From Squalus acanthias (Eukaryota), in the NCBI GenBank assembly GCA_030390025.1, contig JASTWF010000418.1, positions 62,001 through 126,000 of the forward strand: 64,000 nt of DNA. Direction: 5' to 3'. The stretch's first letter is position 1. The number at the start of each line of letters is the position of its first letter. The notes under the pieces are model-generated. The model saw only the letters and a program-made list of their open reading frames with translations, was not told the DNA's origin and did not search any database. Below, piece after piece: positions 1-64,000 of the stretch. The translations under genes were made by a program, and so were the position numbers.

Positions 1-403
1 AAAAGCAATTAAAGTGGAGACAAGGGTGTCTAGAATTTCAACCGCCCGTAAGAACTTTATTATCTGGGTCACATTCCAAGGTATCTTTTAATCAGCGTTC
101 AGCAGTTTGAGTGAACGATTGAGGAGGCGGCTTACACATGTTTACCTTAGGATAGATAACCAATCAGTGAAGGTGCATGCGGGCCAAGATCCAATCAGGT
201 TGCAGAAATAAATTTTGAATGGGCTGGACATGTGTATTGTAATGTATAAAAATGTAGTGTTTGCTGTAACAATTTGGTGAAGTCTGTCTAAAGACAGAGC
301 AGACTGTCTCCCCACCGGTGTAATAAAGACAACCTGACTATCGATCTGAAAACCTTGTGTCGAGTGTTGGTTTAAAATACTCCACAACAGGACCTTCACC
401 ACA

Positions 404-520
404 AGGGCTGCAGCGGTTCAAGAAGGCGGCCCACCACCACCTTCTCAAGGGCAATTAGGGATGGGCAATAAATGCCGGCCTTGCCAGCGATGCCCACATT
501 CCAGGAACGAAATAAAAAAA
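404..520 (+). mobile_element. HE1-SINE/HER1-LINE-like 3' tail (also about 5450-5568, 31928-32046, 37762-37880)
   Basis: ctcaagggcaattagggatgggcaataaatgccggccttgccagcga followed by an A-rich tail; family assigned from recall. Confidence 0.6.
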
Positions 521-885
521 AGAGGAACAGAAACCTACGCTTGTCGAGCAGAAGGAATGGGGGACGGGGAGAAGGATGTTGGAGGAGTGATGGGAGGGCG
601 CAGGGTTTTTTTAAGGAAGGAGGTCACAGACGAAAGGCACGGGGAGGATACGGAGGGAGGCGATCGCCAGGGTAAGAGTTTTGAGGTGAGTGGAGCTCGG
701 AGCCTGGGGAGGGTTGGAGAGGACACGGGGCGGTGGGAGAGTGGGAAGACGTGGGCCGTTGGGGGTTTGGGATGAGTTGGAGTTTGCCCAGGTCGGGTTG
801 AGGAGACAGCCCGGAGAGGACTGCGGAGTGACCGGCGAGCGAGTCACGACGCGCGAGGACCGGGGAGAAGCTCCACCCCCCTCAC

Positions 886-1224
886 CAGAGGCTTCTTCAC
901 CTCGCTCCTTCCTGAGCACCCGTTCCACCAGTTCTTTCGAGGACCGGTGTCCCACCACACAGGAGTAGCTCTGGCCCCTCTCCCAGGCTTCTGACGGGAC
1001 GGAGAGCTGGCTGACCACGCCGAAGGTCCCGTTGCTGTCTGGGGTCACCGGGAAGGTGGTCCTTCCGCTTGTGACCTCGCTGCCCTGGGCTCTCCAGGTC
1101 AAGTACAGGTCTCCAGGGTAGAAACCGGACACAAAGCAGGCCAGAGTTGTCGTCCCATCGTTGAGGGAACCCTCCCGCTGTCCCACTTCCAAGGTGCGTA
1201 TTTCAGGGCTCCTCACCAGCTGGG
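886..1224 (-). CDS. Ig C1 exon type E, second copy
   Basis: 339 nt, phase 1/1, C1 motifs intact. Confidence 0.85.
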
Positions 1225-1390
1225 CTGAAATCACAACAGGAATGGGTTTAGAAATCCCGAGAGGTGTAGAGAATTTCAGCCCCGGGTCCTGGGAGTCCCC
1301 CCATCTGGGACTGCAAACCACCAGTGAATCACATCCCTCATCAATCTCCCATCAAAGACCATCTCCTGCTAATCTATTCATCACACCAGA

Positions 1391-2975
1391 CCCCCTACCT
1401 CTCCCATCGAAGCCCATCCCTCCAGTCCCCTAACTCTCCCATCGAAGCCCATCCCTCCAGTCCCCAACCTCTCCCATCGAAGCCTATCCCTCAGACTCCC
1501 TAACTCTCCCATTGAAGCCCATCCCTCTAGTCCTCTAACTCACCCATCGAAGCCCATCCCTCTAATCCTCTAACTCTCCCATCGAAGCCCATCCCTCTAA
1601 TCCCCAAACTCTCCCATCAAAGCCCATCCCTCTAGTCCCCTAACTCTCCCATCGATGCCCATCCCTCTAGTCTCCTAACTCTCCCATCGAAGCCCATCCC
1701 TCTAGTCCTCTAACTCACCCATCGAAGCCCATCCCTCTAATCCCCTAACTCACAGATCGAAGCCCTTCCCTCTAGTCCCCTAACTCTCCCATCGAAGCCC
1801 ATCCCTCTAGTCCCCTACCTCTCCTATCGAAGCCCATCCCTCCAGTCCTCTAACTCTCCCATCGAAGCCCATCCCTCTAAACCCCTAACTCACAGATCGA
1901 AGCCCATCCCTCTAGTCCTCTAACTCTCCCATCAAACCCCATCCCTCTAGTCCCCTAACTCTCCCATCGAAGCCCATTCCTCTAGTCCCCTAACTCTCCC
2001 ATCGAAGCCCATCCCTCTAGACACCTAACTCTCCCATCGAAGCCCATCCCTCCAGTCCCCTAACTCTCCCATCGAAGCCCATCCCTCTAATCCCTGAACT
2101 CTCCCATCGAAGCCCATCCCTCTAGTCCCCTAACTCTCCCATCGAAGCCCATACCTCAAGTCTCCTAACTCTCCCATCGAAGCCCATACCTCTAGTCCCC
2201 TAACTCTCCCATCGAAGCCCATCCCTCTAGACACCTAACTCTCCCATCGAAGCCCATCCCTCCAGTCCCCTAACTCTCCCATCAAACCCCATCCCTCTAG
2301 TCCCCTAACTCTCCCATCGAAGCCCATCCCTCTAGACACCTAACTCTCCCATCGAAGCCCATCCCTCCAATCCCCTAACTCTCCCATCAAACCCCATCCC
2401 TCTAGTCCCCTAACTCTCCCATCGAAGCCCATCCCTCAAGTCTCCTAACTCTCCCATCGAAGCCCATCCCTCTAGTCACCTAACTCTCCCATCGAAGCCC
2501 ATCCCTCAAGTCTCCTAACTCTCCCATCGAAGCCCATCCCTCTAATCCCCAAACTCTCCCATCGAAGCCCATCCCTCTAGTCCCCTAACTCTCCCATCGA
2601 AGCCCATCCCTCTAGTCCCCTAACTCTCCCATCGAAGCCCATACCTCTAGTCACCTAACTCTCCCATCGAAGCCCATCCCTCAAGTCTCCTAACTCTCCC
2701 ATCGAAGCCCATCCCTCTAATCCCCAAACTCTCCCATCGAAGCCCATCCCTCTAGTCCCCTAACTCTCCCATCGAAGCCCACCCCTCAAGTCCCCTAACT
2801 CTCCCATCGAAGCCCATACCTCTAGTCCCCTAACTCTCCCAACGAAGCCCATCCCTCAAGTCCCCTAACTCTCCCATCGAGGTCCATCCCTCTAATTCCC
2901 GAACACTCCCATCGAAGCCCATCCCTCTAATCCCCGAACTCTCCCATCGAAGCCCATCCCTCTAGTCTCCCAACC
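1391..2975. repeat. 35-bp minisatellite in the D-E intron
   Basis: Unit ctctcccatcgaagcccatccctctagtcccctaa. Confidence 0.95.
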
Positions 2976-3078
2976 CTAACTAGTTCCCCCCTCACACATG
3001 CCGCCCTCCCCTACTCCAACCCCACCTCCCCTCCCCCTACCCTCTCCACCCCGCCCCCTGCCCCGATCGCTGACTCAC

Positions 3079-3398
3079 CGTCTCCTGCAGTGATCGTGCT
3101 GGTTACTGGGGTTGTCAGTGCCTCGTGTGTAACCTCACAGGTGTAACTGGCCCCCGAACCCCAGTCCTCCCCGGACACCGTCAACTCACTCCTGGACCTG
3201 TAGGTCCCGTCCGGGTTGGCAAGGCACGGCAGAGCCTGGGAGCCGCCGCCCACCTCCGACTCCGCACCGATCCACCGGAAGGATATCGTATCCGGGTAGA
3301 ACCCAGTGGCGGCGCAGGCCAGCGTGGCGGTCTGATTGGTCAGAATCTCCTGGATCGAGGGAGGGACGAGGCGGACGGACGGAGGGGAGGGGGACGGG
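3079..3398 (-). pseudogene. Ig C1 exon type D with apparent 1-nt deletion (320 nt): frameshift or homopolymer sequencing error
   Basis: Five G at 3389-3393 where the other three D copies have six nt. Confidence 0.6.
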
Positions 3399-3527
3399 CT
3401 GAGGGGGAAACAAAACATGGATTAGGAGAGAGGAATCTGCGGGAATGAACTCAACGTCACCTGAGGTCCAGAGAGAGAGCTGAAGGGTCCTCGCTCTCTG
3501 ATGGGCAGTGGGTCAGTAAGGAGAGTC

Positions 3528-4545
3528 ATGGCTTTATTAATAGAGGCATAGAGTACAAAAGCAAGGAAGTCAAGCTAAACCTGTTATAAATTACTGGTTA
3601 TGCCTCAACTGGAGTCTGGTGTCCAATTCTGGGCACCACACTTTAGGAAGGATGCCAAGGCCTTGGAGAGGGTGCAGAGGAGATTGACCAGAATGGTACC
3701 AGGGATGAGGGACTTCAGTTATGTGGAGAGACTGGAGAAGCTGGGGTTGTTCTCCTTTGAGCAGAGAAGGTTAAGTGGAGATTGACCAGAATGGTACCAG
3801 GGATGAGGGACTTCAGTTACGTGGAGAGACTGGAGAAGCTGGGGTTGTTCTCCTTGGAGCAGAGAAGGTTAAGGGGAGATTGACCAGAATGGTACCAGGG
3901 ATGAGGGACTTCAGTTACGTGGAGAGACTGGAGAAGCTGGGGTTGTTCTCCTTAGAGCAGAGAAGGTTAAGGGGAGATTGACCAGAATGGTACCGGTGAT
4001 GAGGGACTTCAGTTAAGTGGAGAGACTGGAGAAGCTGGGGTTGTTCTCCTTAGAGCAGAGAAGGTTAAGGGGAGATTGACCAGAATGGTACCAGGGATGA
4101 GGGACTTCAGTTACGTGGAGAGACTGGAGAAGCTGGGATTGTTCTCCTTGGAGCAGAGAAGGTTAAGAGGAGATTTAATCGAGGTGTTGAAAAACATTAA
4201 TGGTTTTGATAGAGTAAATAAGGAGAAACTGTTTGCAGTTGCAGGAGGGTTGGTAAGCAGAGGACACAGATTAAGTTAATTGGAAAAAGAACCAGATGGG
4301 AGATGAGGAAACATCTTTTTAAGCAGCGAGTTGTTGTGATCTGGAATGCGCTGCCTGAAAGGGCAGTGGAAGCAGATTCAATAGTAACTTTGAAAAGGGA
4401 ATTGGATAAATACTTGAGGGGGAAAAATGTACAGGGCTGTGGGGAAAGAGCAGAGGAGTGGGACTAATTGGAGAGCTCTTTCAAAGAGCCGGCACAGGCA
4501 CGATGGGCCGAATGGCCTCCTTCTGTGCGGGTACTACGATACTTC
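3528..4545 (+). mobile_element. CR1 LINE 3' fragment with internal 98-bp tandem amplification
   Basis: Repeated [32 protein letters not shown]; CR1 3' end gggccgaatggcctccttctgtgc. Confidence 0.85.
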
Positions 4546-4626
4546 GATCTCTGTCCTGCCTTCTAAATCCAGAGTGGGAAAGGGAGGGAGTTGGGGTTAA
4601 GAGTTAGAGGTTGAGGTAAGGAGTTA

Positions 4627-5335
4627 CCTGACTGCCTTTCATCACACCTCGGCAGAGAAACAATCAGGTCAGCCAGGAAGGCACCACATCAAAGACATAG
4701 CAAGATACAACTGAGACAATGAGGTGGGGTCACAGGGGTCTGCTGTCCTTGACTTCAGCAGTCAAGGACATTCAGCCTCGGATCTGCGGGTAAGCGTTCT
4801 CCAAGGCGGCCTTCGAGACACACGACAACGCAAAATCATCGAGCAGAAACTGATCGCCAAGTTCCGCACCCATGAGGACGGCCTCAACCGGGATCTTGGG
4901 TTCATGTCACGCTACATGTAACCCCACCTGACGTAGAGTCATCCAGACTCGAGTCGTCGTTGGCTTGTTCACAGAAGTGATTTCCAGTAAAAAAAAGTAA
5001 AAATTTTAAAGTTTATGGTTTTCCATACAGACTGCATTTGACACATTAGACCCCTGTGACCCCACCTCATTGTCTCAGTTGTATCTTGCTATGTCTTTGA
5101 TGTGGTGTCTTCCTGACCTGATTGTTTCTCTGCTGAGGTGTGACGAAAGGCAGTCAGGAAGATTAACTGTAGTCGTCTGACACTGTACGCTACACAGGCA
5201 TTGTTCTCTGTCTATATATGCTTTGCCGATTCGTATTCCTTCACTTCACCTGACGAAGGAGCAGCGCTCCGAAAGCTTGTGATTTCAAATAAAACTGTTG
5301 GACTATAACCTGGTGTTGTGCGACTTCTCACTTTT
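4627..5335 (+). mobile_element. Penelope-like element 3' remnant with inverted pseudo-LTR segment
   Basis: ORF 4724-4921 (..RKIIEQKLIAKFRTHEDGLNRDLGFMSRY) resembles the GIY-YIG endonuclease C-terminus; about 4627-4741 is the reverse complement of about 5049-5158; hammerhead motif present. Confidence 0.8.
5246..5282 (+). ncRNA. Minimal type I hammerhead ribozyme motif of Penelope type
   Basis: TCAC-CTGACGA-A-GGAGC-agc-GCTCC-GAAA-GCTT-GTGA: catalytic boxes, stem II, palindromic stem III, stem I TCAC/GTGA. Confidence 0.65.
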
Positions 5336-5931
5336 TTAAGTCAGAGCAGACTGTCTCCCCACCGGTGTAATAAAGACAACCTGACTATCGATCTAAAACC
5401 TTGTGTCGAGTGTTGGTTTAAAATACTCCACAACAGGACCTTCGCCACACGGACTGCAGTGGTTCAAGAAGGCGGCCCACCACCACCTTCTCAAGGGCAA
5501 TTAGGGATGGGCAATAAATGCCGGCCTTGCCAGCGACGCCCACATCCCAGGAACGAATTTAAAAAAAGAGGAACTGAAACCTACGCTGGTGGAGCAGAAG
5601 GAATGGGGGACGAGGAGAAGGATGTTGGAGGAGTGATGGGAGGGCGCAGGGTTTTTTTAAGGAAGGAGGTCACAGACGAAAGGCACGGTGAGGATACGGA
5701 GGGAGGCGATCGCCAGGGTAAGAGTTTTGAAGTGAGTGGAGCTAGGAGCCTGGGGAGGGTTGGAGAGGACACGGGGCGGTGGGAGAGTGGGAAGACGTGG
5801 GCCATTGGGGGTTTGGGATGAGTTGGAGTTTGCCCAGGTCGGGTTGAGGAGACAGCCCGGAGAGGACTGCGGAGTGACCGGCGAGCGAGTCACGACGCGC
5901 GAGGACCGGGGAGAAGCTCCACCCCCCTCAC

Positions 5932-6270
5932 CAGAGGCTTCTTCACCTCGCTCCTTCCTGAGCACCCGTTCCACCAGTTCTTTCGAGGACCGGTGTCCCA
6001 CCACACAGGAGTAGCTCTGGCCCCTCTCCCAGGCTTCTGACGGGACGGAGAGCTGGCTGACCGCGCCGAAGGTCCCGTTGCTGTCTGGGGTCACCGGGAA
6101 GGTGGTCCTTCCGCTTGTGACCTCGCTGCCCTGGGCTCTCCAGGTCAAGTACAGGTCTCCAGGGTAGAAACCGGACACAAAGCAGGCCAGAGTTGTCGTC
6201 CCATCGTTGAGGGAACCCTCCCGCTGTCCCACTTCCAAGGTGCGTATTTCAGGGCTCTTCACCAGCTGGG
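5932..6270 (-). CDS. Ig C1 exon type E, second copy
   Basis: 339 nt, near-identical to 38245-38583 (both KSPEIRT). Confidence 0.85.
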
Positions 6271-6439
6271 CTGAAATCACAACAGGAATGGGTTTAGAAA
6301 TCCCGGGAGGTGTAGAGAATTTCAGCCCTGGGTCCTGGGAGTCCCCCCATCTGGGACTGCAAACTATCCATTGAATTACATCCCTCATCAATCCCCCATC
6401 AAAGACCATCTCCTGCTAATTTATTCATCACACCAGACC

Positions 6440-7670
6440 CCCTACCTCTCCCATCGAAGCCCATCTCTCCGGCTCCCTACCTCTCCCATCAAAGCCCATC
6501 CCTCCAGTCCCCTACCTCTCCCATCGAATCCCATCCCTCCAGCTCCCTAACTCTCCCATCAAATCCCATCCCTCTAGTCCTCTAACTCTCCCATCGAATC
6601 CCATCTCTCAGGCTCCCTACCTCTCCCATCGAAGCCCACCCCTCCAGTCCTCTAACACTCCCATCGAAGCCCATCCCTCCAGTCCTCTAACTCACCCATC
6701 GAAGCCCATCCCTCCGGCTCCCTAACTCTCCCATCGAAGCCCATCCCTCCGGCTCCCTAACTCTCCCATCGAAGCCCATCCCTCCGGCTCCCTACCTCTC
6801 CCATCGAAGCCCATCCCTCCAGTCCTCTAACTCTTACATCGAAGCCCATCCCTCCAGTCCCCTAACTCTTACATCGAAGCCCATCCCTCCGGCTCCCTAC
6901 CTCTCCCATCGAAGCCCATCCCTCCAGTCCTCTAACTCACCCATCGAAGCCCATCCCTCTAATCCTCTAACTCACCCATCGAAGCCCATCCCTCTAGTCC
7001 TCTAACTCTCCCATCGAAGCCCATCACTCTAATCCCCAAACTCTCCCATTGAAGCCCATCCCTCTAGTCCCTTAACTCTCCCATCGAAGCCCATCCCTCC
7101 AGTACCCTAACTCTCCCATCGAAGCCCATCCCTCCGGCTCCCTAACTCTCCCATCGAAGCCCATCCCTCTAGTCCTCTAACTCACCCATCAAAGCCCATC
7201 CCTCTTGTCCTCTAACTCTCCCATCGAAGCCCATCCCTCTAGACACCTAACTCTCCCATCGAAGCCCATCCCTCCAGTCCCCAAACTCTCCCATCGAAGC
7301 CCATCCCTCTAGTCCCCTAACTCTCCCATCGAAGCCCATCCGTCTAGTCCCCGAACTCTCCTATCAAAGCCAATTTTTCTAGTCCCCTAACTCTCCCATC
7401 GAAGCCCATCCCTCTAGTCCCCTAACTCTCCCATCGAAGCCCATCCCTCTAATCCCCAAACTCTCCCATCGAAGCCCATCCCTCCAGTCCCCTAACTCTC
7501 CCATCGAAGCCCATCCCTCTAGTCCCCTAACTCTCCCATCGATGCCCATCCCTCTAATCCCCTAACTCACAGATCGAAGCCCATCCCTCCAGTCCTCTAA
7601 CTCTCCCATCGATGCCCATCCCTCTAATCCCCTAACTCTCCCATCGAAGCCCATCCCTCTAGTCTCCCCA
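6440..7670. repeat. 35-bp minisatellite in the D-E intron
   Basis: Same unit. Confidence 0.95.
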
Positions 7671-7775
7671 CCCTAACTAGTTCCCCCCTCACACATGCCG
7701 CCCTCCCCTACCCCAACCCCACCTCCCCTCCCCCTACCCTCTCCACCCCTCCCCCAGCCCCGATCGCTGACTCAC

Positions 7776-8096
7776 CGTCTCCTGCAGTGATCGTGCTGGT
7801 TACTGGGGTTGTCAGTGCCTCGTGTGTAACCTCACAGGTGTAACTGGCCCCCGAACCCCAGTCCTCCCCGGACACCGTCAACTCACTCCTGGACCTGTAG
7901 GTCCCGTCCGGGTTGGCAAGGCACGGCAGAGCCTGGGAGCCGCCGCCCACCTCCGACTCCGCGCCGATCCACCGGAAGGATATCGTGTCCGGGTAGAACC
8001 CAGTGGCGGCGCAGGCCAGCGTGGCGGTCTGATTGGTCAGAATCTCCTGGATCGAGGGAGGGACGAGGCGGACGGACGGAGGGGAGGGGGAACGGG
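7776..8096 (-). CDS. Ig C1 exon type D, second gene copy or haplotype
   Basis: 321 nt, near-identical to 39564-39884 including upstream flank. Confidence 0.85.
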
Positions 8097-8279
8097 CTGA
8101 GGGGGGAAAACAAAACATGGATTAGGAGCCAGGAATCTGCGGGAATGAACTCAACGTCACCTCAGGGAGGCTGGAGGTCAAATCACGGCCCAGAGAGAGG
8201 GGCTGAAGGGTCCGCGCTCTCTGATGGGCAGTGGGTCAGAAAATGACCTCTCTCCCTCGGGAACCTGCAGATTCTGCAA

Positions 8280-9243
8280 AGTAGTTACAGCACAGAAACA
8301 GGCCATTCGGCCCAACTGGTCCATGCCGGTGTTTATGCTCCACTCGAGCCTCCTCCCACCCTTTTCATCGAATCCCATCAGCATATCCTTCTACCCCTTT
8401 CTCCCTCTTATACTTACCTGGTTCCCCTTAAATGCATCTCTGCTTTTCATCTCCATCACTCCCTGTGGTAGCGAGTCCCACATACCCACCACTCTCTGGG
8501 CAAAGAAGTTTCTCCTGAATTCCCGATTGGATTTATCAGTGACTATCTTATATTGACGGCCCCTAGTGCTGGTCTCACCCCACAAGTGAAAATATCTTCT
8601 CTACGTCTTCCCTATCAAACCCTTTCATCATCTTAAAGACCTCTATCAGGTCACCCCTCAGTCTCCTCTTTGCCAGAGAAATGTGCCCCAGGCTGTTCAG
8701 TCTTTCCTGATGGTTACAACCTTTCAGTTCTGGTATCATCCTTGTAAATCTTTTTTACATCTTCTCCAGTGCCTCTATATCCAATTTATAATATGGAGAC
8801 CAGAACTGTGCACCGTGCTCCAAGTGTGGTCTAACCCAGGTATATGGAGACCAGAACTGTGCACAGTGCTCCAAGTGTGGTCTAACCAAGGCATATGGAG
8901 ACCAGAACTGTGCACAGTGCTCCAAGTGTGGTCTAACCCAGGTATATGGAAACCAGGACTGTGCACAGTGCTCCAAGTGTGGTCTAACCCAGGTATATGG
9001 AGACCAGGACTGTGCACAGTGCTCCAATTGTGGTCTAACCAAGGTATATGGAGACCAGAACTGTGCACAGTGCTCCAAGTGTGGTCTAACCCAGGTATAT
9101 GGAGACCAGGACTGTGCACAGTGCTCCAAGTGTGGTCTAACCCAGGTATATGGAGACCAGGACTGTGCACAGTGCTCCAAGTGTGGTCTAACCAAGGTAT
9201 ATGGAGACCAGAACTGTGCACAGTGCTCCAAGTGTGGTTTAAC
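8280..9243 (-). mobile_element. CR1 LINE 3' fragment with 51-bp tandem amplification, running into the gap
   Basis: Repeated [16 protein letters not shown]; equivalent of 40068-41130. Confidence 0.85.
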
Positions 9244-9743
9244 NNNNNNNNNNNNNNNNNNNNNNNNNNNNNNNNNNNNNNNNNNNNNNNNNNNNNNNNN
9301 NNNNNNNNNNNNNNNNNNNNNNNNNNNNNNNNNNNNNNNNNNNNNNNNNNNNNNNNNNNNNNNNNNNNNNNNNNNNNNNNNNNNNNNNNNNNNNNNNNNN
9401 NNNNNNNNNNNNNNNNNNNNNNNNNNNNNNNNNNNNNNNNNNNNNNNNNNNNNNNNNNNNNNNNNNNNNNNNNNNNNNNNNNNNNNNNNNNNNNNNNNNN
9501 NNNNNNNNNNNNNNNNNNNNNNNNNNNNNNNNNNNNNNNNNNNNNNNNNNNNNNNNNNNNNNNNNNNNNNNNNNNNNNNNNNNNNNNNNNNNNNNNNNNN
9601 NNNNNNNNNNNNNNNNNNNNNNNNNNNNNNNNNNNNNNNNNNNNNNNNNNNNNNNNNNNNNNNNNNNNNNNNNNNNNNNNNNNNNNNNNNNNNNNNNNNN
9701 NNNNNNNNNNNNNNNNNNNNNNNNNNNNNNNNNNNNNNNNNNN
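9244..9743. other. Assembly gap (500 N)
   Basis: N run; the round size suggests a scaffolding placeholder. Confidence 0.99.
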
Positions 9744-12700
9744 CCCTCAGTCCCTCTGACCCTCAGTCCCACTGACCCTCAGTCCCTCTGACCCTCAGTC
9801 CCACTGACCCTCAGTCCCACTGACCCTCAGTCCCACTGACCCTCAGTCCCTCCGACCCTCAGACCCTCTGACCCTCAGTCCCTCTGACCCTCAGTCCCTC
9901 TGATCATCAGTCCCTCTGACCCTCAGTCCCTCTGACCCTCAGTCCCACTGACCCTCAGTCCCTCTGACCCTCACTCCCTCTGACCCTCACTCCCTCTGAC
10001 CCTCAGTCCCTCTGATTCTCAGTCCCTCTGACCATCACTCCCTCTGACCCTCAGTCCCTTGACCCTCACTCCATTGACCCTCAGTCCCTCTGACCCTCAG
10101 TCCCTCTGACCCTCAGACACTCTGACCCTCAGTCCCTCTGACCCTCAGTCCCTCTGACCCTCAGTCCCACTGACCATCAGTCCCACTGACACTCAGTCCC
10201 TCTGACCCTCAGTCCCTCTGACCCTCAGTCCCACTGACCCTCAGTCCCTCTGACCCTGAGACCCACTGACCCTCAGACCCTCAGTCCCTCTGACCCTCAG
10301 TCCCTCAGTCCCTCCGACCCTCTGACCCTCAGTCCCACTGACCCTCAGTCCCTCTGACCCTCAGTCCCACTGACACTCAGTCCCTCTGACCCTCAGTCCC
10401 ACTGACCCTCAGTTGCACTGACCCTCAGTCCCTCTGACCCTCAGACCCACTGACCCTCAGTCCCACTGACCCTCAATCCCTCTGACCCTCAGACCCTCAT
10501 TCCCTCCGACCCTCTGACCCTCAGTCCCACTGACCCTCAGTCCCTCTGACCCTCACTCACACTGATCCTCACACCCTCTGACCCTCAGTCCCACTGACCC
10601 ACAGTCCCTCTGACCCTCAGTCCCTCTGACCCTCACTCACACTGATCCTCACACCCTCTGACCCTCAGACCCACTGACCCTCAGTCCCACTGACACTCAG
10701 TCCCTCTGACCCTCAGTCCCTCTGACCCTCAGTCTCACTGACCCTCAGTCCCTCAGACCCTCAGTCCCTCTGACCCTCAGTCTCTCTGACCCTCAGTCCC
10801 ACTGACCCTCATGTCCCTCTGACCCTCAGTCCCTCAGTCCCACTGACCCTCAGTCCAGCTGACCCTCACTCCCTCTGACCCTCAGTCCCTCTGACCCTCA
10901 GTCTCTCTGACCCTCAGTCCCACTGACCCTCATGTCCCTCTGACCCTCAGTCCCTCAGTCCCTCTGACCCTCAGTCCCTCACTCCCTCACTCCCTCTGAC
11001 CCTCAGTCTCACTGACCCTCAGTCCCTCAGACCCTCAGTCCCTCTGACCCTCAGTCTCTCTGACCCTCAGTCCCACTGACCCTCAGTCCCTCTGACCCTC
11101 AGTCCCTCTGACCCTCAGTCCCTCTGACCCTCAGTCCCACTGACCCTCAGTCCCTCTGACCCTCAGTCCCACTGACCCTCAGTCCCACTGACCCTCAGTC
11201 CCACTGACCCTCAGTCCCTCCGACCCTCAGACCCTCTGACCCTCAGTCCCTCTGACCCTCAGTCCCTCTGATCATCAGTCCCTCTGACCCTCAGTCCCTC
11301 TGACCCTCAGTCCCACTGACCCTCAGTCCCTCTGACCCTCACTCCCTCTGACCCTCACTCCCTCTGACCCTCAGTCCCTCTGATTCTCAGTCCCTCTGAC
11401 CATCACTCCCTCTGACCCTCAGTCCCTCTGACCCTCAGTCCCACTGACCCTCAGTCCCTCTGACCCTCAGTCCCTCCGACCCTCAGACCCTCTGACCCTC
11501 AGTCCCTCTGACCCTCAGTCCCTCTGACCCTCAGTCCCTCTGACCCTCAGTCCCTCTGACCCTCAGTCCCACTGACCCTCTGTCCCTCTGACCCTCAGTC
11601 CCACTGACCCTCAGTCCCTCTGACCCTCAGTCCCTCTGACCCTCACTCCCTCTGACCCTCAGTCCCTCTGATCCTCAGTCCCTCAGTCCCTCTGACCCTC
11701 AGTCCCTCTGACCCTCAGTCCCACTGACCCTCAGTCCCACTGACCCTCAGTCCCTCTGATCCTCAGTCCCTCAGTCCCTCTGACCCTCAGTCCCTCTGAC
11801 CCTCAGTCCCACTGACCCTCACTCCAGCTGACCCTCACTCCCTCTGACCCTCAGTCCCTCTGATTCTCAGTCCCTCTGACCATCACTCCCTCTGACCCTC
11901 AGTCCCTCTGACCCTCACTCCCTCTGATCCTCAGTCCCTCAGTCCCTCTGACCCTCAGTCCCTCTGACCCTCAGTCTCTCTGACCCTCAGTCCCACTGAC
12001 CGTAAACCCCTCTGACCCTCACTCCCTCTGATTCTCAGTCCCTCTGACCATCACTCCCACTGACCCTCAGTCCCTCTGATCCTAAATCCCTCTGAACTTC
12101 AGTCCCTCAGACCCTGAGTCCCTTTGACCCTCAGTCCCACTGACCCTCAGTCCCTCCGTCCACCTGACCATCACTCCCTCTGGCCCTCAGTCCCGCTGAC
12201 CCTCAGTCCCTCTGACCCTCAGTCCCTCTGACCATCAGTCCCTCTGACCCTCTGTCCCTCAGACCCTCAGTCCCTCCGACCCTCACTCCCTCTGACCCTC
12301 AGTCCCACTGACCCTCAGTCCCTCTGACCCTCAGTCCCTCCGACCCACAGACCCTCTGACCCTCACTCCCTCTGACCCTCAGTCCCTCTGACCCTCAGTC
12401 CCTCTGACCCTCAGACCCTCTGACCCTCAGTCCCTCTGACCCTCAGTCCCTCTGACCCTCAGTCCCACTGACCCTCTATCCCTCTGACCCTCAGACCCAC
12501 TGACCCTCAGTCCCTCTGACCCTCAGTCTCTCTGACCCTCAGTCCCTCTGACCCTCAGTCCCTCTGACCGTCAGTCCCTCTGACACTCAGTCCCTCTGAC
12601 CCTCAGTCCCTCTGACCCTCAGTCCCTCCGACCCTCAGTCCCTCTGACCCTCAGTCTCACTGACCCTCAGTCCCTCTGACCCTCATTCCCTCCGACCCTC

Positions 12701-15700
12701 AGTCCCTCTGACCCTCAGTCCCACTGACCCTCAGTCCCTCTGACCCTCAGTCCCACTGACCCTCAGTCCCACTGACCCTCAGTCCCTCTGACCCTCAGTC
12801 CCACTGACCCTCAGTCCCTCTCACCCTCAGTCCCTCTGAGCCTCAGACCCTCTGACCCTCAGTCCCTCTGACCCTCAGTCCCACTGACACTCAGTCCCTC
12901 TGATCCTAAATCCCTCTGAACTTCAGTCCCTCAGACCCTCAGTCCCTCTGACCCTCAGTCCCACTGACCCTCAGTACCTCAGACCCTCAGTCCCTCCGTC
13001 CACCTGACCCTCACTCCCTCTTTCCCTCAGTCCCGCTGATCCTAAATCCCTCTGAACTTCAGTCCCTCAGACCCTCAGTCCCTCTGACCCTCAGTCCCAC
13101 TGACCCTCAGTCCCTCTGACCCTCAGTCCCTCTGACCCTCAATCCCTCTGACCCTCAGTCCCTCTGACCCTCAGTCCCACTGACCCTCAGTCCCTCTGAC
13201 CCTCAGTCCCTCTGACCCTCAGTCCCTCTGACCCTCAGTCCCACTGACCCTCAGTCCCTCTGACCCTCAGTCCCTCTGAGCCTCAGTCCCTCTGAGCCTC
13301 AGTCCCTCTGACCCTCAGTCCCACTGACCCTCAGTCCCTCTGAGCCTCAGTCCCTCTGACCCTCATTCTCTCTGACCCTCAGACCCTCTGACCCTCAGTC
13401 CCTCAGACACTCAGTCCCTCTGACCCTCAGTCCCTCTGACCCTCATTCTCTCTGACTCTCAGACCCTCTGACCCTCAGTCCCACTGAACCTCATTCCCTC
13501 TGACCCTCAGTCCCACTGACCCTCAGTCCCTCTGACCCTCAGTCCCTCTGACCCTCACTCCCTCTGACCCTCAGACCCTCTGAACCTCAGTCCCTCTGAC
13601 CCTCAGTCCCTCTGACCCTCAGTCCCTCTGACCCTCAGACCCTCTGGCCCTCAGTCCCTCTGACCCTCAGTCCCTTGACCCTCACTCCATTGACCCTCAG
13701 TCCCTCTGACCCTCAGTCCCTCTGACCCTCAGACACTCTGACCCTCAGTCCCTCTGACCCTCAGTCCCTCTGACCCTCAGTCCCACTGACCATCAGTCCC
13801 ACTGACACTCAGTCCCTCTGACCCTCAGTCCCTCTGACCCTCAGTCCCACTGACCCTCAGTCCCTCTGACCCTGAGACCCACTGACCCTCAGACCCTCAG
13901 TCCCTCTGACCCTCAGTCCCTCAGTCCCTCCGACCCTCTGACCCTCAGTCCCACTGACCCTCAGTCCCTCTGACCCTCAGTCCCACTGACACTCAGTCCC
14001 TCTGACCCTCAGTCCCACTGACCCTCAGTTGCACTGACCCTCAGTCCCTCTGACCCTCAGACCCACTGACCCTCAGTCCCACTGACCCTCAATCCCTCTG
14101 ACCCTCAGACCCTCATTCCCTCCGACCCTCTGACCCTCAGTCCCACTGACCCTCAGTCCCTCTGACCCTCACTCACACTGATCCTCACACCCTCTGACCC
14201 TCAGTCCCACTGACCCACAGTCCCTCTGACCCTCAGTCCCTCTGACCCTCACTCACACTGATCCTCAGACCCTCTGACCCTCAGACCCACTGACCCTCAG
14301 TCCCACTGACACTCACTCACACTGATCCTCAGACCCTCTGACCCTCAGTCCCACTGACCCCCAGCCCCTCTGACCCTCAGTCCCTATGACCCACAGTCCC
14401 ACTGACACTCAGACCCTCTGACCCTCAGTCCATCTGACCCTCAGTCCCTCTGACCCTCAGTCCCTCTGACCCTCAGCCCCTCTGACCCTCAGTCCCTCTG
14501 ACCCACAGTCCCACTGACACTCAGTCCCACTGACCCTCAGTCCCACTGACCCTCAGTCCCTCTGACCCTCAGTCCCACTGACTCTCAGTCCCACTGACCC
14601 ACAGACCCTCTGACCCTCAGTCCCTCTGACCCTCAGTCCCTCTGACACTCAGTCCCACTGACCCTCAGTCCCACTGACCCTCAGTCCCTCTGACCCTCAG
14701 TCCCACTGACTCTCAGTCCCACTGACTCTCAGTCCCACTGACCCACAGTCCCTCTGACCCTCAGTCCCTCAGACCCTCAGACCCTCGGACCCTCAGTCCC
14801 ACTGACCCTCAGTCCTTCTGACCCTCAATCCCACTGACCCTCAGTCCCACTGACCCTCAGTCCCTCTGACCCTCAGTCCCACTGACCCTCATTCCCTCTG
14901 ACCCTCAGTCCCACTGACACTCAGTCCCTCTGACCCTCAGTCCCTCTGACCCTCAGTCCCTCTGAACCTCAGTCCCTCTGGCCCTCACTCCCTCTGACCC
15001 TCAGTCCCTCTGACCCTCAGTCCCACTGACCCTCAGTCTCTCTGACCCTCAGTCCCTCTGACCCTCAGTCCCTCTGACCCTCAGTCCCAGTGACCCTCAG
15101 TCCCTCTGACCCTCAGTCCCTCTGACCCTCAGTCCCTCTGACCCTCAGTCCCACTGACCCTCAGTCCCTCTGACCCTGAGACCCACTGACCCTCAGACCC
15201 TCAGTCCCTCTGACCCTCAGTCCCTCAGTCCCTCCGACCCTCTGACCCTCAGTCCCACTGACCCTCAGTCCCTCTGACCCTCAGTCCCACTGACGCTCAG
15301 TCCCTCTGACCCTCAGTCCCACTGACCCTCAGTTGCACTGACCCTCAGTCCCTCTGACCCTCAGACCCACTGACCCTCAGTCCCACTGACCCTCAATCCC
15401 TCTGACCCTCAGACCCTCATTCCCTCCGACCCTCTGACCCTCAGTCCCACTGACCCTCAGTCCCTCTGACCCTCACTCACACTGATCCTCACACCCTCTG
15501 ACCCTCAGTCCCACTGACCCACAGTCCCTCTGACCCTCAGTCCCTCTGACCCTCACTCACACTGATCCTCAGACCCTCTGACCCTCAGACCCACTGACCC
15601 TCAGTCCCACTGACACTCAGTCCCTCCGACCCTCAGACCCTCAGTCCCCTCTGACCCTCAGTCCCTCTGACCCTCACTCACACTGATCCTCAGACCCTCT

Positions 15701-17085
15701 GACCCTCAGTCCCACTGACCCCCAGCCCCTCTGACCCTCAGTCCCTATGACCCACAGTCCCAGTGACACTCAGACCCTCTGACCCTCAGTCCATCTGACC
15801 CTCAGTCCCTCTGACCCTCAGTCCCTCTGACCCTCAGCCCCTCTGACCCTCAGTCCCTCTGACCCACAGTCCCACTGACACTCAGTCCCACTGACCCTCA
15901 GTCCCACTGACCCTCAGTCCCTCTGACCCTCAGTCCCACTGACTCTCAGTCCCACTGACCCACAGACCCTCTGACCCTCAGTCCCTCTGACCCTCAGTCC
16001 CTCTGACACTCAGTCCCACTGACCCTCAGTCCCACTGACCCTCAGTCCCTCTGACCCTCAGTCCCACTGACTCTCAGTCCCACTGACCCACAGACCCTCT
16101 GACCCTCAGTCCCTCTGACCCTCAGTCCCACTGACCCACAGTCCCTCTGACCCTCAGTCCCTCAGACCCTCAGTCCCTCTGACCCTCAGTCCCACTGACC
16201 CTCAGTCCCACTGACCCAAAGACCCTCTGACCCTCAGTCCCTCTGACCCTCAGTCCCACTGACCCTCAGTCCCTCTGACCCTCAGTCCCTCTGACCCTCA
16301 GTCCCTCTGACCCTCAGTCCCACTGACCCTCAGTCCCTCTGACCCTCAGTCCCTCTGACCCTCAGTCCCTCTGACCCTCAGTCCCTCTGACCCTCAGTCC
16401 CTCTGACCCTCAGTCCCTCTGACCCTCAGTCCCTCTGACCCTCAGTCCCTCTGACCCTCAGTCCCACTGACCCTCAGTCTCTCTGACCCTCAGTCCCTCT
16501 GACCCTCAGTCCCTCTGACCCTCAGTCCCAGTGACCCTCAGTCCCTCTGACCCTCAGTCTCTCTGACCCTCAGTCCCTCTGACCCTCAGTCCCTCTGACC
16601 CTCAGTCCCAGTGACCCTCAGTCCCTCTGACCCTCAGTCCCTCTGACCCTCAGTCTCTCTGACCCTCAGTCCCTCTGATCCGCAGTCCCTCTGACCCTCA
16701 GTCCCTCTGACCCTCAGTCCCTCTGACCCTCAGTCCCTCTGACCCTCAGTCCCACTGACCCTCAGTCCCACTGACCCTCAGTCCCTCTGACCCTCAGTCC
16801 CTCTGACACTCAGGCCCTCTGACCCTCAGTCCCACTGATTCTCAGTCCCTCTGACCCTCAGTCCCGCTGACCCTCAGTCCCTCTGACCCTCAGTCCCTCT
16901 GACCCTCAGTCCCTCTGACCCTCAGTCCCTCTGACCCTCAGTCCCTCTGATCCTCAGTCCCTCTGACCCTCAGTCCCTCTGACCCTCAGTCCCTCTGACC
17001 CTCAGTCCCTCTGACCCTCAGTCCCTCTGACCCTGAGTCTCACTGACCCTCAGTCCCTCTGACCCTCAGTCCCTCTGACCCTCAG
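9744..17085. repeat. About 7.3-kb 16-bp satellite (ccctcagtccctctga)n
   Basis: Read directly; 8-bp half-units and larger internal block duplications. Confidence 0.97.
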
Positions 17086-17520
17086 AGTGCAGTGCTCCCT
17101 CAGTACTGCCCCTCCAACTGTGCAGCGTTTCCTCAGTACTGCCCCTCCGACAGTGCGGCGCTCCTTCAGTACTGCCCCTCCAACAGTGCAGCACTCCCTC
17201 AGTACTGACCCTCTGAAAATGCAGCGCTCCCTCAGTACAGCCCCTCCGACAGTGCTGTGCTCCCTCAGTACTGCCCCTCCGACAGTGCTGTGCTCCCTCA
17301 GTACTGCCCCTCCGACAGTGCGGTGCTCCCTCAGTACTGCCCCTCCGGCAGTGCGGCGCTCCCTCAGTACTGCCACTGAGACAGTTCCGCGCTCCCTCAG
17401 TACTGACCCTCCGACAGTGCGGCGCTCCCTCAGTACTGCCCCTCCGGCAGTGCGGCGCTCCCTCAGTACTGCCCCTCCGACAGTGCGGCGCTCCCTCAGT
17501 ACTGACCCTCATTCCCTCTG
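17086..17520. repeat. 33-bp tandem repeat (ctccctcagtactgcccctccgacagtgcggcg), probably SINE-derived
   Basis: 11-aa periodic ORFs; unit read directly. Confidence 0.85.
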
Positions 17521-17549
17521 ACCCTCTCCTCCCCTCAGTCCCGCCAACC

Positions 17550-20500
17550 GTTTCCACAGCCCTCTGGGGTAGATCATTCGAAAGATTCACAACCCTCTGA
17601 GTGAAGAAATTCCTCCTCATATCAGTCCTAATTGGCTGACCCATTATCCTGAGACTATGCCCCCTAGTTCTAGACACTCCAGCCAGGGGGAAACAACCTC
17701 TCAGCATCTACCCTGTCAATCCCCTTCAGAATCTTGTATGTTTCAATGAGATCACCTCTCATTCTTCTAAACTCCAGAGAGTATCGGCCCATTCTACACA
17801 ATCTCTCATCATAGGACACCCCTCTCATCCCAGGAATCAATCTAGTGAACCTTCGTTGCACCGCCTCCAAGGCAAGTATATCCTTCCACAGATAAGGAGA
17901 CCAAAACTGTGCCCAGTACTCCAGGTGTGGTCTCACCAAGGCCCTGTACAATTGTAGTAAGACTTCCTTACTCTTATACTCCAACCCCCTTGCAATAAAG
18001 GCCAACATGCCATTTGCCTTCCTAATTGCTTGCTGTACCTGTATGCTAGCTTTCTGTGTTTCTTGTATGAGTGAATACACCTGAATCTCTCTGAACACCA
18101 ACATTTAATAGTTTCTCACCATTTAAAAAAATACAGTTTTTCTATTCATCCGACCAAATTGAATAACCTCACCTGTCCCCTCTGGTTCTTTTGTCAAATA
18201 CCTTAAACCTGTGCTCTCTGGTGTCCGACCCTCCTGCCACTGGAAACAGTTTCTCCTTATTTCCTCCATCAAAACCCTTGTTGATTTTGAACACCTCTAT
18301 CAAATCTCCCCTTAACCTTCTCTGCTCTGAGGAGAACAACCCCAGCTTCTCCAGTCTCTCCACATATCTGAAATCATTCTTCCCTGGTACGCTCCCAGTA
18401 AATTTCCACTGCACCCTCTCTGGAATTTTTTGAGGCTGTAACTGGTAGAATAGATAAGGGAGAACCAGTAGATGTGGTGTATTTGGACTTTCAGAAGGCT
18501 TTCGATAAGGTCCCGCATAAGAGATTAGCGTGTAAAGCTAAGGCACATGGGATTGGGGGTAAGGTACTGACTTGGATAGAGAACTGGTTGGCAGACAGAA
18601 AGCAAAGAGTTGGAATAAACGGGTCTTTTTCCGAGTGGCAGGCAGTGACTAGTGGGGTACCGCAGGGATCGGTGCTAGGACCCCAGCTATTCACAATATA
18701 TATTAATGATCTAGACGAGGGAACTAGATATAATATCTCTAAGTTTGCAGACGACACAATGGGTGAAACTAGAACTAGGGGGCATAGTCTTAGAATAAGG
18801 GGCTGCTCTTTCAAAACTGAGATGAGAAGGAACTACTTCACTCAGAGGGTGGTAGGTCCATGGAATATGCTGCCCCAAAAAGCTGTAGAAGCTACATCAT
18901 TACATAAATTTAAAACAGAAACAGACAGTTTCCTAGAAGTAAAGGGAATTAAGGGTTACGGGATGCAGGCAGGAATTTGGACATGAGTCTAGGTTCGGAT
19001 CGGTCATGGCCCTGTGGGTAGCTTAGCGGGCCCAGGGGCCGTGTAGCCTGATCCTGCTCCTATTTCGTGTGTCCAATTCTGTTAGGTTCAGGAGATGGTT
19101 CTGTGATAGTAGATTGGCGGTTAGGATCAGATCAGCCATGATCTTATTGAATGGCGGAGCAGGCTCGAGGGGCCAATTTGCCTACTCCTGCTCCTTTTTC
19201 TTATGTTCTTATGTTCTTATTAAAGCTGGGTGGGCGTGTGTGCTGTGAGGAGGATGCAGAGAAACTCCAGTATGATTTGGACAGGTTGGGTAATTGGACA
19301 GGTGCATGGCAGATGCAGTATAATGTGGATAAATGCGAGGTTATCCACTTTGGTGGCAAAAACAGGAAGACAGATTATTATCTGAATGGCAATAGATTGG
19401 GAAAAGGGGAAGTGCAACGAGACCTGGGAGTCCTTGTGCACCAGTCACTGAAGGTAAGCATGCAGGTGCAGCAGGCGGTTAAGAAGGCAAATGGTATGTT
19501 GGCCTTCATAGTGAGAGGATTCGAGTACAGGAGCAAGGATGTCTTGCTGCAGTTGTACAAGGCCTTGGTGAGACAACACCTTGAGTATTGTGTGCAGTTT
19601 TGGTCGCCTTATCTGAGGAAGGATGTTCTTGCCATGGAGGGAGTTCAGCAAAGATTCACCAGACTGATACCTGGGATGGCAGGAATGACGTATGAAGAGA
19701 GATTGGGTCGATTAGGCTTATATTCGCTAGAGTTTCGAAGAATGAGAGGGGATCTCATTGAAACTTAGAAAATTCTAACAGGACTAGACAGACCAGATGC
19801 AGGAAGGATGTTCCCGATGGTGGGGGAGTCCAGAACCAGAGGCCACAGTCTAAGGACAAGGGGTAAGCCATTTAGAACTGAGATGAGGAGGAATTTCTTC
19901 ACCCAGCGAGTGGTGAACCTGTGGAATTCTCTACCACAGAAGGCAGTTGAGGCCAATTCATTAAATATATTCAAGAAGGAGTTAGATATATTTCTTAAGG
20001 CTAAAGGGATCAAGGGATATGGGGAGAAGGCAGGGACAGGGTACTGAGTTTGGATGATCAGCCATGATCTCATCGAATGGCGGAGCAGGCTCGAGGGGCC
20101 GAATGGCCTACTCCTGCTCCTATCTTCTATGTTTCTATGTTTCTGCCCAGAATTGGACTCAGTGCTCCAGTTGGGGCCTAACCAGTGATTTGTAAAGGTT
20201 TAGCATAACTTCCTTGGTTTTGTACTCTCCGCATCTATTAATAGACCCAAGGATCCTGTATACATTTTTAACAACCTTCTCAAATAGTCCTCCCATCTTC
20301 AAAGACTTGTGTACGTACACGCCCAAGGTCTCTCTCTTCCTGCACACTCTTTGAAATTGTATCATTTAGTTTATATTGCCTCTCAATTCTTCCGACCAAA
20401 ATGTATCACTTCGCACTTCTCTGCGTTAAACTTCATCTGCCATGTGTCTGCCCATTCCACCAGCCTGTCTCTGGCCCCCTGAAGTCTGCTACTATCCTCC

Positions 20501-22860
20501 TCACTGTTGACGACATTTCCGAGTTTTGTATCATCTACAAACTTGGAAATGATGCCCTGTAGACCCAAGTCTAGGTCATTAATATATATCAAAAAGAGCA
20601 GTGGTCCTAATACTGACCCCATGGGGGACACCACTGTATACTTCCCTCCAGTCTCAAAAACAACCGTTCACCACAACTCTCTGCTTTCTGTCTCTTAGCC
20701 AATGTTGTTATCCACGTAGACACTGTCCCTTTAATCAGAGAGTTAGAACATAAGATAAGAACGTAAGAAATAGGAGCTGGAGTCGGCCATTTGGCCCCTC
20801 GAGCCTGCTCCGCCATTCAATAAGATCATGGCTGATCTTCTACCTCAACTCCATCTTCCCGAACTAGCCCCATATCAATATTCAAAAATCTATCGATCTC
20901 TGTCTTGAATATACTCAATGACTGAGCCTCCACAGCCCTCTGGGGGAGAGAATTCCAAAGATTCACCACCCTCTGAGTGAAGAAATTTCTCCTCATCTCA
21001 GTCCTCAATGGCCGACCCCTTATTCTGAGACTGTGACCCCTGGTTCTAGACTCCCCAGCCAGGGGAAACATCCTCCCTGCATCTACCCTGTCAAGCCCTG
21101 TAAGAATGTTATATGTTTCAATGAGATCACCTCTCATTCTTCTAAACTCCAGAGAATATAAACCCAGTCTACTCAATCTCTCCTCATAGGACATTCCCCC
21201 CATCCCAGGAATCAGTCTGGTGAACCTTCGTTGCACTCCCTCTAAGGCAAGTATATCATTCCTTAGGTAAGGAGACCAAAACTGTACACAATACTCCAGG
21301 TGTGGTCTCACCAATGCCCTGTATAATTGTGGTAAGACTTCTTTACTCTTGTACTCTAATCCTTTTGTCACAAAAGCTAACATACCATTTGCTTTCCCAA
21401 TTGCTTGCTGTACCTGCATGTTAACTTTCTGTGATTCATGTACAAGGACACCCAGGTCCCTCTGAGTGCAAACATTTCCCAGTCCCTCACCATTCAAAAA
21501 ATATTCTGCTTTGTTGTTTTCCCTACCAACGTGGATAACTTCCCACTTCCCCACATTGTATTCCATTTGCCATGTTCTTGCCCACTCAGTCAACCTGTCT
21601 AATAGGCCCAGAAATTCCGATCGCAGGCCTCCCGCGGGCGGAGGGCTGCCATCTGGAAAAATCTCTCGCCTGGACCGGAGGGCTCCCGGGAGGCGCAGAG
21701 TTCGGCTGCTGGGCCTCTCCAAACTGTCGGTGCGCGGGGCCCACGTATCCCAGAGGCGCAGGCGGTTCACAGCGTCCCTGGGATCACGTGGGCCATGGGG
21801 AGCCAATCAGAGAAGGGAATCTCCCTTCATACATTTGACAGGAAGACCTGTCAAATATATGAATAGCGATCACCCCCAAAACATAGTAATGTTGAGGCTG
21901 CCGCGAAACACGAATTAAGGCTGAATCCATGTGTGTTAAACAAGAGAATTTTTAATCACTGCATGGCACAAAATGGCTGCACAGAAAAGCTCCCAGAATT
22001 CTCTGGGCAAACACTGAGGCCCCGCCCACTCCTGCCTTAAAGGTAAGGTGCCTTAAAGGGAAGGTGCTGGATATTTGTCCACGGACGGAAGAGTGGACAA
22101 TGCCCGTTTAGGTGGCGATCCGCCGCAGTAAAACTTCAATAAATTTTTTAAAAATCACATTTTTAAAATGAATTTAAATTACAATAAATTAAGTATTTTA
22201 AACAAAAATTTTATTTTTTGAAAAAAATTATTAAAGTTTTTAACGGGGCTAAAAATAAACTTACCTTTCTTTAAAGTATTTTTAAATGATAAATCAGTGG
22301 AAATTTTTTTTTTTTACTTTTTTCAACTCTTAGGCGCAAGAATTGTAAGTGTTTTCTGCGGGCGGAAGGTCTCCAAAAAACGGAACTCTCCCCCCGCAGA
22401 GGCCCTGCTCCCGGGCAGGCGGAGGATCTGTCAAGAGCTTTCTTGATCGATGGGAAATGCCGGTTTCCAGTGCATGCGCAGTGCATGACTAAAACCGGCA
22501 TTTCCGTTGGCCCTACGGGTGAGTACACAGCGCGTACACACCCGTAGGGAACGGAATTTCTGCCCCAATATCTCTCTGCAGCCTCTTTGCATCCTCCTCA
22601 CAGCTTACTTTCCCACCTAACTTTGTATCATCAGCTAACGTGGATACGTTACATTCAGTCCCTTCATCTAAGTCATGAATATAGATTGTAAATAGCTGAG
22701 GCCCCAGCACTGATCCTTGCGGGACCTCACTCGTTACAGCCTGCCAACCTGAAAAAGTCCCGTTTATTCCTACTCTCTGTTTTCTGTCCGTTAACCAATC
22801 CTCTATCCATGGTAATATAATACCCCCAATCCCATGAGCCCTAATTTTGTGCATAATAGA
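17550..22860. mobile_element. Cluster of nested, truncated CR1 LINE fragments on both strands
   Basis: RT motifs [31 protein letters not shown]; CR1 tails (tatgtttc)n; frameshifts and stops. Confidence 0.92.
21604..22566. mobile_element. Non-autonomous TIR element (PIF/Harbinger-like MITE) inserted in a CR1
   Basis: Ends aggcccagaaattccg / cggaatttctgcccc, AAT duplicated on both sides, CR1 resumes after it. Confidence 0.7.
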
Positions 22861-23049
22861 TAGGCGGGAGGAGGTTTTGGTGAGGAGGATTGGGTATAAA
22901 TAAAAGATCACAGGAACATGGGCAGTAGGAAGCAGTTTAATGGGTTATCAGTTGCAGGAATAGCGCACAGATTGTTAATGTCGGGAACTGGTCATAGGAG
23001 GGAGTTTAATGGGATAATATCTGGGATTGGCACTGGGTTAGGGGTGGGA

Positions 23050-23815
23050 TTGGGTGGGTGAGATGGTGGGTGGGTGAGATGGTGGGTGGGTGAGATGGTG
23101 GGTGGGTGAGATGGTGGTTGAGTTCGATGCCGGGTGGGTGAGATGGTGGGTGAGTTCGATGCCGGGTGGGTGAGTTCGATGCCGGGTGGGTGAGTTCGAT
23201 GCCGGGTGGGTGAGTTCGATGCCGGGTGGGTGAGTTCGATGCCGGGTGGGTGAGTTCGATGCCGGGTGGGTGAGTTCGATGCCGGGTGGGTGAGTTCGAT
23301 GCCGGGTGGGTGAGTTCGATGCCGGGTGGGTGAGTTCGATGCCGGGTGGGTGAGTTCGATGCCGGGTGGGTCAGTTCGATGCCGGGTGGGTGAGTTCGAT
23401 GCCGGGTGGGTGAGTTCGATGCCGGGTGGGTGAGTTCGATGCCGGGTGGGTGAGTTCGATGCCGGGTGGGTGAGTTGGATGCCGGGTGGGTGAGTTCGAT
23501 GCCGGGTGGGTCAGTTCGATGCCGGGTGGGTGAGTTCGATGCCGGGTGGGTCAGTTCGATGCCGGGTGGGTCAGTTCGATGCCGGGTGGGTGAGTTCGAT
23601 GCCGGGTGGGTGAGTTCGATGCCGGGTGGGTGAGTTCGATGCCGGGTGGGTCAGTTCGATGCCGGGTGGGTGAGTTCGATGCCGGGTGGGTGAGTTCGAT
23701 GCCGGGTGGGTGAGTTCGATGCCGGGTGGGTGAGTTCGATGCCGGGTGGGTGAGTTCGATGCCGGGTGAGTGAGTTCGATGCCGGGTGGGTGAGTTCGAT
23801 GCCGGGTGGGTGAGT
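23050..23815. repeat. 20-bp minisatellite (gccgggtgggtgagttcgat)n
   Basis: Read directly; highly homogeneous. Confidence 0.97.
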
Positions 23816-24099
23816 TACATTACAAGGATAGGTTTAATGATCGAACAGTCTATTGTTCAAGCAGCTTCCTACTCCATTGATCTCACAGACAGTAATAAGC
23901 AGTGGAGAGTGCTGGATCTGTCGAGAATGTTCAGCCGATGTGTATCTGGGATTTGCTGAAATCTCGTCCTTAATACGTCACGTGACCTGTTCGCTGAAAT
24001 TAAAAGAAATGAGTTTAAAAATGAGCCGGAGACCTGAACAGGTAAAAGTGTCGCTAAAACCACCAGCGATCTTCCTACTGATTGCAATTCAAGCAGTGT

Positions 24100-25590
24100 G
24101 TAGACACACCGTGCGCTACACCAGGCATGTACAGGTGTGTGTTACACACCAACCTCACACCAGGCATGTACAGGTGTGTGTTACACACCGTGCGCACACC
24201 AGGCATGTACAGGTGTGTGTTACACACCGTGCGCACACCAGGCATGTACAGGTGTGTGTTACACACCAACCTCACACCAGGCACGTAGAGGTGTGTGTTA
24301 CACACCAACCTCACACCAGGCATGTACAGGTGTGTGTTACACACCAACCTCACACCAGGCATGTAGAGGTGTGTGTTACACACCAACCTCACACCAGGCA
24401 TGTACAGGTGTGTGTTACACACCAACCTCACACCAGGCATGTACAGGTGTGTGTTACACAAAAACCTCACACCAGGCATGTACAGGTGTATGTTACACAC
24501 CGTGCTCACACCAGGCATGAACAGGTGTGTGTTACACACCAACCTCACACCAGGCATGTACAGGTGTGTGTTACACATCAACTTCACACCAGGCATGTAC
24601 AGGTGTGTGTTACACACCGTTGTCACAGCAGGCATGTACAGGTGTGTGTTACACACCAACCTCACACCAGGCATGTACAGGTGTGTGTTACACACCAACC
24701 TCACACCAGGCATGTACAGGCGTGTGTTACACACCGTGCTCACACCAGGAATGTACAGGTGTGTGTTACACACCGTGCTCACACCAGGCATGTACAGGTG
24801 TGTGTTACACACCGTGCTCACACCAGGCATGTACAGGTGTGTGTTACACGCCAACCTCACACCTGGCATGTACAGGTGTGTGTTACACACCGTGCTCACA
24901 CCAGGCATGTACAGGTGTGTGTTACACACCAACCTCACACCAGGCATGTACAGGTGTGTGTTACACACCAACCTCACACCAGGCATGTACAGGTGTGTGT
25001 TACACACCAACCTCACACCAGGCATGTACAGGTGTGTGTTACACACCGTTCTCACAGCAGGCATGTACAGGTGTGTGTTACACACCAACCTCACACCAGG
25101 CATGTACAGGTGTGTGTTACACACCAACCTCACACCAGGCATGTACAGGCGTGTGTTACACACCGTGCTCACACCAGGAATGTACAGGTGTGTGTTACAC
25201 ACCAACCTCACACCAGGCATGTACAGGTGTGTGTTACACACCGTGCTCACACCAGGCATGTACAGGTGTGTTTTACACACCAACCTCACACCAGGCATGT
25301 ACAGGTGTGTGTTACACACCGTGCTCACACCAGGCATGTACAGGTGTGTGTTACACACCGTGCTCACACCAGGCATGTACAGGTGTGTGTTACACGCCAA
25401 CCTCACACCTGGCATGTACAGGTGTGTGTTACACACCGTGCTCACACCAGGCATGTACAGGTGTGTGTTACACACCAACCTCACACCAGGCACGTACAGG
25501 TGTGTGTTACACACCGTGCGCACACCAGGCATGTACAGGTGTGTGTTACACACCGAGCTCGCAACACAACGAGCTCACACCAGGCATGTG
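24100..25590. repeat. 39-bp minisatellite with two interspersed unit variants
   Basis: cacaccaggcatgtacaggtgtgtgttacacacc followed by aacct or gtgct. Confidence 0.97.
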
Positions 25591-25594
25591 TGCT

Positions 25595-27510
25595 CCCACA
25601 GTGCTGTTAGGGAGGGATTTCCAGGATTTTGACCCAGTGACGATGAAGGAACGGCCGATATATTTCCAAGTCAGGATGGTGTGTGACTTGGAGGGGAACT
25701 TGGAGGTGGTGGTGTTCCCATGTGCCTGCTGCCCTTGTCCTTCTAGGTGGTAGAGGTCGCGGGTTTGGGAGGTGCTGCCGAAGAAGCCTTGGCGAGTTGC
25801 TGCAGTGCATCTTGTAGATGGTACACACTGCAGCCACGGTACGCCGGTGGTGGAGGGAGTGAATGTTTAAGGTGGTGGATGGGCTGCCAATCAAGCGAGT
25901 TGCTTTGTCCTGCATGTTGTCGAGCTTCTTGAGTGTTGTTGGAGCTGCACTCATCCAGGCAAGTGGAGAGTATTCAATCACACTCCTGCCTTGTGCCTTG
26001 TAGATGGTGGTAAGGCTTTGGGGAGTCAGGAGGTGAGACATTCGCCACGGAATGTATATTTGGATTTCCAAAAGGCATTCGATAAGGTGCCACATCAAAG
26101 GTTATTACACAAGATTAGGGCTCATGGGGTTGGGGGTAATATAGTGGCATGGATAGAGGATTGGTTAACAGACAGAAAACAGAGAGTAGGGATAAACGGG
26201 TCTTTTTCAGGTTGGCAGGCTGTAACGAGTGAGGTGCCGCAAGGATCAGTGTTGGGGCCTCAGCTATTTACAATCTATATTAATGACCTAGATGAAGGGA
26301 TCGAGTTTAATGTATCCAAGTTTGCTGATGATACAAAGCTAGGTGGGACAGTGAGCTGTGAGGAGAACACAAAGAGTCTGCAAAGGGATATAGATAGACT
26401 GAGTGAGTGGTCAGTAAGGTGGCAGATGGAGTATAATGTAGGGAAATGTGAGGTTATTCACTTTGGTAGGAAGAATAGAAAAACAGAATATTTTTTAAAT
26501 GGTGAGAAACTTTCAAATGTTGGTGTTCACAGAGATTTGGGTGTCCTCGCAGAAGAAACACAGAAAGCTAGCATTGCAGGTACAGCAAGCAATAAGGAAG
26601 GCAAATGGCATGTTGGCCTTTATTGCAAGGGGGTTGGAGTATAAGAGTAAGGAAGTCTTGCTACAATTGTACAGGGCCTTGGTGAGACCACACCTGGAGT
26701 ACTGGGCACTGTTCTGTTCTCCTTATCTAAGGAAGGATATACTTGCCTTGGAGGCGGTGCAACGAAGGTTCACTAGATTGATTCCTGGGATGAGAGGGCT
26801 GTCCTATGATGAGAGATTGTGTAGAATGGGCCGATACTCTCTGGAGTTTGGAAGAATGAGAGGTGATCTCATTGAAACATACAAGATTCTGAGGGGGATT
26901 GACAGGGTAGATGCTGAGAGGTTGTTTCCCCCTGGCTGGAGTGTCTAGAACTAGGGGGGCATAGTCTCAGGATAAGGGGTCGACCATTTAGGACTGAGAT
27001 GAGGAGGAATTTCTTCACTCAGAGGGTGGTGAATCTTTGGAATTCTCTGCCCCAGAGGGCTGTGAATGCTGAGTCTTTGAGTATATTCAAGGCTGAGATC
27101 GATAGATTTCTGGACTCTGGGGGAATCAAGGGATATGGAGATCGGGCGGGAAAGTGGAGTTGAGGTCGATGATCAGCCATGATCTCATTGAATGGCTCGA
27201 GGGGCCAATTGGCCGACTCCTGCTCCTATTTCTTTTGTTCTTATGTTCTTAGAATACCCAGCCTCTGACCTGCTCTTGTAGCCACAGTATTTATGTGGCT
27301 GGTCCAGTTAAGTTTCTGGTCAATGGAGCCCCCTAGGATGTTGATGGTGGGGGATTCGGCGATGGTAATGCTTTTGAATGTCAAGGGGCGGTGGCTAGAT
27401 TCTCTCTTGTTGGAGATGGTCATTGGCTGGCACTTGTGAGGCTCATATGTTACTTACCACTGATCAGCTCAGGCCTGGATGTTATTCAGCTCATGGTACA
27501 TGCGGGCATG
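25595..27510. mobile_element. Minus-strand HER1-like LINE fragment interrupted by a plus-strand CR1 (about 26052-27250)
   Basis: ORF 25607-26098 (..TIYKAQGRSVIEYSPLAW..) and 27241-27423 (..LGGSIDQKLNWTSHI..) flank CR1 RT ORFs 25991-26948. Confidence 0.8.
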
Positions 27511-27584
27511 GACTGCACCAACATTAAGAGGTATAGCACCAGGAGTCAGACCAGCAGATGTGGAGCAGGACTCACTCTATTCAA

Positions 27585-28110
27585 CAGTAGTGTCCCCACT
27601 GAGCACTGTAGACACCAGCAGAGGGCACCCTACATCACCAAAACCCGACAGCACCAAAACCATTCACAGTAGTGTCCCCACTGAAAACTGTAGACACCAG
27701 CAGAGGGCACCCTACATCACCATTACTATTCACAGCAATGTCCCCATTGAACACTGTAGACACCAGCAGAGGGCACCCCACATCACCATTACTATTCACA
27801 GCAATGTCCCCATTGAACACTGTAGACACCAGCAGAGGGCACCCCACATCACCCTGACTATTCACAGCAGTGTCCCCATTGAACACTGTAGACACCAGCA
27901 GAGGGCACCCTACATCACCCTGACTATTCACAGCAGTGTCCCCACTGAACACTGTAGACACCAGCAGAGGGCGCCCTACATCACCCAAACTGTTCACAGC
28001 AGTGTCCCCACTGAACACTGTAGACACCAGCAGAGGGTACACTACATCACCCTGACTATTCACAGCAGTGTCCCCATTGAACACCATAGACACCAGCAGA
28101 GGGCACCCTC
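27585..28110 (+). promoter_or_regulatory. 66-bp tandem repeat carrying 8 co-oriented CTCF-like cores (CCAGCAGAGGGCAC/GC)
   Basis: Cores start at 27615, 27697, 27763, 27829, 27895, 27961, 28027 (variant GGGTAC) and 28093; match the CTCF core CCASYAGRKGGCRS. Confidence 0.6.
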
Positions 28111-28149
28111 CAGCACCCAATTCAATCTTTGCACAAAACCTGTGATGGT

Positions 28150-28400
28150 GTGAGACTCGCCCCCTTCTGTTCTGCTGGTTAGAGAGACTCAGAGCCTCCC
28201 TTTCTCCTGGTCTGAATCTCGGCCCCTCCCTTTCTGCTGGTCTTAGACTCGGCCCCTCCCTTTCTGCTGGTCAGTGAGACTCGGCCCCTCCCTTTCTGAT
28301 GGTCAGTGAGACTCCGCCCCTCCCTTTCTGATGGTCAGTGAGACTCGGCCCCTCCCTTTCTGATGGTGTGATTCTCGGCCCCTTCCTTTCTGCTGGTCTG
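28150..28400. repeat. About 32-bp tandem repeat in the presumptive 3' UTR
   Basis: gtgagactcggcccctccctttctgatggtca. Confidence 0.85.
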
Positions 28401-28422
28401 AGCTGGACATTGAATTCCGAAG

Positions 28423-28508
28423 CTACCTCTTCTGATCCAGCGATGGGATGGTCTCCATTTGAAGTTCACCCTGTGGCCAGAGACTGTTTCGCTGCATTCG
28501 GTAACTGC
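28423..28508 (-). CDS. Terminal cytoplasmic exon: [28 protein letters not shown]
   Basis: Strong polypyrimidine acceptor (tttttcctcttctcttccctcacctgcag); phase-1 join to the TM exon is open to TAG. Confidence 0.75.
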
Positions 28509-31500
28509 CTGCAGGTGAGGGAAGAGAAGAGGAAAAATATCAGCTTCAGTTTATCAGGAACCTCACACTGAGATCAGTCCAAATGGGCTTGATCCACCTG
28601 TCCGTGTACCTGGGGTCTGATCGACCTGTCTGTGTACCTGGGGTCTGATCCACCTGTCTGTGTACCTGGGCTCTGATCTACCTGTCTGTGTACCTGGGGT
28701 CTGATCCACCTGTCTGTGTACCTGGGGTCCGATCTACCTGTCTGTGTCCCTGGGGTCTGACCTACCTGTCTGTGTACCCGGGGTCTGATCTACCTGTCTG
28801 TGTACCTGGGGTCCGATCTACCTGTCTGTGTACCTGGGGTCAGACCTACCTGTCTGTCTGTGTGTTCTTTGTGAGATAAGATCACTCACTGTAATTACCG
28901 GACTGTAATCGGTCGCTAATTGCACAGTGATTTCCTCCAGTTCATTCCCGTTAAACCCCCTCACACACTCCGAACCTACCCTTTCTCTTCTGCCTGCAAG
29001 TCCTGATGCTGTGGGAAACGCTCAGGATGATGACTGTGTAGACGATCAGCCCACAGACCGCGAGGAGAATCCAGAGCCAGGCCCAGTCCCCGAGCTCTCC
29101 CCTCAATATCGAGGGCCCTGTGGGGAAGCAGAGGTTGAGAGGTGAGCGTGCTCCACATCTTGAAACCCCCTTAACATTCAGCAATCTGCTCAGGGTTATC
29201 TGGAGCGCAGAGTGGGGAGTTATTCAGCCGTGGGAGGGCGGAGATGGTTGGACACCCCCCCACCGCCCCCTCTTTTCAGAGGAGTGGGTGGGAGGAACAT
29301 TCACCTCGTCAGCCCATGGCCAACACACGGGCGAGATGTGGCTCGGGGGCCTGGGTCGCTGCTGAAAGACACTGAAAATAGCCCGCCAGAAATCTTCAGG
29401 AGCCAGTAACAAGCTTGACTGTCCCAGGTATTGTGTCCTTACATAACAGAGAGGGTTGATGAGGGTAGTGCGGTAGATGTCATATATCTGGACTTTCAAA
29501 AGGCGTTTGATAAAGTACCACATGTTAGCAAAATTTAAGCCCGTGGGATTAAAGGGACAGTGGCAGCATGGATTTGCCGAGGGGACAGAAAGCAGAGAGT
29601 AGTGGTGAACGGTTGTATTCCAGACTTGGGGGGAGTACACAGTGGAGTCCCCCAGGGGTCTGTATTGGGACCACTGCTCTTTTTGATATATATTAATGAC
29701 CTGGACTTGGGTATACAGGGCATCATTTCATAGTTTCTCGATGATACAAAACTCGGAAATGTAGTAAACAGTGAGGAGGATAGTAACAGACTTCAGGAGG
29801 ACACAGACAGACTGGTGGAATGGGCAGACACGTGGCAGATGAAGTTTAATGCAGAGAAGTGTCAAGAGATACATTTTGGTAGGAACAATGAGAAGAGGCA
29901 ATATAAACTAAAGGGTACAATTTTAAAGGGTGTGCAGGAACAGAGAGACATTGAGGGTGTATGTACACCAGTCCTTGAAGGTGGCAGGGCAGGTTGAGGA
30001 AGCAGTTAAAAAAGCATGCAGGATCCTCGGGGGAGAAATTCGGTATCGCCCCGTTTGGGGCACGATTATCGGCCGGGCACAAGGTTTAGCGCCTGGCGCT
30101 AATTATCGCCTCCGACTGCAAACTTGGCTTCTATCGCCCCTGGAGGTGATTGGAGCGCTAAATCAAGCGCTACACACCTCTCTTAAGGCACTAACGCCAA
30201 GGAGTGAGGCACTACCTCAGAGCGCTGGCGAAGCTCATGTGATGTCAGTCAGCAATGGAACACAGACACACTGGCGCCGGCCAGTTTTTAAAGGGGAGGG
30301 TCGATCTTGCTCTCCATCCACACCCTGCTCATTGCAGCCTTGAATCGCTGCCTGGAGAGACCTGTACATCAAATCTGCTGGAAAGAACAATGGAGAGGAC
30401 CAGGGAAAGAGCTCAGAGTGCAGCCCCCACAGTCTCTTCTAAATCGATGCAAGGAAGGTCAAATCAAAATGAACCTGCAAGGTGCTGCTCAGTACCCAAA
30501 ACTCCTTCACACAGCGTTGAATCTCTCCAGAAGACTCTCTCTCTCAGAATGCGTGGTGCAAAAATGTCGCCGACAAAAAAAGGCAGGAAGCGGTCGCCTT
30601 TAAATAGCACTCCCCCAGTCCCTTCCCGACTGCAAAACGCTCCCCTCAACTTGTCGTTGCTAGCGGCAGGCGGAAAGGCAGGGGGCGCCACTCAATATCC
30701 GGTCCGGGGCGCTACCGGGGCGTTGCACGTTTGACTGATGTCATGATCTGCGGGCGCAGGAGATCGTGGCGGTAGTGTTTAGCGCCTCCGCAAAATGTCT
30801 GGTCAATTTCGCGAGCGGCGCAAACATCGCCACGCCCGGGCGCTAGTTGCTTTGCGACCCATTAGCACCCTCTTAGGTGCAAAGCAACTGAATATATCCC
30901 CCCTTGATTTTATAAATAGAGGCACAGAGTACAAAAGCAAGGAAGTTATGCTAAACGTTTATAACACACTGGTTAGGCCTCAGCTGGAGCATTGTGTCCA
31001 ATTCTGGGCACCGCACTTTAGGAAGAACATCAAGGCCTTTGAGAGGGTGCAGAGGAAATTGACCAGAATGGTACCGGGGATGAGGGACTTCAGTTACGTG
31101 GAGAGACTGGAGAAGCTGGGATTGTTCTCCTTGGAGCAGAGAAGGTTAAGGGGAGATTGACCAGAATGGTACCAGGGATGAGGGACTTCAGTTACGTGGA
31201 CAGACTGGAGAAGCTGGGATTGTTCTCCTTAGAGCAGAGAAGGTTAAGAGGATATTTGATGGAGGCATTGAAAATCATGGCGGGTTTTGATAGAGTAAAT
31301 AAGGAGAAACTGTTTCCCGTGGCAGCAGAATACTTGCAGGGGAAACATTTTCAGGGCTATCGGCAAAGAGCAGGGGGGAGTGGGACTAATTGGATAGCTC
31401 TTTCAAAGAGCCGGCACAGGCACGATGGGCTGAATGTCCACCTCCTTCTGTGCAGGTACTATGACACTATGATCTCTGTCCTGCCTCCATGAAAGGCCAC

Positions 31501-34500
31501 ATCCAGACTAACCTTTGAAGACTAAAAAGCAATTAAAGTGGAGACACGGTGTCTAGAATTTCAACCGCCCGTAAGAACTTTATTATCTGGGTCACATTCC
31601 AAGGTATCTTTTAATCAGCGTTCAGCAGTTTGAGTGAACGATTGAGGAGGCGGCTTACACATGTTTACCTTAGGATAGATAACCAATCAGTGAAGGTGCA
31701 TGCGGGCCAAGATCCAATCAGGTTGCAGAAATAAATTTTGCATGAGGCTGGACATGTGTATTGTAATGTATAAAAATGTAGTGTTTGCTGTAACAATTTG
31801 GTGAAGTCTGTCTAAAGACAGAGCAGACTGTCTCCCCACCGGTGTAATAAAGATGACTTGATTATCGATCTAAAAACCTTGTGTCGAGTGTTGGTTTAAA
31901 ATTCTCCACAACAGGATCTTCACCACAAGGACTGCAGCGGTTCAAGAAGGCGGCTCACCACCACCTTCTCAAGGGCAATTAGGGATGGGCAATAAATGCC
32001 GGCCTTGCCAGCGACGCCCACATCCCAGGAACGAATTAAAAAAAAGAGGAACTGAAACCTACGCTGGTGGAGCAGAAGGAATGGGGGACGAGGAGAAGGA
32101 TGTTGGAGGAGTGATGGGAGGGCGCAGGGTTTTTTTAAGGAAGGAGGTCACAGACGAAAGGCACGGGGAGGATACGGAGGGAGGCGATCGCCAGGGTAAG
32201 AGTTTTGAGGTGAGTGGAGCTCAGAGCCTGGGGAGGGTTGGAGAGGACACGGGGCGGTGGGAGAGTGGGAAGACGTGGGCCATTGGGGGTTTGGGATGAG
32301 TTGGAGTTTGCCCAGGTCGGGTTGAGGAGACAGCCCGGAGAGGACTGCGGAGTGACCGGCGAGCGAGTCACGACGCGCGAGGACCGGGGAGAAGCTCCAC
32401 CCCCCTCACCAGAGGCTTCTTCACCTCGCTCCTTCCTGAGCACCCGTTCCACCAGTTCTTTCGAGGACCGGTGTCCCACCACACAGGAGTAGCTCTGGCC
32501 CCTCTCCCAGGCTTCCGACGGGACGGAGAGCTGGCTGACCGCGCCGAAGGTCCCGTTGCTGTCTGGGGTCACCGGGAAGGTGGTCCTTCCACTTGTGACC
32601 TCGCTGCCCTGGGTTCTCCAGGTCAAGTACACGTCTCCAGGGTAGAAACCGGACACAAAGCAGGCCAGAGTTGTCGTCCCATCGTTGAGGGAACCCTCCC
32701 GCTGTCCCACTTCCAAGGTGCATATTTCAGGGCTCCTCACCAGCTGGGCTGAAATCACAACAGGAATGGGTTTAGAAATCCCGGGAGGTGTAGAGAATTT
32801 CAGCCCCGGGTCCTGGGAGTCCCCCCATCTGGGACTGCAAACCATCCAGTGAATCACATCCCTCATCAATCCCCCATCAAAGACCATCTCCTGCTAATCT
32901 ATTCATCACACCAGACCCCCTACCTCTCCCATCGAAGCCCATCCCTCCAGTCCCCTAACTCTCCCATCGAAGCCCATCCCTCCAGACCCCAACCTCTCCC
33001 ATCGAAGCCTATCCCTCAGACTCCCTAACTCTCCCATTGAAGCCCATCCCTCTAGTCCCCTAACTCTCCCATCGAAGCCCATCCCGCTAGTCCCCTAACT
33101 CTCCCATCGAAGCCCATCCCTCCAGTCCCCTAACTCTCCCATCCAAGCCCATCTCTCAGGCTCCCTACCTCTCCCATCGAAGCCCATCCCTCTAGTCCTC
33201 TAACTCACCCATCGAAGCCCATCCCTCTAATCCTCTAACTCACCCATCGAAGCCCATCCCTCTAATCCCCTAACTCACAGATCGAAGCCCATCCCTCCAG
33301 TCCCCTAACTCTCCCATCAAAGCCCATCCCTCTAGTCCCCTAACTCTCCCATCGATGCCCATCCCTCTAGTCTCCTAACTCTCCCATCGAAGCCCATCCC
33401 TCTAGTCCTCTAACTCAACCATCGAAGCCCATCCCTCTAATCCCCTAACTCACAGATCGAAGCCCTTCCCTCTAGTCCCCTAACTCTCCCATCGAAGCCC
33501 ATCCCTCTAGTCCCCTAACTCTCCCATCGAAGCCCATACCTCTAGTCCCCTAACACTCCCATCGAAGCCCATCACTCTAGTCCCCTAACACTCCCATCGA
33601 AGCCCATCCCTCAAGTCTCCTAACTCTCCCATCGAAGCCCATCCCTCTAATCCCCAAACTCTTCCATCGAAGCCCATCCCTCTAGTCCTCTAACTCACCC
33701 ATCGAAGCCCATCCCTCTAGTCCCCTAACTCACAGATCGAAGCCCTTCCCTCTAGTCCCCTAACTCTCCCATTGAAGCCCATCCCTCTTGTCCCCTACCT
33801 CTCCCATCGAAGCCCATCCCTCTAGTCCCCTAACTCTCCCATCGAAGCCCATTCCTCTAGTCCCCTAACTCTCCCATCGAAGCCCATCCCTCTAGACACC
33901 TAACTCTCCCATCGAAGCCCATCCCTCTAGTCCCCTAACTCTCCCATCGAAGCCCATCCCTCCAGTCCCCTAACTCTCCCATCGAAGCCCATCCCTCCAG
34001 TCCCCTAACTCTCCCATCGAAGCCCATCCCTCTAATCCCCAAACTCTCCCATCGAAGCCTATCCCTCTAATCCCTAAACTCTCCCATCAAAGCCCTTCCC
34101 TCTAATCCCCAAACTCTCCCATCGAAGCCCATCCCTCTAGACACCTAACTCTCCCATCGAAGCCCATCCCTCCAGTCCCCTAACTCTCCCATCGAAGCCC
34201 ATCCCTCTAATCCCCAAACTCTCCCATCGAAGCCTATCCCTCTAATCCCTAAACTCTCCCATCAAAGCCCTTCCCTCTAATCCCCAAACTCTCCCATCGA
34301 AGCCCATCCCTCTAATCCCCAAACTCTACCATCGAAGCCCATCCCTCTAGTCCCCTAACTCTCCCATCGAAGCTCATACCTCTAGTCCCCTAACTCTCCC
34401 ATCGAAGCCCATCCCTCAAGTCTCCTAACTCTCCCATCGAAGCCCATCCCTCTAATCCCCAAACTCTCCCATCAAAGCCCATCCCTCTAGACCCCTAACT

Positions 34501-37500
34501 CTCCCATCGAAGCCCATCCCTCAAGTCCCCTAACTCTCCCATCGAAGCCCATACCTCTAGTCTCCTAACTCTCCCATCGAAGCCCATCCCTCAAGTCTCC
34601 TAACTCTCCCATCGAAGCCCATCCCTCTAGTCTCCTAACTCTCCCATCGAAGCCCATCCCTCTAATCCCCTAACTCTCCCATTGAAGCCCATACCTCTAA
34701 TTCCCGAACACTCCCATCGAAGCCCATCCCTCTAATCCCCGAACTCTCCCATCGAAGCCCACCCCTCTAGTCTCCCAACCCGTACTAGCTCCCCCTCACA
34801 CATGCCGCCCTCCCCTACCCCAACCCCACCTCCCCTCCCCCTACACTCTCCACCCCGCCCCCAGCCCCGATCGCTGACTCACCGTCTCCTGCAGTGATGG
34901 TGCTGGTTACTGGGGTTGTCAGTGCCTCGTGTGTAACCTCACAGGTGTAACTGGCCCCCGAACCCCAGTCCTCCCCTGACACCGTCAACTCACTCCTGGA
35001 CCTGTAGGTCCCGTCCGGGTTGGCAAGGCACGGCAGAGCCTGGGAGCCGCCGCCCACCTCCGACTCCGCACCGATCCACCGGAAGGATATCGTATCCGGG
35101 TAGAACCCAGTGGCGGCGCAGGCCAGCGTGGCGGTCTGATTGGTCAGAATCTCCTGGATCGAGGGAGCGACGAGGCGGACGGACGGAGGGGAGGGGGGAC
35201 GGGCTGAGGGGGGAAACAAAACATGGATTAGGACTGAGGAATCTGCGGGAATGAACTCAACGTCACCTGAGGTCCAGAGAGAGAGCTGAAGGGTCCTCGC
35301 TCTCTGATGGGCAGTGGGTCAGTAAGGAGAGCCTTGGCTTTATTAATAGAGGCATAGAGTACAAAAGCAAGGAAGTCAAGCTAAACCTGTTATAAATTAC
35401 TGGTTATGCCTCAACTGGAGTCTGGTGTCCAATTCTGGGCACCACACTTTAGGAAGGATGCCAAGGCCTTGGAGAGGGTGCAGAGGAGATTGACCAGAAT
35501 GGTACCAGGGATGAGGGACTTCAGTTACGTGGAGAGACTGGAGAAGCTGGGATTGTTCTCCTTAGAGCAGAGAAGGTTAAGTGGAGATTGACCAGAATGG
35601 TACCGGTGATGAGGGACTTCAGTTACGTGGAGAGACTGGAGAAGCTGGGATTGTTCTCCTTAGAGCAGAGAAGGTTAAGGGGAGATTTACCAGAATGGTA
35701 CCAGGGATGAGGGACTTCAGTTACGTGGAGAGACTGGAGAAGCTGGGGTTGTTCTCCTTGGAGCAGAGAAGGTTAAGAGGAGATTTAATCGAGGTGTTGA
35801 AAATCATGAATGGTTTTGATAGAGTAAATAAGGAGAAACTGTTTGCAGTTGCAGGAGGGTTGGTAAGCAGAGGACACAGATTAAGGTAATTGGAAAAAGA
35901 ACCAGAGGGGAGATGAGGAAACATCTTTTTACGCAGCGAGTTGTTGTGATCTGGAATGCGCTGCCTGAAAGGGCAGTGGAAGCAGATTCAATAGTAACTT
36001 TGAAAAGGGAATTGGATAACTACTTGAGGGGGAAAAATGTACAGGGCTGTGGGGAAAGAGCAGAGGAGTGGGACTAATTGGAGAGCTCTTTCAAAGAGCC
36101 GGCACAGGCACGATGGGCCGAATGGCCTCCTTCTGTGCGGGTACTACGATACTTCGATCTCTGTCCTGCCTTCTAAATCCAGAGTGGGAAAGGGAGGGAG
36201 TTGGGGTTAAGAGTTAGAGGTTGAGGTAAGGAGTTACGGTTTGGGTTTGGGTTTGGTTTTGAGGGGGTTTTACACAGTGGGGAAGCAGGGATAGGGTCCG
36301 GTTTGGGTGTTTAGTATTGGGTAAAGGTTAGGGTTCAGAGATAGAGTTACTGTTTAGAGGGAGCTTATGAAATCAGGAAGGGAAGTGATCAGAGAGAGGG
36401 ATTGGATTCCAGAGGACAGTAACATGGTGGCTGAAGAAGGAGGCCACTCAGCCCCTCAAGCCTGTCCCGCCATTCAATAGGAAGGATGTGATTGCATTGG
36501 AGAGGGTGCAGAGGAGTTTCACCAGGATGTTACTTGGGCTGGAGCGCTTCAGCTATGAAGAGAGACTGGACAGGCTGGGGTTGTTTTCCTTGGAGCAGAG
36601 AAGACTGAGGGGGGACCTGATTGAGGTGTACAAAATTATGAGGGGCATAGATAGGGAAGATAGAAATGAACTTTTCCCCTTAGTAGAGGGGTCAATAACC
36701 AGGGGGCATAGTTTCAAGGTAAGGGGCAGGAGGTTTAGAAGGGATTTGAGGAAAAACTTTTTCACCCAGAGGGTGGTTGGAATCTGGAACTCACTGCCTG
36801 AAAGGGTGGTAGAGGCAGGAACCCTCACAACATTCAAGAAGCATTTAGATGAGCACTTGAAACGCCATAGCATACAAGGCTACGGACCAAGTGCTGGAAA
36901 ATGGGATTAGAATAGACAGGGCTTGATGGCCGGCGCGGACACGATGGGCCGAAGGGCCTCTTTCTGTGCTGTGTAACTCTACGACTCTATGAGACCATGG
37001 CTGATCTGTACCACAACTCCATCTACTCGTCTTGGTTCCGTAACCCTTAGTACTTTTGCCGAGCAAAAGACCATCAATCTCAGCCTTGACATTTTCAATT
37101 GACACCCCCCCCAGCCTCAGCTGCTGTTTGGGAGAGAAAGCTCCCGATTACCACTACCCACAGCAAAGTGGTTGACTCTGAACTACCCTCTGCAATGGGC
37201 TGACGAGACAGTCAGTTGTATCGAACCGCTACAAGAAACTATAATAGGACTGCAGTGGGGAAAGAGTTAAACTGACATCGCCGGCTGTTTCCCTGAATGG
37301 TGGAAGAAAGACAGGGGCCAACATGAAAGGCCACATCCCAGACTGACCTTTGAAGACTAAAAAGCAATTAAAGTGGAGACAAGGGTGTCTAGAATTTCAA
37401 CCGCCCATAAGAACTTTATTATCTGGGTCACATTCCAAGGTATCTTTTAATCAGCGTTCAGCAGTTTGAGTGAACGATTGAGGAGGCAGCTTACACATGT

Positions 37501-40500
37501 TTACCTTAGGATAGATAACCAATCAGTGAAGGTGCATGCGGGCCAAGATCCAATCAGGTTGCAGGAATGAATTTTGCATGAGGCTGCCATGTCTATTGTA
37601 ATGTATAAAAATGTAGTGTTTGCTGTAACAATTTGGTGAAGTCTGTCTAAAGACAGAGCAGACTGTCTCCCCACCGGTGTAATAAAGACAGATTGATTAT
37701 CGATCCGAAAACCTTGTGTCGAGTGTTGGTTTAAAATACTCCACAACAGGACCTTCGCCACATGGACTGCAGCGGTTCAAGAAGGTGGCTCACCACCACC
37801 TTCTCAAGGGCAATTAGGGATGGGCAATAAATGCCGGCCTTGCCAGTGACGCCCACATCGCAGGAACGAATTTTAAAAAAGAAGAACTGAAACCTACGCT
37901 GTTGGAGCAGAAGGAATGGGGGACGAGGAGAAGGATGTTGGAGGAGCGATGGGAGGGTGCAGGGGTTTTTTCAGGAAGGATGCCACAGACGAAAGGCACG
38001 GGGAGGATATGGAGGGAGGCGATCGCCATGGTAAGAGTTTTGAGGTGAGTGGAGCTCGGAGCCTGGGGAGGGTTGGAGAGGACACGGGGCGGTGGGAGAG
38101 TGGGAAGACGTGGGCCATTGGGGGTTTGGGATGAGTTGGAGTTTGCCCAGGTCGGGTTGAGGAGACAGCCCGGAGAGGACTGCGGAGTGACCGGCGAGCG
38201 AGTCACGACGCGCGAGGACCGGGGAGAAGCTCCACCCCCCTCACCAGAGGCTTCTTCACCTCGCTCCTTCCTGAGCACCCGTTCCACCAGTTCTTTCGAG
38301 GACCGGTGTCCCACCACACAGGAGTAGCTCTGGCCCCTCTCCCAGGCTTCTGATGGGACGGAGAGCTGGCTGACCGCGCCGAAGGTCCCGTTGCTGTCTG
38401 GGGTCACCGGGAAGGTGGTCCTTCCGCTTGTGACCTCACTGCCCTGGGCTCTCCAGGTCAAGTACAGGTCTCCAGGGTAGAAACCGGACACAAAGCAGGC
38501 CAGAGTTGTCGTCCCATCGTTGAGGGAACCCTCCCGCTGTCCCACTTCCAAGGTGCGTATTTCAGGGCTCTTCACCAGCTGGGCTGAAATCACAACAGGA
38601 ATGGGTTTAGAAATCCCGGGAGGTGTAGAGAATTTCATTCCCCGGGTCCTGGGAGTCCCCCCATCTGGGACTGCAAACCATCCATTGAATCACATCCATC
38701 ATCAATCTCCCATCAAAGACCATCTCCTGCTAATCTATTCATCACACCAGATCCCCTACCTCTCCCATCGAAGCCCATCCCTCCAGACCCTAACTCTCCC
38801 ATCGAAGCCCATCCCTCCAGTCCTCTAACTCGCCCTTTGAAGCCCATCCCTCTAGTCCCCTAACTCTCCCATTGAAGCCCATCCCTCCAGTCCTCTAACT
38901 CTCCCATCGATGCCCATCCCTCTAGTCCTCTAACTCACCCATCGAAGCCAATCCCTCTAATCCCCTAACTCACAGATCGAAGCCCATCCCTCTCATCCTC
39001 TAACTCTCCCATCGAAGCCCATCCCTCTAGTCTCCTAACTCTCCCACTGAAGCCCTTCCCTCCAGTCCCCTAACTCTCCCATCAAAGCCCATCCCTCTAG
39101 TCCCCTAACTCTCCCATCGAAGCCCATCCCTCTAGTCCCCTAACTCTCCCGTCGAAGCCCATCCCTCTAGTCACCTAACTCTCCCATCAAAGCCAATTTT
39201 TCTAGTCCCTTAACTCTCCCATCAAAGCCCATCCCTTTAGTCCGCTAACTCTCCCATCAAAGCCAACTTTTCTAGTCCCCTTACACTCCCATCGAAACCC
39301 ATCCCTCTGCTACCCTTAATCTCCCATCGAAGCCCATCGCTCTAGTCCCCGAACTCACCCATCGAAGCCCATCCCTCTAGTCCCCTAACTCTCCCATCGA
39401 GGCCCATCCCTCTAATCCCCGAACTCTCCCATCGAAGCCCATCCCTCTAGTCTCCCAACCCTAACTAGTTCCCCCCTCACACATGCCGCCCTCCCCTACC
39501 CCAACCCCACCTCCCCTCCCCCTACCCTCTCCACCCCGCCCCCAGCCCCGATCGCTGACTCACCGTCTCCTGCAGTGATGGTGCTGGTTATTGGGGTTGT
39601 CAGTGCCTCGTGTGTAACCTCACAGGTGTAACTGGCCCCCGAACCCCAGTCCTCCCCGGACACCCTCAACTCACTCCTGGACCTGTAGGTCCCGTCCGGG
39701 TTGGCAAGGCACGGCAGAGCCTGGGAGCCGCCGCCCACCTCCGACTCCGCACCGATCCACCGGAATGATATCGTATCCGGGTAGAACCCAGTGGCGGCGC
39801 AGGCCAGCGTGGCGGTCTGATTGGTCAGAATCTCCTGGATCGAGGGAGGGACGAGGCGGACTGACGGAGGGGAGGGGGGACGGGCTGAGGGGGGAAAACA
39901 AAACATGGATTAGGAGCCAGGAATCTGCGGGAATGAACTCAACGTCACTTCAGGGAGGCTGGAGGTCAAATCACGGCCCAGAGAGAGGGGCTGAAGGGTC
40001 CTCGCTCTCTGATGGGCAGTGGGTCAGAAAATGACCTCTCTCCCTCGGGAACCTGCAGATTCTACAAAGTAGTTACAGCACAGAAACAGGCCATTTGGCC
40101 CAACTGGTCCATGCCGGTGTTTATGCTCCACTCGATCCTCCTCCCACCCTTTTCATCGAATCCCATCAGCATATCCTTCTACCCCTTTCTCCCTCTTATA
40201 CTTACCTGGTTCCCCTTAAATGCATCTCTGCTTTTCATCTCCATCACTCCCTGTGGTAGCGAGTCCCACATACCCACCACTCTCTGGGTAAAGAAGTTTC
40301 TCCTGAATTCCCGATTGGATTTATCAGTGACTATCTTATATTGACGGCCCCTAGTTCTGGTCTCACCCACAAGTGGAAATATCTTCTCTACGTCTTCCCT
40401 ATCAAACCCTTTCATCATCTTAAAGACCTCTATCAGGTCACCCCTCAGTCTTCTCTTTGCCAGAGAAATGTGCCCCAGGCTGTTCAGTCTTTCCTGATGG

Positions 40501-43500
40501 TTATAACCTTTCAGTTCTGGAATCAGCCTTGTAAATCTTTTTTACACCTTCTCCAGTGCCTCTATATCCAATTTATAATATGGAGACCAGAACTGTGCAC
40601 CGTGCTCCAAGTGTGGTCTAACCCAGGTATATGGAGACCAGAACTGTGCACCGTGCTCTAAGTGTGGTCTAACCAAGGCATATGGAGACCAGAACTGTGC
40701 ACCGTGCTCCAAGTGTGATCTATCCAAGGCATATGGAGACCAGAACTGTGCACAGTGCTCCAAGTGTGGTCTAACCAAGGTATGTGGAGACCAGGAATGT
40801 GCACAGTGCTCCAAGCGTGGTCTAACCCAGGTATATGGAGACCAGAACTGTGCACAGTGCTCCAAGTGTGGTCTAACCAAGGTATATGGAGACCAGGACT
40901 GTGCACCGTGCTCCGAGTGTGGTCTAACCCAGGTATATGGAGACCAGAACTGAGCACAGTGCTCCAAGTGTGGTCTAACCAAGGTATATGGAGACCAGAA
41001 CTGTGTACAGTGCTCCAAGTGTGGTCTAACTAAGGTATATGGAGACCAGGACTGTGCACAGTGCTCCAAGTGTGGTCTAACCCAGGTATATGGAGACCAG
41101 GACTGTGCACAGTGCTCCAAGTGTGGTCTGAAGGCGTGATCTAGCCTGGGGACCCTCGGTTGTGTATCAATCGCACTTCACTGACCTTCGCTGCGGACCT
41201 GTGTCCTGATTGGCTCAGCCAGTGTCCGGTGAGACACCAGGCAGGTGTAGAGTGATCCTGATGTCCACTGCGAGCTGGAGGCGGTCAGTCTGCTGATCAG
41301 GGTATAACTCCCGTCCGGTTGGATGGAGGGGCCGGTGTCCGCGAAGCCTGAACTGACCGGCTGACCGTCCACCTCCCAGGAGAGCGAGATGTTCCGCGGG
41401 TAGAATCCGGTGGCTCCGCAGGTGAGTTTGACCTCGCTCCCGGCCGCGATCTCCTCAGGAGGAGGGCGGTGGAGGAAGGTGGAGGGAGGCTGCGGAGAGC
41501 GCACTGTAAAGGAGAGGGTTAAACATTGTGAAGATCATTCTCCGGGTAATATCACTTTGAACAAACGCCCATTTATCTCGCCCCTTTAATACAGTAACAC
41601 CTCCCAACGAGCTTCACAGGAGCGATTAGCAAACAAAATTTCACACTGAGCCCCATAAGGAGATATTAGGACAGGTGACCAAAACCTTGGTCAAGGAGGT
41701 CGGTTTTAAGGAGCGTCTTAAAGGAGGAGAGAGAGGCGGAGAGGTTTAGGCAGGGAATTCCAGAGCTTAGGGTCCCAGGCAGCTGAAGGCACGGCCGCCA
41801 ATGGTGGAGCGATGGAAATCGGGGGATGAGCAAGAGGCCAGAATTGGAGGAACGCCGAGATCTGGGAGGGTTGTAGGGCTGGAGGAGGTTACAGAGATAA
41901 GGAGAGGGGCGAGGGCCTTTGAGGGAGTTGGACACCAGGATGAGAATTTTGAAAGGGTTGGGGTTCCGATCAATTCAAAGCAGAGGAATCGGGAACCAGA
42001 CAGAGGTCACTGACCTGCACAGGAGGGTCATCAGGATGTGAGTCAGTGCAAAACAAGAACATGAACACAACCCAACCCTTTCTTACACAACAGGACAATC
42101 ATTGTCACAAGATCGGGCAAATCACTGTCCCTGCCCTGGGAGTGATTGATGGGACAGTGTAGAGGGAGCTTTACTCTGTATCTAACCCCGCGCTGTACCT
42201 GCCCTGGGAGTGTTTGATGGGACAGTGTAGAGGGAGCTTTACTCTGTATCTAACCCGTGCTGTACCTGCCCTGGGAGTGTTTGATGGGACAGTGTAGAGG
42301 GAGCTTTACTCTGTATCTAACCCGTGCTGTACCTAACATAGAAACATAGAAGATAGGAGCAGGAGTATATCAAGAGGAAAAGACTGGTGAAAACCAAAGT
42401 TGGCCCATTGCAGTCAGATACGGGGGAATATATAACGGGAAATAAGGAAATGGCAGACCAACTAAATGCATACTTTGGGTCAGTCTTTACGAAGGAAGAC
42501 ACAAAAAACCTCCCTGGGATATCGGGAAAAATAGGGACATTTGCAAAGGAGGAACTGACGCAAGTCAATATCTCTAAGGATATGGTGTTAAGGAAGCTAA
42601 AGGGATTGAAGGCGGACAAATCCCCAGGGCCTGATAACATGCATCCTAGGGTGCTGAAGGAGGTGGCCCTAGAGATAGCGGATGCACTAAGTATGATTTT
42701 TCAGAATTCATTAGACTCGGGAACAGTGCCCTTGGATTGGAGGGTAGCTAACGTTACCCCACTATTCAAAAAGGGGGGTAGGGAAAAAGCAGGTAATTAC
42801 AGACCTGTAAGCCTTACATCAGTTGTGGGCAAAATGCTGGAGTCCATCATTAAGGATGAAATAGCGGAGCACTTAGCAAATGGGGACAGGATAGGACAGA
42901 GTCAACATGGATTTACAAAGGGTAAATCGTGCTTGACTAATCTATTGGAATTTTTTGAGTGAGTAACTGGTAAAATAGATGGGGGAGAGCCAGTAGATGT
43001 GGTGTACCTGGACTTCCAAAAGGCCTTCGATAAGGTCCCACATAAAAGATTAGCAGGGAAAATTGAAGCTCATGGGATAAAGGGGAAAGTATTGACGTGG
43101 ATAGAGAACTGGCTGTCAGATAGAAAACAGAGAGTTGGAATAAACGGCTCATTTTCTGAATGGCAGGCAGTAACAAGTGGGGTACCACAGGGATCTGTCC
43201 TGGGTCCCCAGCTGTTCACAATTTACATTAATGACCTGGATCAGGGAGTCGGATGCAGCATTTCCAAATTTGCAGACGACACTAAACTAGGAGGGGGGGG
43301 TGGGCTCAGAGGAGGAGACCAGGAAGCTCCAGAGCGATTTGGACAGACTGGGTGATTGGGCGGATAAATGGCAGATGCACTATAATGTGGACAAGTGCGA
43401 AGTTATCCACCTTGGGTGCAGGAACGGGAGGGCAAATTATTATTTAAATGGCAATAAATTGGGAGAGGGGGAAGTACAGAGAGACCTGGGTGTTCTTGTA

Positions 43501-46500
43501 CACCAGTCACTGAAGGCGAGCATGCAGGTGCAACAGGCGATCAAGAAGGCAAACGGTATGCTGGCCTTCATAGCAAAAGGGTTGGAATACAGGAACAGGG
43601 ATACCTTGCTGCAGCTGTACAGGGCACTGGTGAGACCACACCTCGAGTACTGTGTACAGTTTTGGTCGCCTCATCTGAGGAAAGATGTTCTTGCCATGGA
43701 GGGGGTGCAGCGGCGATTCACCAGGCTGATACCAGGAATGGCGAGATTGACCTATGAGGAGAGACTATGTAGTTTAGGGATGTACACACTGGAGTTTAGA
43801 AGATTGAGAGGGGACCTCATAGAAGTGTATAAAATTCTGACAGGTCTAGACAGACTAGATGCAGAAGGAATGTTTCCCTTGGCGGGTGAGAACAGAACTA
43901 GAGGACATAATTTAAGGATAAGGGCTAAACCATTTAGGACAGAAATGAGGGGGAATTTCTTCACTCAGAGGGTGGTGAACCTGTGGAACTCATTGCCACA
44001 GAGGGCAGTGTACGCCAGCTCATTAAATATATTTAAGAGGGAATTAGATATATTTCTACAGGCAAAAGGGGTTAAGGGTTACGGAGAGAAGGCGGGGACG
44101 GGATACTGAATTGGAGGATCAGCCATGATCTCATTAAATGGCGGAGCAGGCTCGAAGGGCCGGATGGCCTACTCCTGCTCCTATCTTCTATGTATCTATG
44201 TATCTATGTAGGAGTAGGCCATTCAGCCCCTCGAGCCTGCTCCACCATTCGATGAGATCATGGCTGATCATCCAAACTCAGTACCCTGTACCTGCCTTCT
44301 CCCCATATCCCTTGATACCTTTAGCTTTAAGAAATATATCTAACTCATCCTTGAATATATTTAATGACTTCGCCTCAACTACCTTCTGTGGTAGAGAATT
44401 CCACAAGTTCACCACTCTCTGGGTGAATAAATTCTTCCTCATTTCTGTCCTAAATGGCTTACCCCTTATCCTTAGATTATGACCCCTGGTTCTGGACTCT
44501 CCGACCATCGGGAACATCCTTCCTGCACCTAGTTTGTCCAGACCTGTCAGAATTTTATATGTTTCGATGAGATCCCCTCTCATTCTTCTATACTCCAGTG
44601 AGTATAAGCCCAATCGACCCAATCTCTCCTCATATGTCATTCCTGCCATCCCAGGTATCAGCCTTGTGAATCTTCGCTGAACTCCTTCCATGGCAAGAAC
44701 ATCCTTCCTCAGATAAGGCGACCAAAACTGCACACAGTACTCAAGGTGTGGTCTCACCAAGGCCCTGTACAACTGCAGCAGGACATCCCTGTTCCTATAC
44801 TCAAACCCTTTCGCTATGAAGGCCAACATACCATTTGCCTTCTTCACCGCCTGCTGCACCTGCATGCTTACTTTCAGCGACTGGTGCACAAGGACACCCA
44901 GGTCTCGTTGCACTTCCCCTTCTCCCAATCTATTGCCATTCAGATAATAGTCTGCCTTTCTGTTTTTGACACCAAAGTGGATAACCTCGCACTTATCCAC
45001 GTTATATTGCATCTGCCACGCTTCTGCCCACTCACCCAACCTGTCCAGATCATCCTGGAGTTTCTCGCTATCCTCCTCGCTGCACACACTCCCACCCAGC
45101 TTTGTGTCATCTGCAAACTTGGAGATATTACATTTAATTCCCTTATCTAGATCATTAATGTATATTGTGAATAGCTGGGGTCCAAGGACCGATCCCTGCG
45201 GTACCCCACTAGTCACTGCTTGCCACTCGGAAAAAGACCCATTAATTCCTACTCTCTGCTTTCTGTCTGCCAACCAGTTCTCTATCCAAGTCAATACCTT
45301 GCCCCCAATCCCATGTGCCTTAACTTTACCCGCTAATCTCTTATGCGGGACCTTATCGAAAGCCTTTTGAAAGTCCAAATACACCACATCTACTGGTTCT
45401 CCCTTATCTATTTTTCCAGTTACATCCTCAAAAAATTTCAGTAGATTAGTCAAGCACGATTTACCTTTTGTAAATCCATGTTGACTTTGTCCGATCCTGT
45501 CACTGTTTTTCAAATGCTCAGCTATTACATCTTTTATAATGGACTCTAGCATTTTCCCCACTACCGATGTCAGGCTTACCGGTCTGTAATTCCCCGCTTT
45601 CTCTCTTCCACCCTTTTTGAATAGTGGGGTAAAATTAGCTACCCTCCAATCCATGGGTACAGTTCCAGATTCCATCGAATGTCGGAAGATGATCAGCAAT
45701 GCGCTGGGAGTGTTTGATGGGACAGTGTAGAGGGAGCTTTACTCTGTATCTAACCCGTGCTGTACCTGCCCTGAGAGTGTTTGATGGGACAGTGTAGAAG
45801 GAGCTTTACTCTGTATCTAACCCGTGCTGTACCTGCCCTGGGAGTGTTTGATGGGGCAATGTGGAGGGAGCTTTACTCTGTGTCTAACCACGTGCTGTAC
45901 CTGCCCTGGGAGTGTTTGATGGGACAGTGTAGAGGGAGTTTTACTCTGTATCTAACTTGTGCTGTTCCTGTCCAGGGAGTGTTTGATGGGACAGTGTAGA
46001 GGGAGCTTTACTCTGTATCTAACCCGTGCTGTACCTACCCTGGGAGTGTTTGATGGGACAGTGTGGAGGGAGCTTTACTCTGTATCTAACCCGTGCTGTA
46101 CATGCCCTGGGAGTGTTTGATGGGACAGTGTGGAGGGAGCTTTACTCTGTATCTAACCCGTGCTGTACCTGCCCTGGGAGTGTTTGATGGGACAGTGTGC
46201 AGGGAGCTGTACTCTCTATCTAAGGGATGAGGTGTATCTTACCATCATGTTTGCTGAGGGTCTGTGTCAGCGGAGTTGTTGAGGAAAGGTGTTTGACCAG
46301 ACAGGTGAAGATCGATCCTGAATCCCATTCCCGGACAGGGACCTTTAACGTGCTGCTGGAACTGTAGGTCCCATTCTCGTGTTGCGTTGTGTGGCCAGGC
46401 TCCGAGGAGAAGGATGTCTGGCGGTTATTGATGAGCCAGGTGAAGGAGATCTTCCTGGGGTGAAATCCGACTGCCTGACACCCCAATGTGGCCGTCCCGT

Positions 46501-49500
46501 TAGTGTCCATTTCATCGTAGGTGGGGGGTAGGACGTAGACGCTGGGAACCGTAGGGTATCGGGCTGGAGATCCACCGGAGAGAGAACGGAATGAAGGCAT
46601 TAGTGGGTGGTGAGAGATCAGGCCCACCTTGGAGCCCCCCAGTTAATCGGCCCCCAGTTAATCGCCCCCCAGACTGGGGGGACAGCGAGATCAGCCCCTC
46701 ACTCGGAGCCCCCCAGTTAATCGCCCCCCAGACTGGGGGGGAACAGTGAGATCAGCCCCTCACTCAGAGCCCCCCAGTTAATCACCCCCCAGACTGGAGG
46801 GAACAGTGAGATCAGCCCCTCACTCAGAGCCCCCCAGTTAATCGCCCCCCAGACTGGGGGAAACAGCGAGATCAGCCCCTCACTCAGAGCCCCCCAGTTA
46901 ATCGCCCCAAGACTGGGGGCAACAGCGAGATCAGCCCCTCACTCAGAGCCCCCCAGTTAATCACCCCCAGACTGGGGGGAAGAGCGAGATCACCCCCTCA
47001 CTCAGAGGCCCCCCAGTTAATCGCCCCCCAGACTGGGGGGAACAGCGAGATCAGCCCCTCACTCAGAGCCCCCTAGTTAATCGCCCCCCAGAATGGGGGG
47101 AAGAGCGAGATCAGCCCCTCACTCAGAGCCCCCCAGTTTACCGGCCCCCCAGATTGGGGGGAGCAGCGTTGGAGGGTATCCGATGTCTGGGATGAGATTC
47201 CGCGGGGGCTAATTAACGACAATCGCGGGAACCCGCTGGATTGAAATGGAAGGGGAGTGGGGGGTGCGGGGGGGGTCCGGGGAGGAGCGCCCCTCGCGAT
47301 CTGTTCCCCGGGTCATAAACCTCCCCTCCCCTCCCCCGGCGACTGGGAGCCAAGCCCAGGGGTTAACCCACTAAACCTCCAACCCCCAACTCTCAAATCC
47401 CCAGCACGAATCTCCACCTCAAACCGCCCAGCCCAATTCAACCTCCCTAACCCCCGACCCCCTCGCTGCCCCCCCGCCCCCCCCCCCCCAACAACCCCCA
47501 GCAGTCCAGACACTCACCTCTGGTCCTGATCTCCTTGACGATCGGCTGGGTCAGCGTCTGGTGTGAGACGACACACTGGTACTTGTCCACATCCACCCAG
47601 TCTCGACCCCTGACCTCCAGCTGACTGACGGTGGTGTACCGATCCGCGGGGTCTCGGGACAGAGGCTGCTCGGTGATTCCCGACCTCACTTGTCTTCCGT
47701 CCGAGAACCAGGAGATCCGCACACTGGGGGGGTAGAATCCGCTGACTAGGCAGAGCAGGGGGGTGAAACCGTTCTCCGATATCTCCCCCGGGGGCGGGTA
47801 ATGAAGCTGGACCGAGGGAGGAGAGGACGATGGCACTGGAACAAGAATCGAGAGGTCTGTCACTGGCCCGAGTGTCTCTGGCCCAGAATCGAGGGGTCAG
47901 TCACTGGCCCGAGTGTCTCTGGCCCAGAATCGAGGGGTCAATCACTGACCCGAGTGTCTCTGGCCCAGAATCGAGGGATTAGACACTGACCTCAGTGTGT
48001 CTGGCCCAGAATCGAGGGGTCGATCATTGACCTCAGTGTGTCTGGCCCAGATACGACAGTGATTGGACAGTGTAGAGGGAGCTTTACTCTGTATCTAACC
48101 CCGTGCTGTACCTGCCCTGGGAGTGTTTGATGGGACAGTGTCGAGGGAGCTTTACTCTGTTTCTAACCCATACAGTACCTGCCCTGGGAGTGTTTGATGG
48201 AACAGTGTAGAGGGACCTTTACTCCGTATCTAACCCGTGCTGTACCTGCCATGGGAGTGTTTGATGGGACAGTGTAGAGGGAGCTTTACTCTGTATCTAA
48301 CCCCGTGCTGTACCTGCCCTGGGAGTGTTTGATGGGACAGTGGAGAGGGAGCTTTACTCTGTATCTAACCCGTGCTGTACCTGCCCTGGGAGTGTTTGAT
48401 GGGACAGTGTAGAGGGAGCTTTACTCTGTATCTAACCCGTGCTGTACCTGCCCTGGGAGTGTTTGATGGGACATTGTAGAGGGAGCTTTACTCTGTATCT
48501 AACCCGTGCTGTACCTGCCCTGAGAGTGTTTGATGGGACAGTGTAGAGGGAGCTTTACTCTGTATCTAACCCGTGCTGTATCTGCCCTGGGAGTGTTTGA
48601 TGAGACAGTGTGGAGGGAGCTGTACTCTGTATCTAACGTGTGCTGTACCTGCCCTGGGAGTGTTTGATGGGACAGTGTAGAGGGAGCTTTACTCTGTATC
48701 TAACCCAGTGCTGTACCTGCCCTGGGAGTGTTTGATGGGACAGTGTAGAGGGAGCTTTACTCTGTATCTATCCCGTGCTGTACCTGCCCTGGGAGTGTTT
48801 GATGGGCCAGTGTAGAGGGAGCTTTACTCTGTATCTAACCCGTGCTGTACCTGCCCTGGGAGTCTTTGATGAGACAGTGTAGAGGGAGCTTTACTCTGTA
48901 TCTAACCCGTGCTGTACCTGCCCTGGGAGTCTTTGATGAGACAGTGTAGAGGGAGCTTTACTCTGTATCTAACCTGTGCTGTACCTGCCCTGGGAGTGTT
49001 TGATGGGACAGTGTGGAGGGAGCTGTACTCTCTATCTGAGGGATGAGGTGTATCTTACCGTCATGTTTGCTGAGGGTCTGTGTCAGCGGAGTTGTTGAGG
49101 AAAGGTGATTGACCAGACAGGTGAAGATCGATCCTGAATCCCATTCCCGGACAGGGACCTTTAACGTGCTGCTGGAACTGTAGGTCCCATTCTCATGTTG
49201 CGTTGTGTGGCCAGGCTCCGAGGAGAAGGATGACTGGCGGTTATTGATGAGCCAGGTGAAGGAGATGTTCCTGGGGTGAAATCCGACTGCCTGACACCCC
49301 AATGTGGCCGTCCCGTTAGTGTCCATTTCATCGTAGGTGGGGGGTAGGATGTAGACGCTGGGAACCGTAGGGTATCGGGCTGGAGATCCACCGGAGAGAG
49401 AATGGAATGAAGATATTAGTGGGCGGTGAGAGATCAGGCCCACCTTGGAGCCCCCCAGTTAATCACCCCCCAGACTGGGGGGAACAGCGAGATGAGCCCC

Positions 49501-52500
49501 ACCTTGGAGCCCCCCAGTTAATCACCCCCCAGACTGGGGGGAAGAGCGAGATCACCCCCTCACTCAGAGCCCCCCAGTTAATCGCCCCCCAGACTGTGGG
49601 GAACAGCGAGATCAGCCCCTCACTCAGAGTCCCCCAGTTAATCGCCCCCCAGACTGGGGGCAACAGCGATATCAGCCCCTCACTTGGAGCCCTCCAGTTA
49701 ATCACCCCCCAGACTGTGGGGAACAGCGAGATCAGACCCTCACTCGGAGCCCTCCAGTTAATCACCCCCCAGACTGTGGGGAACAGCGAGATCAGACCCT
49801 CACTCGGAGCCCCCCAGTTAATCACCCCCCAGACTGGGGGGAAGAGCGAGATCAGACCCTCACTCGGAGCCCCCCAGTTAATCGCCCCCCAGACTGGGGG
49901 GAAGAGCGAGATCAGCCCCTCACTCAGAGCCCCCCAGTTAATCACCCCCCAGACTGGGGGGAGCTGTGAGATCAGCCCCTCACTCTGAGCCCCCCAGACT
50001 GGGGGGAGCAGCGTTGGAGGGTTTCCGATGTCTGGGATGTGATTCCGCGGGGGCTCATTAACGACAATCGCGGGAAACCGCTGGATTGAAATGGAAGGGG
50101 AGTGGGGGGTGTGGGGGGGCCGGGGAGGAGCGCCCCTCGCGATCTGTTCCCCGGGTCATAAACCTCCCCCCCCACCCCCGGAGACTGGGAGCCAAGCCCA
50201 GGGGTTAACCCACTAAATCTCCAACCCCCAACTCTCAAATCCCCAGCACGAATCTCCACCTCAAACCGCCCAGCCCAATTCAACCTCCCTAACCCCCGAC
50301 CCCCTCGCTGCCCCCCCGCCCCCCCCCCCAACAACCCCCAGCAGTCCAGACACTCACCTCTGGTCCTGATCTCCTTGACGATGGGCTGGGTCAGCGTCTG
50401 GTGTGAGACGACACACTGGTACTTGTCCACATCCACCCAGTCTCGACCCCTGACCTCCAGCTGACTGACGGTGGTGTACCGATCCGTGGGGTCTCGGGAC
50501 AGAGGCTGCTCGGTGATTCCCGACCTCACTTGTCTTCCGTCCGAGAACCAGGAGATCCGCACACTGGGGGGGTAGAATCCGCTGACTAGGCAGAGCAGGG
50601 GGGTGAAACCGTTCTCCGATATCTCCCCCGGGGGCGGGTAATGAAGCTGGACCGAGGGAGGAGAGGACGATGGCACTGGAACAAGAATCAAGGGGTCAGT
50701 CACTGGCCTGAGTGTCTCTGGCCCAGAATCGAGGGGTCAATCACTGACCTCAGTGTGTCTGGCCTAGAATCGAGGTGTCAGTCACTGGCCCGAGTGTCTC
50801 TGGCCCTGAATCGAGGGGTCAATCACTGACCCGAGTATCTCTGGCCCAGAATCGAAAGGTCATCACTGACCTCAGTGTCTCTGGCCCAGGATCGAGAGGT
50901 CAGTCACTGGCTCGAGTGTCTCTGGACCAGAATCGAGGTGTCAATCACTGGCCCGAGTGTCTCGGGCCCAAAATCGAGAGGTCAATCACTGGCCCGAGTG
51001 TCTCTGGACCAGAATCGAGGTGTCAATCACTGACCTCAGTGTGTCTGGCCCAGAATCGAGGTGTCAATCACTGACCTGAGTGGCTCTGGCCCAGAATCGA
51101 GGGGTCAGTCACTGACCTGAGTGTCTCGGGCCCAGAATCGAGGGGTCAATCACTGACCTCAGTCTGTCTGGCCCAGAATCGAGGGGTCAGTCACTGACCT
51201 CAGTGTGTCTGGCCCAGAATCGACAGTGATTGGACAGTGTAGAGGGAGCTTTACTCTGTATCTAACCCGTGCTGTACCTGCCCTGGGAGTGTTTGATGGG
51301 ACAGTGTAGAGGGAGCTTTACTCTGTATCTAACCCGTGCTGTACCTGCCCTGGGAGTATTTGATGGGACAGTGTAGAGGGAGCTTTACTCTGTATCTAAC
51401 CCGTGCTGTACCTGCCCTGGGAGTGTTTGATGGGACAGTGTAGAGGGAGCTTTACTCTGTATCTAACCCCATGCTGTACCTGCCCTGGGAGTGTTTGATG
51501 GGACAGTGCGGAGGGAGCTTAACTCTGTATCTAACCCATGCTGTACCTGCCCTGGGAGTGTTTGATGGGACAGTGTGGAGGGAGCTGTACTCTCTATCTA
51601 AGGGATGAGGTGTATCTTACCATCATGTTTGCTGAGGGTCTGTGTCAGCGGAGTTGTTGAGGAAAGGTGTTTGACCAGACAGGTGAAGATTGATCCTGAA
51701 TCCCATTCCCGGACAGGGACCTTTAACATGCTGCTGGAACTGTAGGTCCCATTCTCGTGTTGCATTGTGTGGCCAGGCTCCGAGGAGAAGGATGTCTGGC
51801 GGTTATTGATGAGCCAGGTGAAGGAGATGTTCCTGGGGTGAAATCCGACTGCCTGACACCCCAATGTGGCCGTCCCGTTAGTGTCCATTTCATCGTAGGT
51901 GGGGGGTAGGACGTAGACGCTGGGAACCGTAGGGTATCGGGCTGGAGATCCACCGGAGAGAGAACGGAATGAAGGCATTAGTGGGCGGTGAGAGATCAGG
52001 CCCACCTTGGAGCCCTCCAATTAATCAACCCCCAGACTGGGGGGAAGAGCGAGATCAGCCCCTCACTCAGAGCCCCCCAGTTAATCGCCCCCCAGACTGG
52101 GGGTAACAGTGAGATCAGCCCCTCACTCAGAGCCCCCCAGTTAATCGCCCCCCAGATTGGGGGCAACAGCGAGATCAGCCCCTCACTCAGAGCCCCCCAG
52201 TTAATCGCCCCCCAGATTGGGGGCAACAGCGAGATCAGCCCCTCACTCAGAGCCCCCTAGTTAATCGCCCCCCAGACTGGGGGGCAGAGCGAGATCAGCC
52301 CCTCACTCGGAGCCCCCCAGTTAATCGCCCCCCAGAATGGGGGGGAAGAGCGAGATCAGCCCCACTCAGAGCCCCCCAGTTAATCGCCCCCCAGACTGGG
52401 GGGAACAGCGAGATCACCCCCTCACTCAAAGGCCCCCCAGTTAATCGCCCCCCAGACTGGGGGGAACAGCGAGATCAGCCCCTCACTCAGAGCCCCCTAG

Positions 52501-55500
52501 TTAATCGCCCCCCAGAATGGGGGGAAGAGCGAGATCAGCCCCTCACTCAGAGCCCCCCAGTTAATCGCCCCCCAGACTGGGGGCAACAGTGAGATCAGCC
52601 CCTCACTCAGAGGCCCCCCAGTTAATCGCCCCCCAGACTGGGGGGAACAGCGAGATCAGCCCCTCACTCAGAGCCCCCTAGTTAATCGCCCCCCAGAATG
52701 GGGGGAAGAGCGAGATCAGCCCCTCACTCAGAGCCCCCCAGTTTACCGGCCCCCCAGATTGGGGGGAGCAGCGTTGGAGTGTTTCCGATGTCTGGGATGA
52801 GATTCCGCGGGGGCTAATTAACGACAATCGCGGGAACCCGCTGGATTGAAATGGAAGGGGAGTGGGGGGGTGCGGGGGGGTCCGGGGAGGAGCGCCCCTC
52901 GCGATCTGTTTCCCGGGTCACAAATCTCCCCACCCCCCCGGCGACTGGGAGCCAAGCCCAGGGGTTAACCCACTAAACCTCCAAGCCCCAACTCTCAAAT
53001 CCCCAGCACGAATCTCCACCTCAAACCGCCCAGCCCAATTCAACCTCCCTAACCCCCGACCCCCTCGCTGCCCCCCGCCCCTCCCCCCCCCAACAACCCC
53101 CAGCAGTCCAGACACTCACCTCTGGTCCTGATCTCCTTGACGATGGGCTGGGTCAGCGTCTGGTGTGAGACGACACACTGGTACTTGTCCACATCCACCC
53201 AGTCTCGACCCCTGACCTCCAGCTGACTGACGGTGGTGTACCGATCCGCGGGGTCTCGGGACAGAGGCTGCTCGGTGATTCCCGACCTCACTTGTCTTCC
53301 GTCCGAGAACCAGGAGATCCGCACACTGGGGGGGTAGAATCCGCTGACTAGGCAGAGCAGGGGGGTGAAACCGTTCTCCGATATCTCCCCCGGGGGCGGG
53401 TAATGAAGCTGGACCGAGGGAGGAGAGGACGATGGCACTGGAACAAGAATCGAGAGGTCTGTCACTGGCCCGAGTGTCTCTGGCCCAGAATCGAGGGGTC
53501 AGTCACTGGCCCGAGTGTCTCTGGCCCAGAATCGAGGGGTCAATCACTGACCCGAGTGTCTCTGGCCCAGAATCGAGGGATTAGACACTGACTTCAGTGT
53601 GTCTGGCCCAGAATCGAGGGGTCGATCATTGACCTCAGTGTGTCTGGCCCAGATACGACAGTGATTGGACAGTGTAGAGGGAGCTTTACTCTGTATCTAA
53701 CCCGTGGTGTACCTGCCCTGGGAGTGTTTGATGGGACAGTGTAGAGGGAGCTTTACTCTGAATCTAACCCCGTGCTGTACCTGCCCTGGGAGTGTTTGAT
53801 GGGACAGTGTCGAGGGAGCTTTACTCTGTATCTAACCCATACTGTACCTGCCCTGGGAGTGTTTGATGGGACAGTGTAGAGGGACCTTTACTCCGTATCT
53901 AACCCGTGCTGTACCTGCCATGGGAGTGTTTGATGGGACAGTGTAGAGGGAGCTTTACTCTGTATCTAACCCCGTGCTGTACCTGCCCTGGGAGTGTTTG
54001 ATGGGACAGTGGAGAGGGAGCTTTACTCTGTATCTAACCCGTGCTGTACCTGCCCTGGGACTGTTTGATGGGACAGTGTAGAGGGACCTTTACTCTGTAT
54101 CTAAACCGTGCTGTACCTGCCTTGGGAGTGTTTGATGGGACAGTGTAGAGGGTTCTTTACTCTGTGTCTAACCTGTGCTGTACCTGCCCTGGGAGTGTTT
54201 GATGAGACAGTGTAGAGGGAGCTTTACTCTGTATCTAACTCGTGCTGTACCTGCCCTGGGAGTGTTTGATGGGACAGTGTAGAGGGGGCTTTACTCTGTA
54301 TCTAACCCGTGCTGTACCTGCCTTGGGAGTGTTTGATGGGACAGTGTAGAAGGAGTTTTACTCTGTATCTAACCCGTGCTGTACCTGCCCTGGGAGTGTT
54401 TGATGGGACAGTGTAGAGGGAGCTTTACTCTGTATCTAACCCGTGCTGTACCTGCCCTGGGAGTGTTTGATGGGACAGTGTAGAGGCAGCTTTACTCTGT
54501 ATCTAACCTGTGCTGTACCTGTCCTGAGAGTGTTTGATTGGACAGTGTAGAGGGAGCTTTACTCTGTATCTAACCCGTGCTGTATCTGCCCTGGGAGTGT
54601 TTGATGAGACAGTGTGGAGGGAGCTGTACTCTGTATCTAACGTGTGCTGTACCTGCCCTGGGAGTGTTTGATGGGACAGTGTAGAGGGAGCTTTACTCTG
54701 TATCTAACCCAGTGCTGTACCTGCCCTGGGAGTGTTTGATGGGACAGTGTAGAGGGAGCTTTACTCTGTATCTATCCCGTGCTGTACCTGCCCTGGGAGT
54801 GTTTGATGGGCCAGTGTAGAGGGAGCTTTACTCTGTATCTAACCCGTGCTGTTCCTGCCCTGGGAGTGTTTGATGGGACAGTGTAGAGGGAGCTTTACTC
54901 TGTATCTAACCCCGTGCTATACCTGCCCTGGGAGTGTTTGATGGGACAGTGTGGAGGGAGCTGTACTCTGTATCTAACCCGTGCTGTACCTGCCCTGGGA
55001 GTGTTTGATGGGACTGTGTAGAGGGAGCTTTACTCTGTATCTAACCCCGTGCTGTACCTGCCCTGGGAGTGTTTGATGGGACAGTGTAGAGGGAGCTTTA
55101 CTCTGTATCTAACCCGTGCTGTACCTGCCCTGGGTGTGTTTGATGGGACAGTGTGGAGGGAGCTTTACTCTGTATCTAACCCCGTGCTGTACCTGCCCTG
55201 GGAGTGTTTGATGGGACAGTGTAGAGGGAGCTTTACTCTGTATCTAACCCGTGCTGTACCTGCCCTGGGAGTGTTTGATGGGACAGTGTAGAGGGAGCTT
55301 TACTCTGTATCTAACCCGTGCTGTACCTGCCCTGGGAGTGTTTGATGGGACAGTGTAGAGGGAGCTTTACTCTGTATCTAACCCGTGCTGTACCTGCCCT
55401 GGGAGTGTTTGATGGGACAGTGTAGAGGGAGCTTTACTCTGGATCTAACCCATGCTGTACCTGCCCTGGGAGTGTTTGATGGGACAGTGTAGAGGGAGCT

Positions 55501-58500
55501 TTACTCTGTATCTAACCCGTGCTGTACCTGCCCTGGGAGTGTTTGATGGGACAGTGTAGAGGGAGCTTTACTCTGTATCAAACCGTGCTGTACCTGCCCT
55601 GGGAGTGTTTGATGGGACAGTGTGGAGGGAGCTGTACTCTCTATCTGAGGGATGAGGTGTATCTTACCATCATGTTTGCTGAGGGTCTGTGTCAGCGGAG
55701 TTGTTGAGGAAAGGTGTTTGACCAGACAGGTGAAGATTGATCCTGAATCCCATTCCCGGACAGGGACCTTTAACGTGCTGCTGGAACTGTAGGTCCCATT
55801 CTCGTGTTGCGTTGTGTGGCCAGGCTCCGAGGAGAAGGATGTCTGGCGGTTATTGATGAGCCAGGTGAAGGAGATGTTCCTGGGGTGAAATCCGACTGCC
55901 TGACACCCCAATGCGGCCGTCCCGTTAGTGTCCATTTCATCGTAGGTGGGGGGTAGGACGTAGACGCTGGGAACCGTAGGGTATCGGGCTGGAGATCCAC
56001 CGGAGAGAGAACGGAATGAAGGCATTAGTGGGCGGTGAGAGATCAGGCCACCTTGGAGCTCCCCAGTTAATCACCCCCCAGACTGGGGGCAACAGCGAGA
56101 GCAGCCCCTCACTCGGAGCCCCCCAGTTAATCACCCCCCAGACCAGGGGGACAGCGAGATCAGCCCCTCACTCAGAGCCCCCCAGTTAATCACCCCCCAG
56201 ACTGGAGGGAACAGTGAGATCAGCCCCTCACTCAGAGCCCCCCAGTTAATCGCCCCCCAGACTGGGGGAAACAGCGAGATCAGCCCCTCACTCAGAGCCC
56301 CCCAGTTAATCGCCCCCCAGATTGGGGGGGGAAGAGCGAGATCAGCCCCACTCAGAGCCCCCCAGTTAATCGCCCCCCAGACTGGGGGGAACAGCGAGAT
56401 CAGCCCCTCACTCAGAGCCCCCTAGTTAATCAACCCCCAGACTGGGGGGAACAGCGAGATCAGCCCCTCACTCTGAGCCCCCCAGTTAATCAACCCCCAG
56501 ACTCGGGGGAAGAGCGAGATCAGCCCCTCACTCGGAGTCCCCCAGTTTACCGGCCCCCCAGACTGGGGGGAGCAGCGTTGGAGGGTTTCCGATGTCTGGG
56601 TTGTGATTCCGCGGGGGCTCATTAACGACAATCGCGGGAACCCGCTGGATTGAAATGGAAGGGGAGTGGGTGGGGGTGGGGGGGCCGGGGAGGAGCGCCC
56701 CTCGCGATCTGTACCCCGGGTCACAAACCTCCCCTCCCCAGCGACTGGGAGCCAAGCCCAGGGGTTAACCCACTAAACCTCCAACCCCCAACTCTCAAAT
56801 CCCCAGCACGAATCTCCACCTCAAACCGCCCAGCCCAATTCAACCTCCCTAACCCCCGACCCCCTCGCTGCCCCCCCGCCCCCCCCCCCAACAACCCCCA
56901 GCAGTCCAGACACTCACCTCTGGTCCTGATCTCCTTGACGATGGGCTGGGTCAGCGTCTGGTGTGAGACGACACACTGGTACTTGTCCACATCCACCCAG
57001 TCTCGACCCCTGACCTCCAGCTGACTGACGGTGGTGTACCGATCCGCGGGGTCTCGGGACAGAGGCTGCTCGGTGATTCCCGACCTCACTCGTCTTCCGT
57101 CCGAGAACCAGGAGATCCGCACACTGGGGGGGTAGAATCCGCTGACTAGGCAGAGCAGGGGGGTGAAACCGTTCTCCGATATCTCCCCCGGGGGCGGGTA
57201 ATGAAGCTGGACCGAGGGAGGAGAGGACGATGGCACTGGAACAAGAATCAAGGGGTCAGTCACTGGCCCGAGTGTCTCTGGCCCTGAATCGAGGGGTCAG
57301 TCACAGACCTCAGTGTGTCTGGCCTAGAATTGAGGGGTCAGTCACTGGCCCGAGTGTATCCGGCCCAGAATCGAGTGGTCAGTCACTGACCCGAGTGTCT
57401 CTGGCCCAGAATCGAGGGGTCAGTCACTGGCCCGAGTGTCTCTGGCCCAGAATCGAGGGGTCAATCACTGACCTCAGTGTGTCTGGCCCAAAATCGAGGG
57501 GTCAATCACTGACCTCAGTGTGCCTGGCCCAGAATCGAGGGGTCAGTCACTGGCCTGAGTGTCTCTGGACCAGAATCGACGGTGATTGGACAGTGTAGAG
57601 GGAGCTTTGCTCTGTATCTAACCCGTGCTGTACCTGCCCTGGGAGTTTTTGATTTAACAGTGTAGAGGGAGCTTTACTCTGTATCTAACCCCGTGCTGTA
57701 CCTACCCTGGGAGTGTTTAATGGGACAGTGTGGAGGGAGCTTTACTCTGTATCTAACCCGTGCTGCACCTGCCCTGGGTTAGGGTTAGGGTTAGGGCTAA
57801 CCCTAACCCTAACCCTAACCCTAACCCTAACCCTGGGAGTGTTTGATGGGACAGTGTAGAGGGAGCTTTACTCTGTTTCTAACCCGTGCTGTACCTGCCC
57901 TGGGAGTGTTTGATGGGACAGTGTAGAGTGAGCTTTACTCTGTATCTAACCCGTGCTGTACCTGCCCTGGGAGTGTTTGATGGGACAGTGTAGAGGGAGC
58001 TTTACTCTGTATCTAACCCGTGCTGTACCTGCCCTGGGAGTGTTTGATGGGACAGTGTAGAGGGAGCTTTACTCTGTATCTAACCTGTGCTGTACCTGCC
58101 CTGGGAGTGTTTGATGGGACAGTGTGGAGGGAGCTTTACTCTGTATCAAACCCGTGCTGTACCTGCCCTGGGAGTGTTTGATGGGACAGTGTAGAGGGAG
58201 CTTTACTCTGTATCTAACCCGTGCTGTATCTGCCCTGGGAGTGTTTGATGGGACAGTGTAGAGGGAGCTTTACTCTGTATCAAACCCGTGCTGTACCTGC
58301 CCTGGGAGTGTTTGATGGGACAGTGTAGAGGGAGCTTTACTCTGTATCTATCCCGTGCTGTACCTGCCCTGGGAGTGTTTGATGGGACAGTGTAGAGGGA
58401 GCTTTACTCTGTATCTAACCCGTGCTGTACCTGCCCTGGGAGTGTTTGATGGGACAGTGTGGAGGGAGCTGTACTCTCTATCTAAGGGATGAGGTGTATC

Positions 58501-61500
58501 TTACCGTCATGTTTGCTGAGGGTCTGTGTCAGCGGAGTTGTTGAGGAAAGGTGTTTGACCAGACAGGTGAAGATTGATCCTGAATCCCATTCCCGGACAG
58601 GGACCTTTAACGTGCTGCTGGAACTGTAGGTCCCATTCTCGTGTTGCGTTGTGTGGCCAGGCTCCGAGGAGAAGGATGTCTGGCGGTTATTGATGAGCCA
58701 GGTGAAGGAGATCTTCCTGGGGTGAAATCCGACTGCCTGACACCCCAATGTGGCCGTCCCGTTAGTGTCCATTTCATCGTAGGTGGGGGGTAGGACGTAG
58801 ACGCTGGGAACCGTAGGGTATCGGGCTGGAGATCCACCGGAGAGAGAACGGAATGAAGGCATTAGTGGGCGGTGAGAGATCAGGGCCACCGTGGAGCCCC
58901 CCAGTTAATCGCCCCCCAGACTGGGGGGACAGCGAGATCAGCCCCTCATTCAGAGCCCCCCAGTTAATCACCCCCCAGACTGGGGGGAACAGCGAGATCA
59001 GCCCCTCACTCAGAGCCCCCCAGTTAATCGACCCCCAGATTGGGGTGTACAGTGAGAGCAGCCTGTAGGATAAAGTGTACCTGTAGGATTTACTAAACAT
59101 TGTTAAGATTTTGTAACCATTATTAAGTAAGTATAATATGTGAAATTGTATGTTAAAAACCTAAAACGCCTGTATAAAATGCCTGGCAAGCAAAGCTTGA
59201 TGGTAAAATTAAGCCAGCATTATGTTAACTGGGAGAATAGTGCTGAGGTGGTGGAGATTTTCTGTTATATTAAAAACAAGAAGCCAGTGAAGGACAAAGC
59301 ATTAATTAAGTCTCAAAGTAAGACAGAGGGTTTTCAATCCCCAACCTCCCTTATCGCTGAAGTTTCAGACCAGTCTAGATAATGGGCTGTGGGAAAGGCA
59401 AAAGACCTCCGTCTTAATTCATGGGAAGTCCGGCTATGTGCAAGATCTCAAACTCAAAGTTCACAGCAGAATAGGGGAGGGAATCATAGACCGTACTTGT
59501 GAAGGTCAGCATGGTGAGATAGCCCAAGCAGCTGCCAGTTGCTATGTATTTTGAAAGGGAAAAAAAAGGTATAAAGGAACAGCTATTGAACACTGAAAGC
59601 AGTGCGAAACCAGAGGTCGAAAGCTTCAGTCAACAGAACACAGCAAGAGAATAAAGAGACCGCGCCGCAGTCACTCGGAAGCAACGCCAGGGTTCAATGA
59701 ACAGACGGCGACTATCTTCTTGTTAAGTATTACTTCTTTATACTGGATGTTTAATGTTTAATAAACCTGTTTTACTGATACACAATATACCTGGACCCAG
59801 AGTGGTTTGTGTCGTCACGGACAAATTAATTCAGAGCTTTAAAAGCTACAAGACCCACCTCAGAGCCCCCCAGTTAATCGCCCCCCAGACTGGGGGGAAC
59901 AGTGAGATCAGCCCCTCACTCGGAGCCCCCCAGTTAATCGCCCCCCAGATTGGGGGGAAGTGCGAGATCAGCCCCTCACTCGGAGCCCCCCAGTTAATCA
60001 ACCCCCAGATTGGGGGGGAAGAGCGAGATCAGCCCCTCACTCAGAGCCCCCCAGTTAATCAGCCCCCCAGACTGGGGGCATCCCACAAAACCTCCAACCC
60101 CCAATTCTCAAATCCCCAGCTCGAATCTCCACCTCAAACCGCCCAGCCCAATTCAACCTCCCTAACCCCCGACCCCCTCGCTGACCCCCCCCTCCCCCCC
60201 AACAACCCCCAGCAGTCCAGACACTCACCTCTGGTCCTGATCTCCTTGACGATGGGCTGGGTCAGCGTCTGGTGTGAGACGACACACTGGTACTTGTCCA
60301 CATCCACCCAGTCTCGACCCCTGACCTCCAGCTGACTGACGGTGGTGTACCGATCCGTGGGGTCTCGGGACAGAGGCTGCTCGGTGATTCCCGACCTCAC
60401 TCGTCTTCCGTCCGAGAACCAGGAGATCCGCACACTGGGGGGGTAGAATCCGCTGACTAGGCAGAGCAGGGGGGTGAAACCGTTCTCCGATATCTCCCCC
60501 GGGGGCGGGTAATGAAGCTGGACCGAGGGAGGAGAGGACGCCGGCACTGGAACAAGAATCAAGGGGTCAGTCACTGGCCTGAGTGTCTCTGGCCCAGAAT
60601 CGAGGGGTCAATCACTGACCTCAGTGTGTCTGGCCTAGAATCGAGGGGTCAGTCACTGACCTCAGTGTGTCTGGCCCAGAATCGAGGGGTCAGTCACTGA
60701 CCTCAGTGTGTCTGGCCCAGAATCGAGGGGTCATTCACTGGCCCGAGTGTCTCTGGCCCAGAATCGAAAGGTCAATCACTGACCTCAGTGTGTCTGGCCC
60801 AGAATCGAGGGGTCAGTCACTGACCTCAGTGTCTCTGGCCCAGAATCAACAGTGATTGGACAGTGTAGATGGAGCTTTCCTCTGTATCTAACCCGTGCTG
60901 TACCTGCCCTGGGAGTGTTTGATGGGACAGTGTAGAGGGAGCTTTACTCAGTATCTAACCCGTGCTGTACCTGCCTTGGGAGTGTTTGATGGGACAATGT
61001 AGAGGGAGCTTTACTCTGTATCTAACCCGTGCTATACCTGCCCCGGGAGTGCATGATGGGACAGTGTAGAGGGAGCTTTACTCTGTATCTAACCCCATGC
61101 TGGACCTGCCCTGGGAGTGTTTGATGGGACAGTGTAGAGGGAGCTTTACTCTGTATCTAACCCGTGCTGTACCTGCCCTGGGAGTGTTTGATGGGACAGT
61201 GTAGAGGGAGCTTTACTCTGTATCTAACCCGTGCTGTACCTGCCCTGGGAGTGTTTGATGGGACAGTGTAGAGGGAGCTTTACTCTGTATCTAACCTGTG
61301 CTGTACCTGCCCTGGGAGTGTTTGATGGGACAGTGTAGAGGGAGCTTTACTCTGTATCTAACCCGTGCTGTACCTGCCCCGGGAGTGTTTGATGGGACAG
61401 TGTAGAGGGAGCTTTACTCTGTATCTAACCTGTGCTGTACCTGCCCTGGGAGTGTTTGATGGGACAGTGTAGAGGGAGCTTTACTCTGTATCTAACCCGT

Positions 61501-61969
61501 GCTGTACCTGCCCTGGGAGTGTTTGATGGGACAGTGTAGAGGGAGCTTTACTCTGTATCTAACCCGTGCTGTACCTGCCCTGGGAGTGTTTGATGGGACA
61601 GTGTGGAGGGAGCTGTACTCTCTATCTAAGGGATGATGTGTATCTTACCATCATGTTTGCTGAGGGTCTGTGTCAGCGGAGTTGTTGAGGAAAGGTGTTT
61701 GACCAGACAGGTGAAGATTGAGCCTGAATCCCATTCCCGGACAGGGACCTTTAACGTGCTGCTGGAACTGTAGGTCCCATTCTCGTGTTGCGTTGTGTGG
61801 CCAGGCTCCGAGGAGAAGGATGTCTGGCGGTTATTGATGAGCCAGGTGAAGGAGATCTTCCTGGGGTGAAATCCGACTGCCTGACACCCCAATGTGGCCG
61901 TCCTGTTAGTGTCCATTTCATCGTAGGTGGGGGGTAGGACGTAGACGCTGGGAACCGTAGGGTATCGGG
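28423..61969 (-). CDS. Spliced gene model, 5'-incomplete: type I membrane protein with at least 16 tandem Ig C1-set domains, (A-B)x5-A-C-D-E-D-E-TM-CYT, about 1,790 aa in window
   Basis: 18 exons with AG/GT boundaries. All domain exons are phase 1/1 with lengths 318, 321 or 339 nt. Each shows C1-set hallmarks (PS/PE start, L-x-C, GF(Y/H)P, C-strand W, Y/F-x-C-x-V-x-H). Splicing them in order gives an uninterrupted frame to TAG at 28423-28425. Confidence 0.85.
28590..28860. repeat. 28-bp tandem repeat in the TM-CYT intron
   Basis: tgatccacctgtctgtgtacctggggtc. Confidence 0.9.
28980..29117 (-). CDS. Transmembrane exon: [46 protein letters not shown]
   Basis: cttccccacag acceptor, G|gtaggt donor, 138 nt phase 1/1; about 23 hydrophobic residues followed by a basic stop-transfer cluster; unique sequence among repeats. 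Confidence 0.85.
29440..31470 (+). mobile_element. Degraded CR1 LINE interrupted by a MITE
   Basis: RT motifs (ctggactttcaaaaggcgtttgataa; gtcccccaggggtctgtattggga); continues after about 30903. Confidence 0.85.
30029..30902. mobile_element. GC-rich MITE, same family as 62564-63456
   Basis: Ends gggggagaaattc / gaatatatccccc; colinear with 62564-63456. Confidence 0.75.
31579..31584 (-). terminator. Candidate intronic polyadenylation signal AATAAA (equivalents at 37415-37420 and 56-61)
   Basis: tttatt on the + strand about 550 nt past the E read-through stop, followed on the sense strand by a GT/T-rich stretch. Confidence 0.45.
32410..32748 (-). CDS. Ig C1 domain exon, type E (membrane-proximal, extra Cys in PEICT)
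   Basis: 339 nt, phase 1/1, C1 motifs intact. Confidence 0.88.
32918..34780. repeat. 35-bp minisatellite in the D-E intron
   Basis: Same unit. Confidence 0.95.
34883..35203 (-). CDS. Ig C1 domain exon, type D
   Basis: 321 nt, phase 1/1, C1 motifs intact. Confidence 0.9.
35335..37140. mobile_element. CR1 3' fragments (98-bp tandem copy at 35335-36150; another at about 36480-36990)
   Basis: CR1 ORF2 C-terminal motifs. Confidence 0.8.
38245..38583 (-). CDS. Ig C1 domain exon, type E
   Basis: tttcag acceptor, gtgagg donor (an in-phase alternative gtgaag donor would shorten the exon by 15 nt), 339 nt; [24 protein letters not shown]. Confidence 0.88.
38753..39460. repeat. 35-bp minisatellite in the D-E intron
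   Basis: Same unit. Confidence 0.95.
39564..39884 (-). CDS. Ig C1 domain exon, type D
   Basis: cctcag acceptor, gtgagt donor, 321 nt; [33 protein letters not shown]. Confidence 0.9.
40068..41130 (-). mobile_element. CR1 3' fragment with 51-bp tandem amplification
   Basis: Repeated [15 protein letters not shown]. Confidence 0.85.
41186..41503 (-). CDS. Ig C1 domain exon, type C (single copy)
   Basis: tttacag acceptor, gtcagt donor, 318 nt; [33 protein letters not shown]. Confidence 0.9.
41555..41955 (-). mobile_element. L2-like LINE 3' fragment
   Basis: ..GGRAFS.. and ..[16 protein letters not shown] motifs typical of L2 ORF2 ends. Confidence 0.65.
42335..45703 (-). mobile_element. 5'-truncated CR1 on the minus strand, with a nested plus-strand CR1
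   Basis: 473-aa RT ORF 44278-45699; its tail (aacatagaaacatagaag) is displaced to 42335-42367. Confidence 0.92.
42368..44209 (+). mobile_element. 5'-truncated CR1 nested in the 3' UTR of the previous element
   Basis: RT ORF pieces 42387-44109; AGGAGTA duplicated at 42361-42367 and 44210-44216. Confidence 0.9.
46243..46563 (-). CDS. Ig C1 domain exon, type A (last A)
   Basis: 321 nt, phase 1/1, C1 motifs intact. Confidence 0.9.
47518..47835 (-). CDS. Ig C1 domain exon, type B
   Basis: 318 nt, phase 1/1, C1 motifs intact. Confidence 0.9.
49059..49379 (-). CDS. Ig C1 domain exon, type A
   Basis: 321 nt, phase 1/1, C1 motifs intact. Confidence 0.9.
50358..50675 (-). CDS. Ig C1 domain exon, type B
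   Basis: 318 nt, phase 1/1, C1 motifs intact. Confidence 0.9.
51621..51941 (-). CDS. Ig C1 domain exon, type A
   Basis: 321 nt, phase 1/1, C1 motifs intact. Confidence 0.9.
53120..53437 (-). CDS. Ig C1 domain exon, type B
   Basis: 318 nt, phase 1/1, C1 motifs intact. Confidence 0.9.
55668..55988 (-). CDS. Ig C1 domain exon, type A
   Basis: 321 nt, phase 1/1, C1 motifs intact. Confidence 0.9.
56918..57235 (-). CDS. Ig C1 domain exon, type B
   Basis: 318 nt, phase 1/1, C1 motifs intact. Confidence 0.9.
57779..57830. repeat. Head-to-head interstitial telomeric repeat (TTAGGG)3-CTAA-(CCCTAA)5 flanked by duplicated CCCTGGG
   Basis: Read directly from the sequence. Confidence 0.95.
58505..58825 (-). 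CDS. Ig C1 domain exon, type A
   Basis: 321 nt, phase 1/1, same splice sites and motifs as other A copies. Confidence 0.9.
59064..59850 (+). mobile_element. Solo LTR (787 bp)
   Basis: TGTAG...CTACA termini, TATA-like gtataaa near 59570, AATAAA near 59760, imperfect 4-bp TSD agcc/agac, interrupts the 60-bp array. Confidence 0.8.
60229..60546 (-). CDS. Ig C1 domain exon, type B
   Basis: ttccag acceptor, gtgagt donor, 318 nt; [33 protein letters not shown]. Confidence 0.9.
61649..61969 (-). CDS. Ig C1 domain exon, type A (copy 1 in window)
   Basis: ctccag acceptor, gtaaga donor, 321 nt; [32 protein letters not shown]. Confidence 0.9.
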
Positions 61970-62299
61970 CTGGAGATCCACCGGAGAGACAACGGAATGA
62001 AGGCATTAGTGGGCGGTGAGAGATCAGGCCCACCTTGGAGCCCCCCAGTTAATCGCCCCCCAGTTAATCGCCCCCCAGACTGGGGGGACAGCGAGATCAG
62101 CCCCTCACTCAGAGCCCCCCAGTTAATCACCCCCCAGACTGGGGGGAACAGTGAGATCAGCCCCTCACTCGGTGCCCCCCAGTTAATCGCCCCCCAGACT
62201 GGGGTGAACAGCGAGATCAGCCCCTCACTCAGAGACCCCCAGTTTACCGGCCCCCCAGTTAATCGCCCCCCAGACTGGGGGGGAAGAGCGAGAGGAGCC

Positions 62300-63988
62300 T
62301 GTAGGATATAGTGTACCTGTAGGATTTAGTAAACATTGTTAAGATTTTGTAACCATTATTAAGTAAGTATAATATGTGAAATTGTATGTTAAAAACCTAA
62401 AACGCCTGTATAAAATGGCTGGGAAGCAAAGCATGATGGTAAAATTAAGCCAACATTATGTTAACTGGGAGAATAGTGCTGAGTTGGTGTAGATTTTCTG
62501 TTATATTAAAAACAAGAAGCCAGTGAAGGACAAAGCATTAATTAAGTCTCAAAGTAAGACAAAGGGGTAGAAATTAGGTCACGCCCCATTTGGGGTGCAA
62601 ATATCGTCTGGACGCAAATATTAGCGCCTGGCGCTAATTATCGGCACTGACTGGAAACTTCACTTTTACCGCCCCGGGAGGTGAGTGGAGCGCTAAATCA
62701 GGCGCTGCACACCTGTCTTAAGGCGCAAAGGCCAAGGAGTGAGGCGCTACCTCAGAGCGCTGGCGAAGCTCATGTAATGTCAGTCAGCAATGGAACACAC
62801 ACACAATGGCACGGGCCAGTTCTTAAAGGGGATGGTTAATCTTGCTTTCCATCCACATCCTGTTCATTGCAGCCTTTAATCTCGGCCTGGAGAGACTGGC
62901 ACATCAAATGTGCTGGAAAGAACAATGGAGAGTACCAGGCAAAGAGCTCAGAGTGCAGCTCCCACAATCTCTGCTAAATCGATACAAGGAATGGCAAATC
63001 AAAATGAACCTGCAAAGTGCTGCTCAGTACCCAAAACTCCTTCACACAACGTTGAATCTCTCCAGAAGTCTCTCCCTCTCTCTCTCAGAATGCGTAGTTC
63101 AAAAATGCCACCAACAATAAAAGACAGGAAGAGGCCCCCTTTAAATAGCGCCCCCCCCAGCCCCACAGCGATTGATAGCGTTCCAGTCTTCTGGTCGTTG
63201 GATGCGCCAGGCGGTAAGGCAGGGGGCGCCACTCAATTTCCGCTCCGGGGCGCCACAAGGGCGTTGCACCATGGAATGACGTCACAATCTGCGCGCGCAG
63301 GTGGTCGCAGCGGTAAAGTTTAGCGCCGCCGCACAATCTCTAGTTAAGTTCCCGAGCGGCGCAAACATCGCTGCGCCCGGGCGTTAGCGGCTTTGCGCCC
63401 CATTAGCGCCCTCTTAAGGCGCTAACGGGAGGCGCAACCAACTGAATTTTTACCCCAAAGGGTTTTCAATACCGAACATCCCTCATCGCTGAAGTTTCAG
63501 ACCAGTCTAGATAATGGGCTGTGGGAAAGGCAAAAGACCTCCGTCTTAATTCATGGGAAGTCCGGCTATGTGCAAGATCTCAAACTCAAAGTTCACAGCA
63601 GAATAGGGGAGGGAATCATAGACCGTACTTGTGAAGGTCAGCATGGTGAGATAGCCCAAGCAGCTGCCAGTTGCTATGTATTTTGAAAGGGAAAAAAAAG
63701 GTATAAAGGAACAGCTATTGAACACTGAAAGCAGTGCGAAACCAGAGGTCGAGAAGCTTCAGTCAACAGAACACAGCAAGAGAATAAAGAGACCGCGCCG
63801 CAGTCACTCGGAAGGAACGCCAGGGTTCAATGAACAGACGGCGACTATCTTCTTGTTAAGTATTACTTCTTTATACTGGATGTTTAATGTTTAATAAACC
63901 TGTTTTACTGATACACAATATACCTGGACCCAGAGTGGTTTGTGTCATAGAAACACGGACAAATTAATTCAGAGCTTTAAAAGCTACA
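62300..63988 (+). mobile_element. Duplicate of the same solo LTR, with a nested MITE
   Basis: Same termini and same flanking site as 59064-59850. Confidence 0.8.
62564..63456. mobile_element. PIF/Harbinger-like MITE (893 bp)
   Basis: TIRs GGGGTAGAAATT / AATTTTTACCCC, 3-bp AAA duplication; empty site visible in the sister LTR near 59325. Confidence 0.8.
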
Positions 63989-64000
63989 AGACCCACCTCA

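Follow-up and report, generated by a model that had tools for sequence, protein, structure and literature searches.

The window, a stretch of 64,000 nucleotides taken from positions 62,001 to 126,000 of a 416,886-bp contig (C3243) that we analysed as a whole, carries on its minus strand C1-set exons of five types (Pfam C1-set, 68-78 bits), a transmembrane (TM) exon and a short last exon, with in-frame splicing (Table 1). The seventeenth C exon, the V exon and the leader of this gene sit just outside the window (L028), the V exon lying 2.6 kb away and already including the G strand. The best match of the V exon is UrIg2 (PDB 9dmx; E 3e-52, the runner-up being at 3e-8), and one C exon matches the same protein at E 1.5e-54. 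A scan of the contig for RSSs found none, whereas the same scan gave many in the IgM/TCR region of C29. The single-exon VJ, the multiple C1 exons, the TM exon, the lack of RSSs and the best match are those of the UrIg2 family, and the gene beside the array described below is not IgH but UrIg2, a shark gene of V-C1n-TM structure that does not rearrange. An IgH identity was considered and rejected on the RSS and best-match results and on a TM devoid of the IgH-type motif seen on C29. UrIg2 is a candidate relic of a pre-RAG antigen receptor.

Table 1. Features of the window, numbered from its first nucleotide
Feature	Position	Strand	Remark
C exons of the neighbouring UrIg2 copy	1..9243	-	Cut off by an assembly gap
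Upstream spacer of the next UrIg2 copy	9744..27575	.	16-, 33-, 20- and 39-bp repeats and LINE pieces
66-bp minisatellite	27576..28119	+	8 units, each with a CTCF core; the shortest of the six such arrays of C3243
First CTCF core	27615..27628	+	Perfect match to CCASYAGRKGGCRS as printed in PMC6746451
Single degenerate core	28027..28040	+	C to T at core position 12
Last CTCF core	28093..28106	+	316 bp from the stop codon
32-bp minisatellite	28150..28398	.	Without CTCF core, between array and stop codon
UrIg2 last (cytoplasmic) coding exon	28423..28508	-	TAG end
UrIg2 transmembrane exon	28980..29117	-	AG/GT sites, in frame with the last exon
C1-set exons of the window UrIg2 copy	32400..61981	-	16 of 17 exons, five types

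The gene shares with UrIg2 of nurse shark and other elasmobranchs the split leader, the single-exon VJ, the TM and the short tail (PMC12227049; PDB 9dmx), as well as many C1 exons arising from two-exon duplications (PMC12227049). The copy number differs: 1-3 gene models per species are given for UrIg2 elsewhere (Table S1 of PMC12227049), whereas C3243 carries in this assembly at least eight whole or partial copies, one of them inverted, the five complete ones having 17, 7, 15, 7 and 7 C exons. The C exons include two C types between the C1-like and the C2/C3-like exons. Seven V exons and six TM exons are present on the contig, UrIg2 exons are 97-99% alike between copies, and a genome search for the TM exon returned six copies, all on C3243. 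The cassette repeated in this way measures 47-80 kb; the 5' exons of the neighbouring copy in the window are missing at a 500-N assembly gap (window 9244-9743). This expansion in copy number and domain number may interest comparative immunologists more than the array itself.

Some other elements of the cassette were observed. Inside a 16-bp satellite, a promoter-like block lying 5' of the leader exon of UrIg2 occurs up to four times per copy (L028:7060-7210 and 9040-9340). A short inverted telomere-like stretch (TTAGGG/CCCTAA units) lies within a 67-bp intron array (window 57779-57834). The introns also hold two copies of an LTR-like stretch (window 59064-59858 and 62300-64000), the second of which is split by an 850-bp element also found at window 30029-30875.

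An earlier note, made from the letters of the window, had described eight co-oriented CTCF-core matches in a 66-bp repeat of minisatellite origin, about 310 bp past the stop codon and directed at the gene body, and each of these points was borne out. The eight cores start at 27615, 27697, 27763, 27829, 27895, 27961, 28027 and 28093, all on the plus strand, with a spacing of 82 bp once and then six times 66 bp; the first unit contains a 16-bp insertion. TRF gives a period of 66, 6.9 copies and 93% matches. The end of the last core is separated by 316 bp from the UrIg2 stop codon (28425-28423, minus strand), and the unit contains zero CpG. Seven cores, the GGGCGC variant among them, are exact matches to CCASYAGRKGGCRS, given as a CTCF consensus in PMC6746451, and the remaining one (GGGTAC) has a single mismatch. 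No further match with at most one mismatch was detected on either strand of the 64-kb window, and shuffles of the window gave a mean of 1.18 and a maximum of 4 matches, as against the 8 real ones, which count as one event and not eight since the units are copies of one another. The core of the window array differs by two mismatches from the mouse mVH-CTCF consensus, for which 77% of predicted sites are reported as bound in vivo (PMC6746451). Neither AATAAA nor ATTAAA is present between stop codon and array in six of six UrIg2 copies; in the absence of such a canonical poly(A) signal, transcription may continue through the array.

Six 66-bp arrays are present on C3243, one 3' of each of the six UrIg2 3' ends, with 61, 8, 21, 144, 34 and 54 units (322 in total), and they begin 270-370 bp past the stop codon. 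The array is thus found 3' of the paralogs, at all six TM-exon copies. A perfect core was counted in 190 of the 322 units (50-62% of cores in the four longest arrays), and 289 matches were obtained with at most one mismatch, all on the plus strand and each facing the gene of its own array. The rest of the 417-kb contig contains one such match (389,403, minus strand), which is not above chance, and no convergent partner sites above chance were found within the contig. The unit was not seen as a dispersed repeat: all of the best candidate regions, which were the ones scored (6/6), and all of the 150 matches listed, out of 231, are on C3243, and a genome-wide dispersal was rejected on this basis. 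Left of each of the six arrays lies a similar spacer made of 39-, 20-, 33- and 16-bp repeats and LINE pieces, and the promoter block of the next copy is located 10-25 kb left of the array in the five gap-free cases. The satellite/LINE block to the left, from which the array was suggested in the earlier note to separate the gene, corresponds to this spacer and belongs to the cassette of the next UrIg2 copy.

The array was also found in other samples, among the 8 sequencing runs examined out of 24 listed. Organisms D and E each gave one 420-bp contig covering window 28060-28242 and 28374-28601, in which the last unit is joined to the last exon and which is ~10% diverged over the last exon and flank. 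Read depth peaks over the array in organisms B, D, E and G (divergence of the TM regions ~4-9%), and a second sample of organism A also carries it. These observations indicate that the array is not an artefact of this assembly and that it predates these splits. Three runs, guessed to be RNA, have reads over the intron as well as over the array and thus give no evidence of a 3' UTR.

In order to analyse the variation between units, the 322 units, chosen by whole-unit identity and not by core, were placed in a gapped alignment, and the 10 minisatellite families with enough units on C3243 were compared by column permutation. The 66-bp family was the sole one with a significantly invariant 10-bp window (divergence 0.0033 vs a mean of 0.065, 0/5,000 permutations), the other nine giving p = 0.054-0.65 by divergence, and an allele-count test gave p = 0.0002 for the 66-bp family and 0.049 for the next one, all p values being generous since the units are related by concerted evolution. 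The invariant window consists of the two bases 5' of the core and core positions 1-8. At positions 1-8, only 5 of 2,576 cells are off-consensus and alleles seen at least three times amount to 0.125 per column vs 1.41, while rare alleles, some of which may be assembly errors, are not depleted (0.63 vs 0.71), suggesting that changes arise at these positions but do not spread. At positions 9-14, 151 of 1,932 cells are off-consensus (7.8%), which is similar to the flank divergence of ~7%; three substitutions make up 88 of the 151, and a G-run deletion is found in 13 units. Genome-wide, the classes of these three substitutions reach 1.25-1.8 times the control frequency after a rough Markov correction, the background of which, taken from fetched stretches, is too high (GC 46%) and served for ratios only; the degenerate class with C to T at position 12 has 2,767 matches vs 705 for a reversed control. 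Over the pre-chosen 14-bp core, the divergence is 0.048 vs 0.070 (p = 0.23; p = 0.019 for common alleles), and core intactness ranked 23 of 66 when the mask was slid round the unit. The upstream 10-bp motif, tied to CTCF insulator activity (PMC12885311), is absent from the unit at a 2-7 bp linker, the best match being 5/10, a score that 13 of the 132 positions around the unit equal or exceed. Taken together, these comparisons of units give real but partial evidence of selection. Each UrIg2 copy has its own array, in a single orientation facing its own gene and with a near-invariant 5' half of the core.

We then considered the core in the genome as a whole. Perfect cores number 6,395 vs 942 for a control in which G at core position 7 was changed to T, meaning that ~85% of them are in excess of chance and that a perfect core in this genome, judging by these counts, is usually not there by chance. 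With 190 of the 6,395, C3243 holds 3.0% in 0.011% of the DNA. This one-base control (942 single, 2 tandem) was used instead of the reversed pattern (151 single, 1 tandem) because the reversed motif holds a fixed CpG and overstates the enrichment. Tandem core pairs 40-70 bp apart amount to 402 vs 2 for the one-base control, a count of which a few long arrays supply much (116 pairs on C3243, plus an array of >20 kb on C20). CTCF core and upstream motifs are described as identical from lamprey to mammals (PMC5504073), and oriented CTCF motifs have been reported at skate TAD borders (PMC10115646).

Several other repeats with CTCF cores were noted. The C20 array region (C20:7,196,600-7,221,600; L098-L100) extends over >20 kb with 40-bp units and a CTCF core in each, exceeding every UrIg2 array, and the 50 kb examined there contain 185 perfect cores and 373 with at most one mismatch. 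On C19, near a chromosome end, a 55-bp CTCF-core repeat occurs at three places (314-321 kb, 548-550 kb and 3,448-3,449 kb; L103-L105) as inverted pairs of short arrays oriented apart. On C1 (100,828,126-100,852,026), thirteen one-mismatch CTCF-like cores recur every 1,990 bp, which suggests a macrosatellite.

We give about an even chance to the reading in which the array is an amplified CTCF site that was copied with the UrIg2 cassette, is likely bound by CTCF and would act as a one-way barrier between the 3' end of one copy and the promoter of the next. A single CTCF site 3' of the ancestral UrIg2 would have been amplified by slippage before the gene duplications, and the array would then have been duplicated along with the whole cassette. 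CTCF binding is predicted from the cores and likely and, given such binding, the arrays would fence neighbouring UrIg2 copies from each other. The ZF3 side of CTCF would face the gene (PMC12885311), and bound sites may stall cohesin or extrusion arriving from the gene side, shielding the promoter of the next copy; alternatively, the array could block transcriptional read-through. Each 47-80 kb cassette would thereby be regulated independently, and transcription through the array could evict CTCF where the gene is active. Tandem CTCF sites have been reported to add strength (PMC7087399, PMC11828424), and, provided that a few good sites are retained, the number of units (8-144) can likely drift freely. 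The CTCF-barrier reading is favoured by the over-representation of perfect cores, by a window invariance unique to the 66-bp family, by the depletion of common but not of rare alleles at positions 1-8, by the lack of CpG in the unit, by the closeness of the core to the mouse mVH-CTCF consensus, by the oriented motifs of skate TAD borders and by the junction of last unit and last exon in organisms D and E. It is weakened by the unconstrained 3' half of the core, the non-significant divergence of the pre-chosen 14-bp core, the small excess of the common 3' variants over the control, the absence of the upstream motif, the lack of a convergent partner on the contig and of a poly(A) signal before the array, and the report that non-boundary sites arranged in tandem do not necessarily insulate (PMC11828424).

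A less probable but serious possibility is that the array is a neutral passenger, one of many minisatellites of the cassette, in which a chance CTCF site, bound or not, plays no role for UrIg2. Indeed, almost every intron and spacer of the cassette contains a minisatellite, the number of units varies 18-fold, only 50-62% of the cores of the four longest arrays are perfect, and the six arrays represent one origin copied six times. Furthermore, tandem pairs of CTCF cores occur with unrelated units of ~20-68 bp at at least 17 other loci among the first 100 of 402 matches listed (the census of core arrays being taken from 100 of 402 and 100 of 222 matches listed), and the control rate (2 loci per 942 sites), scaled to 6,395 sites, predicts ~14 loci with a wide error, so that the number of arrays may be near the level expected from slippage only. 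A passenger, however, does not readily account for an invariant window that falls on the core in the 66-bp family alone, for the depletion there of common alleles and not of rare ones, or for the persistence of the array at the same position in other organisms.

The CTCF-barrier reading can be extended: each UrIg2 copy would have its own selected, length-variable barrier (8-144 sites), whose length would tune independent expression, and CTCF occupancy would bias the spread of units. We consider this extended form unlikely.

More doubtful still is a cause for the invariance of the 10-mer other than selection on CTCF binding: conversion or slippage with a bias centred on it, recognition by a different zinc-finger protein, or a function within a long 3' UTR. 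The constraint takes in three degenerate positions of the core as well as the two bases preceding it, ends before the GGC that CTCF also needs, and no canonical poly(A) signal precedes the array, all of which would fit such causes. The 5' half of the core is also tighter than the 3' half in five of eight other measured arrays, in keeping with a mutational process common to such sites; however, these eight arrays were found through perfect cores and are hence biased, and a bias that follows CTCF cores in unrelated units would still point to CTCF occupancy as its cause. As for a UTR, the coverage of both array and intron in the three guessed-RNA runs does not show one. A Chi-like reading of the reverse strand was also considered and dropped, as we know of no eukaryotic mechanism for a Chi-like element.

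As a kind, CTCF-site minisatellites are already known. Like DXPas34 of mouse Xist/Tsix, the arrays are made of head-to-tail short units (66 bp) with one co-oriented CTCF motif in each monomer and a variable number of sites (between species in DXPas34; 8-144 per array here), and they lie 3' of one gene and near the promoter of another (PMC3149622). DXPas34 is CpG-rich and occurs at a single locus, whereas the shark unit is without CpG and is repeated with each gene copy (PMC3149622). The simple tandem repeats bound by CTCF/BORIS in human are likewise low-copy, with a CTCF consensus per unit and clustered sites, but their binding was measured while that of the shark array is predicted (PMC5007689). 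In the DXZ4/ICCE macrosatellites, which are involved in inactive-X superloops, tandem organisation and position are kept and the CTCF motif is the best-conserved part (PMC6125249), and the 1q23.3 tRNA VNTR has a CTCF site in each unit of a repeated cassette (PMC4041453). Both have kilobase units, in contrast to the 66-bp units nested here in a 47-80 kb gene repeat (PMC6125249, PMC4041453). A term search of the main text of the UrIg2 paper (PMC12227049) returned no mention of CTCF, and our searches of the literature outside subscription journals and bioRxiv supplements found no report of the 3' array. If bound, the six arrays would form a natural dose series of a single insulator sequence (8, 21, 34, 54, 61 and 144 sites) next to genes that are 97-99% identical, which would directly test whether the strength of insulation in a vertebrate genome is set by the number of sites, and would provide the first evidence on UrIg2 regulation. 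If unbound or without effect, the array would be one more shark minisatellite.

Finally, the array had been likened in the earlier note to the IgH 3' CBE super-anchor, a resemblance that stands as an analogy only, UrIg2 being non-rearranging and the array being present with each gene copy. In the mouse IgH 3'CBE as in the shark array, several CTCF elements follow an Ig constant region, with a proposed insulation of what comes after them (PMC7826415); the geometry is the same, with several co-oriented cores 3' of an Ig-like gene and facing it, and in four other cartilaginous fish UrIg2 shows linkage to IgH/TCR-alpha-delta (PMC12227049). The mouse element, however, is a single cluster at the end of the locus, in which 10 CBEs lie beyond the 3' regulatory region (3'RR), and it serves class switching, a recombination process, whereas the shark has a minisatellite for each non-rearranging gene copy (PMC7826415). 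The array does not lie 3' of a rearranging IgH locus, the gene being UrIg2 with a single VJ exon and no RSS on the contig, and it recurs within the cluster as six arrays, one per gene copy, instead of a single cluster at the locus end. Moreover, UrIg2 is described as an elasmobranch gene that does not rearrange and whose expression is in gill and liver (PMC12227049), and no array was found 3' of the constant exons in three IgM clusters, one IgNAR cluster and an IgL stretch with several clusters, a sample of 400 kb from three Ig regions that represents a small share of many clusters (150 of 836 C1 candidates scored). Homology with IgH 3'CBE is thus largely refuted, and it is highly improbable that the array is an equivalent or a precursor of the super-anchor found in mammals at the end of an antigen-receptor locus.

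The Ig regions sampled on C29 gave some observations of their own. In C29:7,590,001-7,790,000 (L058-L077), IgM miniclusters are intermixed with TCR-alpha/delta-like V segments, and two IgM clusters (C29:7,615,554 and 7,663,692) each have an apparently germline-joined VDJ exon, the two exons being identical in printed sequence. The same 200 kb contain ~36 single CTCF-like sites, many of them <1 kb 3' of V exons or RSSs and resembling in this respect the RSS-associated sites of mouse VH genes. Further along (C29:17,070,000-17,077,300; L078-L079), five minus-strand CTCF cores, four of them at a spacing of 600-800 bp, form a group located ~31-38 kb 5' of an IgNAR-like V exon.
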